Assembly (NCBI GenBank): GCA_038087875.1
Contig: CM075989.1
Span: forward strand, 9,054,001-9,118,000
Length of the DNA stretch: 64,000 nt
Source: Malacoraja senta
Lineage: Eukaryota
Direction: 5' to 3'
In this document: positions 1 to 64,000 of the stretch, piece after piece
Layout of the letters: every line of letters starts with the position of its first letter
Position numbering within the stretch: position 1 is the first letter of the stretch
Made by a program: the position numbers and the translations under genes
Notes under the pieces: generated by a model
Databases searched by the model: none
What the model saw: the letters and a program-made list of their open reading frames with translations, nothing else
Told to the model about the DNA's origin: nothing

Positions 1-224
1 TAGTTGTGTGTCTTGTTGCTGTTTTTAGTATGGCTTCATGGTAATTCGAGTTTCACTGTACCTTAATTGGTACACGTGACAATAAACTGACCTTTGACCC
101 TTTGAACACGTGTGTACTGCCCAGGTGAGGCCTGCTGTATGATTTTACCGGGTTGTAAGAAAACAAAGCATTTCACTGTACCAAGGTACGTGTGACAATA
201 AAGTATCATTGAATCATTGAATCA

Positions 225-1110
225 GCATCAATGGTGCCAAAGTAGAAATGGTCAGGAGCTTCGAGTTCCAAGGTGTAAGTATCACCAACAATTTGTCCTG
301 GTCCAACCACTTTGAAGCTAGGCCCAAAAACGCACGTCAATGACGCTACTTCCTCAAGAGCCTAAACAAGTTCAGCATGTCTTCAACAACTCTTACCAAC
401 TTCTGCAGATGCACCGTAGAAACCATCATATTGGCTGCATCGTAGCTTGATTTGGGAACAGCATTGTCTAAGACCTGAAGACTACTCCGAGAGTCGGGAT
501 GTAGTCCAGCCCATCACACAGGCCAGACCAGCCTCCCTGCCATCGACACCATCTAACAATGCCTCAGAAATGCAGTCAATATAATCATTGACCTTTTTCA
601 CCTTGGTTACTCCTTCTTCTCCCCTCTCCCATTGGGGGAGATACTAAAGAATGAAAGCATGTACCACCAGATGCAGGAACAGCCTCTTCCCCTCTTTTAT
701 CAGACTATAATCCTTTTATCTATCACAGTCGCTGCCTGAAAAAGGCTGGCAGCATCATCAAGGACCCACATCATCCTGGCCACACACTCATCTCCCCGCT
801 ACCTTCAGGTAGAAGGTACAGGAGCCTGAAGACTGCAACGTCCAGGTTCAGAAACAGGTTCTTCCCCACAGCCATCAGGCTATTGAACTCAACTCAAACT
901 AAAGTCTGAACATTAATAGCCCATTATCTGTTTATTTGCACTTTATCTGTTTTATTTATTCATGTGTGTATATATTTATACAATGGTATATGGACACACT
1001 GATCTGTTCTGTATTCATGCCTTCTATACTCTGTTGTGCTGAAGCAAAGCAAGAATTTCATTGTCCTATCTGGGACCCATGACAATAAACTCTCTTGAAT
1101 CTTGAATCTA
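225..1110 (+). mobile_element. Rex1/Babar-like LINE 3' fragments (degenerate, stacked)
   Basis: Broken RT C-terminal translation INGAKVEMVRSF..ITNNLSWSNH; IIKDPHHPGHTLISPLPSGRRYRSL motif; tail ending gacaataaa followed by a short repeat. Confidence 0.75.
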
Positions 1111-1579
1111 ATGAACGGGCCTTCCACAAACTGGGGTGTAGACTCAGTTTTCCAACCTACCTTTTGCAAATATCGGAGTTTAGTAATGCTTCAATGTTGT
1201 AAAACTACATTCTGCACACTGGTATTTTTCTCTCTGCACGACCTGTTTACTTGTGTATGGATGGCTCGTACACATGTATAGTTTGGCTTGACTGGTTGCA
1301 CGATCAATGTGTATTTTGTTCCTTCTATTGGTTTATTAATGTCACGTATACCAAGTCACAGTGAGTGCATTCAAATGAAAGTTTTCACTTGTAACTTGGT
1401 GTAAGGTGACAATAACAAAACAATACCAGTACCAAAATCCACACTGACTGCATTTGCAGTGCTGAGTTTGACATGTTGTACTGTTTTGAATATAGAAACA
1501 AGGAACTGCAGGTCCTGGTTTCCTGTTGGAAATGCCTTCTTTCCAAATCAACGCACACCTACCTTACCAAAGACATGCC

Positions 1580-1760
1580 ATTATCCTGAGGTGATGATGA
1601 GATTTCCAATATTTATCCCCCAGATGACAATGCCAAATCGGGTTAATTAGTCATTAACAGGTTTCTCTGTGGGATCTTGCTGTGCACAAACAGGCTGCCA
1701 CATTTCCTACATTGTAACGATGATGACAGTTCAAGATCACTTTCGGGGTTGTGAAGAAGC
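1580..1760 (+). mobile_element. Ancient Deu-domain SINE fragment (SacSINE1/AmnSINE-like)
   Basis: gtgggatcttgctgtgcacaaa..ggctgcc.catttcctacatt matches the Deu-domain 3' core. Confidence 0.6.
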
Positions 1761-1774
1761 TACATCATGCCAGG

Positions 1775-2714
1775 GCATGGTGGCAGCAGAGTGGTACTGC
1801 GGTAGAGTTGCTGCCTTACAGCATCAGAGACCCAGGTTTGATCCTGACTGCGGGTGCTACCTGTACAAGAGTGTTACGTTCTCCCTGTGCCTACATGGGT
1901 TTTCACTGGATGCTCCAGTTTCCTCCTGCACTCCATAGACGTACAGGTTTGTAGGTTAATAGGCTTCGGTAAAATTATAAATTGTCCCTAGTGTGTAGAA
2001 TAGTGCTAGTGGGGACGCCGTCGAGTATGGCTGCCCTGCCTGCAGCTGTTTGTCCTTTCACACTTTTTTAAAAATGTTTTAGCGTGTTGAAAGTTTTTTG
2101 TTTTGTGAGGTCTAGTGTTTTTATGTGTGTGGGGGGGGGGGGGGGACTGTATTCCTCAGTCCCTACCTGGTCGGAGATGCAGCTTTCCTCCGATCCGCAT
2201 CTTCGCCCCTTCCTCGAGGCCTACCAACGGGACTGGAGCGGCGTTTCCAGCCGGGACCGGCCAGAACCTCAGCTTCGGTGGCGGCACAGCGCTGAAGCAC
2301 CATCACGGAGCGGGCGATGCCTTACCCGGGTCGCCGTGTGGTAAACTCCGGAGTGCTGACTCCTACATCACGGAGCTGTGGTCGCGGAGCGTCCAGCTGC
2401 GGGTCGCGCTGGGTTTAAACACCGTGGAGCCTGGGATCTCTCACCGAAATCGCCAGTGTTGGAGCTCTGACCAGCGCGGCCTGTGGACTTCGGGAGCCGC
2501 GGTCTCCGGGGAGGAAGCAGCCGTTCCAGACACTCCAAGCCGCTGAGAGTATTCTCCCGAAGCCGGAGCTCCATCATCCGGCGAGAGGGCCTGAAACATC
2601 GCTGTATGTGACAATAAATGTCCTTTGTCCTTTGTGTATAGGGATCATTGGTTGGCGTGGACTCAGTGGGGCAAAGGGGTTGTTTCCAGCCTGTATCTCT
2701 AAACTAAGCTAAAA
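1775..2714 (+). mobile_element. V-SINE (HE1-like) interrupted by a CpG-rich insertion at ~2011-2632
   Basis: tRNA-like head and V core at 1775-2010; the SINE resumes at ~2633 with the CR1-like tail ending tgtatctctaaactaa. Confidence 0.8.
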
Positions 2715-2784
2715 TACACTGGAAAACGGCATGCTGTTCTTTCCTTCTCATTCTTTCTCTCCTGGATGTAACCAGACAACCTCC

Positions 2785-3245
2785 GCGCTTCATAACCTTT
2801 CCCCAGTTTATCACCACAGACCTCCTTCAGACTTACACCCCCTCCCACTCCCTGTGGTCTTCATCAACAGGTGTAAAGGCACTACCACCCATCAACCTCA
2901 GCACAATGGGTGCCAGGGCCTTCTCCCACACTGCACCTAAACTTTGGAATTCACTACCCCCTCTCATCCGCATACTGGACTCCACGACAGAATTCAAAAC
3001 GGCTCTTAAAACCCATCTTTTTAAACTAGCTTACTCATTTTAACTGCAGCAACTGCATCTTATTTTGTATCCATCTTAACTCGTTGTGCTAGGCTTTGTT
3101 GCTTATTGTATGTTTTATTGTTGATTTTTTTAATTACTGGTGCTTTGTTGCTTATTGTATGTTTATTACTGATATTATGTGATGTAAGGTGACCTTGATT
3201 GTCTTGAAAGGCGCCATTAAATAAAATGTATTATTATTATTATTG
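2785..3245 (+). mobile_element. L2-clade LINE 3' fragment
   Basis: Translates to RAFSHTAPKLWNSLP..FKTALKTHLF, followed by the tail ttgaaaggcgcc..aataaaatg(tat)n. Confidence 0.75.
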
Positions 3246-3383
3246 TGTGACCTTGTGCCACTGGCTCTTATTATTTAATATGCAGGTGAGTGGACTGTAT
3301 TCTCTTGCCCATCCTACATAGTTCATACTTTCAAACCGTACAGCATGGTGGCAAAATGGGATGGCAATCTGATTTTAACAACA

Positions 3384-4030
3384 GAGTGTGTGTGTTTTTG
3401 TGTGCATGTTATTGTGTGTGCACGTGTGTGTGCACGTGTGTGTGCATGTGTGTGTGTGTTTTTCTGTGCGCATGCGCCTGTGTGTATTTTTGTGCGTGAG
3501 CGTGCGTGTCTGCGTGCACGTGTGTGTATTTTTGTGCGTGAGCGCGCGTGTCTGCGTGCACGTGTGTGTATTTTCGTGCATGAACACGTGTGTGCATGCG
3601 TGCGTAGGTGTGCGTTTTTGTGTGGGTGCGCGCATGTACACCTCGGTTTTCCATGTGCGCCTCTCTTGGCCTGTGTGTGGGTGACTGTGTGAATGTGCAT
3701 GAGCTACTGGTTTCCCTGTGTATCTGTGTATCTTGCTCTCACTTTGTGTGTCTTTCTATCACTTTTTTCATAATTGTGTCTTTTGTCTCTCACTATCTCC
3801 GTATATGTATGTGTGTGTGTGTGTGTGTGTGTATGTGTGTGTGTGTGTGTGTATGTGTGTACGTGTGACTTTCTCTCTATATCTGTTTCTGTTCCAAAAT
3901 ATGAATCCGTATGTTTGTCTCCAATTTTGTGTGTGTGTCTTTGTGTTTCCCCAGGTATATCTGCGTCTGTTTATTTGTGTGTACGTGTGTGCACATGTGC
4001 ATGTGTGCGTACGCATGTGTGTACGTGTGC
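3384..4030. repeat. Compound TG/CA microsatellite and low-complexity tract
   Basis: (TG)n interspersed with gcac/gcat; explains the many C/V- and H/T-rich ORFs here. Confidence 0.95.
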
Positions 4031-4849
4031 CTAAGATACATGGCATCATTTCTCTCCATTGATCAAACTCGTCAGTGTCCTCGGAAATTAATTAGTAGTC
4101 ACTTCAGGGGCTGATAATTAGCCAGCAGCAATCCTGAATGGAATGGATTCTAAGTCCTAGGAATATGATGGTATGATTGAGGGTTTTTTGATTTGTCATT
4201 TGAGTGGTGTAAATGTGATTTAATTCCTCCCTAACGCTCTATTTGATTCGGTTTAAAATTCTTTGAATACTCAGCTGTTAATCTTCCCACTCAGTCTATG
4301 ACATCTTCATGGTATTAATTCACTATGTGTCTCTAGTGCTAAAAATGTCAACATTTATGATAACTGCTAGAGTAGGAAATCTACTGCAATCGACGCAAAC
4401 TTTGTGCATCTCTGTGGGGTGTGCCAATTCCTCATGGCCACAACTGCCCTTAATTTGGCATTGATTGTCTGAGGTCCCATGAAAGCATGGACCAATGCAA
4501 AGAGGAAAGAGGCCACAGCCCTTTGGGACATTGCCAATTCTCTCAATACAGTCAGTCTCTTTCCAACTCCTGACATTGTAATCTTCCTTTCCATATATTG
4601 ATCCAGTGTTCTTCACTATTGAATCATCTCATGATGCTTTCAGGCAGTGTGGCGAAGTGGTTTCCCTTTGTGTTTCTGCTGGTTCTCTCTTTGCCAGGGA
4701 TCTGAACTCAATGCTCTCTGGTGCTTCCTCTTTCAGTCGTTGCCTTTTTCTCTCGATCTACTTAAGTTTCCGGTGCTTCTAGGGCAGCACAATAGTAGAG
4801 TTGGTAGAGTGGTACTTCATACCATCATATTCCTAGGACTTAGAATAGT

Positions 4850-5125
4850 AACAGTGGTAGAGTTGCTACTTTACAGCGCCAGAGACCCGGGTTCGATCCT
4901 GATTACGGGTGCTGTCTGTATGGGGTTTGTACATTCTCCCTGTGAGCACGTGGGTTTTGTCCAAGTGCTCTGGTTTACTCCCACACTTCAAAGATGTGTG
5001 GGTTTGTAGGTTAATTGGCTTCTGTAAAATTGTCCCTGGTGTGTAGTGTATGGGGTGATCACAGGTATGGCGTGGCCTCAGTGGGCCGAAGACCCTGTTT
5101 CCGCGCTGTATCTCTAAAGTCTAAA
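4850..5125 (+). mobile_element. V-SINE (HE1-like)
   Basis: ggtagagttgct..gacccgggttcgatcc head, V core, tail gggccgaag..cctgtttccgcgctgtatctctaaa. Confidence 0.85.
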
Positions 5126-5991
5126 CCAAATTCAAAGTTTGGGGCTGAAGAGCAGTATCGGGTGGAAGAACTGGTGTGAGGAAAAAGCTAATTCTGCATC
5201 ATACAAACCCAGCCTGATGTGGAATCAGATACTGACTCTGAGAGACCAACGTTACCTCAGAGGGAGCAAGGATGAATAATCACCGTGGTAAGTTATCCCA
5301 TTACCTGTGGCAACCACACAGACATTGGCTAAATGCTTTCACAACGAGGGGAAATAATGCAAAAATGGATTTGGAATGCACAAAAAAGAAAGGGAAATAT
5401 AATCAACTCATTGAATGAGGGAAACAGGAGAGCTGGGGAGATGATTGACCAGCTTCAGTAAAGTGATCACACTGTGTAATTCAGTAAGGTTGGCAAGGTA
5501 CTGCAGTGTGGAATGGAGATTTGTTTTTTCTAGTTTAGATTTGGATTGGAGTGCCGTCTATTTGGCCAGACTCCAGCCACCAAGTCACTACTTCAGTTAA
5601 CTCGGCACATTTGTGGCAATCTGGCTGCCTCCCCCAAAAGGAACGAGGAAATTGCTTTCCCTGTCAGGTCGGATCAACAAGCAGACCATTGAGGCGCGAA
5701 GGAATAAGTTTTCACACAAGCCATCTTTTCTCTTTAACTGAACTGACAGCTTCTTAATGGAAGAGAGAGGAAGGCAGGAAGCCAGGAGATGGATGGATGG
5801 TGGAAGGTAGGATTTCTTTAAGCAACGGTGCGGGCTTGCCAACTGAATAAGCTTGCATTCCTTTTAGTTTTAAGCTGGTGAACTGCAGTCTGTAAATGTA
5901 TAGCTCCTATTCCACCCTTTCTTCTTTGGCCATCGCAATGAATGCAGAGAAATGCATGCCAGGTCCACAACCCAAATCCTACCGCGACAAA

Positions 5992-6300
5992 TGGCAGCAT
6001 AGTTGCATAGTGGTAGAGCTGCTGTCTTACAGCGCCAGAGACCCAGGTTCAATTCTAACTACGAATATTGTACATACATTGTACATTCTCCCAGTGACTG
6101 CGTGGGTTTTCTCCGGGTGTTCCGGTTTCCCCCCCACATTCCAAAGACATACAGGTTTGTACGTTAATTAGCTTTGGTGAAGTTGCAAATTGCCCCAACT
6201 CTGTAGGATAGTGTTAGTGTACGGGATGATTGCGGTTGGTGTGGACTCGGTGGGCCGACAGGCCTGTTTCTGTGCTGTATCACTAAAGTCGAAAGTCGAA
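5992..6300 (+). mobile_element. V-SINE (HE1-like)
   Basis: Same head/core/tail consensus as other copies. Confidence 0.85.
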
Positions 6301-6874
6301 AGTCAAAGGAACGCTACTGACCACCTCTTGCACCACCATGGTCTTGTTTACTAATTGTGTATTTTTCTACTAGTGTCTTTTTTTTTGCACAATCTTTTAC
6401 TTTTCTCTGTCTTGTAGAATTTGTGTGCAATTTACGCTTTTGTGTTGCCTGTGTGTTTGCAATGGTGCTGCAAGTAAGTGTTCCGTTGTACCTTTACCTC
6501 ACCGGACTGTGCATATGACAATAAACTCAACGTGGTTTGACTTCCCAATATTCCCATCAGTCGCTCTATCCCGCCATCAATCAGCAAACTGTTCCTTGTG
6601 ACAATTTCAAAGGTCTGCTTGTCACTTGTCCAATATTCCCATTCTGGACTGCAGTCATTATCATCAGAATGCTGGAAACGGCTGCCAGCAATATTAACAC
6701 CTAGTATCGGAGAATTGAACATGTTGGTTCCCAAAACAACGAGCAAGTGGTGTTGGCAAGATGTCCAGCTCGATCACAAAGAGGTTGGAAAGATTTTACA
6801 AAGTCTATCAGGGGGGCCATCAGATGCTGTACGGATGGTGCTTGGTTATGAACAGTACTGGCAGCTAAAGGCAT

Positions 6875-7280
6875 GCGTTTATTGCAGTGCCTTGCACATC
6901 CCTATCGGAACATCTCAACGTGCTTTATAGTCTATCAAAACTTTACAACTGTGACTACACTTTAGTATAGTACAGAGCAGCCAATTTGCACAGAGCATAC
7001 TGCTACATCGCTGCTAGTGAATGACCAGTTAATCGACTTTATTAATGAGCAATAAAAGATAAATGTTAGCCAGCACATCTTGGCTTAACTTCTTGTGATA
7101 CAACTTTGGAATTGTTTGCGTCCTCCAGTGAGTGTTGGCAAGACCTCAGCTGATGGTCTCTTCCAGAAGGCAGCACCACTGGCAAGGCAGCATTTCCCTT
7201 GTGCTGGCCTCGAAGATGGGACCTGAACCCACAACCTTCTGGTTCCAAGGGAAATAGCTGCTATCCAAGCCATGGATGCC
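6875..7280 (-). mobile_element. Ancient Deu-domain SINE (SacSINE1-like), degenerate
   Basis: Reverse complement carries tgtgcaaattggctgct and a tRNA-like gttgtgggttcaggtcc head. Confidence 0.55.
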
Positions 7281-8254
7281 AACAGGTCAATAGCTCGGCT
7301 TTAAGGTGTTGAGTGTTGAGGAATCAGTAACCAAATATCAGCGATCAAGGTGGGAAAGGGACCAAGTTGTTCTGGATGGGAAATGAACGAACTGCAAAGA
7401 GAACTGCCGGAAGGGTGGTGGAGCCAGCTACTCTCACAGCATTTGAAACATGTTTAGCTGAGCACTTGAAACATCATGGCATAGAAGGCTGTGGGCCAAG
7501 TGTCATAGAGCCATACAACATGGAAACAGGCCTTTCCGCCCAAATTGTCCAGAAGGCAGGAGAATGGAGTTGAGAGGGAAAGGTAGATCAGCCATGATTG
7601 AATGGCAGAGCAGAATTGATGGGCTGAATGGCCTAATTCTGCTCCTGTGCCTTGTGGACATATGATCTTATGCCATTTGGCATGAAGAGTAAATAGTGGT
7701 TGCTAGCTTACGGCAGGGTTCTGTTCCTGATTGTAAAGCGGACAGTTCACAAGTCGGCAATCAGCCGCAAACTGAGTTCCCACACGGCAGACGATGCCTG
7801 TATTTCCACAGCAACCAACAGTTCCGCTCACCATACAGTACGTACAGGCTACACATATGTCTCGTGTTCGCAAACTGGGGAGGACCTAAATTGGGGATGG
7901 CAACGCAGTTCAGCTTTGGAAAGGCAGTGGGTTCAGCCTGTCCCTCTGTTTATATAAGATGATGGTTGTTGAAGGAACAGGTACACTGTGGAGTCTGTGA
8001 TTATGTCAGTTGACAGCAGTTACAGACTCCCCATTGTTTAATGGGAGGAAACTCCCTCTTCAAAGGGAGCCAAGTGCCAGTACAATGGCAGAGGGAGATG
8101 AGTGCAAATACTGATCTTATATCTGAGGAGGGTGTTATCTAGGGATTACAAGAGGAGATGGTGAGGCATTGATGACACAAAGTAATTGTCCAGCGCCATT
8201 TTAATGAAACTTTTGCTTTTAGAAATGGCTGTACGACAAAGAAAGTGATTAAAT

Positions 8255-8662
8255 GTGTCGGAAGGAACTGCAGATGCTGGTTTCAACACAAAAAACTGGA
8301 GTATCTCGACAGGTCAGGCAGCATCTCTGGAGAACATTAATAGGTGAAGTTTCGGGTCGAGACCCTTCTTCAGACTGAGAGTCAGGGAAAGGGAAAGGAG
8401 AGATACAGACGGTGATATAGAGACAAATGAATTAAAGATATGCAAAAGGTAATGATGATCAAAGAAAGGTGGAGCCACAATGGTCCATTGTTGCCTGTGC
8501 GAGGTGATAACGAGTTATACAGGCAGTGAAATTCAACCAGACGATAGTGAAACTAGTACGACGTCCAGGGCAGGGGAGGGACGGAGAGAGAGAGAGAGGG
8601 GATGCAAGAGTTACTTGAAGCTGGAGACATCAATGCTCATACTGCCGAAAGTGAGGTGCTGT
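8255..8662 (-). mobile_element. Penelope-like element 3' fragment
   Basis: Terminal module gaaggaactgcagatgctgg..gacccttcttcagactg plus end of the GIY-YIG coding region; same subfamily as 25515-26060. Confidence 0.75.
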
Positions 8663-9050
8663 TAACTATATTCATTCCAGTGTCACGGATTCAGTTTCCA
8701 ATGATGAGAAGCTCAGGCAAACATTACCTCACATATTCTGTTCCTTTGATGAGCCTCCTTCACTCAATAAGCAATCTCCCCACATTCAAAATCCTCGATG
8801 TCTGCGAATAGCTGTCAGTGGATTATTGTGTTCAGGTTGCATAGGGATTTAAAGCACTCCAGGTTTTAAAGTGCAGTTTTCCCATTGACATCTGTGTTTC
8901 AAGTTATTGGGGGATACATTTCTACAGATACATTTTTAAGCTTGGCAAGAGATTGTCCGTTCAGTTCACGTGCTTGTGAGTTGTTCTCAACGGTGATAAA
9001 GAACTGTTCCGAATGGTGAATACTAATTCTTTGCCCCTTGCATCCAACAG

Positions 9051-9162
9051 TTCCATGTGACTCATTCAACATTGACACAAAATGGCCAAGAATCATCAAG
9101 GGGTCTGCCGAAGCACAGTTTGGATACACCGTGCAGCAACATGAAGCCAACGGGCAGAAGTG
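9051..9162 (+). CDS. ITGA11: Integrin alpha-11-like, exon 2 (signal peptide end and mature N-terminus)
   Basis: ccaacag|TTCC...AAGTG|gtaaga; 112 nt, phase 1 to 2. Reads PCDSFNIDTKWPRIIKGSAEAQFGYTVQQHEANGQKW, with the FN.D mature start and FGYTVQQH of ITGA11. Confidence 0.93.
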
Positions 9163-9239
9163 GTAAGAACAGTAAAAACATCTATCAGCTGATTCTTGAA
9201 GTCTACTGTGAGTTCTTGAGCACTGTGGGTTATCAGGTT

Positions 9240-9525
9240 ATACAGGGCAGTTGCTACCTCACATCGCCAAAGACGCGGGTTCGATCCTGACGTCAGGTGC
9301 TGCCTGTGTGGAGTTCACAAGTTCTCCCTCTTACCGCGTGGGTTTCCGCCGGGTGCTCCGGTCTCCACACCCCAAAGATGTGCGGGTTTGAAGGTTAATT
9401 GTTCCTAGTAAGCCAAGAGCGGATTAGAAAGTGGGATAGCATAGAAGCAGAGTGAATTGTTGATCAGTAGTTGGCCTGGATGGTGGTCCGAAGGGCCTGT
9501 TTCCATGCTCTATCTCTAACCTTAA
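9240..9525 (+). mobile_element. V-SINE (HE1-like)
   Basis: gggttcgatcctga B-box-like motif, V core and CR1-like tail. Confidence 0.75.
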
Positions 9526-9548
9526 AATACGGGAACTTCCACTGACTA

Positions 9549-9635
9549 GAAATGAAGTGGTAACAATGGAAATGAAGTGGTAACAATGGAAATGAAGTGG
9601 TAACAATGGCAATGTCTGATAGCAATGGAAATGAT
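9549..9635. repeat. Tandem 20-mer (gaaatgaagtggtaacaatg) x3 plus degenerate copy
   Basis: Directly visible tandem units. Confidence 0.9.
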
Positions 9636-12600
9636 GCTGTTGCTGAATCTGGTGGTACATACTTTCAAGCTGTGTATCTGTTCTGCCTGATGGGAGAGGG
9701 GAGAAGAGTGAATGGGTGTGAGTGGTCCTTGCTAAAGTTAGTTGCTTTCCCAAGGCAGCATGGAGTGTAGATGGAATCATTCATGGGGGGGGAGGTTGCA
9801 TGATGGACTGGCCAGTGTCCATAACTCTGCAATTTCTTGTGGTCTTGGGCAGAGCAGATAATTGTATTTTTGGAAGGGGATGTGGGAATTGGGAAAGTGT
9901 CGGGCTTGAGGACAGAGGCTGAATCGAATACTGTTGTCCATACGAATATCGCCTGCTGCTAATGTCCTGAGATGGTGCAAAGATTGTCGAGCAAAAGGCA
10001 ATTGTGCTACGATGGTGGAGTAGCTGGACTTTGATGATTTACTTTGCAGGTGTTGTCTGGATAGAACAGAGGAAAATCTGCCTTGTGTGTAGGCACGTTG
10101 GGCCACACTTTCTCTTTAGCAGGATGTGCATAAAACGTCTTGAGTAGATCTCACCAATGCCATCCCACTCTTTATTCACCCAAGATAACCTTCCTTTCCA
10201 CTAATGATTTACAAACATCCATTTTGTTGTCTCTCATGCATGTTACTTTGGATGGCGTGTGTCTGAAATGGAAAATGACTCCCCCCAAGACCACAAGCCC
10301 TCGACCACAGTAAGGTACAAAGATAAGCCCCACTTGTGCATCACTTTAGGATCGTGACTCACAGCTTGAAGGGGAACCGAGTTTGAACTCTTGCACTGAC
10401 CTCGGCTAACAAAAATGGGATGAATTCCTCAAGTTTCTTTGCTGGTCTCGGCACAGAACCACGTTTGTCAATAACTCCCGGCAGTCGGGCATGTGCGAGG
10501 TAATAAACGGCTCCTGATTAAGTGCAGCAAGGTTTAGCCAAAATGCAGAAGAAGCTTTTTTTGGCAATGGCGTCTGACCCGAGAATCCAACTGAATGTGG
10601 AATGAAAAAATGCAGCTTGTCTCGTCAAAGGTTAATGTGTCCAACAAATCTACTATGCGGCCATGGATTCAGCCAGTATACCTCGAGAGAAGGTAGCCAT
10701 AAATTAAAGCCTTGTATTTTATTCCTGGCTGATTCCCAAAGGCATGCGTTGGGTTTTTGGTTAGAAGACCAGTGTTTCAAACCCCCTCTGCTACCTACAG
10801 TTCCCACTGATTTATCTACCTTAATCAGGCCCCTCTAACCAGCTGTCAAACTGTTAGCAGCATTGTTAACCAAAAGAATTTGCATTTATATAAATCTTTT
10901 TCACAATAATCCAAAGTGCTTTACAGCCAGTTCAGTAGTTTTGAAGTGTGGTCACCGTATTAATATTTAAGCCAATCTGCCCGCAATGGACTCGTACAAA
11001 TTAGCAATGTTACAAAATTTTGAGATTAAAAAAAATCAAGTCTGCAATTCATCCCATCAGATAAAGCATAAAAATAAGTTTAATTTGACACCTAATTCAC
11101 TTTCATATCTTCAGTATTAAAGAAGTTATGGCCATTTTCATGCTCTGAAATTAGCATCTTGTTCCCTATTGCTTTTCCATTGACTTAACTCGAAAGCTGT
11201 GATCGAGGACAGTCAAAAGCCCATACCTTTCTTAAAAATTAAGAGAACTGAATGAAATTTTCAGTTATTATAGATTGAAGCATTCTGAAACAAATATGAA
11301 ACAATCTTACTTGGATGACCTGAAATTAAAGCATATAATTAGTTAGTTACCTAATTGTAGCTAATTACAAAATTAAATTACTAGATCTAAACATCTATCC
11401 ATTTCTTAAGAAAAGGTTAACATTTTTAAATAGCCTAAGTGTCCAAATAACATTCACACAAGAATTCACAATATAACATGATTTTTAAATCTCATTGTCA
11501 TGAATTTATAGGCCAAATGGAAGGTATTTAGTGTTTAATTCCCGTAAATTAATGGCCATTTTAATCATCTTGCGAGTGAGATTTTGTGGAAAGCGATCGA
11601 TTGGAACGTTGCGGTTTGCGGTGAATTTAAACCCCATATCGGCAGGAAAAACACTGCCGGTTCGTATATTTTCATAATCACATTTTCGCTGATGAAATTT
11701 TGATTAAAGTAATTCGGGTCAGGCAGTATCTCTGGAGAACATGGATCGGTAACGTTTCAGGTCGGTTGTGTCTTTTGTTTTTTCAAACTATCATCTGCAG
11801 TTCCTTGTTTCTTTACAATGATCAGGTCTTCTGGTTTAATAGCCTCAAATGAAGGATGGAAAACGTGTGGAAGGAAGCCCCTTGCCCACCTGGGGACATG
11901 GGGCCTTGGAACGTCTCAGGATAGTCAGCATGGCACTGGAGGACCAGGCCGGATGCCAACTTTCTACCCACGACTTTGTGACTCAGAATGTGAGCATTCT
12001 GCTCAAAGAGGGACCCGGTGTGGGAGGGCCACCGAGAGAACAGAGGAGGACCCGGATTGCAGGGCCCGACTATCTTGGGACTATAATGAATACTTTGGAA
12101 CCTTGTTGGCTCCCTGTAGGTTGCGCCTCTTTGCATACTTTGTGTATTGTACGCAAAACAAAGAACTTCACTGTACCAAGTACATGTGACAATACCGTAT
12201 CATCACCCTTGTTGGTCATCACTTGATCCAAGGGTGAGCTCCACCATAGTGGATGGTGGTGGATGTTGGATCAGAGGTGACTCAGTAATCTGATTCTGAA
12301 TCCATCAATCAACAATGGATGGATTTGGATTTATATTGAGGAAATTTTAAAGATTTTCTATTTACAGCAGGCTCCAGATTGATGGGGTTTGGACATCACC
12401 AAGATTGGTTGGTGGCCAGCTGCTACCAGATTTGTTGAGGTGTACCCTTCATTTAATTACCTCTGAGCACCTCGGGACCTCTGACGGTGATTATTAAAAC
12501 ACGGGAGTATGAGACTCTCGATCAGCGGAGAGCTGGGCATCTGCGTAGATTGTCCAGTCAGGATGAGCTGAGGTCTGAGGATCAATGCCTCAATGCTAGT

Positions 12601-14767
12601 GACAATGTCTTTGGCAAGAACATGGATAATATTGTGGAGATAGTTTGTTTTTTAAATCAGTTCAGTTTAGTTTATTGTCACGTGTACCGAGGTACACGGC
12701 AAAGCTTTTGTTGCGTGCTAACCAGTCAGCAGAAAGACAACACATGATTGCAATCGAGCCATTTACAGTGTATGGATACATGATAAGGGAATAACGTTTA
12801 GTGCAAGGTAAAGCCAGCAAAGTCCGATCAAGGATAGTCCGAGGGTCATCAAAGAGGTAGATAATAGCTCAGCACTGTTCTCTGGTTGTGGTAGGATGAT
12901 TCAGTTGCCTGATAACAGCTGGGAAGAAACTGTGTCTCTTAATGTGCTTCCTTCATTCAATAGTTCAACGGTTCTTTATTATCACGTACCAATATACAGT
13001 GAAAATTCTGTTTTTGCATACAGATCAGTGATTATTGCCAAGCATAAATACAATCCCCGATTAAATACAGAATATACAGAAACATCCCACTGAGTCCATA
13101 TACAAGAGTCACCAGGTTTTGGTGCCATTTTCAAAATCCAAGCTGCAGCCGGCCATAGAGGCCCATTGCAGCCGTCGCTTCCATTTGGATTGTCCAGCGA
13201 ACCTCCGTCCCTCTCCCCGCCCGGCCACCTTCAGCCTTCATGCAGCCGACCTCGATGGCGTAGAATATCAGACCCCCGGTTCTGCTTAACGGCCTTTTGT
13301 TTTGTAGCGTCCGCCACCATCGCCGACTGTCGTCCGTACGGTTAGAAACCGCGCCGGTTCCCGATCCTCGGGGATGAGCAGGTTCGGGGGCTTCCCTCTC
13401 CGGGTGGGGATCCAGTTCTGCGGTGGGCAAGCCAGGCTGGCTGCCGGGGTACATCCACGACCCAGGGCTAGCAGCAAGCTTTCACCACACGCAGCCCGTC
13501 GGGAGCTTGCATGGTACAGGAATAGTAAATACAATTAATGTCATTAACAGTTCAAAGAAGAACTTGAAGTATGTCAGATATATAATGCAGAAACAGGCCG
13601 TTTAGCCTAATTAGTCTGCATCTGTACATAAGTGCCACACACGCTTTGTGTTCACATATTTTCACTACAGATCATGTCCCAAAATAGCTGAACGTTCAGC
13701 AGTGGTTTTGTTGCATTCCTGGCATTATTATGTAATTGGCTTTACTTTCAAGTGACCAGACTTTGAAGAAAGGCTAAGAGAGAAAACCTTAAATCAGTTC
13801 TAAAGTAAATGAGTTTGAGACCCTGTCTTGCAGGTGGGCTGATGTTATCAGCTAAGGCCCAAGCCTGAGTGGGACCCAGAGGTTAATCTCACCACATGCA
13901 CTTCACATGAACACAAACAGCTTGGACTTATGTCGTACATTCTATGCAATAAAACATTCCAAAACACTTCACAGGAAAGCTTATAAAACAGAAATATAGA
14001 TTGAGACCGTCGGAAATATTCGCAGTGATGGCAGAAATCTTGGCTAAAGGGGTATGTCTTAAGAATGTGGCAAAGCAGAAGTGATGCAGAGAGGCCGATG
14101 GGTTTAACTGGAGGACAGATGGATAGAAGGTTGTAGGGCTGGAGGCCGTGCATTAATGATGGCTGGACACCATCATTACAAATGGACAGGGACCAATTCA
14201 GAGGATTTACAAACGAGGATGTTACCCGGAGCGCACGTGGTCTAACACCATTAGGCAACATCCTGTACAGATCGTATGGAAAGACTTCCAATGTCCACAA
14301 TCTAAATTAGCGAGGAAAATATCCCAAGACCTAGAAATCGAAGGAGATTCATTTTCTTGTATCGTAGAACAGTAGAGCGCAGGAACGGGCCAGTCAGCCC
14401 ACAAGGTTCGTGCTAAACATGATGCCAAGTTAAACTGATCTCATCTGCCTGTACATGATCCATATCACTCTATTCCCAGCACTATTGTATCTGCCTCCAC
14501 TACCACCCCTGGCAATGCCTTCCAGGCCTCCAGTACTCTCTGTATAAACAAATCTTGCCCCGCACATCTCCATGAATCTATCCATCTCTCACTGTAGAGC
14601 AATGCCTTCAAGGATTAGACATTTCCACCTTGGGGGAAACACGATCCGACACTCTACCTTATCTATTGCCTCTCATTATCGATGGAGTCTTAGTAGAAGA
14701 AGGAATATTGAGGAAGGGAAACACAAAGTGCCGAATGGAGAAAGAAGCAAATGCAGTTAGTTTTGAT

Positions 14768-14990
14768 TCAGATATTGAAACACAAAGTGCTGGAGCAACT
14801 CAACAGGTCAGGCAGCATCCCTGGAGAAAAGGAACAGGTGATGTTTCGGGTTGGAACCCTTCTTCAGACAGGCCCGACCTGAAACATAACCTGTTCCTTT
14901 TCTCCAAAGATGCTGCCCGACCCATTGGGTTACTCCAGCACTTTGTGTCTATCTTCCGTTTAAACCAGCATCTGCAATTCCTTTCTTCAC
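14768..14990. mobile_element. Inverted (hairpin) Penelope-terminus element
   Basis: Two inverted terminal modules flanked by tagttttgat at 14758-14767 and 14991-15000. Confidence 0.75.
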
Positions 14991-15024
14991 TAGTTTTGAT
15001 CATTCAGCTCTCGCCATCAACTGA

Positions 15025-15356
15025 ACATATAAAATTATTAAGGGATTGGATACGCTAAATGCAGGAAAAATGTTCCCAATGTTGGGGGAGTCCAGAACCT
15101 GGGGTCACAGTTTATGAATAAGGGGTAAGTCATTTAGGACTGAGATGAGGAAAAACTTTTTCACCAAGAGAGTTGTGAATCTGTGGAATTGTCTGCCACG
15201 GAAGACAGTGGAGGCCAATCACTGGATGTATTCAAGAGAGAGTTGGATATAGCTCTTAGGGCTAATGGAATCAAGGGATATGGGGAGAAAGCAGGAACGG
15301 GATACTGATTCAAAGGGCCGAATGACCAAATCCTGCACCTATTTTCTATGTTTCTA
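15025..15356 (+). mobile_element. CR1-clade LINE 3' end
   Basis: YKIIKGLD..SRTWGHSL..VVNLWN.LP motifs and tctatgttt tail. Confidence 0.85.
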
Positions 15357-15931
15357 AACCTTTTCATTCAGATCTTTAACAATGCGATTCCTATTTACTC
15401 GGTGAAGCTCATTAAAAGGATTGTGTTATATTTTGCAAGACATTTCCCTTGGAAAGAGTTCACCTGGTGCCAGTATAGGAAGGTTCCTCTGTGGTGTGAG
15501 GAACTTGCTCCTTTAATGAGGAGCTCAGTGCTTCCGCTTTGGTGCTTTGCTGTGTTCTGATCCTAATTGAGGCAGTCGTCATTGGAAGGAGACTTTGCGA
15601 GCTGTCGGCCTGTACAATAAATCAAATAAAACATCTGCCGCTCCGAGCCTGAACTAAAAATTAATGAAAGGTTCCTCGGGCCATTAGGTGAGCCAGCTCT
15701 AAAAGATATACCACGTATTTATTCCTCACAGTGCAGGCTGCAAAAACAATCAATGGAAATTCATCTTCAACCTGGGAGTAATGGCAGCCATTTGGAGCCA
15801 TTTCCATCTTGATATTAAACGAGAATCTGTTTGCTTCTCCACCATTCCTACAGAGCCAGCACCAAAGGGTGAATTCCTCCCCCTTGAAGCTCATAGTTCC
15901 TCACGGAAGCAATGGATTCGAAAAGCTTACC

Positions 15932-16232
15932 TGAGGCACAGTGGCGCAGCTGGTAGAGCCGCTGCCTTATATCGATCATGACTCCGGGTGCTGTCTGTGT
16001 GGAGTCTGCACATTTACCCTATGACTGCGTGGGCTTCCTCTGGGTGCTCCGATTTCTTCCCACATCCCAAGAAAAGGAGCAGGCCTTTAGATTAATTGGC
16101 TTCTGTAAAATGCCCCTGGTGTGTAGGGAGTGTTCGCGAAAGTGGGCGAACATCGAACTAGTGTGAACGGGCGATCGATGGTCAGCGCGGAATTAGTGAA
16201 CCAAATGACCCGTTTCCATGCTGTATCTCTTT
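15932..16232 (+). mobile_element. V-SINE (HE1-like)
   Basis: ggcacagtggcgcagctggtagagc head, V core, tail. Confidence 0.8.
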
Positions 16233-16929
16233 AAAAAGACATTGCCTATCCATGTCCTCCAGTGATACTGGCTGACTCACTGAGTTATACCAGGACTTTA
16301 TGTTCTATGCAAGATTCCAGCATCTGCAGTTCCTAGTGTCTTGGACTCAAAAAATTGAGCATAGTCATTCCTGAATAATCCTGCTTTTTTCTAAGACGCA
16401 CAAGCAAATAAGATTATCCAGTTTAGGATCCCAAGAAAATAATGAAAAGACAACTTTGGATACAAAGAATAATCTTGGTTAATGTATCTTTTGGAACGAA
16501 GAGTGTCCCTTAATTATCAAGAATGAGCAACCTGACCTTGAGAGAGTAAATTGATGCAATGGACTGCCAACTGGGCCGACTCTGCTCATAAGAGCTATCT
16601 AAACTTGCTAATTCTACCTGCGAAAGTGTTTTATTTTAAATGTAGCCACGTTCTGTCAGACAACACTGGGTCCGTGAGTTCTCTTGCATCAGAGAATCAG
16701 TGCACATGAAATTCTGCAAATGGTCACCAACGTTTTGCTTTTGCCAAGAGTACAGAGCCACTACTTCATTCAGCAAGCTGGAAGGCAGCTCCTCAGCCAG
16801 TGAAAGGCAAGGAACTGGCGAGGGGGAAGAAATGTCTTGGTTGAAATCGTTAAGGAGGAAGCAGGAACATTTGGTGCTCTTGGGGTGAATGGAGGTGTAA
16901 TGGGACAGGAGTAATGGGACAGGTTCACC

Positions 16930-17215
16930 GGCGGCACAGTGGTTACAGCATTACAGTTGCTGCCTTATGGCGCCAGAGACCCAGGTTTGATCCTGACCTC
17001 AGGTGTTGGCTGTATGGAGTTTGTAGGTTCTCCCTGTGACCGTGTGGGTTTTCCTCCAGGTGCTCTGCTTTCCTCCCACATGCCAAAGACGTGCAGGTTT
17101 GTAGGTTAATTGGCTTCTGTGATGTGTAAATTGCCACTGGTGTGTAGGATAGTGCTGGTTTACGGAGACTTAGTGTGCCGAAGGGCTTGTTTCCAGGCTG
17201 TATCTCTAAAGTCTA
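16930..17215 (+). mobile_element. V-SINE (HE1-like)
   Basis: Consensus head, core and tail. Confidence 0.85.
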
Positions 17216-17745
17216 AAGGTTAACAAAGCAACCTGTTTCTGCTGGGGATCCCCAGGGAAAGGGGTGGAATGAATTGAAGTGGGATCGCGTGAAAGGGAAG
17301 TGAGCGGTGCTATGGTAAGGCGGTTTCTATTGCTTTCCTCCATTTGATTTTCACAGAGGTTATCCACTGGATCATTTGAGATCTTGGTCATTTCTCCCAA
17401 CCCATTAATCTGTAGTCCACGATCCTTTTGTCACACTCCACCCTTGTCATACCAAACTCCTGGCTGGTTCCATGTTCTCTGTGTTATAATGAGTACTTTA
17501 ATGCTGCCTGAAATTGCCACCATTCAAGAATAGCACAGAAGTGCTGTTGCAACAGGTTATGATAAATAAGAGGCACAGTGGAGCTCCTGCTTCCTGGAAA
17601 AGACTTGGCCAACATCTGCTTTTGATTTAGAAGAGGGAAGTTCTACTGCCAACTGCTCAATGTGGAACACTTGTGCCGCCATAAGTGTTAGTGTGACTAT
17701 TTTAACAGTACCGAGCCTCCTTATCATCTAATTATACCAGCTGTA

Positions 17746-18056
17746 GGGGCAGCACAGTGAAGCAGCTGATAGAAGTTCTTCCTCACGCCGCCTGAGACCA
17801 GGTTCGATCCTAACCTTGGGTGCAGTCTGTGTGGAGTTTGCACATTCTCCCTGTGACCATGTGGGTTTCCTGCCACATACCCCAAAATGTGTTGGTTTGT
17901 AGGTTAATTCTCCTCTGTAAATTTCTCCTCGTGTGTAGGGAGTGGATGAGACACTGGGATAACACAGCTCTAGTGCGAATAGGAGATCGATGGCCGTCAT
18001 GGACTTGGTGGACCCAAAGGAGCTGTTTCCACGCTGTATCTCTAAACTAAACTAAA
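17746..18056 (+). mobile_element. V-SINE (HE1-like)
   Basis: Consensus head and core, (ctaaa)n tail. Confidence 0.8.
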
Positions 18057-18069
18057 TTAATGTCTACTA

Positions 18070-18300
18070 TTGTCTGGGAAGGAGCTGTAGATGCTGGTTT
18101 ACACCGAAGATAGACGCAAAAAGCTGGAGTAACTCAGCTGGTCAGGCAGAATCTCTGGAGAAAAGGAATAGGTGAGGTTTCGGGTCGAGACCCTTCTTCT
18201 TCCAGTCTGAAGAAGGGTCTCGAGCCGAAACGTCATCTATTCCTTCTCTCCAGAGATGCTGCCTGACCCGCTGAGTTACTCCAGCTTTTTGTGTCTATCT
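18070..18300. mobile_element. Inverted (hairpin) Penelope-terminus element
   Basis: ~95-bp inverted arms; direct repeat ttaatgtctacta at 18057-18069 and 18301-18313. Confidence 0.85.
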
Positions 18301-19044
18301 TTAATGTCTACTAATGTGTGGCTGTAGTTCAAAAAATGACTTGATTTGTTGTCAAGCCCTCCAAGATGCCCTACTGATGTGGACATCAAGATGTCCCACT
18401 GATGTGGACAAATGCAATAGAAATAGAGAACCCTCTTCTAGAGGAGCACAAGAGTTAAAAAACCTGAAACCCAACGTGTGGCTTCCTCATCAGACAGTAG
18501 CCAGATGAGGTGATGACTGGTAATGGCTGAAGTTCGAACCTTCCTTCCTGAGTTCAGAGAGTCTCACATGATTAGGCCAATGAGTAGTGTTGGGGTTTGC
18601 TGCCAAGACTCAAGTGAAGGCTTGCTTCAACCAGACTGTTATTGTTTTAAATACAGACGAACAATGGCGATGAGATTAATGCAATTTAATGCTGGTCACC
18701 CCCCTCCCCCCTCCATTATAGCGCCAGGCTCACAGCCAGGATACTGACAATGTGATCTCTCTGGAGTTTGGTCGTTTAATTCAAGATTTCATTTGTTTTT
18801 CTACTTCTTCACTTGCTCGAGAGATTCCAGTCAGGGAATATATCTGAAACATTATTTTTTTCCCCCAATTTTTAAAAATTATTTCTCAATATGAAAATAT
18901 GTTTGTTGCCTTTTCTTCTGCTAATCTAAACAGTCTAGCCTTTTACAGAAGGAGCAATCCCTGTGGAACAATGGCAAGAACCTATTCCAGCTCTCTTCAA
19001 AAATAGGGCGTTGATGACGTTAAGAATGGGGCAGAGGATGTAAG

Positions 19045-19332
19045 CAAAGATCCTATAGCAAGCAAGATGGATCACTCGACGAAAAAGACGTAGTACGGTC
19101 ATGGGCAGATTCATGGGTAATTTTCGGCCCCATTTCCGTAACCTGCTTCCGTCTCCGCACCAAAGATCCCATAGCGGAGCAAAGATAACTAGTGCGGAGA
19201 CGGAAGCCGGTTACGGAAACATCCTCGTAAAAATAAAAGTTATTTGGTAAAGATCCCGTTCCGTTGCGTACTACACGTCAGCCCATTGCATTTAGCAGGA
19301 GTGGTCTATCTTGCTCTGCTATAGGATCTTTG
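19045..19332. mobile_element. MITE with 8-bp TSD (hAT- or P-like)
   Basis: Imperfect ~33-bp TIRs caaagatcctatagc.../...gctataggatctttg; exact TSD gatgtaag at 19037-19044 and 19333-19340. Confidence 0.85.
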
Positions 19333-21662
19333 GATGTAAGTACTCTCGTCATCTGGCACACTGTTCAAACAAGTTTACTTCTGGTCGAAATAAACTGAAT
19401 TAAAATTCTGCTTGAATGAAAACATTATGAATAATGCAATCAAGTGAACTTAATTTCACCCCCTCAAGGAACAGGAAGTGGCCAAAATAATATCCTTATG
19501 TGTCTCTTGGGCCTCTAGCATTGCATCCTTTCTCGTGTTATGAAGCCATTTTGACTAAAGGTCCCATGTCTTTATCCTCAACTTGGCTGGGACCAGTTCA
19601 AGGAAGTAGAATGACTTGGTAATCCTATGTTATCCCCTCACAACTTGTGGACCAGGTTCTGCTCTGATGCTCCCATTGTTGAATAACCAAGCCACAGTAC
19701 GTTCATTGTAACACTGGGGCAGATACAAAATGCTGGTGTTACTCAGCGGGTCAGGCAGCATCTCTGGAGAAAAAGAATAGGTGACGTTTCGGGTCGGAAC
19801 CCTTCTTCTGACACGCCATCTTGAATCAAATGATACACGAGCACAACAGGTAGCACAAAGAGAAAAATACCAGAGTACAGCAAACAGTGTTAGAGCATTT
19901 TAGCGCTCAAGTTACAGTGCAGAAAGTGCAGATTTAAAAAAGTGCAAGGGCTGCAATGAAGTGGGTTGGGAGACCAGGCTGAAATCCTTAGCTCATGAGA
20001 GGTATATTCAGTAGTGTGACCTCAGTGGGGAAGAAACCTCTAACTGAGCCACGGTGTCAACTCCTGCCCTGACCTGACACAGCTCGGATGGATCGAAGCA
20101 AACCATTCTGCCGCCCACGATATCCTCATCTGGCTGTCAACCTTGTACGTGTAGTGTTAACTCGTAGATTTTTTGCTCCCAGCCTGTGTCTTATTTGCGG
20201 AGTTTTGCTTGATCTTAACATCATTGAGCGCTCCCATAAATAAACGCTCTACAACGAAGAGCAGGTTTACTCGACAACAGTGATGCATTCAGGGCTCAAC
20301 TGGAAGTCTTGTGCTTCGTTCTGGATTTTCCTCGCAAAACCTTCCCAATTTCCTACCACTTTTTCCTCTGGTGAGAATGAGATGCACCTTTTTAGTACTG
20401 GCCAAGGTTTTGACGACCAGCTCTGACGGCCCCTGAATCATATTTTGTTTGTAACGCTCACCATTAAAGGGAAGTACAACCCGTGCGAATTATTGTTGCA
20501 GCATTTCAGCGTGGGCGTGCACACTGCTTGCCTTGCCTTTCAGTTCACAGAAAATGCTGGGAACACTCAGCAGGTCAGGCAGCCTCTGTGGAGCAAGAAA
20601 CAGTTAATATTTCAGCTAAAAAACCCTTCCTCAGAAACAGAGATTTTATTTTTCTCTTTCCGAGTTCTGTTGGTGTTGGGCCTCTCTTCCCCTCTCCACA
20701 ATTGTTGCCTGAGCTACTGAGTGCTTCCAGCATTTTCTCTTTTTGTTTCCGATTTCTGCAAACTGCAGTTTGTCTCATTTTCGTTTGCTTCCCAACTCCT
20801 CTGCCTTCTCGCGATCCCAATGGAATCTGCAGCCCAGCCGCCTTTGCCCCGAACTCCCTCGCAACCCACCAATTCCGCACCCCAGTCCTGCAAGGAACAC
20901 CGTGCCAACGGTACAAGAAAGAATTTGAGAGAGGGAACCTCCCCCCCCCCCCCTGGACATCTTGGCCCAGGGTCTCCTGACTTGTGGAAGCCCAATTGTA
21001 AATGTCAGTCAAGATTGGGGTTTAACATTGGGCCTACTTCTTGGCAGCGTTAGCTCTGCTCAGAACTTGCCAAAGCTTATCATTCATTAAATCTGATCCT
21101 TTTGGATCTCAACGGCGAACTGCAGTCAGCAGCATACTTTACATTCTGCTGCGGTGTTGCCTCTCTGACGACCCCTGTGCTGAGCAGTAAGCATTGTTGC
21201 CAGTAACCATCCCCTGGCCTGCTTCGTTGTTTGAGACACCAGTGTATGTTTTCAAACCTACAGTAGCTGCTCTTTGTTTAGCATTATTTGAGGCTGCTGC
21301 AGTTAGTTTTGCCAGCTGCTCCGTGGGTCTGCTGCCAACTAGCTGATCGGCGACCCGAAGCATTTGTCGCTACCACTAAGTTTTTAAATAGACGTGGCTT
21401 GGGTTGATCCTTGCCCGCCACCTCCCTGCCACCCCGTCGCTGGGATGTCACGCCTTCTCCAGCCACGTAGCACGGGCTCCTTCATTCCTAATTCTATTCA
21501 GCCACGGCCTGCAAAGGTTGTGGGATTCTGAGCTGCGGGTACAATCCACACACACAAACATCGGCCTACAAACGCAGTGCACGCAACAAAATAAGGCTCT
21601 ATTTTCCACAGCACATTTCATGACCTTTGGATATATTGCAACTTTGTTTGCAGCTGGTCACT

Positions 21663-21990
21663 ATTGATTGATTGAGTAGAAGACACAGCATAGAAACAGG
21701 CTCTTTGCCCCAGCGAGACCTCGCCAACAACGATCACCCATTCCTGCTTGTTCTACGTTATCCCGCTTTCTCACCCGCTCCCGACACACTGGGGGGCAAT
21801 TTACAGAGGGCCAATTAACCTGCAAACCCACACATCTTTCAGCTGTTGGAGGAAACGGGAGCAACCGGAGGAAACCCACACGGTCACAGGGAGAACGTGC
21901 AAACTCCACACAGACAGTACCCGAGGTCAGGATCGAACCCGGGTGTCTGGCGCTGTGAGGGAGCAGGTCTACCAGCTGTGCCACTGCACC
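21663..21990 (-). mobile_element. V-SINE (HE1-like)
   Basis: Reverse-complement consensus with a (caat)n tail. Confidence 0.85.
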
Positions 21991-22134
21991 ACTAATTATA
22001 CAGCAGAAGATGGGCCTGCCAGATTGTTAAGCAAGCTTCCACAAGCAGCAATGAGATTCCGTGCTGGAGACACTAAAGACTGTAGTTGCTGGAATGTGGA
22101 GCAAAAAAAACCCAAACTGCTGGAGGAGGTCAAG

Positions 22135-22440
22135 ACAAAAGGAACTGCATATCCTGGATTCTTGACCAAAGCACAAGGCGCTGGAGGAACTCAGCGGGAC
22201 AGGCAGCATCTGTGGAGGGAATAGATGGCTGACGATTCAGGACCTTTCTTCAGACTTGGGAAAGAGTTTGGGATACGTTTGGCACAAGGACTGTTCAATG
22301 TAATCAACAAAAAGGGAGGCACAGCTGGAGCCCATTCGAGTGCCCATGGCTACAGCTTTGACTTGAAGAAAGTGAGAGGAGTCACAAAAGATGTTATTGA
22401 TGGGATGGTGAGAACAAGTTCCATCAGCGGGAGGAGAGAC
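22135..22440 (-). mobile_element. Penelope-like fragment with RT remnant
   Basis: ORF 22237-22470 contains FLQVKAVAMGTRMGSSCASLFVDYIE, resembling the PLE RT motif QxxGxAMG, joined to a terminal module. Confidence 0.7.
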
Positions 22441-24257
22441 GTAGTCGCAACAAGAAGGGTCATAAATCATGTGATAGGAGTAGGATTAGGCCATTCGGCC
22501 CATCAAGACTACTCCGCCATTCAATCATGGCTGATCTATCTCTCCCTCCTAACCCCATTCTCCGGCCTTCTCCCCATAACCTCTGACACCTGTACTAATC
22601 AAGAATCTATCTATCTCTGCCTTAAAAATGTCCATTGACTTGGACTCCACAGCCTTCCGTGGCAAAGAATTCCACAGATTCACCACCTTCTGACTAAAGA
22701 AATTTCTCCTCATCTCCTTCCTAAAAGAACTTCCTTTAATCCTTTAAATTAGTCCTGACCAAAAGTCCACAGATGCTGTCTGACGGTCTTTATGTACGGC
22801 AATAATCTCATTGATCTAGATGCAAAAAATGTATTTCACTGTATCTTTGGTACACGAACAATAAAGGAACGATTGATTGATTGACTCCAGCAGTTTGTTC
22901 TTTGCATGAGATTCTCAGTCGTTGCTTGCAAAGTTTCATGTGGGCCTGGCCGTGGTCAACATGTCGCGCATTGGTGGGAATCAGTGCGTGAGGAGACATG
23001 GTTTTGGGCTGAGAACGACACAGTTTGCTCTGCAGGCAGTTCACTGTGGACCAGATAAAGATATGAAAACCGCATTACAACCACTTCTGGGAAAGGCAAA
23101 AAATGCTTGCAATTTGTTTGTATAAATTTACTTCCGAGCTCTGTTTTTACCTCGCAACCTCAGAAGAAAGAGAAGGCCTTCAGTGCTCATAAACAGTCTG
23201 CTCGGGACTTTATTTATGCTGAATATTTGGATTATTTTAATAAGGAACAAGAATTGCCAAGAGAATTACATTTATTTAGTTACTCTGTTCACCAAATGAC
23301 GTCTCAAAAAGGGTCGCCTACGAGGGATTATTCCGCAGTTTCTGCTACTCTCCCACATTTCAGTTAAATGCACGAAGAGTGAGGAATCGCAGTCAACCCT
23401 TGCAGATACAGCATGAAAATAGGCTCTTCGGCCCATTGAGTCCATGCCAACCATTTATTGTGTCCAATTATCCTACAAATCCACACGTCTTTGGGATGTG
23501 GTAGGAAACCGGAGCCCCCGGAGGAAAACCCATGCAGTTGCATGGGGAACGTGCAAACTCTACACAGACAGCACCCAAAGTCCAGATCGAGCAGTGTGGA
23601 TGTGGCGATGAATGGTCTTTATGAGGTGATGGGGCATCTTCTGTGGTCCAGAATGCAAAATCCAAGTACTGTGGTGAGGAGACTTTCTGAAGGGAATGTG
23701 GTTCAATTCTGATATATCGGTTATGTACATATATAACTCTGATATGTAATTCAGATATAACTTTGATATATGCACCATTGTATCTGCATTTTAGTGCCTC
23801 CTTTTGAAATTCAGTTCACATTATTGTCCTTTGAAAGAGATCCAATCATTTGGTTTTAAAGACTTCAATGCGACTAAATGGGAGAGGATGCAATGACTGA
23901 ATCAAACTCATTAAAGCAATTGACCCAAGCTTACTTCTCACAACCAAGTGGTCCACTCTAACTTCACTTCCCCAGAAGCTCAGCATCGTAGAGTTCTTTC
24001 CTTCCTCTCATTTTCCCTTTCTCTGGAAACAGGTTTCCACGTGGTTCTGTGGAGTCACTTGGTCACTGCATTAGCACTGGAGGTTTGGAGGTTCACGACC
24101 AGCTGAGAGACAGTTAGCCTGTTTTTCTCCCCACAGATGCTGCCAGATCTGTGGGGAGGATTTCCAGCATTTTCTGCATTTATTTCTGATTCAATTCAAA
24201 AGCATGGCATTTTATGGTGGAGCTGTTGGGGTTAAATGGACACATCTTTAGAAGGTG

Positions 24258-24537
24258 GGTGGTACAGTGGCGCAGTGGTAGAGTTGCTGCCTTACAGTGC
24301 CAGAGACCTGGGTTTGATCCTGACTATGGGTGCTGTCTGTATCGAGTTTGTAAGTTCTCCCTGTGACCAGGTGGGTTTTCTCCGGGTGCTCTGGTTTCCT
24401 CCCACACTCCAAAGACAGACAGGTTTGTAGGTTAATTGGCTCTGGTATGTAGGATAGAACTAGTGTATGGGTGATCACTGGTCGGTGCAGACTTGATGGG
24501 CCGAAGGGTCTGTTTCGATATGTATCTCTAAACTAAA
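24258..24537 (+). mobile_element. V-SINE (HE1-like)
   Basis: Consensus head, core and tail. Confidence 0.85.
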
Positions 24538-25514
24538 TTTAAAAAAACGTTGAAACGGACTAAATACGCCTATTTAGTTAGCTTTTAATTTAGAAATCAA
24601 GGTGAAAGATCAAAGCCCATAACCCAGGACATCAGCAAGGCTTAAAGAGGCACGTTAAATTGGAAACTACTGCTTTAGCTGCTGTCACAACGATCCCAAT
24701 GACCAGATCGTGCCACATCAGCCTGAGATTTTGTTGCTCATAATTCACTTGAGGCAATGTGAGGCCAGGAATGGGGTCAGGCTGGGAATGTAAAACATGA
24801 GGCTTAAACAAAAAAACATAAAGTGCTGCAGTAACTCACTGGGTCAGACTGCAGACCAGGGATAGACGGCGTGTTGTGTCGGGACACTTCTTCAACTATC
24901 GTGGGGGGGGGGGGGGGGGGGGGGGATTGGCAGGGGAGACATCTGGAAGTGAAGAGATGCTGTCTGACCCGCTGAGTTACTTTGTGTCTTTTCATGTTAA
25001 CCGGCATCTGCAGTTCCTTGTTTTCGACATGTGGCTTCACTTTGTTGGGAAAATTGTTTGTTCTTGAAAGACTTTGAGGTTAATTTTCCTTTTGTGAGTG
25101 CACTGTTTAATCCATCAGTGGCATTTACATGGTATGCTTTTTAACCCAGCCGATTTAGATTCTTGTATAGCAACAATGTGGAAAGTCTCTACCGACCACC
25201 TCTCGTGCTACCACGCACTTGTTTTCTAATGATGTTTTGCACGAATGCCTTGTTTTTGCACAGTCTTTCTATTCACTGTCTTCTGGAATATAGGTGTCAT
25301 TTATGTTTCTGTGCGTTAGCTGAGTCTACGCGCTGTGATGCTGCTGCATACACGTTTTTTTATCGTGCCTGTACCTCACCATACCTGTGCTCATGGCAAT
25401 ACACTCGACATGACTTGACTTGAACTGACCCAAGGTGAACTTCCCTGACAAAAGTTTCATTGTAATCTTCCTCTCCAGAAGCTCGTTGGAGATACTGAGT
25501 CACTGTGTGGTTTC

Positions 25515-26060
25515 TTGACAGTTGCCAAACACTTTAACCCCCCTTCCCATTCCCACACTGACCTTTCAGGCCTGGGCCTCCCCCACTGTCAGAGTGAGCC
25601 AAACGCAAATTGGAGGAACGGCACCTCATATCTAGCTTGGTCAGCTTACACCCCAGTGGTATGTATATTGATTTCGCTAACTTCAAGTAACCCTTGCATC
25701 CCCTCTCTCTCCACCCCTCCCCACCCTAGTCATCGTACTAGTTTCACTGTCATCCTGTTGAGTTTCACTGCCTGCATAACTCATTATCTCCTAGCACACA
25801 GCCAACAATGGACCATTGTGGGCTCCACCCTTCCTTGATCATCATTATTTTTTGCATATCTCTCATTCATTTGTTCTATACTTCTCTATTTCACTATCTA
25901 TTTCTCTCGTTTCCCTTTCCCCGGACTCAGTCTGAAGAAGGATCTCAGCCCGAAATGTCACCTATTCCTTTACTCCAGAGATGCTGCCTGACCCGCTGAG
26001 TTAATCCAGCTTTTTGTGTCTACTTTCAGTTTAAACCAGCATCTGCAGTTTCTTCCCACA
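25515..26060 (+). mobile_element. Penelope-like element 3' part (GIY-YIG C-terminus and terminal module)
   Basis: VAKHFNPPSHSHTDLSGLGL..., then cagtctgaagaagg..gaaatgtcacc..cagcatctgcagtt. Confidence 0.8.
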
Positions 26061-26479
26061 CAATAACATTGTGGGTTTGCTTCACCAATCTCCTTGATTT
26101 TATTTCTATTGGTTCTCGATCACAATATCTTACACTCGAGGCCAAAGTCTACCCCCTTAACCCTTCAACACTCTGCAGAGGGTTCAATCTCGGGAAGTCA
26201 TCTGCCCATTTCCCTTGGTCAGTCTGAAGAAGCGCATCGGCCCGAAACGTCACCCATTGCTTCTCTCCAGAGATGCTGCCTGTCCTGCTGAGTTACTCCA
26301 GCATTTTGTGTCTATCTTTGCCCATGTCCCTTCACAGGTGCTGCCTGTCCCGTTGTGTTCCTCCAGCACTTTGTTCTTTGCTCAAGATTCAATCATCTGC
26401 AATTCCTCATGACCACTCCCTTATCTACGCTCCTGATTCTTCCAACCTTGTTCAGCAAACTTTTGGATTGTTTTCTCTG

Positions 26480-26910
26480 GCACGCTGAGGGTTGAAGGGA
26501 GACCTGATACGAATACATAAAATGATGAGGGACTTAGATAGGATAGACAGTCAGAGCCTTATTCCCAGGGTGGAAGTGTCAAAGACTCGTGGGCATGGCT
26601 TTATGGTGAGAGGAGCAAATGTTAAAGGAGATGTGTGGGGAGTTTTTTTTCCATAGAGAGAGGTGGTTGCCTAAACACACTGCCAGTAGTGGTGGTGGTG
26701 GAGGCCAAGATGATAATGGTATTTGAGGTTTTTAGATAGTCACATGGGAATGGAGGGATATTTTAGATAGTGCAGGGAATGGAAGGATATGAAGCGGGTG
26801 CAGGCAGAAGAGATTAGTTTACCCTAGCATTATGGTTAGCATGGACATAGTGGGCTGAAGGGCCTATTCCTGTACAGAACTATTCTATGTTCTGTACTGT
26901 TCTATGTTCT
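26480..26910 (+). mobile_element. CR1-clade LINE 3' end (older subfamily)
   Basis: RLKGDLIRIHKMMRDLDRID..TRGHG motif and a tail matching the V-SINE tail. Confidence 0.75.
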
Positions 26911-27009
26911 TTATCAATACCCAGCATTGTAGCTCTTCATTGCAGTTCTCCAATTTAAATCTTCCAAACTTTCACTTTCATTTAGTGAATCTACATCTTT
27001 CCTGCTGTG

Positions 27010-27775
27010 TCATAGAGTCGCAGAGCATGGATACAGGCCCATCGGCCAAACCTGCCCAAACCGACCAAGATGCCCCATCCACACTAGTCCCATCTGCCTC
27101 TGTTTGGCCCATATCCTTATAAACCTTTCCTATCCAGGTACCTGTCCAAGTATCTTTTACATGTTCTACCTCAACCACCTCCTCTGGCAGCTCGTTCCAT
27201 ATACCCACTACCAACTGTGTGAGAAAGTTGCCCCTCAGGTTCCTATTAAATCTTTCCCCTCTCACCTTAAGGCTATACCTTCTGGTTCGTGATTTTCCTA
27301 CTCTGGGTAAAAGACTCCGTGCTTTCACCCTATCCGTTCCCCTCATGATCTTACATACTAGATCCGGCGGCATGGTGGCCCAGCAGTAGAGTTGCTGCCT
27401 TACAGCGCCAGAGACCCGGGTTCGATCCTGGCTATGGGTGCCGTCTGTACGGAGTTTGTACGTTCTCCCCATGACCGCATCGATTTTCCCCGGGTGCTCC
27501 GGTTTCCTCCCACACTCCAAAGACGTACAGGTTTGTTGGTTAACTGGCTTTGGTAAAGATTCTAAATTGTCCCTAGTGTGTAGGATAGTGCTAGTTTATG
27601 GTGATCGCACACTCGGTGGGCCGAAGGGCCTGACCCCATGCTGTGTCCCTAAACTAAACTAAACCTCTATAAGATCATCCATCAGCCTCCTGCACCACAA
27701 GGAATAAAGCCTGCCCAACCTCTCCCTATAGCTCAGGCCTTCGAGTCCTGGCAACATCCTCGTGAACCATCTCTG
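27010..27775 (-). mobile_element. CR1-clade LINE 3' end interrupted by a + strand V-SINE (27365-27663)
   Basis: ORF 26978-27520 is a chimera of SINE antisense and CR1 KIMRGTDRV..SRTRRYSLKVRG..WNELPEEVV; CR1 resumes at ~27665. Confidence 0.8.
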
Positions 27776-28688
27776 CACTCATTTCTGTTTAACAACTGTG
27801 TCCTTTCACTGTGCACTCTGTGCGAGTGAACTCTTCCCTTGGATATCGAAAGAAGATTTCTCTCAGTGTGTAATTGCTGCCAATTTGTATCTGATTTGTG
27901 TTCCCGATAAGGAAGTCTCAGGCACGGAAGAGTTGCCAAGACCGATGAGCAACCCCTTTCTATTTACTTGTTGCATTCTTTCTGCTACTATCTATTCCCC
28001 AGTTCTCAGACAATCATGTGTTAAAGAAGGAACTGCAGATGCTGGAAAATCGAAGGTACACAAAAATGCTGGAGAAACTCAGCGGGTGCAGCAGCATCTA
28101 TGGAGCGAAGGAAATAGGTAACGTTTCGGGCCGAAACCCTTCTTCAGACAATCATACTGTTATGAGAAAACAGCAATAAGAGCCTTATCAAAACATTTCC
28201 ACCAGTAGTGTACATAAAATCTGAACCAGTTGTGTTTTACGTTAGGGTAGAAACCCAACCAGCACTGTATGTGTACTGCACTGTTCGAACACAATGGAAA
28301 ACAGATCAAGTTGTTCTACAATTTACTGCTGTTTTGAAGACTTGCTGTGTGCAAAATAGTTGCCCTCATAACAAGCAGTGTATGTGAATGTCTTGCCTTG
28401 TTTCTGTGAGATGTGATGAGGCTTGGTGGAGCAAAACATGAGGCAGTGTCAGGAGGCTAGTAACCAGGGAAGAGACAAGAGACTGCAGATGCTGGAAACC
28501 TGAGTAAAAGAGCAAAGTGTTGGAGGAACTCAATGGACCAGGAATCTGTGGAGGGACACAAAAATGCTGGAGAAACTCAGCGGGTGGAGCAGCATCTATG
28601 GAGCGAAGGAAATAGGCAACGCTTCGGGCCGAAACCCTTACTCTGCCTACAAAGATCCTGACCCAAAATGGACCCGGTCTGTCTATAA

Positions 28689-29154
28689 AGGGCCTGTCCC
28701 ACTTGGCCGTCATTTGCGCCTCATTTACGCGTCATATGTAAAATAGGTCGACGCGTCGTGACGTGTGGGGTGCGCATGGGTAACGCACACAATGCGCAGG
28801 ATGAGGCATGGAATCGCATGCGGTGGCGCGCGGTTCCACGGGTGCTCCAAGATTTCTTAGTGTAACGAAATCCTCGCGCGCCACCTGTGTGACGTATCGC
28901 GTATGCATGCTGACGCATTGGCGTCACACACTGGCGTCCCGACGTCTCACGTGTATCGCTCGGTGACGCACGGTTACGTCACCGTGCGTCAAAGTCCGTA
29001 ACCATGCGTCGCCGCGCGCCGCAGGGTATTCTAATGACATCACACGCACCAGATGGCTGTGCTGACGCGTGATTTGCGCACGACGTCGCGTATCACGACG
29101 CTTTGACCTATTTTACATATGAGGCGCAAATGACAGCCAAGTGGGACAGGCCCT
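28689..29154. mobile_element. PIF/Harbinger-like MITE with CpG-rich body
   Basis: ~37-bp TIRs agggcctgtcccacttggccgtcatttgcgcctcat; flanked by taa/tta; inserted inside a Penelope terminal module. Confidence 0.8.
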
Positions 29155-31554
29155 TTACCCTCCACAGATGCTGCCTGACCCTTCAAGTTTCTCCGCTGGT
29201 TTAAGATTTATAATTATGATTATTTTATGGTTATGAGATAAAGCAAAAAACTTGCAAGTTATTATAATCCAGAACACACTGCCTTAACGGTATTGGAAAC
29301 AGATTCAATAGTAATTCTCAGTTTTCCTTGTCAGCAAAAATATCAATTAAAAATTAAGCTATTTAACAACAATTTTTCTCAATCAATATTTACCCAACGT
29401 GTAGGATGCTGGTTGATACCAAAGATAGACATAAGGTGCTGGAGAAACTCAATGGGTCAGGCAGCATCTCTGAAGAAAAAGGATGGGTGATGTCTCGTGT
29501 CGGGTCCCTTCTTCATATATCCAATGTTAGGGTCACTTTAACTTGCAATATAATAAATCAGCTCCAAGTTTAAATAAATAAATGATCAAATTAATTCACT
29601 TGCATTATCCTTTAGCTAAACATAATTAATATACATATCTGTCAATGTTGGCGGAAAAACTCAATATTGACATAAAGATTTTTAAAAGGTGTCGGTACAC
29701 CATACAGCCACGCACCATCACAAAAAAAGCACTCATCATTCTTAAGAAAGAAATTGTTAAGTAGTTGTCTGTGTTTACATGGAAAGGCCAGGGGATTGCT
29801 CTTTACAGAGAAGCGCCACAGCACAAGGAGCAGAACGACGCCCCTTCCTTCCTGTTGTGTGATTCACGCACGGGGAAGGTAGGAACTCAACCATCACACC
29901 GCCAGTGGTATTGGTAGAAGTGAGATGTGGGCCAGTGCTAATTCCAGACGATTGTTGCCCTCACATCTCACTATCTGTCAGTCACTGCACCTTTGTCGGC
30001 TCGACTCATTGGGATCATATGAAACAACGGCACGTTGCTCCCAGCAATAATTACAGTCGTAATAATCCTAATTACAGTCAGGATTGGAAAGCCAAACCAT
30101 CTCCAGTAGCTGAGCCACAATTCTACAGCGTTATCCAAAATAACCAGTGTCCGGGATACAGTAGCTATGAGAGAATCCCTTTAATCAAAGCGGTCTGTTT
30201 CTTTCCAGGGATTTTCTGGTCCACGCTTTGGATCAATGTCGGCTTTCAGTCCTGTGATCCTTAACATTAAGGTTCACATCAAATCCCTCCCTGTATCTGC
30301 AACCTGCCCCAGCCCTGAAATCCTTGGAAATATAGAGCATAGAACAGAATAGTGCAGCAAAAACAGACCCTTTGGATTCACAATGTCTGTACAGAACATG
30401 ATACTAAGACCAACTCTCATCTACCTGCACATAATCTATATCCCTCCATTCCCTGCATCAATCCAATATGCATGTCTTCAGCTCGAAGGGCCAAATGGCC
30501 TACTCCTGCACCTATTTTCTATGTTTCTATCTGTGCTTCTCCAGTTCTGGCCACTCTCGCAAGTCTTGTTTTATCCACTCCAAATTTTGTTTTTATAACA
30601 GAATTATAACAGAATCCCTAAGCTTTAGAATCTATTCCCTGTGGGAAAGGCAAGAATGTCACAAACATATACCAACAGTAACAGCTTTGATGACTGCCAT
30701 GATAAAGGATGACATTGTGGCTCAGTTCTTCTTATCGAGTCCACATCACAAGATTACAAATTGTTCAGCCAGAGCTTCTTGGCATCTTGCGCTTCTTGTG
30801 CTTCTTGTCCGTGGTGGTGGAAAGATTGGTGGAAACAGGGCCGCGACATGAACGCTCTTTCCTTGACCCCGTGGCTTAGTTGATAGAGTTACTGCCTCTC
30901 AGCACCAGATATCCTGGTTGAATCCTGACCTCTGGTTCTGTCCATGTGGAGTTTGCATATTCTTTCTGTGCCCGTACAGATTTCCTCCTCCATCCGAAAG
31001 CCATCACTTGTTGCAATAGATGATGGTGGTAGCAGAATTAGCTCGGGAAACTTCCAGTTCCCAGCCCCGCTTCTGCTATGTGCCTCCTCATCTTGCCTGT
31101 AACGGGGGGCGACTAGACCTGCACACAATACTCTAAATGCAGTCTAACTAAAGTCCTATAAAGCTACAACATGACTTCCTGACTCTTATACTCATTTCTC
31201 GTACCTATGAAGGCAAACATATTATATGTCCTCTTTACTAGTTGATCTACTTGTGTTGCCATTCAGGGAGCTATAGACTTGGACTATAAAATACCCCTAT
31301 ACAACAAAGCTGCTAAGGGTTTAGCCATTAACTGTATACTTAACATTCAACCTCCTAAAGTGCAACACCTCACGCCAGCTTGGTTTAAACTCCATCTGCT
31401 ATTTGCCTGCCCATATCTATAACTGATCTATATCCTGCTGAATCCTTTGATAGCCTTCTTCACTATCCAAACATCCACCAATATTGGTGTCCCAGTCATT
31501 TATATATATCACAAACATCAGAGTTCCCAGCATCAGAACCCTGCAGAACACCAC

Positions 31555-31862
31555 TGGGCCTGTCCCACTGTACGAGGTAATTCAAGAGCTCTCCTGAGTT
31601 TTAAAAAAAAATCAAACTCGTGGTAAGTACGTAGAATGTACGTAGCGGCTACGTCGGAGCTCGTGGATGTCTCGTAGCGGCTCGTAATGCTAACGGCAGG
31701 TACTCGGGAAACGCGGTGACTCGTGAAGTTTTTTCAGCACTGTGAAAAATGTCCACGAAAGCCCCGAGTACCTACGAATGGCTATAACCGTAATTCTCCA
31801 AGTTAGAATCGGGGGAAACTCGGGAGAACTCTTGAATTACCTCGTACAGTGAGACAGGCCCT
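31555..31862. mobile_element. PIF/Harbinger-like MITE
   Basis: TIRs gggcctgtcccactgtacgaggtaattcaagag / ctcttgaattacctcgtacagtgagacaggccct; interior related to 59858-60227. Confidence 0.8.
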
Positions 31863-32187
31863 TAACACCCCGCCACCACTACCCTCTGTCCTCTGTGGCT
31901 AAGCCAGTTCTGGATGATACAATCTGAGGGACAATGGACAAAGATTGTTTATTTGTCACATGTACCGAGGTAGAGTGAAATAGAATTTTGTATACAGTTC
32001 AGTACAAGTATCACTATACATAAGCACTTGGATACATCTTAGATAAGCACCTCAGTTGATGAAGAGATGGGAAGTGGGGAAAAATGGGATTAATATAGGA
32101 TAAGCATAAATGGTGGTTGATGATCAGCATAGACTCAGTGGGGCTGAAGGGCCTGTTTCTGTGTAGCATGTGTCTATGATTCTGATA

Positions 32188-32617
32188 GTAGAAACATAGA
32201 AAACATAGAAAATAGGTGCAGGAGTAGGCCATTCGGCCCTTCGAGCCTGCACCGCCATTCAATATGATCATGGCTGATCATCCAACTCAGTATCCTGTAC
32301 CTGCCTTCTCTCCATACCCCCTGATCCCTTTAGCCACAAGGGCCACATCTAACTCCCTCTTAAATATAGCCAATGAACTGGCCTCAACTACCTTCTGTGG
32401 CAGAGAATTCCACAGATTCACCACTCTCTGTGTGAAAAATGATTTTCTCATCTCGGTCCTAAAAGACTTCCCCCTTATCCTTAAACTGTGACCCTTTGTT
32501 CTGGACTTCCCCAACATCGGGAACAATCTTCCTGCATCTAGCCTGTCCAACCCCTTAAGAATCTTGTACGTTTCTATAAGATCCCCCCTCAATCTTCTAA
32601 ATTCTAGCGAGTACAAG
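32188..32617 (-). mobile_element. CR1-clade LINE 3' end (young)
   Basis: Intact RT C-terminal ORF YSLEFRRLRGDLIETYKILKGLDRLDAGRLFPMLG...; (tctatgtt)n tail. Confidence 0.9.
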
Positions 32618-33914
32618 TGGGGACTGACCAGCTGTGAAAACCATTCTGTTGCACGAGTTGGTCAGATGCCGTAGGCATCTCTGTCCTTGCTCTGGGACAC
32701 CCCTGCAACGGACTGTTCCAGCTGCTACGTTCAGGCAAACACCTCCGTTGCCATGCTGTGAGAATGGAGAGGTTGAGAAGAGGAGTTTCTTCGCAGAAGC
32801 CACTAGGCCTGTAAACTCCTAACTCACCAGGGACTAACTTTACTCTACCACTCTACTGCTTTTTTTTTTTTAAATTGCTGTTTTTTTTGTGTGTTTTTTT
32901 TTCCCTTTTTCCTTCCGCCCACAATATTTAATATGTAAAAGAATATGTGATTCTGTTCCATTCTGTTTGTAGTTTGTTTGTTTGTTTGTTTGTTTGTTTG
33001 TCTTTTTGCACAAAGTTCGCGAGCGTTGCCACTTTACATTTCACTGCACATCTCGTATGTGTATGTGACGAATAAACTTGACTTGACTTGACTTGGGATG
33101 GACCTGGACATCTGCACCCTGGGACCATGCTGCAAGGCAGCTACCACCTCTGAGATACAGAAGACCTGCCCCATTAACACACTGTACATTGGCGTGTGAT
33201 AAAACTGGAGAGTCACACACAGTCCGTTCCAACTTTTACCAAGAGCAACCCAAATAGTCCTACTCCCAGTTTTTGCACCAAACTTAACTTTAAGTCCAAT
33301 TCCCTTCTGAAAGCCACTTTATATCCTAACCCTCCTGGACACAGCAGACACAAAGGGGGTGGGGGGGGGGGTGGACACACATAGCAGAGCTTAATTTAGT
33401 TTAATTTAGTTTATTGCCACATGAACCAAGGTACAGTGAAAAGCTTTTGTTGCGTGCCATCCAGTCAATGAAAAGACAATACATGATTAGTAAACATAGT
33501 GTGCGGCAGTGTGTCTGGAGTGATGGTGGAGGCAGCGTTTATGAAGGGTACACATGGTGAGGGCTAGTACATTCTGAAGGGCACACACGGTGCAGGGTAC
33601 TGACAACATGATGGCGAACACTGGGCTGTACACAGACATGCTTGTTAAGTTATTTAAGTGCAATGAGCATATTTGCTGGTTTTGTAATACTCCGAGTTGT
33701 TTCTCTTGGGTTGCCCTGTATTTACACAGCTGAGGTGGTGGAGTATAATCTCTCTCTTGGAAGTATATCTGTCAACTTCCACGTTAGACACAGATGCCAA
33801 GCAGCAACTTTTTGTGGGATGTCTACGTTGCTCTCAGTCAGTAAACCACAGGCGTAGACAATGCCGCAAGACCCAGTTCTGATCGGGGCTGTGGAAATTA
33901 CGCAGAGAATTTGA

Positions 33915-35085
33915 GTTAGGCTATGTCTGAATGGTAATCGTTGACTACAACTCAGCTGACAACTCCATAATTCTCAATAAGGTCATCTCTAAACTCCTGG
34001 ACCTTGACCTTGGGTCCTCCATCTGTAACTGGCTTCAGGACTTCACGACTGGTAGAACTCAGTCGGTTACAATGGGTCAGAACATTCCCTCCAGGCTGAC
34101 CTTCAACACTGGTGCTCCTCAGGGTTGGGTGCTCAGTCCCCCGCTCTACCCCCTGTGTGGCCAACTAGAGTGCCAACCCTGTCGTTAGATTCACTGATGT
34201 TGCCACTGTTGTCAGCTGGATCAACAATGATGAAACAGAGTACAGGAAAGAGATCGGGAACCTTGTATCGAGCTGTCAAAACAACCTAGCCCTTAACATC
34301 AGCAAGACAAAAGATTTGGTTGTTGATTAGGAAACAAGGGGGTGAACACCTCATCAATGGAGCTGCTGTAGAGATGTTGACAAGTTCAACTTGCTTGGCA
34401 TCCTTACCACCAGCAACCTAATCTAGTCCTTTCACACTGATGCTGAAATCAAAAAAAGCACCCAATCATTCTGACTTTCTTGTGTATTTACTTTCTTAGG
34501 CGACTGAGAAGATTAGGCAGGGTTATGAGGATGCTCGCAAACCTCTACAGATGTGCTATATAAGGTACTAAGTGCTGGAGTAACTCATTGGGTCAGGCAG
34601 CATCCCTGGAGAACATTGATGGCCGCTGCTTTGGGTCGGTACCCTTCTTCATTCTGAAAGGGGTCTCAACCCAAAATGTCACCTATCCATGTTCTCCAGG
34701 GAAACTGCCCGACCTGCTGAGTGACTCCAGCACTTTGTGTTCTTTTGTGCATTAGCCAGCATCTGCAGTTCTTTGTTTCTGCTACAGAAGGTATTTCAAC
34801 AAGGTGCAGCTCAGCTTGATAAAGCAACTGCTCTGCTCTTTGGCTGCCAGAACCTGCAGAGAGTGGTGAACACAGCCCATTCCATCACAAGCTCGGCGCT
34901 TCCTCCCATCCAGTCCATCTTCACGGTGTGTTGCATCAGGAAGGCTGGATGTGTCGTCAGGGATTCCTGCCACCCTGGTCATTCCCTTTTCTTTCTTCTA
35001 CCTTTCGGAAGAAGATACAGGAGCTTGAAAGTGTGGGTTCCAGACTTAAGAACAGTTTCTTCCCCACTGCTATATGAATCCTGAA
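33915..35085 (+). mobile_element. Rex1/Babar-like LINE RT fragment (degenerate), interrupted by a hairpin element at 34568-34779
   Basis: VDYNSA..CNWLQDFTTGRTQSV..NTGAPQGWVLSP; later LQRVVNTA..HPGHSLFFLLPFGRRYRSL. Confidence 0.85.
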
Positions 35086-35387
35086 TCAATCACCTTTATC
35101 ACACCCCCTTCCCAAAGGTGCTGCCACACACTCCAACTCTTAACTCTGCCTCACTCAGTTATTCTATTGTTGCAGCTCAGAATTTTCTCTTTATGTTTGC
35201 GTTACCTCAGACTGCACTACAAACTTTGCACTACCCTGCTGTTTTGCACTCATTGTATTTATTGTTGTATCAACCACTCTCTGTGTGAAATAATTCCTTC
35301 TCGGATCACCTCCCCACCTCCTCACCTTTAACCTCTACCCTCTTATCTTAGACACCCCCACCAAGGGAAAAGGATTCTTGCTTTCTA

Positions 35388-35792
35388 TTTAGAAACATAG
35401 AAACATAGAAAATAGGTGCAGGAGGAAGCCATTCGGCCCTTCGAGCCAGCACCACCATTCATTGTGATCATGGCTGATCATCCCAAATCAATAACCCGTG
35501 CCGGCCTTCTCCCCATATCCCTTGATTCCACTAGCCCCTAGAGCTCTATCTCTCTTAAATGCATCCAGTGATTTGGCCTCCACTGCCCTCTGTGGCAGGG
35601 AATTCCACAAATTCACAACTCTCTGGGTGAAAACGTTTTTTCTCACCACAGTCTTAAATGGCCTCCCCTTTATTCTAAGACTGTGGCCCCTGGTTCTGGA
35701 CTCGCCCAACATTGGGAACATTTTTCCTGCATCTAGCTTGTCCAGTCCTTTTATAATTATATGTTTCTATAAGATCCATGTACCCCCCTCAT
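35388..35792 (-). mobile_element. CR1-clade LINE 3' end
   Basis: ORF FPMLGESRTRGHSLRIKGRPFK..VVNLWNSLPQ. Confidence 0.88.
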
Positions 35793-37349
35793 AATTTCAT
35801 ATTTCATATTTCATGTACCCACCCCCTCATAATTTTGCACGCCTAATCTATGTTGAATCTTAACCAGTACTGAGCCTGCTGCAAACTAATAAGCTGAGGT
35901 CAAATATTGATCACATCTAGATTCTTCACTGTATAAGGTTGCAGAATTTGGTTAGTAAACAAATATAGGTTCAAAGAGCACAGTCCTGGACTAAACTGCT
36001 TTGGGATATTTATGGCCCTCAATTCAGAGACACAGCAGAAGGTGCAAGAAGGATTCACAATGATAGGAAAGTATCTACAGCCAATAAATGTTACTAGTTT
36101 AGAGGGTAGGGGCGGAGAGCATGCAGGAGCAGGGGTGAGGTGTGGAAAGGAAGGAGATGATGTGTTCAAGATGGAACAACTACATCCACACTGTGGCTGC
36201 AGAATGGGAGTCACGAACTGTGCATTCTGTGCAGAATGTGACTTACCGCTGGACTCCCCAAACTCTTCCAACCCCCCCCGGAAGGCAAAAGCCAGGAGCG
36301 CAGCAGAGTGCTCTCCACTTGCTTTGGAACAGAGCAGCTTAAATAATGCTCAGAATGTTTGGCACCACCTAGCCTCAGAATAAAAGGACCTATCTTAATA
36401 AAGGAGATGAAGAGGATTTTTTTTTAGTCAGAGTGTGGTGAATCTGTGGAATTCATTGCCACAGACGTCTGTGGAGGCCAAGTCATTGGGTATTTTTAAG
36501 GTGGAGATTGATAGATTCTTGAGCTAAATTCTTGATTAGTGTCAAAGGGTTATGGGGAGAGGACAGGAGAATGGGGTTGAAAGAGAAAGATAGATCAGCC
36601 TTGATTGAAAGCCGGAGAGGATTCGATGGGCTGAATGGCCTAATTCTACTCCTGTGACTTATGAGCTTATGTACCAGAGGAGCATCATGACTGGATAATG
36701 ACATGATTACAATTTCAATACATTTGATAAGAAAGCTGGTTCCACTTGTGAGATCGGAATAGATTAGTCACATTTTTTTGTTCATTCAAGGGATGTGGAC
36801 TTTGCAGGCTGAGCCAGCGTTTAATTGCCCATCCCCAATTGCCCTCGAGAAGGTGGTGGTGATCTGCAAATGTTGAAATGTAGCAGTCTTTGAGGTGTGG
36901 GTATCCCCACAATACTGTTAGCAAAGGAGTTCCACATGCTTCAGATTCCTGTCAAACGGGCTATTGTGTCCTGCTTGGTGCCAAACTGCTTCTTGTTTAA
37001 ACTGCACTCATCCAGAAATGTGGTGAGTGTCCCATCATCAATATTAAATCAAATAGTAAATGAAGGGAAATCTCTTACCCAGGGAGTGGTGAGAATGTGG
37101 TTAAGAACTCTCCAACCTCTAACAACTGGGCCTTGAAAATTGTACCAAATCTGGTCACTCTGCATACTCTGAAAGTGTTTATGTATCGTCATACTGGGAC
37201 TGAACTATATGCAAACATGAATTTCACCGTACCTCTGGACATGGGACAAATAAAGTACCATTGCACTTCTTCTCATTGGGAATTGAGGTGACGATGAGAT
37301 ATGAGAAGCAGCTGCACTGTCACAAACAAAAGAAAGATTCTGAAGAATA

Positions 37350-37805
37350 GTCAAGAGAGTTTATTGTCATGTGTCCCAGATAGGACAATGAAATTCTTAC
37401 TTGCTGCAGCACAACAGGATATTATAGGCATAAATACAGATCAGATCAGATCAGATCAATGTGTCCATATACCATAGAATATATATATATACACATAAAT
37501 ACACAGATAAAGTGCAATAGGCTGTTATAGTTCATAGTTTGTTTGAAGTTGTGTTTAATAATCTGATGGCTGTGGGGAAGTAGTTGTTCCTGAACCTGGA
37601 TGTTGCAGATTTCAGGCTCCTGTACCTTCTACCTAATGGCAGCGGAGAGATGAGTGTGTGGCCAGGATGGTGTGGGTCCTTGATGTTGGCAGCCTTTTTG
37701 AGGCAGCGCCTGCGATAGATCCCCTCGATGGTAGGAAGGTCAGAGCCGATGATGGACTGGGCAGTGGTTACAACCTTTTGCAGCCTTTTCCGCTCCTGGA
37801 CGCTC
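37350..37805 (-). mobile_element. Rex1/Babar-like LINE 3' end
   Basis: Reverse complement matches the 730-1110 copy, including the stem-loop tail. Confidence 0.75.
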
Positions 37806-38173
37806 AGGAGTGGAATACCTTCAATGGGTCAAGATGTACAGGGTGGTGGATATTTCTTTTTAGACCCAAGTAACTGTACGGATAGTAAACACTCAACCGA
37901 TCAGACAGCATCAATGGGAAGAGAAATTGGGTTAATGTTTCAGGTGGTAGACCTTTGTCAGAATAGTACAGCGCAAGGGCGGTATAACACAAGACCAGTA
38001 TAACCCCGGAGTATTAGAGGGTGCGGGGTTTTACATGGGATGAGCTGCCAGAGGAGGTAGATGTGGCAGGTATAATAACAATATTTAAAAGGCACTTGGA
38101 CGGGCACATGGATAGGAAAGGTTTAGAGGGATACTGACCAAATGCGGGCACGTGGGACTAGCTTACAAAGGGG

Positions 38174-38403
38174 TTTAGCGGAGCCGAGACCGAGAGTTGG
38201 TTCAATGATGTTTATTATGAACAGTAACAAAGAACAACGCGAGTGTATCAGACAGCTAAATAAACGATGCTGCATCCACAAGTGTGGAGCTCGACTGAAT
38301 GTAAATGACAGAAAGCGCGCGAAACACGCTCCCCACGCCCACATGACTGGAGTAGCCAATCCGAGCGTTTGACTACCCCAAGGCACCAGTAGGTGCCGCT
38401 ACA
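38174..38403 (-). mobile_element. Probable solo LTR (Gypsy-like) inside a CR1 tail
   Basis: Termini tttagcgg (probably from tgtagcgg) ... ccgctaca; 4-bp TSD gggg on both sides; AATAAA near the 3' end on the minus strand. Confidence 0.65.
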
Positions 38404-38738
38404 GGGGTATCTTGGTCAGCATGAACGAGTTGGGCTGAAGGGCCTGTTTATGTGCTGTATGACTCTATGACTCTCTGCTGGACTAACTCAGCAGATCAGG
38501 CAGTATTTGTGGAGGAAATGGATAGGTGACGTTTCGGCCTGTCCATTCCCCCCCACCCGCTCTTTTCCTGCCTGACCCAAGTTCTTCTTGCTCAGGATTC
38601 TAGCACCTGTAGTTCCTTGTTTCTCCACCAGGACAGTACGAACAGATTGGGTCAACGGCCTGTTTACGTGGTGCATGTTGACCACAGCTCTGTGTGAGAT
38701 CTGATGATCTACCTGTATTCTCTCCTGCTGTGTCTCAG

Positions 38739-38848
38739 GCTCCTGGTCGGCGCGCCGTGGGCTGGCGTTGGGAAGCAGAAGACCGGCGATGTGTACAGGT
38801 GTCCAGTGAAGAACCAGACAAGCTATGGCTGTGGCAAACTGAACCTAG
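38739..38848 (+). CDS. ITGA11: Integrin alpha-11-like, exon 3 (FG-GAP repeat)
   Basis: tctcag|G...CTAG|gtattg; 110 nt, phase 2 to 1; LLVGAPWAGVGKQKTGDVYRCPVKNQTSYGCGKLNLG. Confidence 0.95.
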
Positions 38849-39341
38849 GTATTGTATGTGTCATCATGTCAGGGGGGGGGTTATTTCACAAAGGGGGGGG
38901 GGGCCGATTGGGGTTGAGAAAAGAAAATCCCTCATCCTCACCTGATTCTGTATCACTGAGTTGTAGCAACAACTGATCGCTAGGAGTGGGCCGGTAAGAG
39001 GGTGAACTGGGGTAACGCCTCCAGCAGGAGGCGCCCCCGGGACATAAGGATGGCGAGGAGAGGAGAGGAGAGGGATGTCAGTTTGAGGGAACTGCTCCAG
39101 TACGTCGAGCATGCGGGACGATCCCGCACTTTGGACTTTTAATGATGGCGCCAAAATTGCAACGCCTGCATGTGTAATATAGAAGCATGGAAACATAGAA
39201 AATAGGTGTGGGTGGGCCATTTGGCCCTTCGAGCCAGCACCGCCATTCAATATGATCATGGCTGATCATCCAAAATCAGTACCCCGTTCCTGCTTTCTCC
39301 CCATATCCCTTGATTCCCTCAGCCCGAAGTGCTGAATCTAA

Positions 39342-39793
39342 AGAGCCTGTCCCACTTTCACGACCTAATTAGACAATAGACAATAGGTGCAGGAGTAGGC
39401 CATTCGGCCCTTCGAGCCAGCACCGCCATTCAATGTGCTCATGGCTGATCATCCCCAATCAGTACCCCCGTTCCTGCCTTCTCCCCATATCCCCTGACTC
39501 CGCAATTTTTAAGAGCCCTATGAAAGCATCCAGAGAACCGGCCTCCACCGCCCTCTGAGGCAGAGAATTCCACAGACTCATGATTCACGACCTTTTTTAC
39601 TCGTGGACATTTTTCATCAGGCTAGAAAAACGCCCCGACCTAGTTGATGCCACGAGTACCTACGACTAGCATCACGACCTGCTACGACCTACCTATGACC
39701 TACTACAACCTTGTGACAACCATGCTGCGAGTATGAGTCAAGGGCAAACTCGGCAGAGGTCGTGAATTAGGTTGTGAAAGTGGGACAGGCCCT
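39342..39793. mobile_element. PIF/Harbinger-like MITE carrying a nested CR1 tail (39371-39580), itself inside a CR1 tail
   Basis: TIRs agagcctgtcccactttcacgacctaatt / aattaggttgtgaaagtgggacaggccct; TAA TSD; removing it restores the host atctaactctct. Confidence 0.85.
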
Positions 39794-40427
39794 TAACTCT
39801 CTCGATTGAAAACGATATAAGCAAAAGGAATTTCTCTGTGCAATTGCACGTGACAAGTGAAGCATCATGGAGTCACTGAAGGAAAGTGAACATTAATTCA
39901 TAGGAATTACTGATTCGAGGCGGCCTCTTAACTGGAGTGTTAATGTTTATATCAATCTTATTGTTATTCATTCACAGGCGAGGAATATTGAAACTGAGTG
40001 GTTTGCTGGACTACTGTATTTTCAAGTGCAGATCAGAGCTAATGACACTGCTGAATGTTTCAAGTTATGCACAGGCTAGACTCTAAATACACCAGACTTC
40101 CTCCCCTGAAGCTAATGGGGATTTTACTGTAATTCAATAGTTTCTTAGTCACTGTTACCAACATCAGTCTCTCAATCCCAGAATGTATTTATTTTAATTT
40201 AAATTCCAAGGCTGATGTACTGGGATTTAACTTCCACCATCGGATCATTGATCCAACTCTCTAGATTGCTAACTTCTTAACCAGGCTACTGTACCAGGAG
40301 GGACCTAGTGTAAATGGCAGGATATTAATACGTCTGAAAAAACCTCGATCCCCTTTTCTGTACTGTCCGTCTGGGCCACAGAGGAGCTAGAAGTCTGACC
40401 GCAACTTCTGTGCAGCTGCTATACCTG

Positions 40428-40651
40428 TATGAAGGAACTGGAGATGCTTTAAACTGAAGATAGACACAAAAATCTGGAGTAACTCAGCAGGCCAGACAGC
40501 ATCTCTGGAGAAAAGGAATAGATGGCATTTCGGGTCGAGACTTCTTCATGACCTGAAGGAGTGCGAAGAAGGGTTTCGGCCCGAAACGTCACCGATTCCT
40601 TCTCTCCACAGATGCAGTCTCTGAGTTACTGCAGCTTTTTGTGTCTATCTT
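40428..40651. mobile_element. Inverted (hairpin) Penelope-terminus element
   Basis: Inverted arms; degenerate 15-bp TSD (12/15) cagctgctatacctg / cagctgttaaacttg. Confidence 0.7.
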
Positions 40652-40909
40652 CAGCTGTTAAACTTGACTCAGTGCAGCCTTCCACCATTGAACAGCCTTC
40701 CTATAGTGCCGACCCAGCAATGAGCAAAGGTCACTTCATAGATGTGAACTTTGTAACGCAACCCATCACATTTGCCGCACTAATATTAAACTTCAGGAGG
40801 CCACTTCTCTTAGCTATCTACATTCTTTTGAAATATGATGAGGTTTTCCACCATTAGATACTTCAAGCACCGAGATCCAATTGTCATCTTTTCTCAACTC
40901 CGGTCTAAT

Positions 40910-41206
40910 CATAGAAACATAGAAACATAGAAAATAGGTGCAGGAGTAGGCCATTCGGCCCTTCGAGCCTGCACCGCCATTCAATATGATCATGGCTGAT
41001 CATCCAACTCAGTATCCCGTACCTGCCTTCTCTCCATACCCCCTGATCCCTTTAGCCACAAGGGCCACATCTAACTCCCTCTTAAATATAGCCAATGACT
41101 GGCCTTAACTACCTTCTGTGGCAGAGAATTCCACAGATTCACCACTCTCTGTGTGAAAAATGATTTTCTCATCTCGGTCCTAAAAGACTTCCCCCTTATC
41201 CTTAAA
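40910..41206 (-). mobile_element. CR1-clade LINE 3' end (young)
   Basis: Near-identical to 32190-32485. Confidence 0.9.
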
Positions 41207-41650
41207 TCCTTCTACCAATTAATTTAAATCTATGCCCCTAGTTAATGAACAGCCTGTGAGGTGCAGCAGTCTTTGTGTTCTTCCGGTCTAAGTCCATCAT
41301 AAGTTTATATACTTTAATTTAATCTCCCGCCGTCTCCTTTGCCTCATAGAAAACAACCCCAGTCGAGCCACAGGCCTCCCATATCTTACCCAAACCCGTG
41401 CTGTCACCACATTTCTGCAGTGTGTGCATTGCCCCACGTCTCTAAACCACTCTTGCAGAAGCTTGATAGACACAAAGAACTGGAGTAACTCAGCAGGTCA
41501 GGCAGCATCTCTGGAGAAAAAGGATGGGTGACATTTCGGGTCGGGACCTTTCTGAGACTGCCTGCTCTATTATTCTGCAGAACCTTCCTGCTCTGTTATT
41601 CTGTGCATGTTCATTGAAGACAAGCTATCTTAACCACCTTACCCACCAGT

Positions 41651-42237
41651 CAATAGACAATAGACAATAGGCACAGGAGTAGGCCATTCGGCCCTTCGAG
41701 CCAGCATCGCCATTCATTGTGATCATGGCTGATCATCCACAATCAGTACCCCGTTCCTGCCTTCTCTCCATATCCCCTGACTCCGCTATCTTTAAGAGCT
41801 CTATCTAACTCTCTTGAAAGCATCCAGAGAATTGGCCTCCACTGCCTTCTGAGGCAGAGAATTCCACAGATACACAACCCCAGATTTACAAAAGATTTTC
41901 CTCATCTCCGTTCTAAATGGCTTACCCCTTATTCTTAAACTGTGGCCCCTGGTTCTGGACTCCCCCAACATCGGGAACATGTTTCCTGCCTCTAGCCTGT
42001 CCAAACCCTTAATAATCTTATATGTTTCAATAAGATACCCGCTCATCCTTCTAAATTCCAGAGTATACAAGCCCAGCCGCTCCATTCTATCAACATACGA
42101 CAGTCCCGCCATCCCGGGAATTAACCTCGTGAACCTACGCTGCACTCCCTCAATAGCAAGTATATCCTTCCTCAAATTTGGAGACCGAAACTGCACACAA
42201 TACTCCAGGTGTGGTCTCACTAGGGCCCTGTACAACA
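41651..42237 (-). mobile_element. CR1-clade LINE 3' end
   Basis: ORF LYRALVRPHLEYCVQF..LAIEGVQRRFTRLIPGM; (tctattg)n tail. Confidence 0.9.
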
Positions 42238-43062
42238 GCCACCCAGTGGGATCTGTGGACATGCCCGCCCAGATCTCTCTATTTCTCTACACTTCTGGGT
42301 AAAGTACTAGTTGGTGTGTACACCCTCATCTACTTTCTTCTCCACACATGATTTACTGTACACTTTCTTTCACCAGTTTTGTGCTCGCCAATCCAATCCT
42401 CCTTTCTGGAGCTTGGAACGTTTTTTTCCTCCCGATCAATAACACTGCCGTTTTTAACAGACATTTCTTGTGATCCCTACACTATCTTTGACCGGACTTT
42501 ACTTGCTTTACCTTGCACTAAACGTTATTCCCTTATCATGTATCTGTGCACAGTAAATGGCTCGATTGTAATCATGTATTGTCTTTCTGCTGACTGGTTA
42601 GCACGTAACAAAAGCTTTTCACTGTACCTCGATACACGTGACAATAAACTGGACTACATTTAAGCCCACACTCCACACACAAACAGCAAGGGTGTTCATA
42701 CTGTGCATTGCACAGCCTGTTGTACAGAGCACACTGATCATCCAGATTCCTGTCAACCTTTCCACATTTAAGATCTTTTAGTACGATGCACATTGTTCTG
42801 AGAAAGTACATTGGAAAACACAATAAATCATGCTTCTGGCAGCATGTACATCTTTAGAATATTAAAATACATTTATTTCAACATTTTGTTTCAAAATCTA
42901 ATTAAGCGGGTGTGTTAAGCTAATGTCTGAGTCAGAAGCAATGACTCGCCACAACTCAGGATTGAAATGGTGCAAAGAAAGTTCAAATGAATAATCAACA
43001 AGAGAAGCTGGTTTAAAGTAATCCACTGCTTGTTTAATCTACTGGTGTTTTGTTCATCCAAG

Positions 43063-43154
43063 GAAGGGTATCCCTCCCCTACGTATCAGAGCACAAAGAC
43101 AACATGCGGCTTGGGATGACTTTAACCAGTAACCCCCACGATCACTCCTTTGTG
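43063..43154 (+). CDS. ITGA11: Integrin alpha-11-like, exon 4
   Basis: atccaag|GA...TGTG|gtaagg; 92 nt, phase 1 to 0; RVSLPYVSEHKDNMRLGMTLTSNPHDHSFV (KDNMRLG as in ITGA11). Confidence 0.94.
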
Positions 43155-43321
43155 GTAAGGCTGGTGTTTCTTTTTAGACTTTGTTATAAGTTTATATTTA
43201 TATTGATGCTTTAGGATTCGGGGGGGTTGTATTATGGGGGCAGTTTGAGCAGAATGGGTTTCTGCTCTCTGGAGTTTATGAGTTAACGTCTTTGAAACGT
43301 TACTAATGGGCCTAGTCAGAG

Positions 43322-43620
43322 AGGGCAGCAGGGTGGTACAGCGGTAGAGTTGCTGCCTTACAGCCCTAGGGACCCGGGTTAGATCCTGACCATGGGTGCT
43401 GCCTGTACGGAGTTTGTACCTTCTCACCGTGACCTGCGTGGGTTTTCTCCGGGAGCTCCGGTTTCCTCCCACACTCTAAAGACGTTCCAGTTTGTGGGTT
43501 AATTGGCTTTGGTAAAGATTGTAAATTGTCCCTTGAGTAATAATACTAGACTACGGGGATCGCTGGTCAGTGCTGACTCGGTGGGCCAAAGGGCCTGTTT
43601 CCACACTGTATCTCTAAACA
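43322..43620 (+). mobile_element. V-SINE (HE1-like)
   Basis: Consensus head, core and tail. Confidence 0.85.
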
Positions 43621-43649
43621 AGTGTGTTTTCCAGGCACCATTAAATCAG

Positions 43650-44150
43650 ATTATCTACCTCCCTCCTGCACTCGATTCACCATTACCTGTTATTTGTCCA
43701 GCAATGGTGGTATCATCAGTGAATTTAAAGATGGCATTGGAACTATGTCTATCTACACAGCCATGGGTATAGAGAGAGTAGAGCAGGGGGCTGAGCCCAC
43801 AGCCCTTGTGCTGCCCCAGTGCTAGTAGTCAGCGATGAGGAATTTGCCAATTTGTCATGACTGCCGATGAGGAAATCGAAGGTTGAGCAGAGATCCAGTT
43901 CCCTGAGTTTGACGATAAGTTTAGAGGAGATGATGAGATGAACGCCGGGCAGTAGCCGATGAACATAAGCCTGACGTTGGTGTTCCTGTTGCCCAAATGG
44001 ACCAGTGCAGAGTGGAGAGCCAGCAAGGTCACATCCCCTGTTGACCTGCTGTGGCGGTAGGTAAATTGCAGTGGGTGCAGGCTCTTGCTAAGGCCTGTGT
44101 TGATATGCATCGCAACCAACCTCCCAAAGCACTTAACTCCAATGGGCCAA
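43650..44150 (-). mobile_element. Rex1/Babar-like LINE RT fragment
   Basis: KCFGRLV..LHPLQFTYRHSRSTGD..LALHSALVHL..VRLMFIGY motifs. Confidence 0.8.
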
Positions 44151-44683
44151 TAGTTCATTAATCGACATGGTGATTCAGTCATTATCACATTGCACTCTGG
44201 GATCGTGCTGTGGACATATCTGTGTGGCATGTCCTTCATTTGATCCGTGAGTAGTCCTCAAGAAAGCTTCACTGTTTGTGAAGCTCCAAGGAGGGTGTGG
44301 GTCTCCATAACATTTATGCCTGTTTAGGGCTGCTAGGTAAACAAATGTGATCATAGCCCCCAGTGAAGTGAAGCTAAATATAATGGCTGAAGCTGCTGCC
44401 TGGCACTGTGCCCTGGCCCTGCAGATACTGCAGCTTCCCCAAGCAACAATGTAAAGACTGTGCCTCTCACCACCCCCAGAGCTGCCTTCACCAATGGACC
44501 CACTCGGATGTGGTTACGAAGTAGTCCCAAAATACGACTGGCTTCAATGCAGAGCATTTCTTCCAACCCTTTCTGCTGTTTCTTTTTGTTCAATATTTAT
44601 TATTTGATCGCCCAGGGTTCCTGAATCCGACAGAACACACCAGCTGTACTAACATCAGCTAAAACTGGTGTTAACCCTCAGTG

Positions 44684-45600
44684 ACGTGTGTGTGTGTGTG
44701 TGTCTCTGAGTTTCTTTGTGTGTGTGTTGGGAATTGGTGCTGGGGTTTTTGTGCGTGGGAGCACCAGGGATTGGATGTGTGTGTACATGTGCATGTGTGT
44801 GTACATGTGCATGTGTGTGTGTGTGTACATGTGCATGTGTGTGTGTGTGAACATGTGCATGTGTGTGTGTGTGTGTGTGTACATGTGCATGTGTGTGTGT
44901 GTGAACATGTGCATGTGTGTGTGTGTGTGTGTACATGTGCATGTGTGTGTTGGATGCTTGTTTGTGGCTCTGTAAGCATATAGGCGTGCAAGCAACTGTG
45001 TGTGTGAGCATGGATGGCTGATCAGTCGGCTGGGGTGTGTGTGTGTAGATGGGAGCAGTTTTGTGTGTGTGTGTGTGTGTGTGTAAGAGACTGTGTTCTG
45101 TATGTGTGAGAGAGATGCTTTGTTGTGTGACGGTAAGTACATGTGTGAGATTTGCTTGTGTGTGTTTTCGAGAGTCGTGGTGACAGTGCGGTGTGTGAGA
45201 GCAGTTGTCTTTGTCTCTGTGTGTGTGTGTGTGTGTGTGTGTATGAGAGAGCAGTTGGATATATCGATGAGGGGACAGATGCATGTTTAACAGAGCAGTT
45301 TTTCTGTGTATGCGTGTGATGGAGTGTGTCTGTAAGTTTGTGAGGAAACAAACTTTTGTATAAGAGCTATTGTCTGTGCATAAATGTGAGAAGGGCTGTG
45401 TGTGAGTGAGAGAGAGGGAGTGGTCGTGAGTGTGTGAGTGTGTGAGGGCGAATGATTGTGTGAGAGAGAGAGAGAGAGAGAGGGAGTGCGTGTAAGTGTG
45501 AGTCCGTGTGTGTGTGTGAGAGAGAGAGAGGGAGTGGGTGTGTGAGTGAGGGGGAATGGGTGTGTGTGAGATAAATAATGGTTGTGTGGCTATGCACACG
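44684..45600. repeat. Compound TG/AG microsatellite and minisatellite tract
   Basis: Repeated (acatgtgcat)(gt)n units, then (TG)n/(AG)n; source of the 330-aa H/T-rich ORF. Confidence 0.95.
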
Positions 45601-46315
45601 ATGTTTGAAACTTTATTTTCCAGAGAGATGGTCGAAGTTGTTTCCACTGGCAGTGGAACCGTTAAACAGAAGGTTCAGGATCAGGTTAAAAAATCCAGGC
45701 GTCTGGTCCATTTGGCAAAAGAGGAGAAATATTTTACCCAGTGCTTCCTTGTGACCTGGAATGTGCTTTCTGAAAGGATCGGGAAGCAGATTCAACAGAA
45801 ATAATCTAGAAGCTAATCTTCTCTCTCGTTCCCCATTCCCAGAGATGCTGCCACATACAAGAGGTACAGAAGTGTGAAAACACACAGTTCCACATTCAGG
45901 GGACAGTTCTCAGCTGTTTTCAGGCAACTGAACCACCCTAATAACCAACTATAGACCAGTCCTGCCCTACCACCTGCCTCATTTAAGATACTCAGTCTAT
46001 CTTTAATTACTTTATTGGTCTCTATCTTGCACTAAACAATATTCCTTTTATCCTGCATTTGTACACTGTGGATGGCTTGTACAGTCTTTCTGCTGACTGG
46101 ATGGCACACCACAAAAAAACGTTTTGACTGCACCTCTGTACACATGGCAATTAACTAAACCCTTACTCTTAGCTCTCTCATCTAGTTATTCCGTTATTGT
46201 GTTTTATTTATTTCCCCCCTTACTACAGATAGTGCTACACCAATCTGCTGCTGTACGCTCGCATTATTTACTGTTATACAATCATTACTGTGCGTATACT
46301 GTTAACTCTGTGTTT

Positions 46316-46615
46316 TCGTTTTAGTTTTCGAGATACAGCGCAGAGACAGGCCATTCGGCCCACTGAGTCCACACCTATCCCCGCACCGTAACACTACCCA
46401 TCACACACTAGGGACAATTTTTACATTTATACCCAGCCAATTAACCTACAAACCTCTGCCTCTTTGGAGTGTGGGAGGAAACCGAAGATCTCAGAGAAAA
46501 CACACGCAGGTCAAGGGGAGAACGTGCAAACTCCGTACAGACAGGACCCGTAGTCAGGTTCGAACCCGGGTCTCTGGCGCTGTGAGGCAGCAGCCCTACT
46601 TCTGCGCCACCGTGA
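46316..46615 (-). mobile_element. V-SINE (HE1-like)
   Basis: Reverse-complement consensus. Confidence 0.85.
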
Positions 46616-47362
46616 GTTTCGGGTGAAGCGGGAATTTCGAAGCATCCTGGTGTATAGGACAATAAACTAATCTGAATGCGGATAGGACACCGGGGATAAA
46701 TTCACTGCTCATCTTTGAAATAGTGACATGGCATCTTTAAACATCTACCTGAGAGAGCTTACCAGTCCTCGGTTTAACAATCACCCAAAGAAGGGCACCT
46801 CAACAGTCCTGCCCTCACTTTCCACAGATGCTCTCCGACCTGGTGAATGTTTCCAGCATTGTCCGTTTTTTTTTAAAGGTTTCCAGCATTAGCAGTTTTT
46901 TTTTTCTTGAGGCCGAATGGGAGAGGTTGCAATGACTTTCTCACAAGACCATAAGTGACCATACAATGAGAAGCTAACGGAGGTGGGTACGCCAGTACTG
47001 CACAGCGTCCTTATCGCTTGTCCATTCACGGGACCCCAGTGGAGCTCTGTCCCTGTGGGGTTTTCCAGATATCTGGGCAGAAGCCAAAGGGAGGTCCACG
47101 GCCTGGTGTAATCCCGCTGATTATATGGGAAACGTGTCACACTTGCAGCCAGCAGCAGTCTCATGAAGGGGGCTGCAATTGCCTGTCTTTCCCATGGGGC
47201 TGACAAATCTCTGGCACATGTTAGCGCTGAGTTCTGGAGAAAATGATGAAATGTCTTGGAGTTGGGTCCAACCCAACATTCACAGCTGTTGTGAAAGCTC
47301 CCACCATCAAAACTATCCAGCTTACACCCAACGTCTCGTAAAGATATCATAACATATTTGTT

Positions 47363-48546
47363 CAAGAAAGAACTGCAGATGCTGGAAAAATCAAAAGTTG
47401 GAGAAACTCAGCGGGTGAGGCAGCATCTATGGAGCGAAGGAATAGGTGATGTTTCGGGTTGAGACCCTTCTTCAGACTGGGGTGGTGGGGAGGTGGGAAG
47501 AAATAAGTAAGTAAGAGGCGGAGACAGTAGGCTGTGGGAGAGCTGGGAAGGGGAGGGGTAGGAGGGAGAAGGGGAGGAGACAGTGAGGACTATCTGAAAT
47601 TGGAGAAGTCAATGTTCATACCGCTGGGGTGTAAACTACCCAAGCGAAATATGAGGTGCTGCTCCTCCAATTTGCGGTGGGCCTCACTCTGGACATGGAG
47701 GAGGCCCAGGACAGAAAGGTCGGATTTGGAATGGGAGGGGGTGTTGAAGTGCTGAGCCATCGGGAGATCAGGTTGGTTAATGCGAACTGAGCGGAGGTGT
47801 TGGGCGAAGCGATCGCCAAGCCTACGCTTGGTCTCACCGATGTAGAGCAGCTGACACCTAGAGCAGCGGATGCGATAGGTGAGGTTGGAGGAGTTGCAGG
47901 TGAACCTGGAAAGACTGCTTAGGTCCTTGAATGGAGTTGAGGGGGGAGGTAAAGCAACAAGTGTAGCATTTCCTCCGGTTGCAAAGGAAAGTACCAGGGG
48001 AGGGGGTGGTTTGGGTGGGAAGGGACGAATGGACCAAGGAATTACGGAGGGAGGGTTCTTTGCGCAAAGCAGAAAGGGGAGGAGATGGGAAGATGTGGCC
48101 AGTCGTGGGATCCCGTTGGAGGTGGCGAAAATGTTGGAGGATTTTTGGTTGTATGTGAAGGCTGGTAGGGTGGAAGGTGAGGACAAGGGGGACTCTGTCC
48201 TTGTTATGAGTGGGGGGATGGGGAGTGAGAGCGGAGCTATGTGGTATAGAAGAGACCCTGGTGGGAGCCTCATCTATAGTCAAAGAGGGAAACCCTCGTT
48301 CCCTAAAGAATGAGGACATCTCCGATGCCCTGGTGTGGAACACCTCATCCTGGGTGCAGATGCGGTGGAGACAGAGGAATTGGGAGTAGGGTATGGGAGT
48401 CCTTACAGGAAGCAGGGTGGGCAGAAGTGTAGTCTAGATAGCCATGGGAGTCAGTGGGTCTGTAGTAGATGTCGGTCAGTAGTCTGTTACCCGCGATGGA
48501 GATAGTGAGATCTAGAAACGGTAGGGAGATGTCGGAAATGGTCCAG
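47363..48546 (-). mobile_element. Penelope-like retroelement, Neptune type, 5'-truncated and frameshifted (RT end/thumb, Cys linker, GIY-YIG endonuclease, terminal module)
   Basis: LPFLDLTI..IYYRPTDSHGYLDYTSAHP; linker CNRRKCYTC; NLTYRIRCSRCQLLYIGETKRRLGDRFAQH..KLEEQHLIFRLGSLHPSGMN. Confidence 0.9.
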
Positions 48547-48696
48547 GTAAGGCAGCAACCCTACCTCTGCGCCACTGTGCCACTTTCAAGTTCAGTGCTA
48601 AAGTGAGCAGAGATGACAGGAAATGTGAGGTCTTGTATGTAGTGTGAGAATCATGGGCCAGGTGCTCATTTTGTGTTGCTCTCCTGCTCTCCACAG

Positions 48697-48811
48697 ACCT
48701 GCGGGCCGCTCTGGTCCCACGAGTGCGGAAGTTCCTACTACAGCACCGGCATCTGCTGCAAGATCAGCTCCAACTTCAAAACTGCCCGAGCCTTCGCACC
48801 CGCCATCCAGC
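48697..48811 (+). CDS. ITGA11: Integrin alpha-11-like, exon 5
   Basis: ccacag|ACC...CAGC|gtacga; 115 nt, phase 0 to 1; TCGPLWSHECGSSYYSTGICCKISSNFKTARAFAPAIQR. Confidence 0.95.
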
Positions 48812-48994
48812 GTACGACCACCGTCTCTGTTGCATTCCACCCGTGCGTCTTCCTGGTTACAGGGGCACAGTGTCTGGCCTAACGTCCCCACAGACGGATG
48901 GGATAATACACATACACATAGAATCTTAGAAAGCCGGTGCATCGAAGGATTGGTGCCTTTATTTTAAACCATTGGTTCCTTTATTTTACATTAC

Positions 48995-49275
48995 TTTAGA
49001 GGTACAGCGGGCAAACAGGCCCTTCGGCCCACCGAGTCCGTGCCGACCTGCGATCACCCGTACACTAGTTCTATCCAACACACTAAAGACAATTTACAGA
49101 ATTGACCTACAAACCCGCACGTCTTTGGGATGTGGGAGGAAACCTGAGCACCCGGAGAAAACCCACGTGGTCACAGGGGGAGCATACAAACTCAGTATAG
49201 ATAGCACCAGTAGTCGGGAGCGAAGCCGGGTCTCAGGCGCTGTAAGGCAACAACTCTACCGCTCTGCCACCCAGG
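48995..49275 (-). mobile_element. V-SINE (HE1-like)
   Basis: Reverse-complement consensus. Confidence 0.85.
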
Positions 49276-49919
49276 CTCATTAAACCTGTGCGAGCAATCT
49301 GTCAAATTACCCTCCTCCACGTTTCCCAATCGCCCTGTAGACCGTTCCCCCTCAAGTATGTGTACAAGACCCACCTGTAGGCACTGGTTGATTGTGTGTC
49401 CACAGCTTTACAGGGGACAAGCTCTAGTACCGAATTATATTCTCAGTAAAAAAGTTGCTTTCCTCCTTTCATCACCCTCCTTCTTCCCGGAATTTTAAGT
49501 CTATAATCTGCTGATCCTTGAACCCTCTACTGATGGGAACGACTTCCAACAGTGGAACCAGTCTTGACGTCCTCCCGACTTGCTTTGCTGCAAGGACAAC
49601 AAGTACAGGTTTGCCGGTCTAATGCTCGGATGCAATCCCTCATCCCTGAAACCATTCCGCTTAATCTTTTCCAGACCCTCTGTGAGATTTTTGCTTCCTT
49701 CCTACAGCGTGAGTCCAGAATTGGCACAGTGCTCAAAGTCACAGTTTGGTTACAGCATAGAGTGAGGCCCCTCTGCCCATCCAGCCCATTATAGCTCCAT
49801 GTAAGAGAAAGTGCCAAGAGTTGGGAGTAACCAGTTGGCAGTTTAGCAAGAGCGCAACTGGATGTCAGGCACATTATTAACCGACAGACAAGGCGTGACA
49901 CTGAACCTTCTTTTCGCAG

Positions 49920-50047
49920 GTTGTGAGACGTACATGGACATTGTGATAGTTCTGGATGGTTCCAACAGCATCTACCCTTGGTATGAGGTCCAGAACTTCC
50001 TAATAAACATACTGAAGAAATTTTACATCGGACCGGGCCAGATTCGG
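49920..50047 (+). CDS. ITGA11: Integrin alpha-11-like, exon 6 (start of alphaI/vWA domain, MIDAS DxSxS)
   Basis: tcgcag|GT...TCGG|gtgagt; 128 nt; CETYMDIVIVLDGSNSIYPWYEVQNFLINILKKFYIGPGQIR. Confidence 0.97.
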
Positions 50048-50969
50048 GTGAGTAGCACTGAGTGATGGTCCTTCTACTCATCATAAATCTATTCTATGCA
50101 ATGGGGCCTGTAACTTGTTTCAATGCCCAACTCCCACACGTCTAAAGTTTTAGTCTATGAACAAAGAGCAAAGATGGTTCTGGGGAATTTGATGGAAGGG
50201 GTTAAAATGTAAGGAGCAAATAAACCATGGACAGAGAGAATGGCGGGAGGGCATTAACCAGAGGGGACAGAGCATGGGCGGAAATCCCGGGGGGGGGAGA
50301 CAGGGGGACACATCCCCCCATGTTTTGAGAGGTAGGGGACAATCCCCCCCATGTTTTGTAATCCGAATTTTGAAACTCAGTGAAAAAAATCGATTAAAAA
50401 TCTCAGAGACAGTGGGGTTGGGACTGATGTTCGAGTGCGACGAGAGAGAAATCGGTCAGCAGGCAGTGGGGGGGGGGGGGACGGGGGGAGGGACATGATG
50501 ATTCAGAGCGATGATTGGATGAGGGAGGTGTCGGTCAGAGGCGGAAGTAGGGGGGTGGGACTGAGGATAGGACGTGGTGATTGGAGGAGGGAGACGTCCT
50601 GGTGAATCAGCACGTTCTCGGGGCCTTCCATCGCCCGGCGCGGCTTAAAATCGGCCGCGGAATTTTTTTATTGCCCCACGGTCAAATTACTGCGTCGAGG
50701 CGATCGAGGCTCCCAATGTTGAAGTCCCCGCCAGGCAATGGAAGATCCCACGGCTGGTTTTAAGCTGCGCCGGTCGATGAAAGATCCCGCGAACGGGCCG
50801 ATTGAAGCCCCACGATTCGGGGCAGACGAAGCTGCTGTTGCTGGAGTTCGGAGTCGGTCACCAACCAGGTCAACTCCGGATGTTATCATCCACAGGTCCC
50901 ACAGCCAAAGCCTCGCGCGTGTGCGTATGTGCGCGCGCGCGAGGCGCAAGAAATTGTTTCCCCCCCAGT

Positions 50970-51147
50970 TGACCTAAAAACCTGTACTTATTTGGAGTGC
51001 GCGAAGAAACCAGAGCACCCAGAGAAAACCCACACGGTCATTGGGAGAACATACAAACTCCATACAGACAGCACCCGCAGTCAGGATTGGACCCGGGTCC
51101 CTGGCGCTGTACGGCAGGAACTCTACCGCTGCACCAATGTGCCGCCT
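50970..51147 (-). mobile_element. V-SINE 5' half
   Basis: Head and V core only. Confidence 0.8.
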
Positions 51148-52075
51148 TAATGTGGTCATTGGCAATAGATGTAGCCAGGTTCATGAGGAAACAGTTTTTA
51201 CAGTGAGTTGAAACATTGGTCAACTGATTCATTCCCTTCCTGAAACCTGAAAACATTGCCCGATCCTTCAACGAGGGACAAAAACAGCAAATGCTGGAAA
51301 TCAGAAACCACTGGAAACAGTCAGCAGGTTAGGTAGGCAGCACGAGAAAAGCAAGGAGAAACAGGAAAAGTTTTGGGATTTTGTTTCTGAGACTGGTAAA
51401 CCTATGTGGCGTGGACCAATCTATGAGTCATGTCAAGATTGTGGATGCCGGCCAGCTTGGCATTTGGGGAATGGTTTACTCCTATTCCTTCTGTAAACGT
51501 GGCCATTATTGGTAAGGCTGAAGATGATTGTCCATGCCCTGGAGAAGGTGGTGATGGGAAGGTTTCTTCTTGCACTGTGTCAGTTAGTGAATTGAAGTTA
51601 CCCCACTGGTGCTGTTCAATACTGACCTCAGGCAAAGATTTCATGGACCAGAAAGCCCTTTCTTTAGTCAGAGGCTGGTGAATCTGTGGGAATTCATTGC
51701 CACAGAAGGCCTTATTTTTAAGGTGGATATTGACAGATTATTGATTAGTACAGGTGTCTGAGGCTATGGGAGAAGGCAGGAGAATGGGGTTGCGAGGGGA
51801 AGATAGATCAGCCATGATTGAATGGCGGAGCAGACGATGGGCCAAATGGCCTAATTCTGCTCCTATAACTTATGAACACACTGATTTAGGTTCCAGCCCT
51901 GAAGATCTAGCCTCTGGACTCCAGTTATAAACTGCTGGCCAAGTGTACAGTCATTGCAGGGGGGAAAGCCACGTTGGTGAGACCTAGGAAAGGAAACTTC
52001 GGGTGATCGGCGTGGTGGGATGGGTTGTCAAGGAGAGGACACTGTGTTCTTATGCTTGATGTTCTTGCTCTGCAG

Positions 52076-52224
52076 CTGGGAATTGTACAATATGGAGAGA
52101 CTGCTGTTCATGAGTTTGAGTTGAGGGACTACAAGTCTGTTGCCGATGTCGTCAAAGCAGCCAGGGGCATCGAGCAACGCGGAGGCACCGAGACCAACAC
52201 AGCGCACGGCATCGAGATTGCACG
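52076..52224 (+). CDS. ITGA11: Integrin alpha-11-like, exon 7 (I domain, MIDAS Thr)
   Basis: ctgcag|CTG...CACG|gtaatg; 149 nt; LGIVQYGETAVHEFELRDYKSVADVVKAARGIEQRGGTETNTAHGIEIAR. Confidence 0.96.
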
Positions 52225-52240
52225 GTAATGGTGAACTGAT

Positions 52241-53015
52241 TAGACAATAGACAATAGGTGCAGGAGTAGGCCATTCGGCCCTTGGAGCTAGCACCGCCAT
52301 TCAATGTGATCATGGTTGATCATCGCCAATCAGTACCCCGTTCCTGCCTTCTCCCCATATCCCCTGACTCCGCTATCTTTAAGAGCCCTATCAAGCTCTC
52401 TCTTGAAAGTATCCAGAGAACCGGCCTCCACCACCCTCTGAGGCAGAGAATTCCACAGACTCACAACTTTCTGTGAGAAAAAGTGTTTCCTCGTCTCCGT
52501 TCTAAATGGCTTGCTCCTTATTCTTAAGCTGTGGCCCCTGGTTCTGGGCTCCCCCAACATCGGGAACATGTTTCCTGCCTCTAGCGTGTCCAAACCCTTA
52601 ATAATCTTATATGTTTCAATAAGATCTCCTCTCATCCTTCTAAACTCCAGATTATACAAGCCCAGCCACTCCATTCTCTCAGCATATGACAGTCCCGCCA
52701 TCCCGGGAATTAACCTTGTAAACCTACACTGCACTCCCTCAATAGCAAGAATGTCCTTCCTCAAATTAGGGGACCAAAACTACACACAATATTCCAGGTG
52801 TGGTCTCACTAGGGCTCTGTACAACTGCAGAAGGACCCCTTTTATCCTATACTCAATTCCTCTTGTTATAAAGGCCAACCTGCCATTCACTTTCTTCACT
52901 GCCTGCTGTACCTGCATGCTTACTTTCATTGACTGGTGAACAAGGACCCCCCAGATCCCGTTGTAATTCCCTTTTCCCAACTCAACACCATTTAGATAGT
53001 AATCTGCCTTCCTGT
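52241..53015 (-). mobile_element. CR1-clade LINE 3' fragment
   Basis: ORFs 52330-52764 and 52780-53100 carry RT C-terminal motifs; (tctattg)n tail. Confidence 0.9.
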
Positions 53016-54567
53016 GATTGTGCCCCCTGCTCTCGCTCTCCAGCAGATGGTGAGAAGTCAATGGCAGAGACCATGTCTGGTGAACAGCTCCCAGGACCAC
53101 ATAGTCCTTCCATTGTACTTGCTGTTGTGTTGTCTACTACTTAAAACACAATCCATTGCAATCTGTCCCCATTGAATGTGTGCAGGTAAACCTCTCTGCT
53201 CCGAGAACATGAGATTACAAAGCAACACGCTTCTAAAGGTGTTTAACATTCCAACCAACTGATCTTAGTTGAGAAGCCCTTAAAATTGTTAGCAAGCCTG
53301 GAATGTGAATGCTTCGGCTTTCTCCCACGTCCCACTGTAATTTACCCACAGAATGTAAGTCAGTGGGAGAATCTGTGGGAAATTGATGGGAATGTGGGGA
53401 GAATAAAAACTAGGATGGTTGTAGGTGGCGGCTTGGTGGTTGGCACAGATCAGTGGGCTGAGGACCATTTCCATGCTGTATGACCCCACGACTTTCCTTC
53501 CTACTCAGTGCAGCCTCACCCAAACTCTAACACTAACTATCATTCGTTCAACAACACATAATCACATAAGCTTCCGTCCGACTCTTCCTGAAGATTGGAC
53601 ACATGGAAAGGAACAACAGATATGACAAATTACATTAAGAACACATCATTTTAGCAACATCATGTTCCTAACGAGTTGCCAAATACTCAGTTAACTAATT
53701 AAAACATGGGTGATCGATGGCCGGTGTGGACTCGGTGGTGTGAAGGGCCTGTTTCTATGCTGCATCTTCAATCAATCAATCATGGTGAGCTGAAGATAGA
53801 CACAAAATGCTGGAGTAACTCAGCGGGACAGGCAGCATCTCTGGAGGGAAGGAATGGGTGATTTTTCGGATCGAGACCCTTCTTCAGACAGAGGGGGAGA
53901 TACAGAGATAGGGAAGTGTGCTGATTTTCACCAGCCCAGCCCCTCATCCCCAGGCACTGCCCTCTGTAACCCAGGGGAACTCAACACAGTTCAAGAGGTC
54001 CAACGACGATCTTTCTGCGGGATTCGGCCACTGAATGGGCCCATTGTCCCTGGTGAAAGAACAGCAAACGTTGGTGGAAAGTAAACCTGCCTGGATCTGT
54101 GCTTTCCTTTGCAATTCCGTGGTGGTGAGAGTGGTGACTTTACTACACAAATCCTGACCACAGGATTGCAAACTCAAACCAAAGCACACTGCAAGCAGTT
54201 TCATTATTGCTAATCTTGCAGATTCTTTGGTGATCTCATAATCATTGGTCATAATGACTGGTTTGAGAGTCCTGTCTTATAATTTACCCATTTATTCTGC
54301 ATGTCCTATCTTCAAATATAAATAATACTGTTACATTTACACTTTCTCCGAGCTGCTTGTGTATTCATGGGAATCATAAGACCAAGACCATATTGATCCA
54401 TGTGCATCTTAATCTTCTGGATCAGTCTACCTTGGGAATCTTTATCAAATGCCTTATTAAAATCCATGTAGACAGCATCCACCACACGACCGTCATCCAT
54501 TATCTTCGTCTGCTCAAAAAGACTCGATCAAGTTAGCAAGACCTGACCTGCATTGTACAAAGCCATG

Positions 54568-54810
54568 TGTAGGAAGGAACTGCAGATGCTGGTTTAAATC
54601 GAAGATAGACACAACATGCCGGAGTAACTCAGCGGGACAGGCAGCATCTCTGGAGAGGCAGAATGGGTGACGTTTCAGGTCGAGACCTTTCTTCAGACTG
54701 ACACGAGTACCTTCAGACTGAAGAAGGGTCTCGACCTGAAACGTCACCCATTCCTTCTCTCCAGTGATGCTGCCTGTCCCGCTGAGTTACTCCAGCATTT
54801 TGTATCTATC
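54568..54810. mobile_element. Inverted (hairpin) Penelope-terminus element with exact 15-bp TSD
   Basis: ttgtacaaagccatg at 54553-54567 and 54811-54825; inserted in an older CR1 RT fragment. Confidence 0.9.
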
Positions 54811-54931
54811 TTGTACAAAGCCATGCTGGCTATTCCTAATTAACCCATTCTCTTCCAAATAGTAGTAACTCTTATCCTGAAGAATCCTCACTGATGTGAG
54901 GCTCACTGGCCAATGATTCCCTGGACTCTCT

Positions 54932-55762
54932 CTAGACAATAGACAATAGACAATAGGTGCAGGAGTAGGCCATTCGGCCCTTTGAGACAGCACCGCCATT
55001 CAATGTGATCATGGCTGATCATCCCCAATCAGTAACCCGTTCCTGCCTTCTCCCCATATCCCCTGACTCCGCTATTTTTAAGTCCTATCTAGCTCTCTCT
55101 TGAAAGCATCCAGAGAACCTGCCTCCACCGCCCTCTGAGGCAGAGAATTCCACAGTCTCATCACTCTCTGTGAGAAAAAGTGTTTCCTCGTCTCCGTTCT
55201 AAATGGTTTACTCCTTATTCTTAAACTGTGGCCCCTGGTTCTGGACTCCCCCAACATCGGGAACATGTTTCCTGCCTCTAGCATGTCAAAACCCTTAACA
55301 ATCTTATAAGCTTCAATGAGATCTCCTCTCATCCTTCTAAACTCCAGAGTGTACAAGCCCAGCTGCTCCATTCTCTCAGCATATGACAGTCCCGCCATCC
55401 CGAGAATTAACCTTGTAAACCTATGCTGCACTCCCTCAATAGCAAGAATGTCCTTCCTCAAATTAGGGGACCAAAACTGCACACAATACTCCAGGTGTGG
55501 TCTCACTAGGGCTCTGTACAACTGCAGAAGGACCTCTTTGCTCCTATATTCGATTCCTCTTGTTATAAAGGCCAACATGCCATTCGCTTTCTTCACTGCC
55601 TGCTGTACTTTCATAGACTGATGTACAAGAACCCCCAGATCCCATTGTACTTCCCCTTTTCCCAACTTGACGCCATTTAGATAGTAATCTGCCTTCCTGT
55701 TTTTGCTACCAAAGTGGATAACCTCACATTTATCCACATTAAACTTCTTCTGCCATGCATCT
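54932..55762 (-). mobile_element. CR1-clade LINE 3' fragment (219-aa open RT C-terminus) nested in an older CR1 (~54330-55960)
   Basis: DKCEVIHFG..DLGVLVH..AVKKANGMLAFITRGIEYRSKEVLLQLYRALVRPHLEYCVQFWSP. Confidence 0.92.
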
Positions 55763-56580
55763 GAACAACTTCAGATAATCTCCAGTCCTCCGGGACCTCA
55801 CCTGTGGCTAGAGAAGATACAAATATCTTTGTCAAGGCTCCTGCAATCTCCTCTCTTGCCTCCCTCAATAAACTGGGATTGATCCCATCAGGTCCTGGGG
55901 ATTTATCCACCCTAATGCTCTGCAAGAGCCCTAACAACACCTCCTTCTTATTCTCAAACTACCCTTGCATATTTAGTATTTTCACCACACTGATCTCACT
56001 ATCCTCCGTCACTGACCCTCAAGCAAGGGGAAATTTACAGAGGCCAATTAACCTTCAAACCAACGCATCCTTGGGATGTGAGAGGAAACATGAGTACCTG
56101 GAGAAAACCTTCTTGAGTACTTTCTGCAACAGAGTGGTTCCACCAAAATGCAGTACAGAACGCCACAGGAGATCCTTCTTCCCTGTGGGTATCAAGCTGT
56201 ACAACCCCTCCCCCTTCTGTCATGGGGGGGACTGAACCCCCCCCCCCCCGCCCCAATCATCACCAGATACGCCATTGCGTTAGGTCATCCCCGTCCACCC
56301 TCTGCCGCGTGCTGGCTCAAAGGGCCGAATGGTCTACTCCTGCACCTATTGTCTATTGTCTTTGGAGTGTGGGAGCAAGGCGGAGCACATACAGGTTTGT
56401 TGGTTAATTGGCTTTGTGGAAATGTAAAATTGCCCCTCGTGTGTAGGATCGCTTTAATGTGCGGGGATTGCTGGTCAGTGCGGACTCGGTGGGTTTAGAG
56501 ATACAGCCTGTTTCCGCGCTGCATCTCTAAGCTAAACCTCAGCCTGCCTGTTTAACGGGTGTTCCCGTTGTCTCTCTCAG

Positions 56581-56731
56581 CTCGGAGGCGTTCAGCAGCA
56601 GTAGGGGGGCAAGGCAAGAAGCCAAGAAAGTAATGATCGTCATAACCGACGGCGAGTCCCACGACAGCCCCCACCTGAAGCAAGTCATCGAGGACGCCGA
56701 GAGGGACAACATCACCAGATACGCCATTGCG
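56581..56731 (+). CDS. ITGA11: Integrin alpha-11-like, exon 8 (I domain, TDGESHD)
   Basis: tctcag|C...TGCG|gtaggt; 151 nt; SEAFSSSRGARQEAKKVMIVITDGESHDSPHLKQVIEDAERDNITRYAIA. Confidence 0.96.
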
Positions 56732-57234
56732 GTAGGTCATCCCGTCCACCCTCTGCCGTGGTCTTGCCAACCACCCTTGTAGGGACAGCGACTATCATTG
56801 TGTTATGTGACAGACAGCAGGACCATGAACATAAGGGGTTAATCCTGGGCTGAGTTGGCATCTCGCCCAGTCACGGCCCGTTCATTAGTTATAGGAACAT
56901 AATTAGGCTATTCAGTGCATCAAGTCTACTCCGCCATTCAATCATGGCTAATCTACCTTTCCCTCTCAACCCCATTCTCCTGCCTTCTCCCCATAACCCC
57001 TGACACCTGTACTAAACAGTTGTGACCTCCAGTAAATCACCCTATCTGTGTCTCCACACAGACGGAACAGTGGTGCAGCACATCAAGCCACTACCTCACA
57101 GTGCCAGAGACCCGGGTTCAATCCCGACTTCAGGATTCTGTCTATGTGGAGTTTGTATGTTCTCCCTGTAACTGCCTGGGTATCTCTTGGGTTCTCCAAT
57201 TTCTCCCACATCCCAAAGTCAGTAGGTGAATTGG

Positions 57235-57725
57235 TTCCCATATCTGAGGAGGGATGTGTTGGCCTTGGAGAGGATGCAGAGGAGGTTTATGAAAATGATC
57301 ATGACATTAATAAATCATACTTAATGAATGATCATACATTAACTCATGATTGGGTTAATGTATGATGAGCATGTGACAGCTCTGGGTCAGTACCCGCTGG
57401 AGTTTAAAAGGATGAGGGGGACCTTATTGAAATTTACCGAAGAGTGAAATGCCTGGATAGAGTGGATGTGGAAAGGATGTTTCCACTGTTGGGAGAGTCT
57501 AGGACCAGAGAGCACATCCTCAGTATAACGTACCCTTAGAACGGAGACAAGGAGACATTTCTTTAGTCAGTGGGTGATGAATCTGTGGAATGTTTTGCTT
57601 TAAACAGCTGTGGAGGCCAAGTCTTTGGATATTTTTCAAGGAGAGATTAACAGGGAAAAATTGATCAGCCATGATTGAATGACGGAGTTGACTCGATGGG
57701 CCGAATGGCATAATTCTGCTCCTCT
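57235..57725 (+). mobile_element. CR1-clade LINE 3' fragment
   Basis: Degenerate LERMQRRF..ESRTR motifs and a CR1 tail. Confidence 0.75.
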
Positions 57726-58126
57726 CTCATTATTGGCTGCTGTAAATCATCCTTCAGTGTAAGTGAGTAGTGGAGCAAGTGGGGATTGGGATTGCTGTAT
57801 GAGCTGGAATAACCACAGAGGGCTGAATGGCCTCCTGTGCCACAGGAATGCTGTATTTAGCTTCAACATCTTTGATTTAAGCAGGGAGGATTGTTCTAAC
57901 CCACTGTGCCTCTTTCACTGTATAAATCGCATTGTAAAACTGTTCCCAAAATGTCACCCACCTTACCGGCTGTAGACAAGGTGGGGCCCACCATGAACCT
58001 TCAGCCAACATCCTCCGTCCATCGTGAAGAATGAACAGTGAGCGGAGCGTCCTGTTGCAGCTGAGACTTCAGGATGGAAGGAGGGGGGACAGTCACACTG
58101 AGTAAAACCTCTGCTCCCGTCTGCAG

Positions 58127-58292
58127 GTGCTTGGTTACTACAACCGAAGAGGAATCAACCCAGGTGACTTCCTGAAGGAGATCAAGTCCATCGCAAGCCA
58201 CCCGGACGAGAAACATTTCTTCAACGTCTCTGATGAGTCGGCCCTGAAAGATATTGTGGATGCACTCGGAGCTCGGATCTTCAGGCTGGAAG
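58127..58292 (+). CDS. ITGA11: Integrin alpha-11-like, exon 9 (I domain end with alphaC helix)
   Basis: ctgcag|GTG...GAAG|gtgagg; 166 nt; [62 protein letters not shown] is the alphaC helix region of collagen-binding integrins. Confidence 0.97.
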
Positions 58293-58644
58293 GTGAGGTT
58301 TTATTGGGGATTAAAAGAAAATAAAGAATCTCCACACCTCCTCTCGCTAACTCGGGCCTTTACAGTCAATGGAGTGTAATTGTAATCACTGTTGCCAAGA
58401 GCAATTTGCTGCCAGTTTGTGCACGGCAATGTTTCCCAGGCAGCAGTGTGGTGAAGATTTGGATATTGGTTGGAGGATCAGATTTGGTTTGAACCCAACC
58501 CCATTCTACTTCAAGGATGGGCGTTGGTTTTTCACTGAGAGGGCAGATGTGGCCCCAGTTTGGCATCTCATTCAGAAGATGCCATCACTCGCAACGGGGC
58601 ACTCCCTCAGTACAACAACAACAGTGTAGAGTCAGGCTGGTTTT

Positions 58645-59205
58645 AACTGGAGTATTGTGTGCAGTTTTGGTCTCCTAATTTGAGGAAGGACATTCTTGCT
58701 ATTGAGGGAGTGCAGCGTAGGTTCATCAGGTTAATTCCCAGGATGGGGGGACTGACATATGATGAACGAATGGGCTTGTATTCACTGGAATTTACAGGGA
58801 TTAGAGGGGATCTTATAGAAAACTATTAAGGGATTGGACAGGCTAGATGCAGGAAAAATGTTCCCAGTGTTGGGGGAGTCCAGAACTGGGGGTCACAGTT
58901 TAAGAATAAGGGCTAGGCCATTTAGGACTGAGATGAGGGGAAAAAATGCACCTAGAGAATTGTGAATCTGCGGAATTCTCTGCCACAGAAGGCAGTGGAG
59001 GCCAATTCATTGGATATATTCAAGAGAGAGTTAGATATAGATCTTAGGGCTAACAAAATCACGGGATATGGGGAGAACGCAGGAACGGGGTACTGATTTT
59101 GGATGATCAGTCATGATCATATTGAATAGCGGTGTTGGCTCGAAGGCCCGAATGGCCTACTCCTGCACCTATTTTCCATCTTTCTACATGTCTATGTTTT
59201 TATGT
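58645..59205 (+). mobile_element. CR1-clade LINE 3' fragment
   Basis: LEYCVQFWSPNLRKDILAIEGVQRRF and tail. Confidence 0.85.
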
Positions 59206-59857
59206 CTCGGTGTGGTTCCACACCCATGTGGCTTGGAGTTAACAAGGTGCAACCACGGAGACACACCAAAGAATCAAAGGCCCAGAACTGTTGACTTGCA
59301 TGTTTGACAAAACCATGGGTTTGTGGGCTGTGTTGAGAAAGACTTCATAAGTCATTGGAGCCGAATTAGGTCATTCGGCCCATCGAGTCGACTCCGTCAT
59401 TCAATCATGGCTGACCAACTTTCCCTCTCAAGCCCATTCTCCCGCCTTTTCCCAGTCATCTTTGACGCCCTTACTAATCAAGAATCTGTCAATCTCCGCT
59501 TTAAAAATACTCATTGGCTTCCACAGCCATCTGTGGCAATGAATTCCACAGATTCACCACCCTCTGACGAAATAAGTTCCTCCTAGTCTCCTTTCTAAAG
59601 GTACATCCTTTTATTCGGAGGCTAGGCACTCCCACTAGTGGAAACATCCTCTCCACCTCCACTCTATCCAGGCCTTTCACTGTTCGGTAAGTTTTAATGA
59701 GTCCTTGGGAGACTTGGAGATTTGCTGCATTACATCTGGAAGATGGTGGACAGAGTGTCCATTATGCACTGGGAATGGATGGAGGGAGTTTTCTTTAACC
59801 TTGCTCGATGATGGGTAGGTATTTCTTTCCCATTTCAATGTCCTTCACCAAGAGTTA

Positions 59858-60227
59858 AGGGCCTGTCCCACTTTTCCGAGTTATTCACAAATTCTCCCGA
59901 GTTTTCCCCTTGATTCAAACATGCAGAATGTTCGTAACGAGTCCGTAGGAGGCCGTAGGAGTCCGTGGATATATCGTAGCGGCTCGTTATGCCAGCCGTA
60001 GGTACTCGGGGCATCAGGTAAGTCGGGACGTTTTTTCCAGCCTGATCAAAAATGTCCACGAGTAAAAAAGTAGCCTGGAGTATCTAAGGCTGGTATAACA
60101 AGCCACTACGATATATCCACGGACTCCTACGGCCTCCTACGGACTCGTTGCGAACATTCTGCGAGTTTGAATCAAGGGGAAAACTCGGGAGAATTCGTGA
60201 ATAACTCGGGAAAGTGGAACAGGCCCT
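59858..60227. mobile_element. PIF/Harbinger-like MITE with ~125-bp TIRs
   Basis: agggcctgtcccact...agtggaacaggccct; TTA on both sides (59855-59857, 60228-60230). Confidence 0.88.
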
Positions 60228-60310
60228 TTACAAAGAAGATATGCATTTATTGAGTCGGAATTGTAACTGGGCACTGAATAGTGACTAACATTTTCTTTTT
60301 TTAATATCAG

Positions 60311-60384
60311 GGACTAATATTCAGAATGAAACATCCTTTCAGCTGGAAATGTCACAAGCAGGATTTTCATCACATTTTGTCGAG
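60311..60384 (+). CDS. ITGA11: Integrin alpha-11-like, exon 10
   Basis: tatcag|GG...CGAG|gtaagc; 74 nt, phase 1 to 0; TNIQNETSFQLEMSQAGFSSHFVE (SFxLEMSQxGFS motif). Confidence 0.94.
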
Positions 60385-61284
60385 GTAAGCCTTATTTTCA
60401 TCCTCATTTCACCAGGTGTAGATCCTTTCTTCCCTGTCTCATTACCACTTCCCCGATGAGTTCAGAGTAAGCTGAAGAAAAGTCTAGAGTTGCTTACTTT
60501 GGGAGGTCAGGGTGAGCATTTGCAATTGGAGTGGAATTGGCCAACACTCCTAGACCGAGTTCAAAAATCAGCCAGGGTCATTAGGGAAGGACTTTAAATG
60601 TTGTCATCACCTTTAACAACCACTGCCCATACCATTTCTTTCACAGGTGCAAAAAACACTTCTGAGGTGACGTAGGGAACTGCAGCCATTTTGTACACAG
60701 CAAGCCTGCACAAACAGCAGTAGCACGGTTATATTCAGTAAAGGTGTAGTTCTGTGGGGGTGAGGGGAATATCAAACCTCCCCCCCCCCTCGTCTGCTAC
60801 CTATTACCCACCACGCTTGTCCTGCCTTTCCCTTTTTCCACCTTTCTTCTCCCCCCTACATTCAGTCTGAAAGAGGGTCATGACTCAAAAACGTCACCTG
60901 TCCATGTTCTCCAGAGATGCTGCCTGACCTGTTGCATTACTCCAGCGCTTTGTGTCCTTTTCTGCATTAGCCCGCATCTGCAGTTCTTTGTTTCCATGTT
61001 CTCCCATTGATTTATTTATTAAATGGACCAAGGATAGGTAAGAAGGTAGGGATGTTATAAGTTTTGGAGAGGAGAACAACTTCCAATATAAAGGTCCTGA
61101 CCCAAAATGGCCCTTATCTACTTCCTCCATCGATGTTGACTGACCCGCTGAGTTCCTCCAGCACTCTGTATTTTTCTCAAGATTCCAACCTCTGCAGTTC
61201 CTTGTGTCTCCGGTATTATATCTGAACAAAAGTACCACAAGGGTGCTCTCGGCCATTGTGAAAAACCACTGGTCTTTTAATCTA

Positions 61285-61738
61285 AGGTAGACACAAAATG
61301 CTGGAGAAACTCAGCGGGTGAGGCAGCATCTATGGAGAGAAGGAATAGGTGACATTTCGGGTCGAGACCCTTCTTCAGACATGTCGGGGAGGGGGGGGGA
61401 GCGGGCAAAAGAAAGGAAGAGGCGGAGACAGTAGGCTAGTGGGAGAGCTGGGAAGGGGAGGGGAAGGAGGGAAAAAGCAAGGACTACCTGAAATTGGAGG
61501 TCAATGTTCATACTGCTTGGGTGTAAACTACCCAAGCAAAATATGAGGTGCTGCTCCTCCAATTTGCGCTGGGCCTCACTCTAGCAATGGAGGAGGCTCA
61601 GGACAGAAAGGTCGGATTCGGAATGGGAGGGGGAGTTGAAGTGCTGAGCCACCGGGAGATCAGGTTGGTTATTGCGAACTGAGCGGAGGTGTTGGGCGAA
61701 GCGATCGCCAAGCCTGCGCTTGGTCTCACTGATGTAGA
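61285..61738 (-). mobile_element. Penelope-like element 3' part (GIY-YIG and terminal module)
   Basis: Closely similar to 47400-47845; EEQHLIFCLGSLHPSSMNID. Confidence 0.85.
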
Positions 61739-62124
61739 ATGTTGCACCGATGTTTAATCTCTCCTCTTTCCCAGATCTTGAATCCCCTGGTGTGTCTTAA
61801 CAAAACCACCTGTCTCTATTTCAGATGATTTCCTTGTTAGTATTTCCAATGTTTCTAAACAGAGTGCTGGAGCCGTGAACGTGTAATCCAATATTGATTC
61901 CAACATTAAATGCTCTCAAGGGAAGATAATAAGGCATATTCTTGGCTTCATAGCTCAAACAGCTGAGAATCATTGGAAAAATTAATACATTAAATCTCAA
62001 GGAAAAGCAGAATGTGTTGGAAGCGGCAACATGCCAATTGTCATCTGGGAAAGAGAAGACTGATTAAAAGATCAGCGGCTCACAGACTCTATGTTATACC
62101 TTTAAGCTGGTAAACTTTTACACT

Positions 62125-62412
62125 TAGACTTTAGAAATGCAGCGCGGAAACAGGCCCTTCGGCCCACCTAGTTCGCGTCGACCAGCACTCACCCCGTACA
62201 CAAGCACTATCCTACACACTAGGGACAATTTACAAGTTACCGAAGTCAGTTAAACTGCAAACCTGAATGTCTTTGGAGTGCAGCAGGAAACCGGAGCACC
62301 AGGAGAAAAGCCACGCGGTCGTACAAATTCCGTACAGACAGCACCGGTAGTCAGGATCGAACACTGGTCTCTGGCGCTGTAAGGCAGCAACTGTACCACG
62401 GCACCACCGTGC
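62125..62412 (-). mobile_element. V-SINE (HE1-like)
   Basis: Reverse-complement consensus. Confidence 0.85.
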
Positions 62413-63429
62413 TGCAACTACACTTTCCTATGCACCTCAGTTTAAATGACTGCCCTCGGACCTTGTAGATATGCCCTCGCATTCACGATTGTCCCACTAG
62501 TGGAAGTGTCTCAGCATTTACCCAGTCGTGCCCCCTGAGGATCTACAACTTTTAAAACTAAGATCACACTTCATTCTTCAAATATACCCTTGGAGCTGGA
62601 GCCAAGATTTTCTCTGAAGGTTCCTAGAGATGAGACTCCTTTTGCTTCAGAGGTAAGAGTGATGTCCATTGAACCACGTCCCTGCAAACCGGCATCCCTC
62701 TCCTCTCCTCCTTGTGTCCCAGGCGTGCCTCCTGCAGCTGACCTTGAAGGTTCTGGAGGCACTACCCCGGGTTCATCCCACCGAACCTTTCTCCTGGCAT
62801 ACTACATCTCCGGCGGTCGTCCCACCTGCCCGGTACTGTGGTCGCCGAGCCTGCAGGTCCTCCGGGCGAGTTCCCGGTTCCGCCGTCCGACGAGCCCTCG
62901 TTCGGGCGGAGACCGCAGCCGCGGCACCTCAGGGGGGCAACGGCCGCGCGACACTGTGGGCCAGGGTGTGACTCAGGCACTGTACAATGCTTGGCTTGGT
63001 AGCTCAACATGTGCTGCAAGACTCGCACTCCCTTCATTACACTCTCTTGCCTGGTGATGTTCATCCCTGGCCTGCGATCAACTCTGATCTCCAGGGTTGG
63101 CTGCAACGGAGAAATGTTGACTCACACACTCACTCTTGGCAACTTCGCTGCCCAAATCACTGCAACCACAGCAATTAAGATGGACAGCTATATGGAAAAC
63201 AAACCTCTGACGATTTAAAATATATTTATGGTTTTATAATACTCTACTGGTGGGCAATTACACTGTCAACATGGTTATGTAATATGGTTTTAAATCCCAC
63301 AGGAGACTCACCCTTCCAGCTGCCTCTGCTATTCTGTTATCACATTTTACACCTTCTGACCTACCTTTGGTTTCTCTACTTGCCTCATTATCACCTCTTT
63401 TTGTCTTGGCCCATTATATCCATCACAGG

Positions 63430-63941
63430 CATACAGAGGGTTCACCTGAATCTCCTCCAACCTCATCTATTGCATCCGCTGCTCTAGATGCCAGCTGATC
63501 TACATCGGTGAGACCAAGCGGAGGCTTGGCGATCGTTTCGCCGAACACCTCCGGTTGGTCCGCAATAACCAACCTGACCTCCCGGTGGCTCAGCACTTCA
63601 ACTCCCCCTCCCATTCCGTATCTGACCTCTCTGTCCTGGGTCTCCTCCATGGCCACAGCGAGCAACACCGTAAATTGGAGGAAATGCACCTCATATTCCG
63701 CTTAGGCAGTCTACATCCTGGGGGCTTGAACATTGAATTCTCCCAATTCTGCTAGCCCTTGCTGTCCCCTCCCCTTCATCAGCCATCTGGTTGTCTCCTC
63801 CCCTCCCCCAGCCCTCGGGCTCCTCCTCCGCATTTTTCCTTTTTTCCTTTCTTCTCCCCCCCCCTATCAGTCTGAAGAAGGGTTTCGGCCCGAAACGTTA
63901 CCCATTTCCTTCGCTCCCTGAGTTTCTCCAGCATTTTTGTG
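63430..63941 (+). mobile_element. Penelope-like element 3' part with 15-bp TSD
   Basis: NLIYCIRCSRCQLIYIGETKRRLGDRFAEH..GLNIEFSQF; TSD tatatccatcacagg at 63415-63429 and 63942-63956. Confidence 0.9.
63870..63902 (+). ncRNA. Minimal hammerhead-ribozyme-like core in a Penelope terminal module (representative copy)
   Basis: CUGAAGA-A-GGGU(UUCG)GCCC-GAAA-CGUUA; the same core recurs in about a dozen copies on both strands. Confidence 0.55.
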
Positions 63942-64000
63942 TATATCCATCACAGGGCTCTCCTGACCCTCCAGAACCACTTTTTTTCCATTCATTTTTC

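What the first reader, a model, noticed from the sequence alone, without database searches (positions are those of the whole stretch)
54553..54825. TSD-flanked ~220-bp hairpin elements made of two inverted Penelope termini: candidate non-coding mobile family
Seen: at least five insertions (14768-14990, 18070-18300, 34568-34779, 40428-40651, 54568-54810) contain only two inverted copies of the Penelope terminal module and no coding sequence. Each is flanked by a different direct repeat: 10 bp exact, 13 bp exact, 12/14, 12/15 and 15 bp exact respectively. Two interrupt recognisable LINEs whose sequence resumes afterwards. Known: PLEs often insert with an inverted partial pseudo-LTR. Inference: each hairpin is one insertion event, either an extreme truncation product or a non-autonomous, ribozyme-bearing MITE-like retroelement mobilised by the Neptune RT/GIY-YIG protein seen at 47363-48546.
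Basis: partly seen in the sequence, partly recalled or inferred. Interest (0 to 1): 0.72.

Follow-up and report, generated by a model that had tools for sequence, protein, structure and literature searches.

The report
Back-to-back Penelope retrotransposon end insertions
These are real, very short insertions made of two back-to-back copies of the end of a Penelope retrotransposon, most likely formed anew each time the element jumps rather than a separate self-copying family, which makes them a useful record of how this poorly understood element inserts.

Summary
Observation confirmed. All five ~220-bp hairpins are present, each flanked by its own 10-15-bp target-site duplication, and two interrupt LINE reading frames that close up when the insert is removed. 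Each is two head-to-head copies of the ~100-nt 3' terminus (pLTR, minimal hammerhead motif) of a Neptune-type Penelope element; exactly one arm carries the ~35-40-nt 'tail'. That is the published Penelope end structure (inverted pLTR, tail on one side, palindrome at the junction, TSD) with no ORF between. Evidence favours formation anew at each insertion: all five junctions sit at one palindromic site but differ; the two arms of a hairpin share subfamily letters, and these letters also occur in solo and UTR/ORF-bearing copies; solo and linear copies have the same TSD size and often the same 5' start. Likeliest mechanism: both target nicks prime reverse transcription, at the element's two start sites, and the two short cDNAs meet at the palindrome. 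A self-copying hairpin family is not excluded (about 12%): no genome was held and the contig test of junctions was overloaded. The broken ORF at 47363-48546 is another subfamily and is not the mobiliser. New variant of a known kind; moderate interest.

The parts
54553..54567 (.). left target-site duplication (15 bp)
   Evidence: 15/15 identical to 54811-54825
54568..54701 (-). long arm: Penelope 3' terminus with ~35-nt tail (tail about 54568-54601)
   Evidence: starts 4 nt upstream of the palindrome centre
54667..54698 (-). minimal hammerhead-like motif in the long arm
   Evidence: core motifs present; stem II pairs in 92% of cells over 16 copies, not above shuffles; cleavage untested
54702..54712 (.). 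11-nt central spacer, unique to this copy
54713..54810 (+). short arm: same terminus without tail (last TT shared with the TSD)
   Evidence: 91% to long arm
54716..54747 (+). minimal hammerhead-like motif in the short arm
54811..54825 (.). right target-site duplication
54330..54885 (-). decayed CR1-type LINE RT fragment interrupted by the hairpin
   Evidence: frame continuous across the empty site, with a frameshift about 30 nt further on; family name from recalled motifs
14758..15000 (.). hairpin 14768-14990 with 10-bp TSD; tail on right arm; right arm lacks its first ~15 nt
18057..18313 (.). hairpin 18070-18300 with 13-bp TSD; tail on left arm; 3-nt gap at centre
34554..34793 (.). hairpin 34568-34779 with 12/14 TSD inside a Rex1-type LINE; tail on right arm; arms overlap at the palindrome
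40413..40666 (.). hairpin 40428-40651 with 12/15 TSD; tail on left arm
24795..25037 (.). sixth, decayed hairpin 24806-25026 with 10/11 TSD and a poly-G centre; tail on right arm
20546..20780 (.). older head-to-head pair, tail on right arm, no clear TSD
38476..38625 (.). degenerate head-to-head pair with central loss
25480..26063 (+). 5'-truncated Penelope copy (GIY-YIG end, pyrimidine-rich UTR, terminus with tail): the kind of parent the arms of 18070 and 40428 derive from
47363..48546 (-). 5'-truncated, frameshifted Neptune-type ORF fragment of a different terminal subfamily
26205..26332 (+). solo short arm starting at the same site as hairpin arms, 13/14 TSD
63415..63956 (+). linear 5'-truncated EN-bearing copy with 15/15 TSD and no inverted arm

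Best explanation
Each hairpin is the smallest form of a normal Penelope (Neptune-type) insertion, built anew at each event. Shown: a staggered cut 10-15 bp wide was made and filled by two head-to-head copies of one subfamily's terminus, one ending at the short end and one at the tail end, both starting at about the same palindromic site. Inferred: the element's RT-endonuclease nicks both strands; one nick primes cDNA at the distal start site (arm with tail, ~135 nt), the other at the proximal site (~100 nt); both cDNAs stop at a fixed point (an RNA 5' end or a stall at the pyrimidine-tract/CAG boundary), and their 3' ends, self-complementary at the TCAG-T-CTGA palindrome, are annealed or end-joined with small gaps and fillers; repair gives a perfect inverted repeat with a TSD that then decays. 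The template may be a full element transcript or a short terminus RNA acting in trans; these data do not separate the two.
For: One tail in 5 of 5 hairpins, on either side, the published PLE signature (PMC8557442 passages). A purified lizard PLE protein cuts and extends both strands and starts at two sites whose spacing is the tail (PMC11167929). 9 of 10 arms start within -8 to +3 nt of the palindrome centre, yet the five junctions differ: gaps +5, +3, -12, +2, +11. The two arms of one element share 3.4 non-majority letters on average against 0.55-0.9 between elements; 2 of 120 pairings reach the observed sum; 16 of 17 shared letters also occur in other copies, 15 of them in solo or UTR-bearing copies. 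Solo and linear copies have TSDs of the same size (13/14 at 26218, 15/15 at 63867) and several solos start at the same site. Arm identity and TSD identity fall together, as expected if arms began identical. No strand-biased A>G excess that would point to an edited double-stranded RNA template: 9 A>G, 12 T>C (low power).
Against: Only five clean elements were analysed and old copies can gain junction indels after insertion, so differing junctions do not exclude masters. Two to three junctions (18070, 34568, 54568) can be read as one overlap junction plus small later changes. None of the UTR- or ORF-bearing copies in the window has an inverted arm next to its 5' end in the profile scan, so no continuum from long to short inverted insertions was seen. 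Only 3 of 17 non-hairpin copies show a TSD-like match near their 5' start, plus one far match. The in vitro work is on a Poseidon-clade element, not Neptune. The contig test gave no junction census. What fixes the 5' start is not shown.
Confidence: 0.58

Rival explanations
1. Fold-back self-priming: one cDNA is primed at the target, runs to the palindrome, snaps back and copies itself, giving the second arm.
For: Palindromes at inverted PLE junctions were read as self-priming in PMC3846280. It explains same-subfamily arms and junctions at the palindrome.
Against: It does not by itself explain why the second arm ends at the same short end that solo and linear copies use, which matches a second priming site. 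Spacers of 2-11 nt in four of five junctions are not clean snap-backs.
Confidence: 0.15
2. Master hairpin elements: a non-autonomous, ribozyme-bearing, MITE-like retroposon transcribed and copied as a whole, with one or more masters per subfamily.
For: Uniform size (212-243 bp), 16 of 41 module pieces sit in head-to-head pairs, junctions cluster at one site, and the terminus is 16-30 times deeper than the deepest upstream bin in contigs of 4 of 4 runs (depth is not a copy number, and other subfamilies add to it). Non-autonomous PLE derivatives exist (retrozyme preprint; PMC8557442).
Against: No long-arm or short-arm lineage: long-long 0.7 and short-short 0.9 shared letters against 3.4 within elements. 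At least three subfamily letter sets each make hairpins and also non-hairpin copies. No two junctions are identical. Such an RNA would be a ~95-bp duplex (-174 kcal/mol) that buries the ribozyme and priming sites (inference).
Confidence: 0.12
3. Collapse after insertion: a full insertion (inverted pLTR, pLTR, ORF, pLTR with tail) lost its middle by recombination between the two direct pLTRs, like a solo LTR.
For: The canonical structure Pen2a_Av (inverted pLTR overlapping the direct one, tail on one side, 9-bp TSD) would collapse into exactly this product.
Against: No uncollapsed parent is seen in the window against 8 head-to-head pairs; the direct repeats offer only ~100 bp of homology (inference).
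Confidence: 0.1
4. Chance neighbours, or a DNA-transposon MITE with terminal inverted repeats.
For: Module density is high (41 pieces in 64 kb) and the elements look like MITEs on a dot plot.
Against: 8 head-to-head pairs against a mean of 1.0 by chance; one TSD spans both arms; TSD length varies 10-15 bp and ends are unequal, unlike cut-and-paste elements (established knowledge); arms are the 3' end of GIY-YIG-coding copies.
Confidence: 0.02

Closest known systems
Canonical EN+ Penelope-like insertions with an inverted pLTR (Pen2a_Av in PMC3846280; scheme in PMC8557442)
   Same: Head-to-head inverted pLTR, junction at or near a palindrome, 30-40-bp tail at one end only, TSD of about 8-10 bp around the whole unit.
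   Different: Here nothing lies between the arms: no ORF and no second direct pLTR; the form is frequent (8 pairs in 64 kb); TSD 10-15 bp.
PAc (Poseidon of Anolis carolinensis) in vitro mechanism, PMC11167929
   Same: Two RT start sites spaced by the tail, both strands cut and extended, hammerhead in the terminus.
   Different: Different PLE clade; the read parts of that paper do not describe pLTR-only hairpin insertions; second-strand steps were left open there.
Minimal hammerheads of metazoan PLEs, PMC4209133
   Same: Core motifs, extra base before stem II, palindromic helix III; the paper notes pairs of motifs 100-700 bp apart on opposite strands in Schistosoma and many lone motifs taken as truncated PLEs.
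   Different: Here the two motifs are under 60 bp apart in one TSD-flanked insert; helix I is only 2 bp; activity untested.
Non-LTR retrozymes (bioRxiv 10.64898/2026.07.22.740005)
   Same: Short, non-coding, hammerhead-bearing, PLE-derived.
   Different: Retrozymes are defined there as head-to-tail tandem repeats with their monomers; these are head-to-head pairs with a tail.
L1 twin priming (PMC2837659, listing only; mechanism recalled)
   Same: Second nick primes a second cDNA, giving an inverted insert within one TSD.
   Different: L1 arms are consecutive parts of one RNA; here both arms copy the same ~100 nt.

Membership tests
EN+ Penelope-like element (source of the arms) | terminus lies 3' of an ORF ending in GIY-YIG endonuclease | tested here: met
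   four EN-coding pieces each end in the module: 25480, 47363, 61275, 63400
EN+ Penelope-like element (source of the arms) | [quoted passage not shown] | tested here: met
   5 of 5 hairpins
EN+ Penelope-like element (source of the arms) | variable-length TSD | tested here: met
   10-15 bp
EN+ Penelope-like element (source of the arms) | minimal hammerhead motif in the pLTR | tested here: inconclusive
   full core pattern in 5 of 25 copies, 3 of the 10 arms; 91.7% of cells paired but 77 of 500 shuffles reach this; no Rfam hammerhead hit at E<=1; cleavage untested
Neptune/Nematis clade | [quoted passage not shown] | tested here: met
   present in 47363-48546; not visible in the shorter copies nearest to the hairpin arms
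Neptune/Nematis clade | RT phylogeny | not tested
   only RT fragments in the window
Non-LTR retrozyme | head-to-tail tandem units each with a hammerhead | tested here: not met
   arrangement is head-to-head; no module array found by TRF
Non-LTR retrozyme | circular or self-cleaved RNA | not tested
MITE (class II) | equal terminal inverted repeats and a fixed short TSD | tested here: not met
   unequal ends, TSD 10-15 bp
Self-propagating non-autonomous hairpin family | junction and arm-specific letters shared by descent across loci | tested here: inconclusive
   not seen among 5 copies; genome-wide test not achieved
Self-propagating non-autonomous hairpin family | orthologous empty sites | not tested
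   the one read-laying run went to the parent copy; LINE frame continuity stands in for two loci

The most novel reading that the evidence does not exclude
The hairpins are a self-propagating class I element with MITE-like shape: a ~220-nt double-stranded RNA with two opposed hammerheads, copied whole by Penelope protein, re-founded in several subfamilies and very abundant in this lineage.
Probability: 0.12. Interest if true: 0.75.

Novelty: new variant of a known kind. Interest (0 to 1): 0.42.

Why it matters
How Penelope elements make their inverted ends and one-sided tail is an open question (PMC8557442 passages; PMC11167929 leaves the later steps unvalidated). If these hairpins are the minimal product of two priming events, a genome carrying one every ~8 kb, as this window does, holds a large natural record of that step: TSD widths, start-site use and junction chemistry can be read off directly. 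They are also ready-made ~95-bp hairpins that would form double-stranded RNA when transcribed, and they can be mis-annotated as MITEs or miRNA precursors (Rfam gave sub-threshold miRNA hits on two of them). They are not shown to be a new mobile family.

Tried and rejected
No whole genome is held for the window, so the genome-wide census could not be run. Pattern scans: a module pattern found 0 loci in viral contigs and 0 in metagenome contigs; junction patterns found 1 locus each in metagenome, viral and genome contigs; L001 is a short hairpin after a bacterial-type gene and none of the loci in the files scored with the module profile at E<=10: chance. Contigs of 4 of 24 listed runs were laid on 25420-26200 at 80% likeness: 142,000-167,000 contigs per run; the tool dropped counts, showed 15 of 937 joints, and only one shown joint (25930-25974, 2 contigs in each of 2 runs) is near the hairpin centre; loose-end consensuses agree only 0.4-0.5, and the loose ends at 26010-26022 are confounded by mismatches of the reference copy at 26023-26024. 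Inconclusive for junction sharing. Rfam: no hammerhead family hit. Folding single arms did not give the hammerhead fold, as expected for motifs said to need a dimer or protein. The arm tree is mostly unresolved (13 of 22 forks open). A-to-I test negative with low power. Earlier scan findings: 3 look-ups, all empty. Literature: 9 searches returned no paper whose listing or read parts describe ORF-less head-to-head pLTR insertions as a class; Repbase, Dfam, subscription journals and supplements were not seen and may already hold such entries. PMC12602865 held none of four terms. The inverted repeat at 59854-60231 is an unrelated family.

Full report
Setting. The window is repeat-rich eukaryotic DNA (46% G+C, no N). 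Its LINE and SINE pieces resemble those of cartilaginous fishes; that is my recall and no call names the host. No whole genome is held, so the analysis rests on the window, one contig-laying call and the literature.

Observation. The five elements are at the stated coordinates with the stated flanking repeats. The repeats are more than chance: scores 15, 13, 10, 8 and 6 against at most 4 in 20 cross-pairings, and shares of 0, 0, 0.001, 0.003 and 0.023 among 3000 random position pairs (the 40428 case is the weakest). The 54568 element folds as a ~95-bp hairpin, z -21. A profile made from 25 window copies finds 41 module pieces and none in the reversed window; among 13 neighbouring pairs within 150 nt, 8 are head-to-head, 4 tandem and 1 tail-to-tail; random placement gives 1.0 head-to-head pairs on average and never more than 6 in 20,000 trials. 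Taking out the insert and one duplication makes a continuous RT-like frame at 54568 and at 34568; I call these CR1-type and Rex1-type from recalled motifs. So each hairpin is one insertion.

What the arms are. The module is the 3' terminus of Penelope-like elements: four pieces coding for the end of a GIY-YIG endonuclease run through a pyrimidine-rich UTR into it (25480+, 47363-, 61275-, 63400+). The longest has the CX4CxxC linker that PMC8557442 gives for Neptune and Nematis (passages). The module begins with a 9-nt near-palindrome (TCAG-T-CTGA), whose right half is the start of a minimal-hammerhead-like core with the extra base before stem II and a palindromic helix III described in PMC4209133 (parts 1-2 of 4). 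The full core pattern survives in 5 of 25 copies; stem pairs hold in 91.7% of cells, far above slid controls (2-48%) but not above shuffles (77 of 500); Rfam has no hit. Ribozyme activity is therefore likely for the parent and unproven here. The module ends at one of two places about 35-40 nt apart. Every one of the five hairpins has one long and one short arm, the tail on the left in three and on the right in two; the three decayed pairs agree by eye.

Comparison with the published structure. PMC3846280 (passages and Discussion) describes the typical insertion as ORF between two pLTRs plus an inverted pLTR that overlaps the direct one by 15 bp, a 31-bp tail at one end and a 9-bp TSD, and notes palindromes at inverted junctions. 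PMC8557442 (passages) and PMC8969392 (passages) give the same picture. PMC11167929 (parts 1-2 of 4) shows that a purified PLE protein cuts and extends both target strands, is predicted to be a dimer, and starts reverse transcription inside the RNA at two sites whose spacing is the tail. PMC9977147 (passages) reports new PLE insertions of median length 128 bp. PMC4209133 mentions motif pairs 100-700 bp apart on opposite strands. The hairpins are this known end structure with nothing between the arms.

Formed anew or copied from masters? Measured against a UTR-bearing window copy, 9 of 10 arms start within -8 to +3 nt of the palindrome centre and one at +15; the five junctions are all different (gap +5, +3, overlap 12, gap +2, +11). 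Over 80 non-CpG core columns the two arms of one element share on average 3.4 non-majority letters, against 0.7 for long-long, 0.9 for short-short and 0.55 for long-short pairs across elements; 2 of 120 pairings reach the observed sum; 16 of the 17 shared letters recur in other copies, 15 of them in solo or UTR-bearing ones. So hairpins arise from several subfamilies, both arms from the same one, and no left-arm or right-arm lineage shows. Non-hairpin copies carry the marks of the same machinery: a solo short arm with a 13/14 TSD that starts at the palindrome (26218), a linear EN-bearing copy with a 15/15 TSD (63867), a solo joined by microhomology at the same site (28023); most of the 17 examined show no clear TSD. 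Against my reading: the sample is five; several junctions could be one overlap junction altered later; and no long copy in the window has an inverted arm. The fixed start needs a cause. All 7 UTR-bearing copies have 23-26 pyrimidines in 27 nt before it and 5 of 7 have CAG there, so the site looks like a splice acceptor and also like an initiator (recalled consensus); in Drosophila virilis Penelope the intron end maps to the hammerhead's helix I and the promoter is internal (PMC2377424 passages). An RNA end, a stall, or annealing at the palindrome would each pin the junction, so shared junctions alone would not prove masters.

Outside the window. Contigs of 4 of 24 listed runs, four coded organisms, were laid on the parent-type copy 25420-26200. 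Summed depth over the module core is 16-30 times the deepest upstream bin and 40-60 times the median. The tool warns that this is no copy number, and other subfamilies match the module but not the UTR; it says only that terminus-only sequence is very common in all four. The joint table was overloaded and gives no junction census. Pattern scans of microbial and viral collections gave nothing relevant. No orthologous empty site was tested.

The supposed mobiliser. The copy at 47363-48546 is truncated and frameshifted and its terminus groups with 61275, 28023 and 28555 apart from all hairpin arms. It shows that Neptune-type elements were active here, not that this copy or subfamily made these hairpins.

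Verdict. Real and non-random; a new variant of a known kind. Most likely the minimal outcome of Penelope insertion with two priming events (0.58); rivals are fold-back self-priming (0.15), master hairpin elements (0.12) and collapse of full insertions (0.10). Nine literature searches did not turn up a description of this ORF-less form as a class; of the retrozyme preprint I saw part 1 of 5 and passages; Repbase, Dfam and supplements were not seen and may bear on novelty. Interest 0.42: ordinary parts, but an abundant and testable record of an unresolved step.

Noticed in passing
window 28686-29157, 31556-31861, 39341-39794, 59854-60231: A separate family of inverted-repeat elements with a shared ~13-15-bp terminal motif and mostly TA/TTA-rich ends, MITE-like; the 59854 copy has 159-nt arms at 91%; the 28686 copy splits a Penelope module.
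   Followed up: partly
window 22136-22460 (-): A Penelope RT fragment is joined directly to the start of the terminal module, skipping the rest of the ORF and UTR: a template jump or deletion at the same site as the hairpin junctions.
   Followed up: partly
window 26190-26410 and 28476-29195: Younger Penelope termini inserted inside older ones (26218 with a 13/14 TSD; 28555), suggesting a taste for own termini as targets.
   Followed up: partly
window 11715-11811: Inverted piece of the module core abutting a tail-only piece, no TSD: possibly a hairpin that lost most of its centre.
   Followed up: partly
window 30819-30882 (-): Weak match to the CPEB3 (HDV-like) ribozyme model, 26.4 bits, E 0.009, below the gathering score of 35; could be a LINE 5' ribozyme or chance.
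   Followed up: no
window 54810-54812, 18300-18301, 40651-40654, 63942-63946: At the short (tail-less) end the first 1-5 bases of the TSD also fit the module's continuation, as if the target end paired briefly with the RNA at priming.
   Followed up: no
window 24902-24926: A run of about 24 G in the centre of the sixth hairpin, matching the C-rich UTR end of some subfamilies read in reverse, or an assembly artefact.
   Followed up: no
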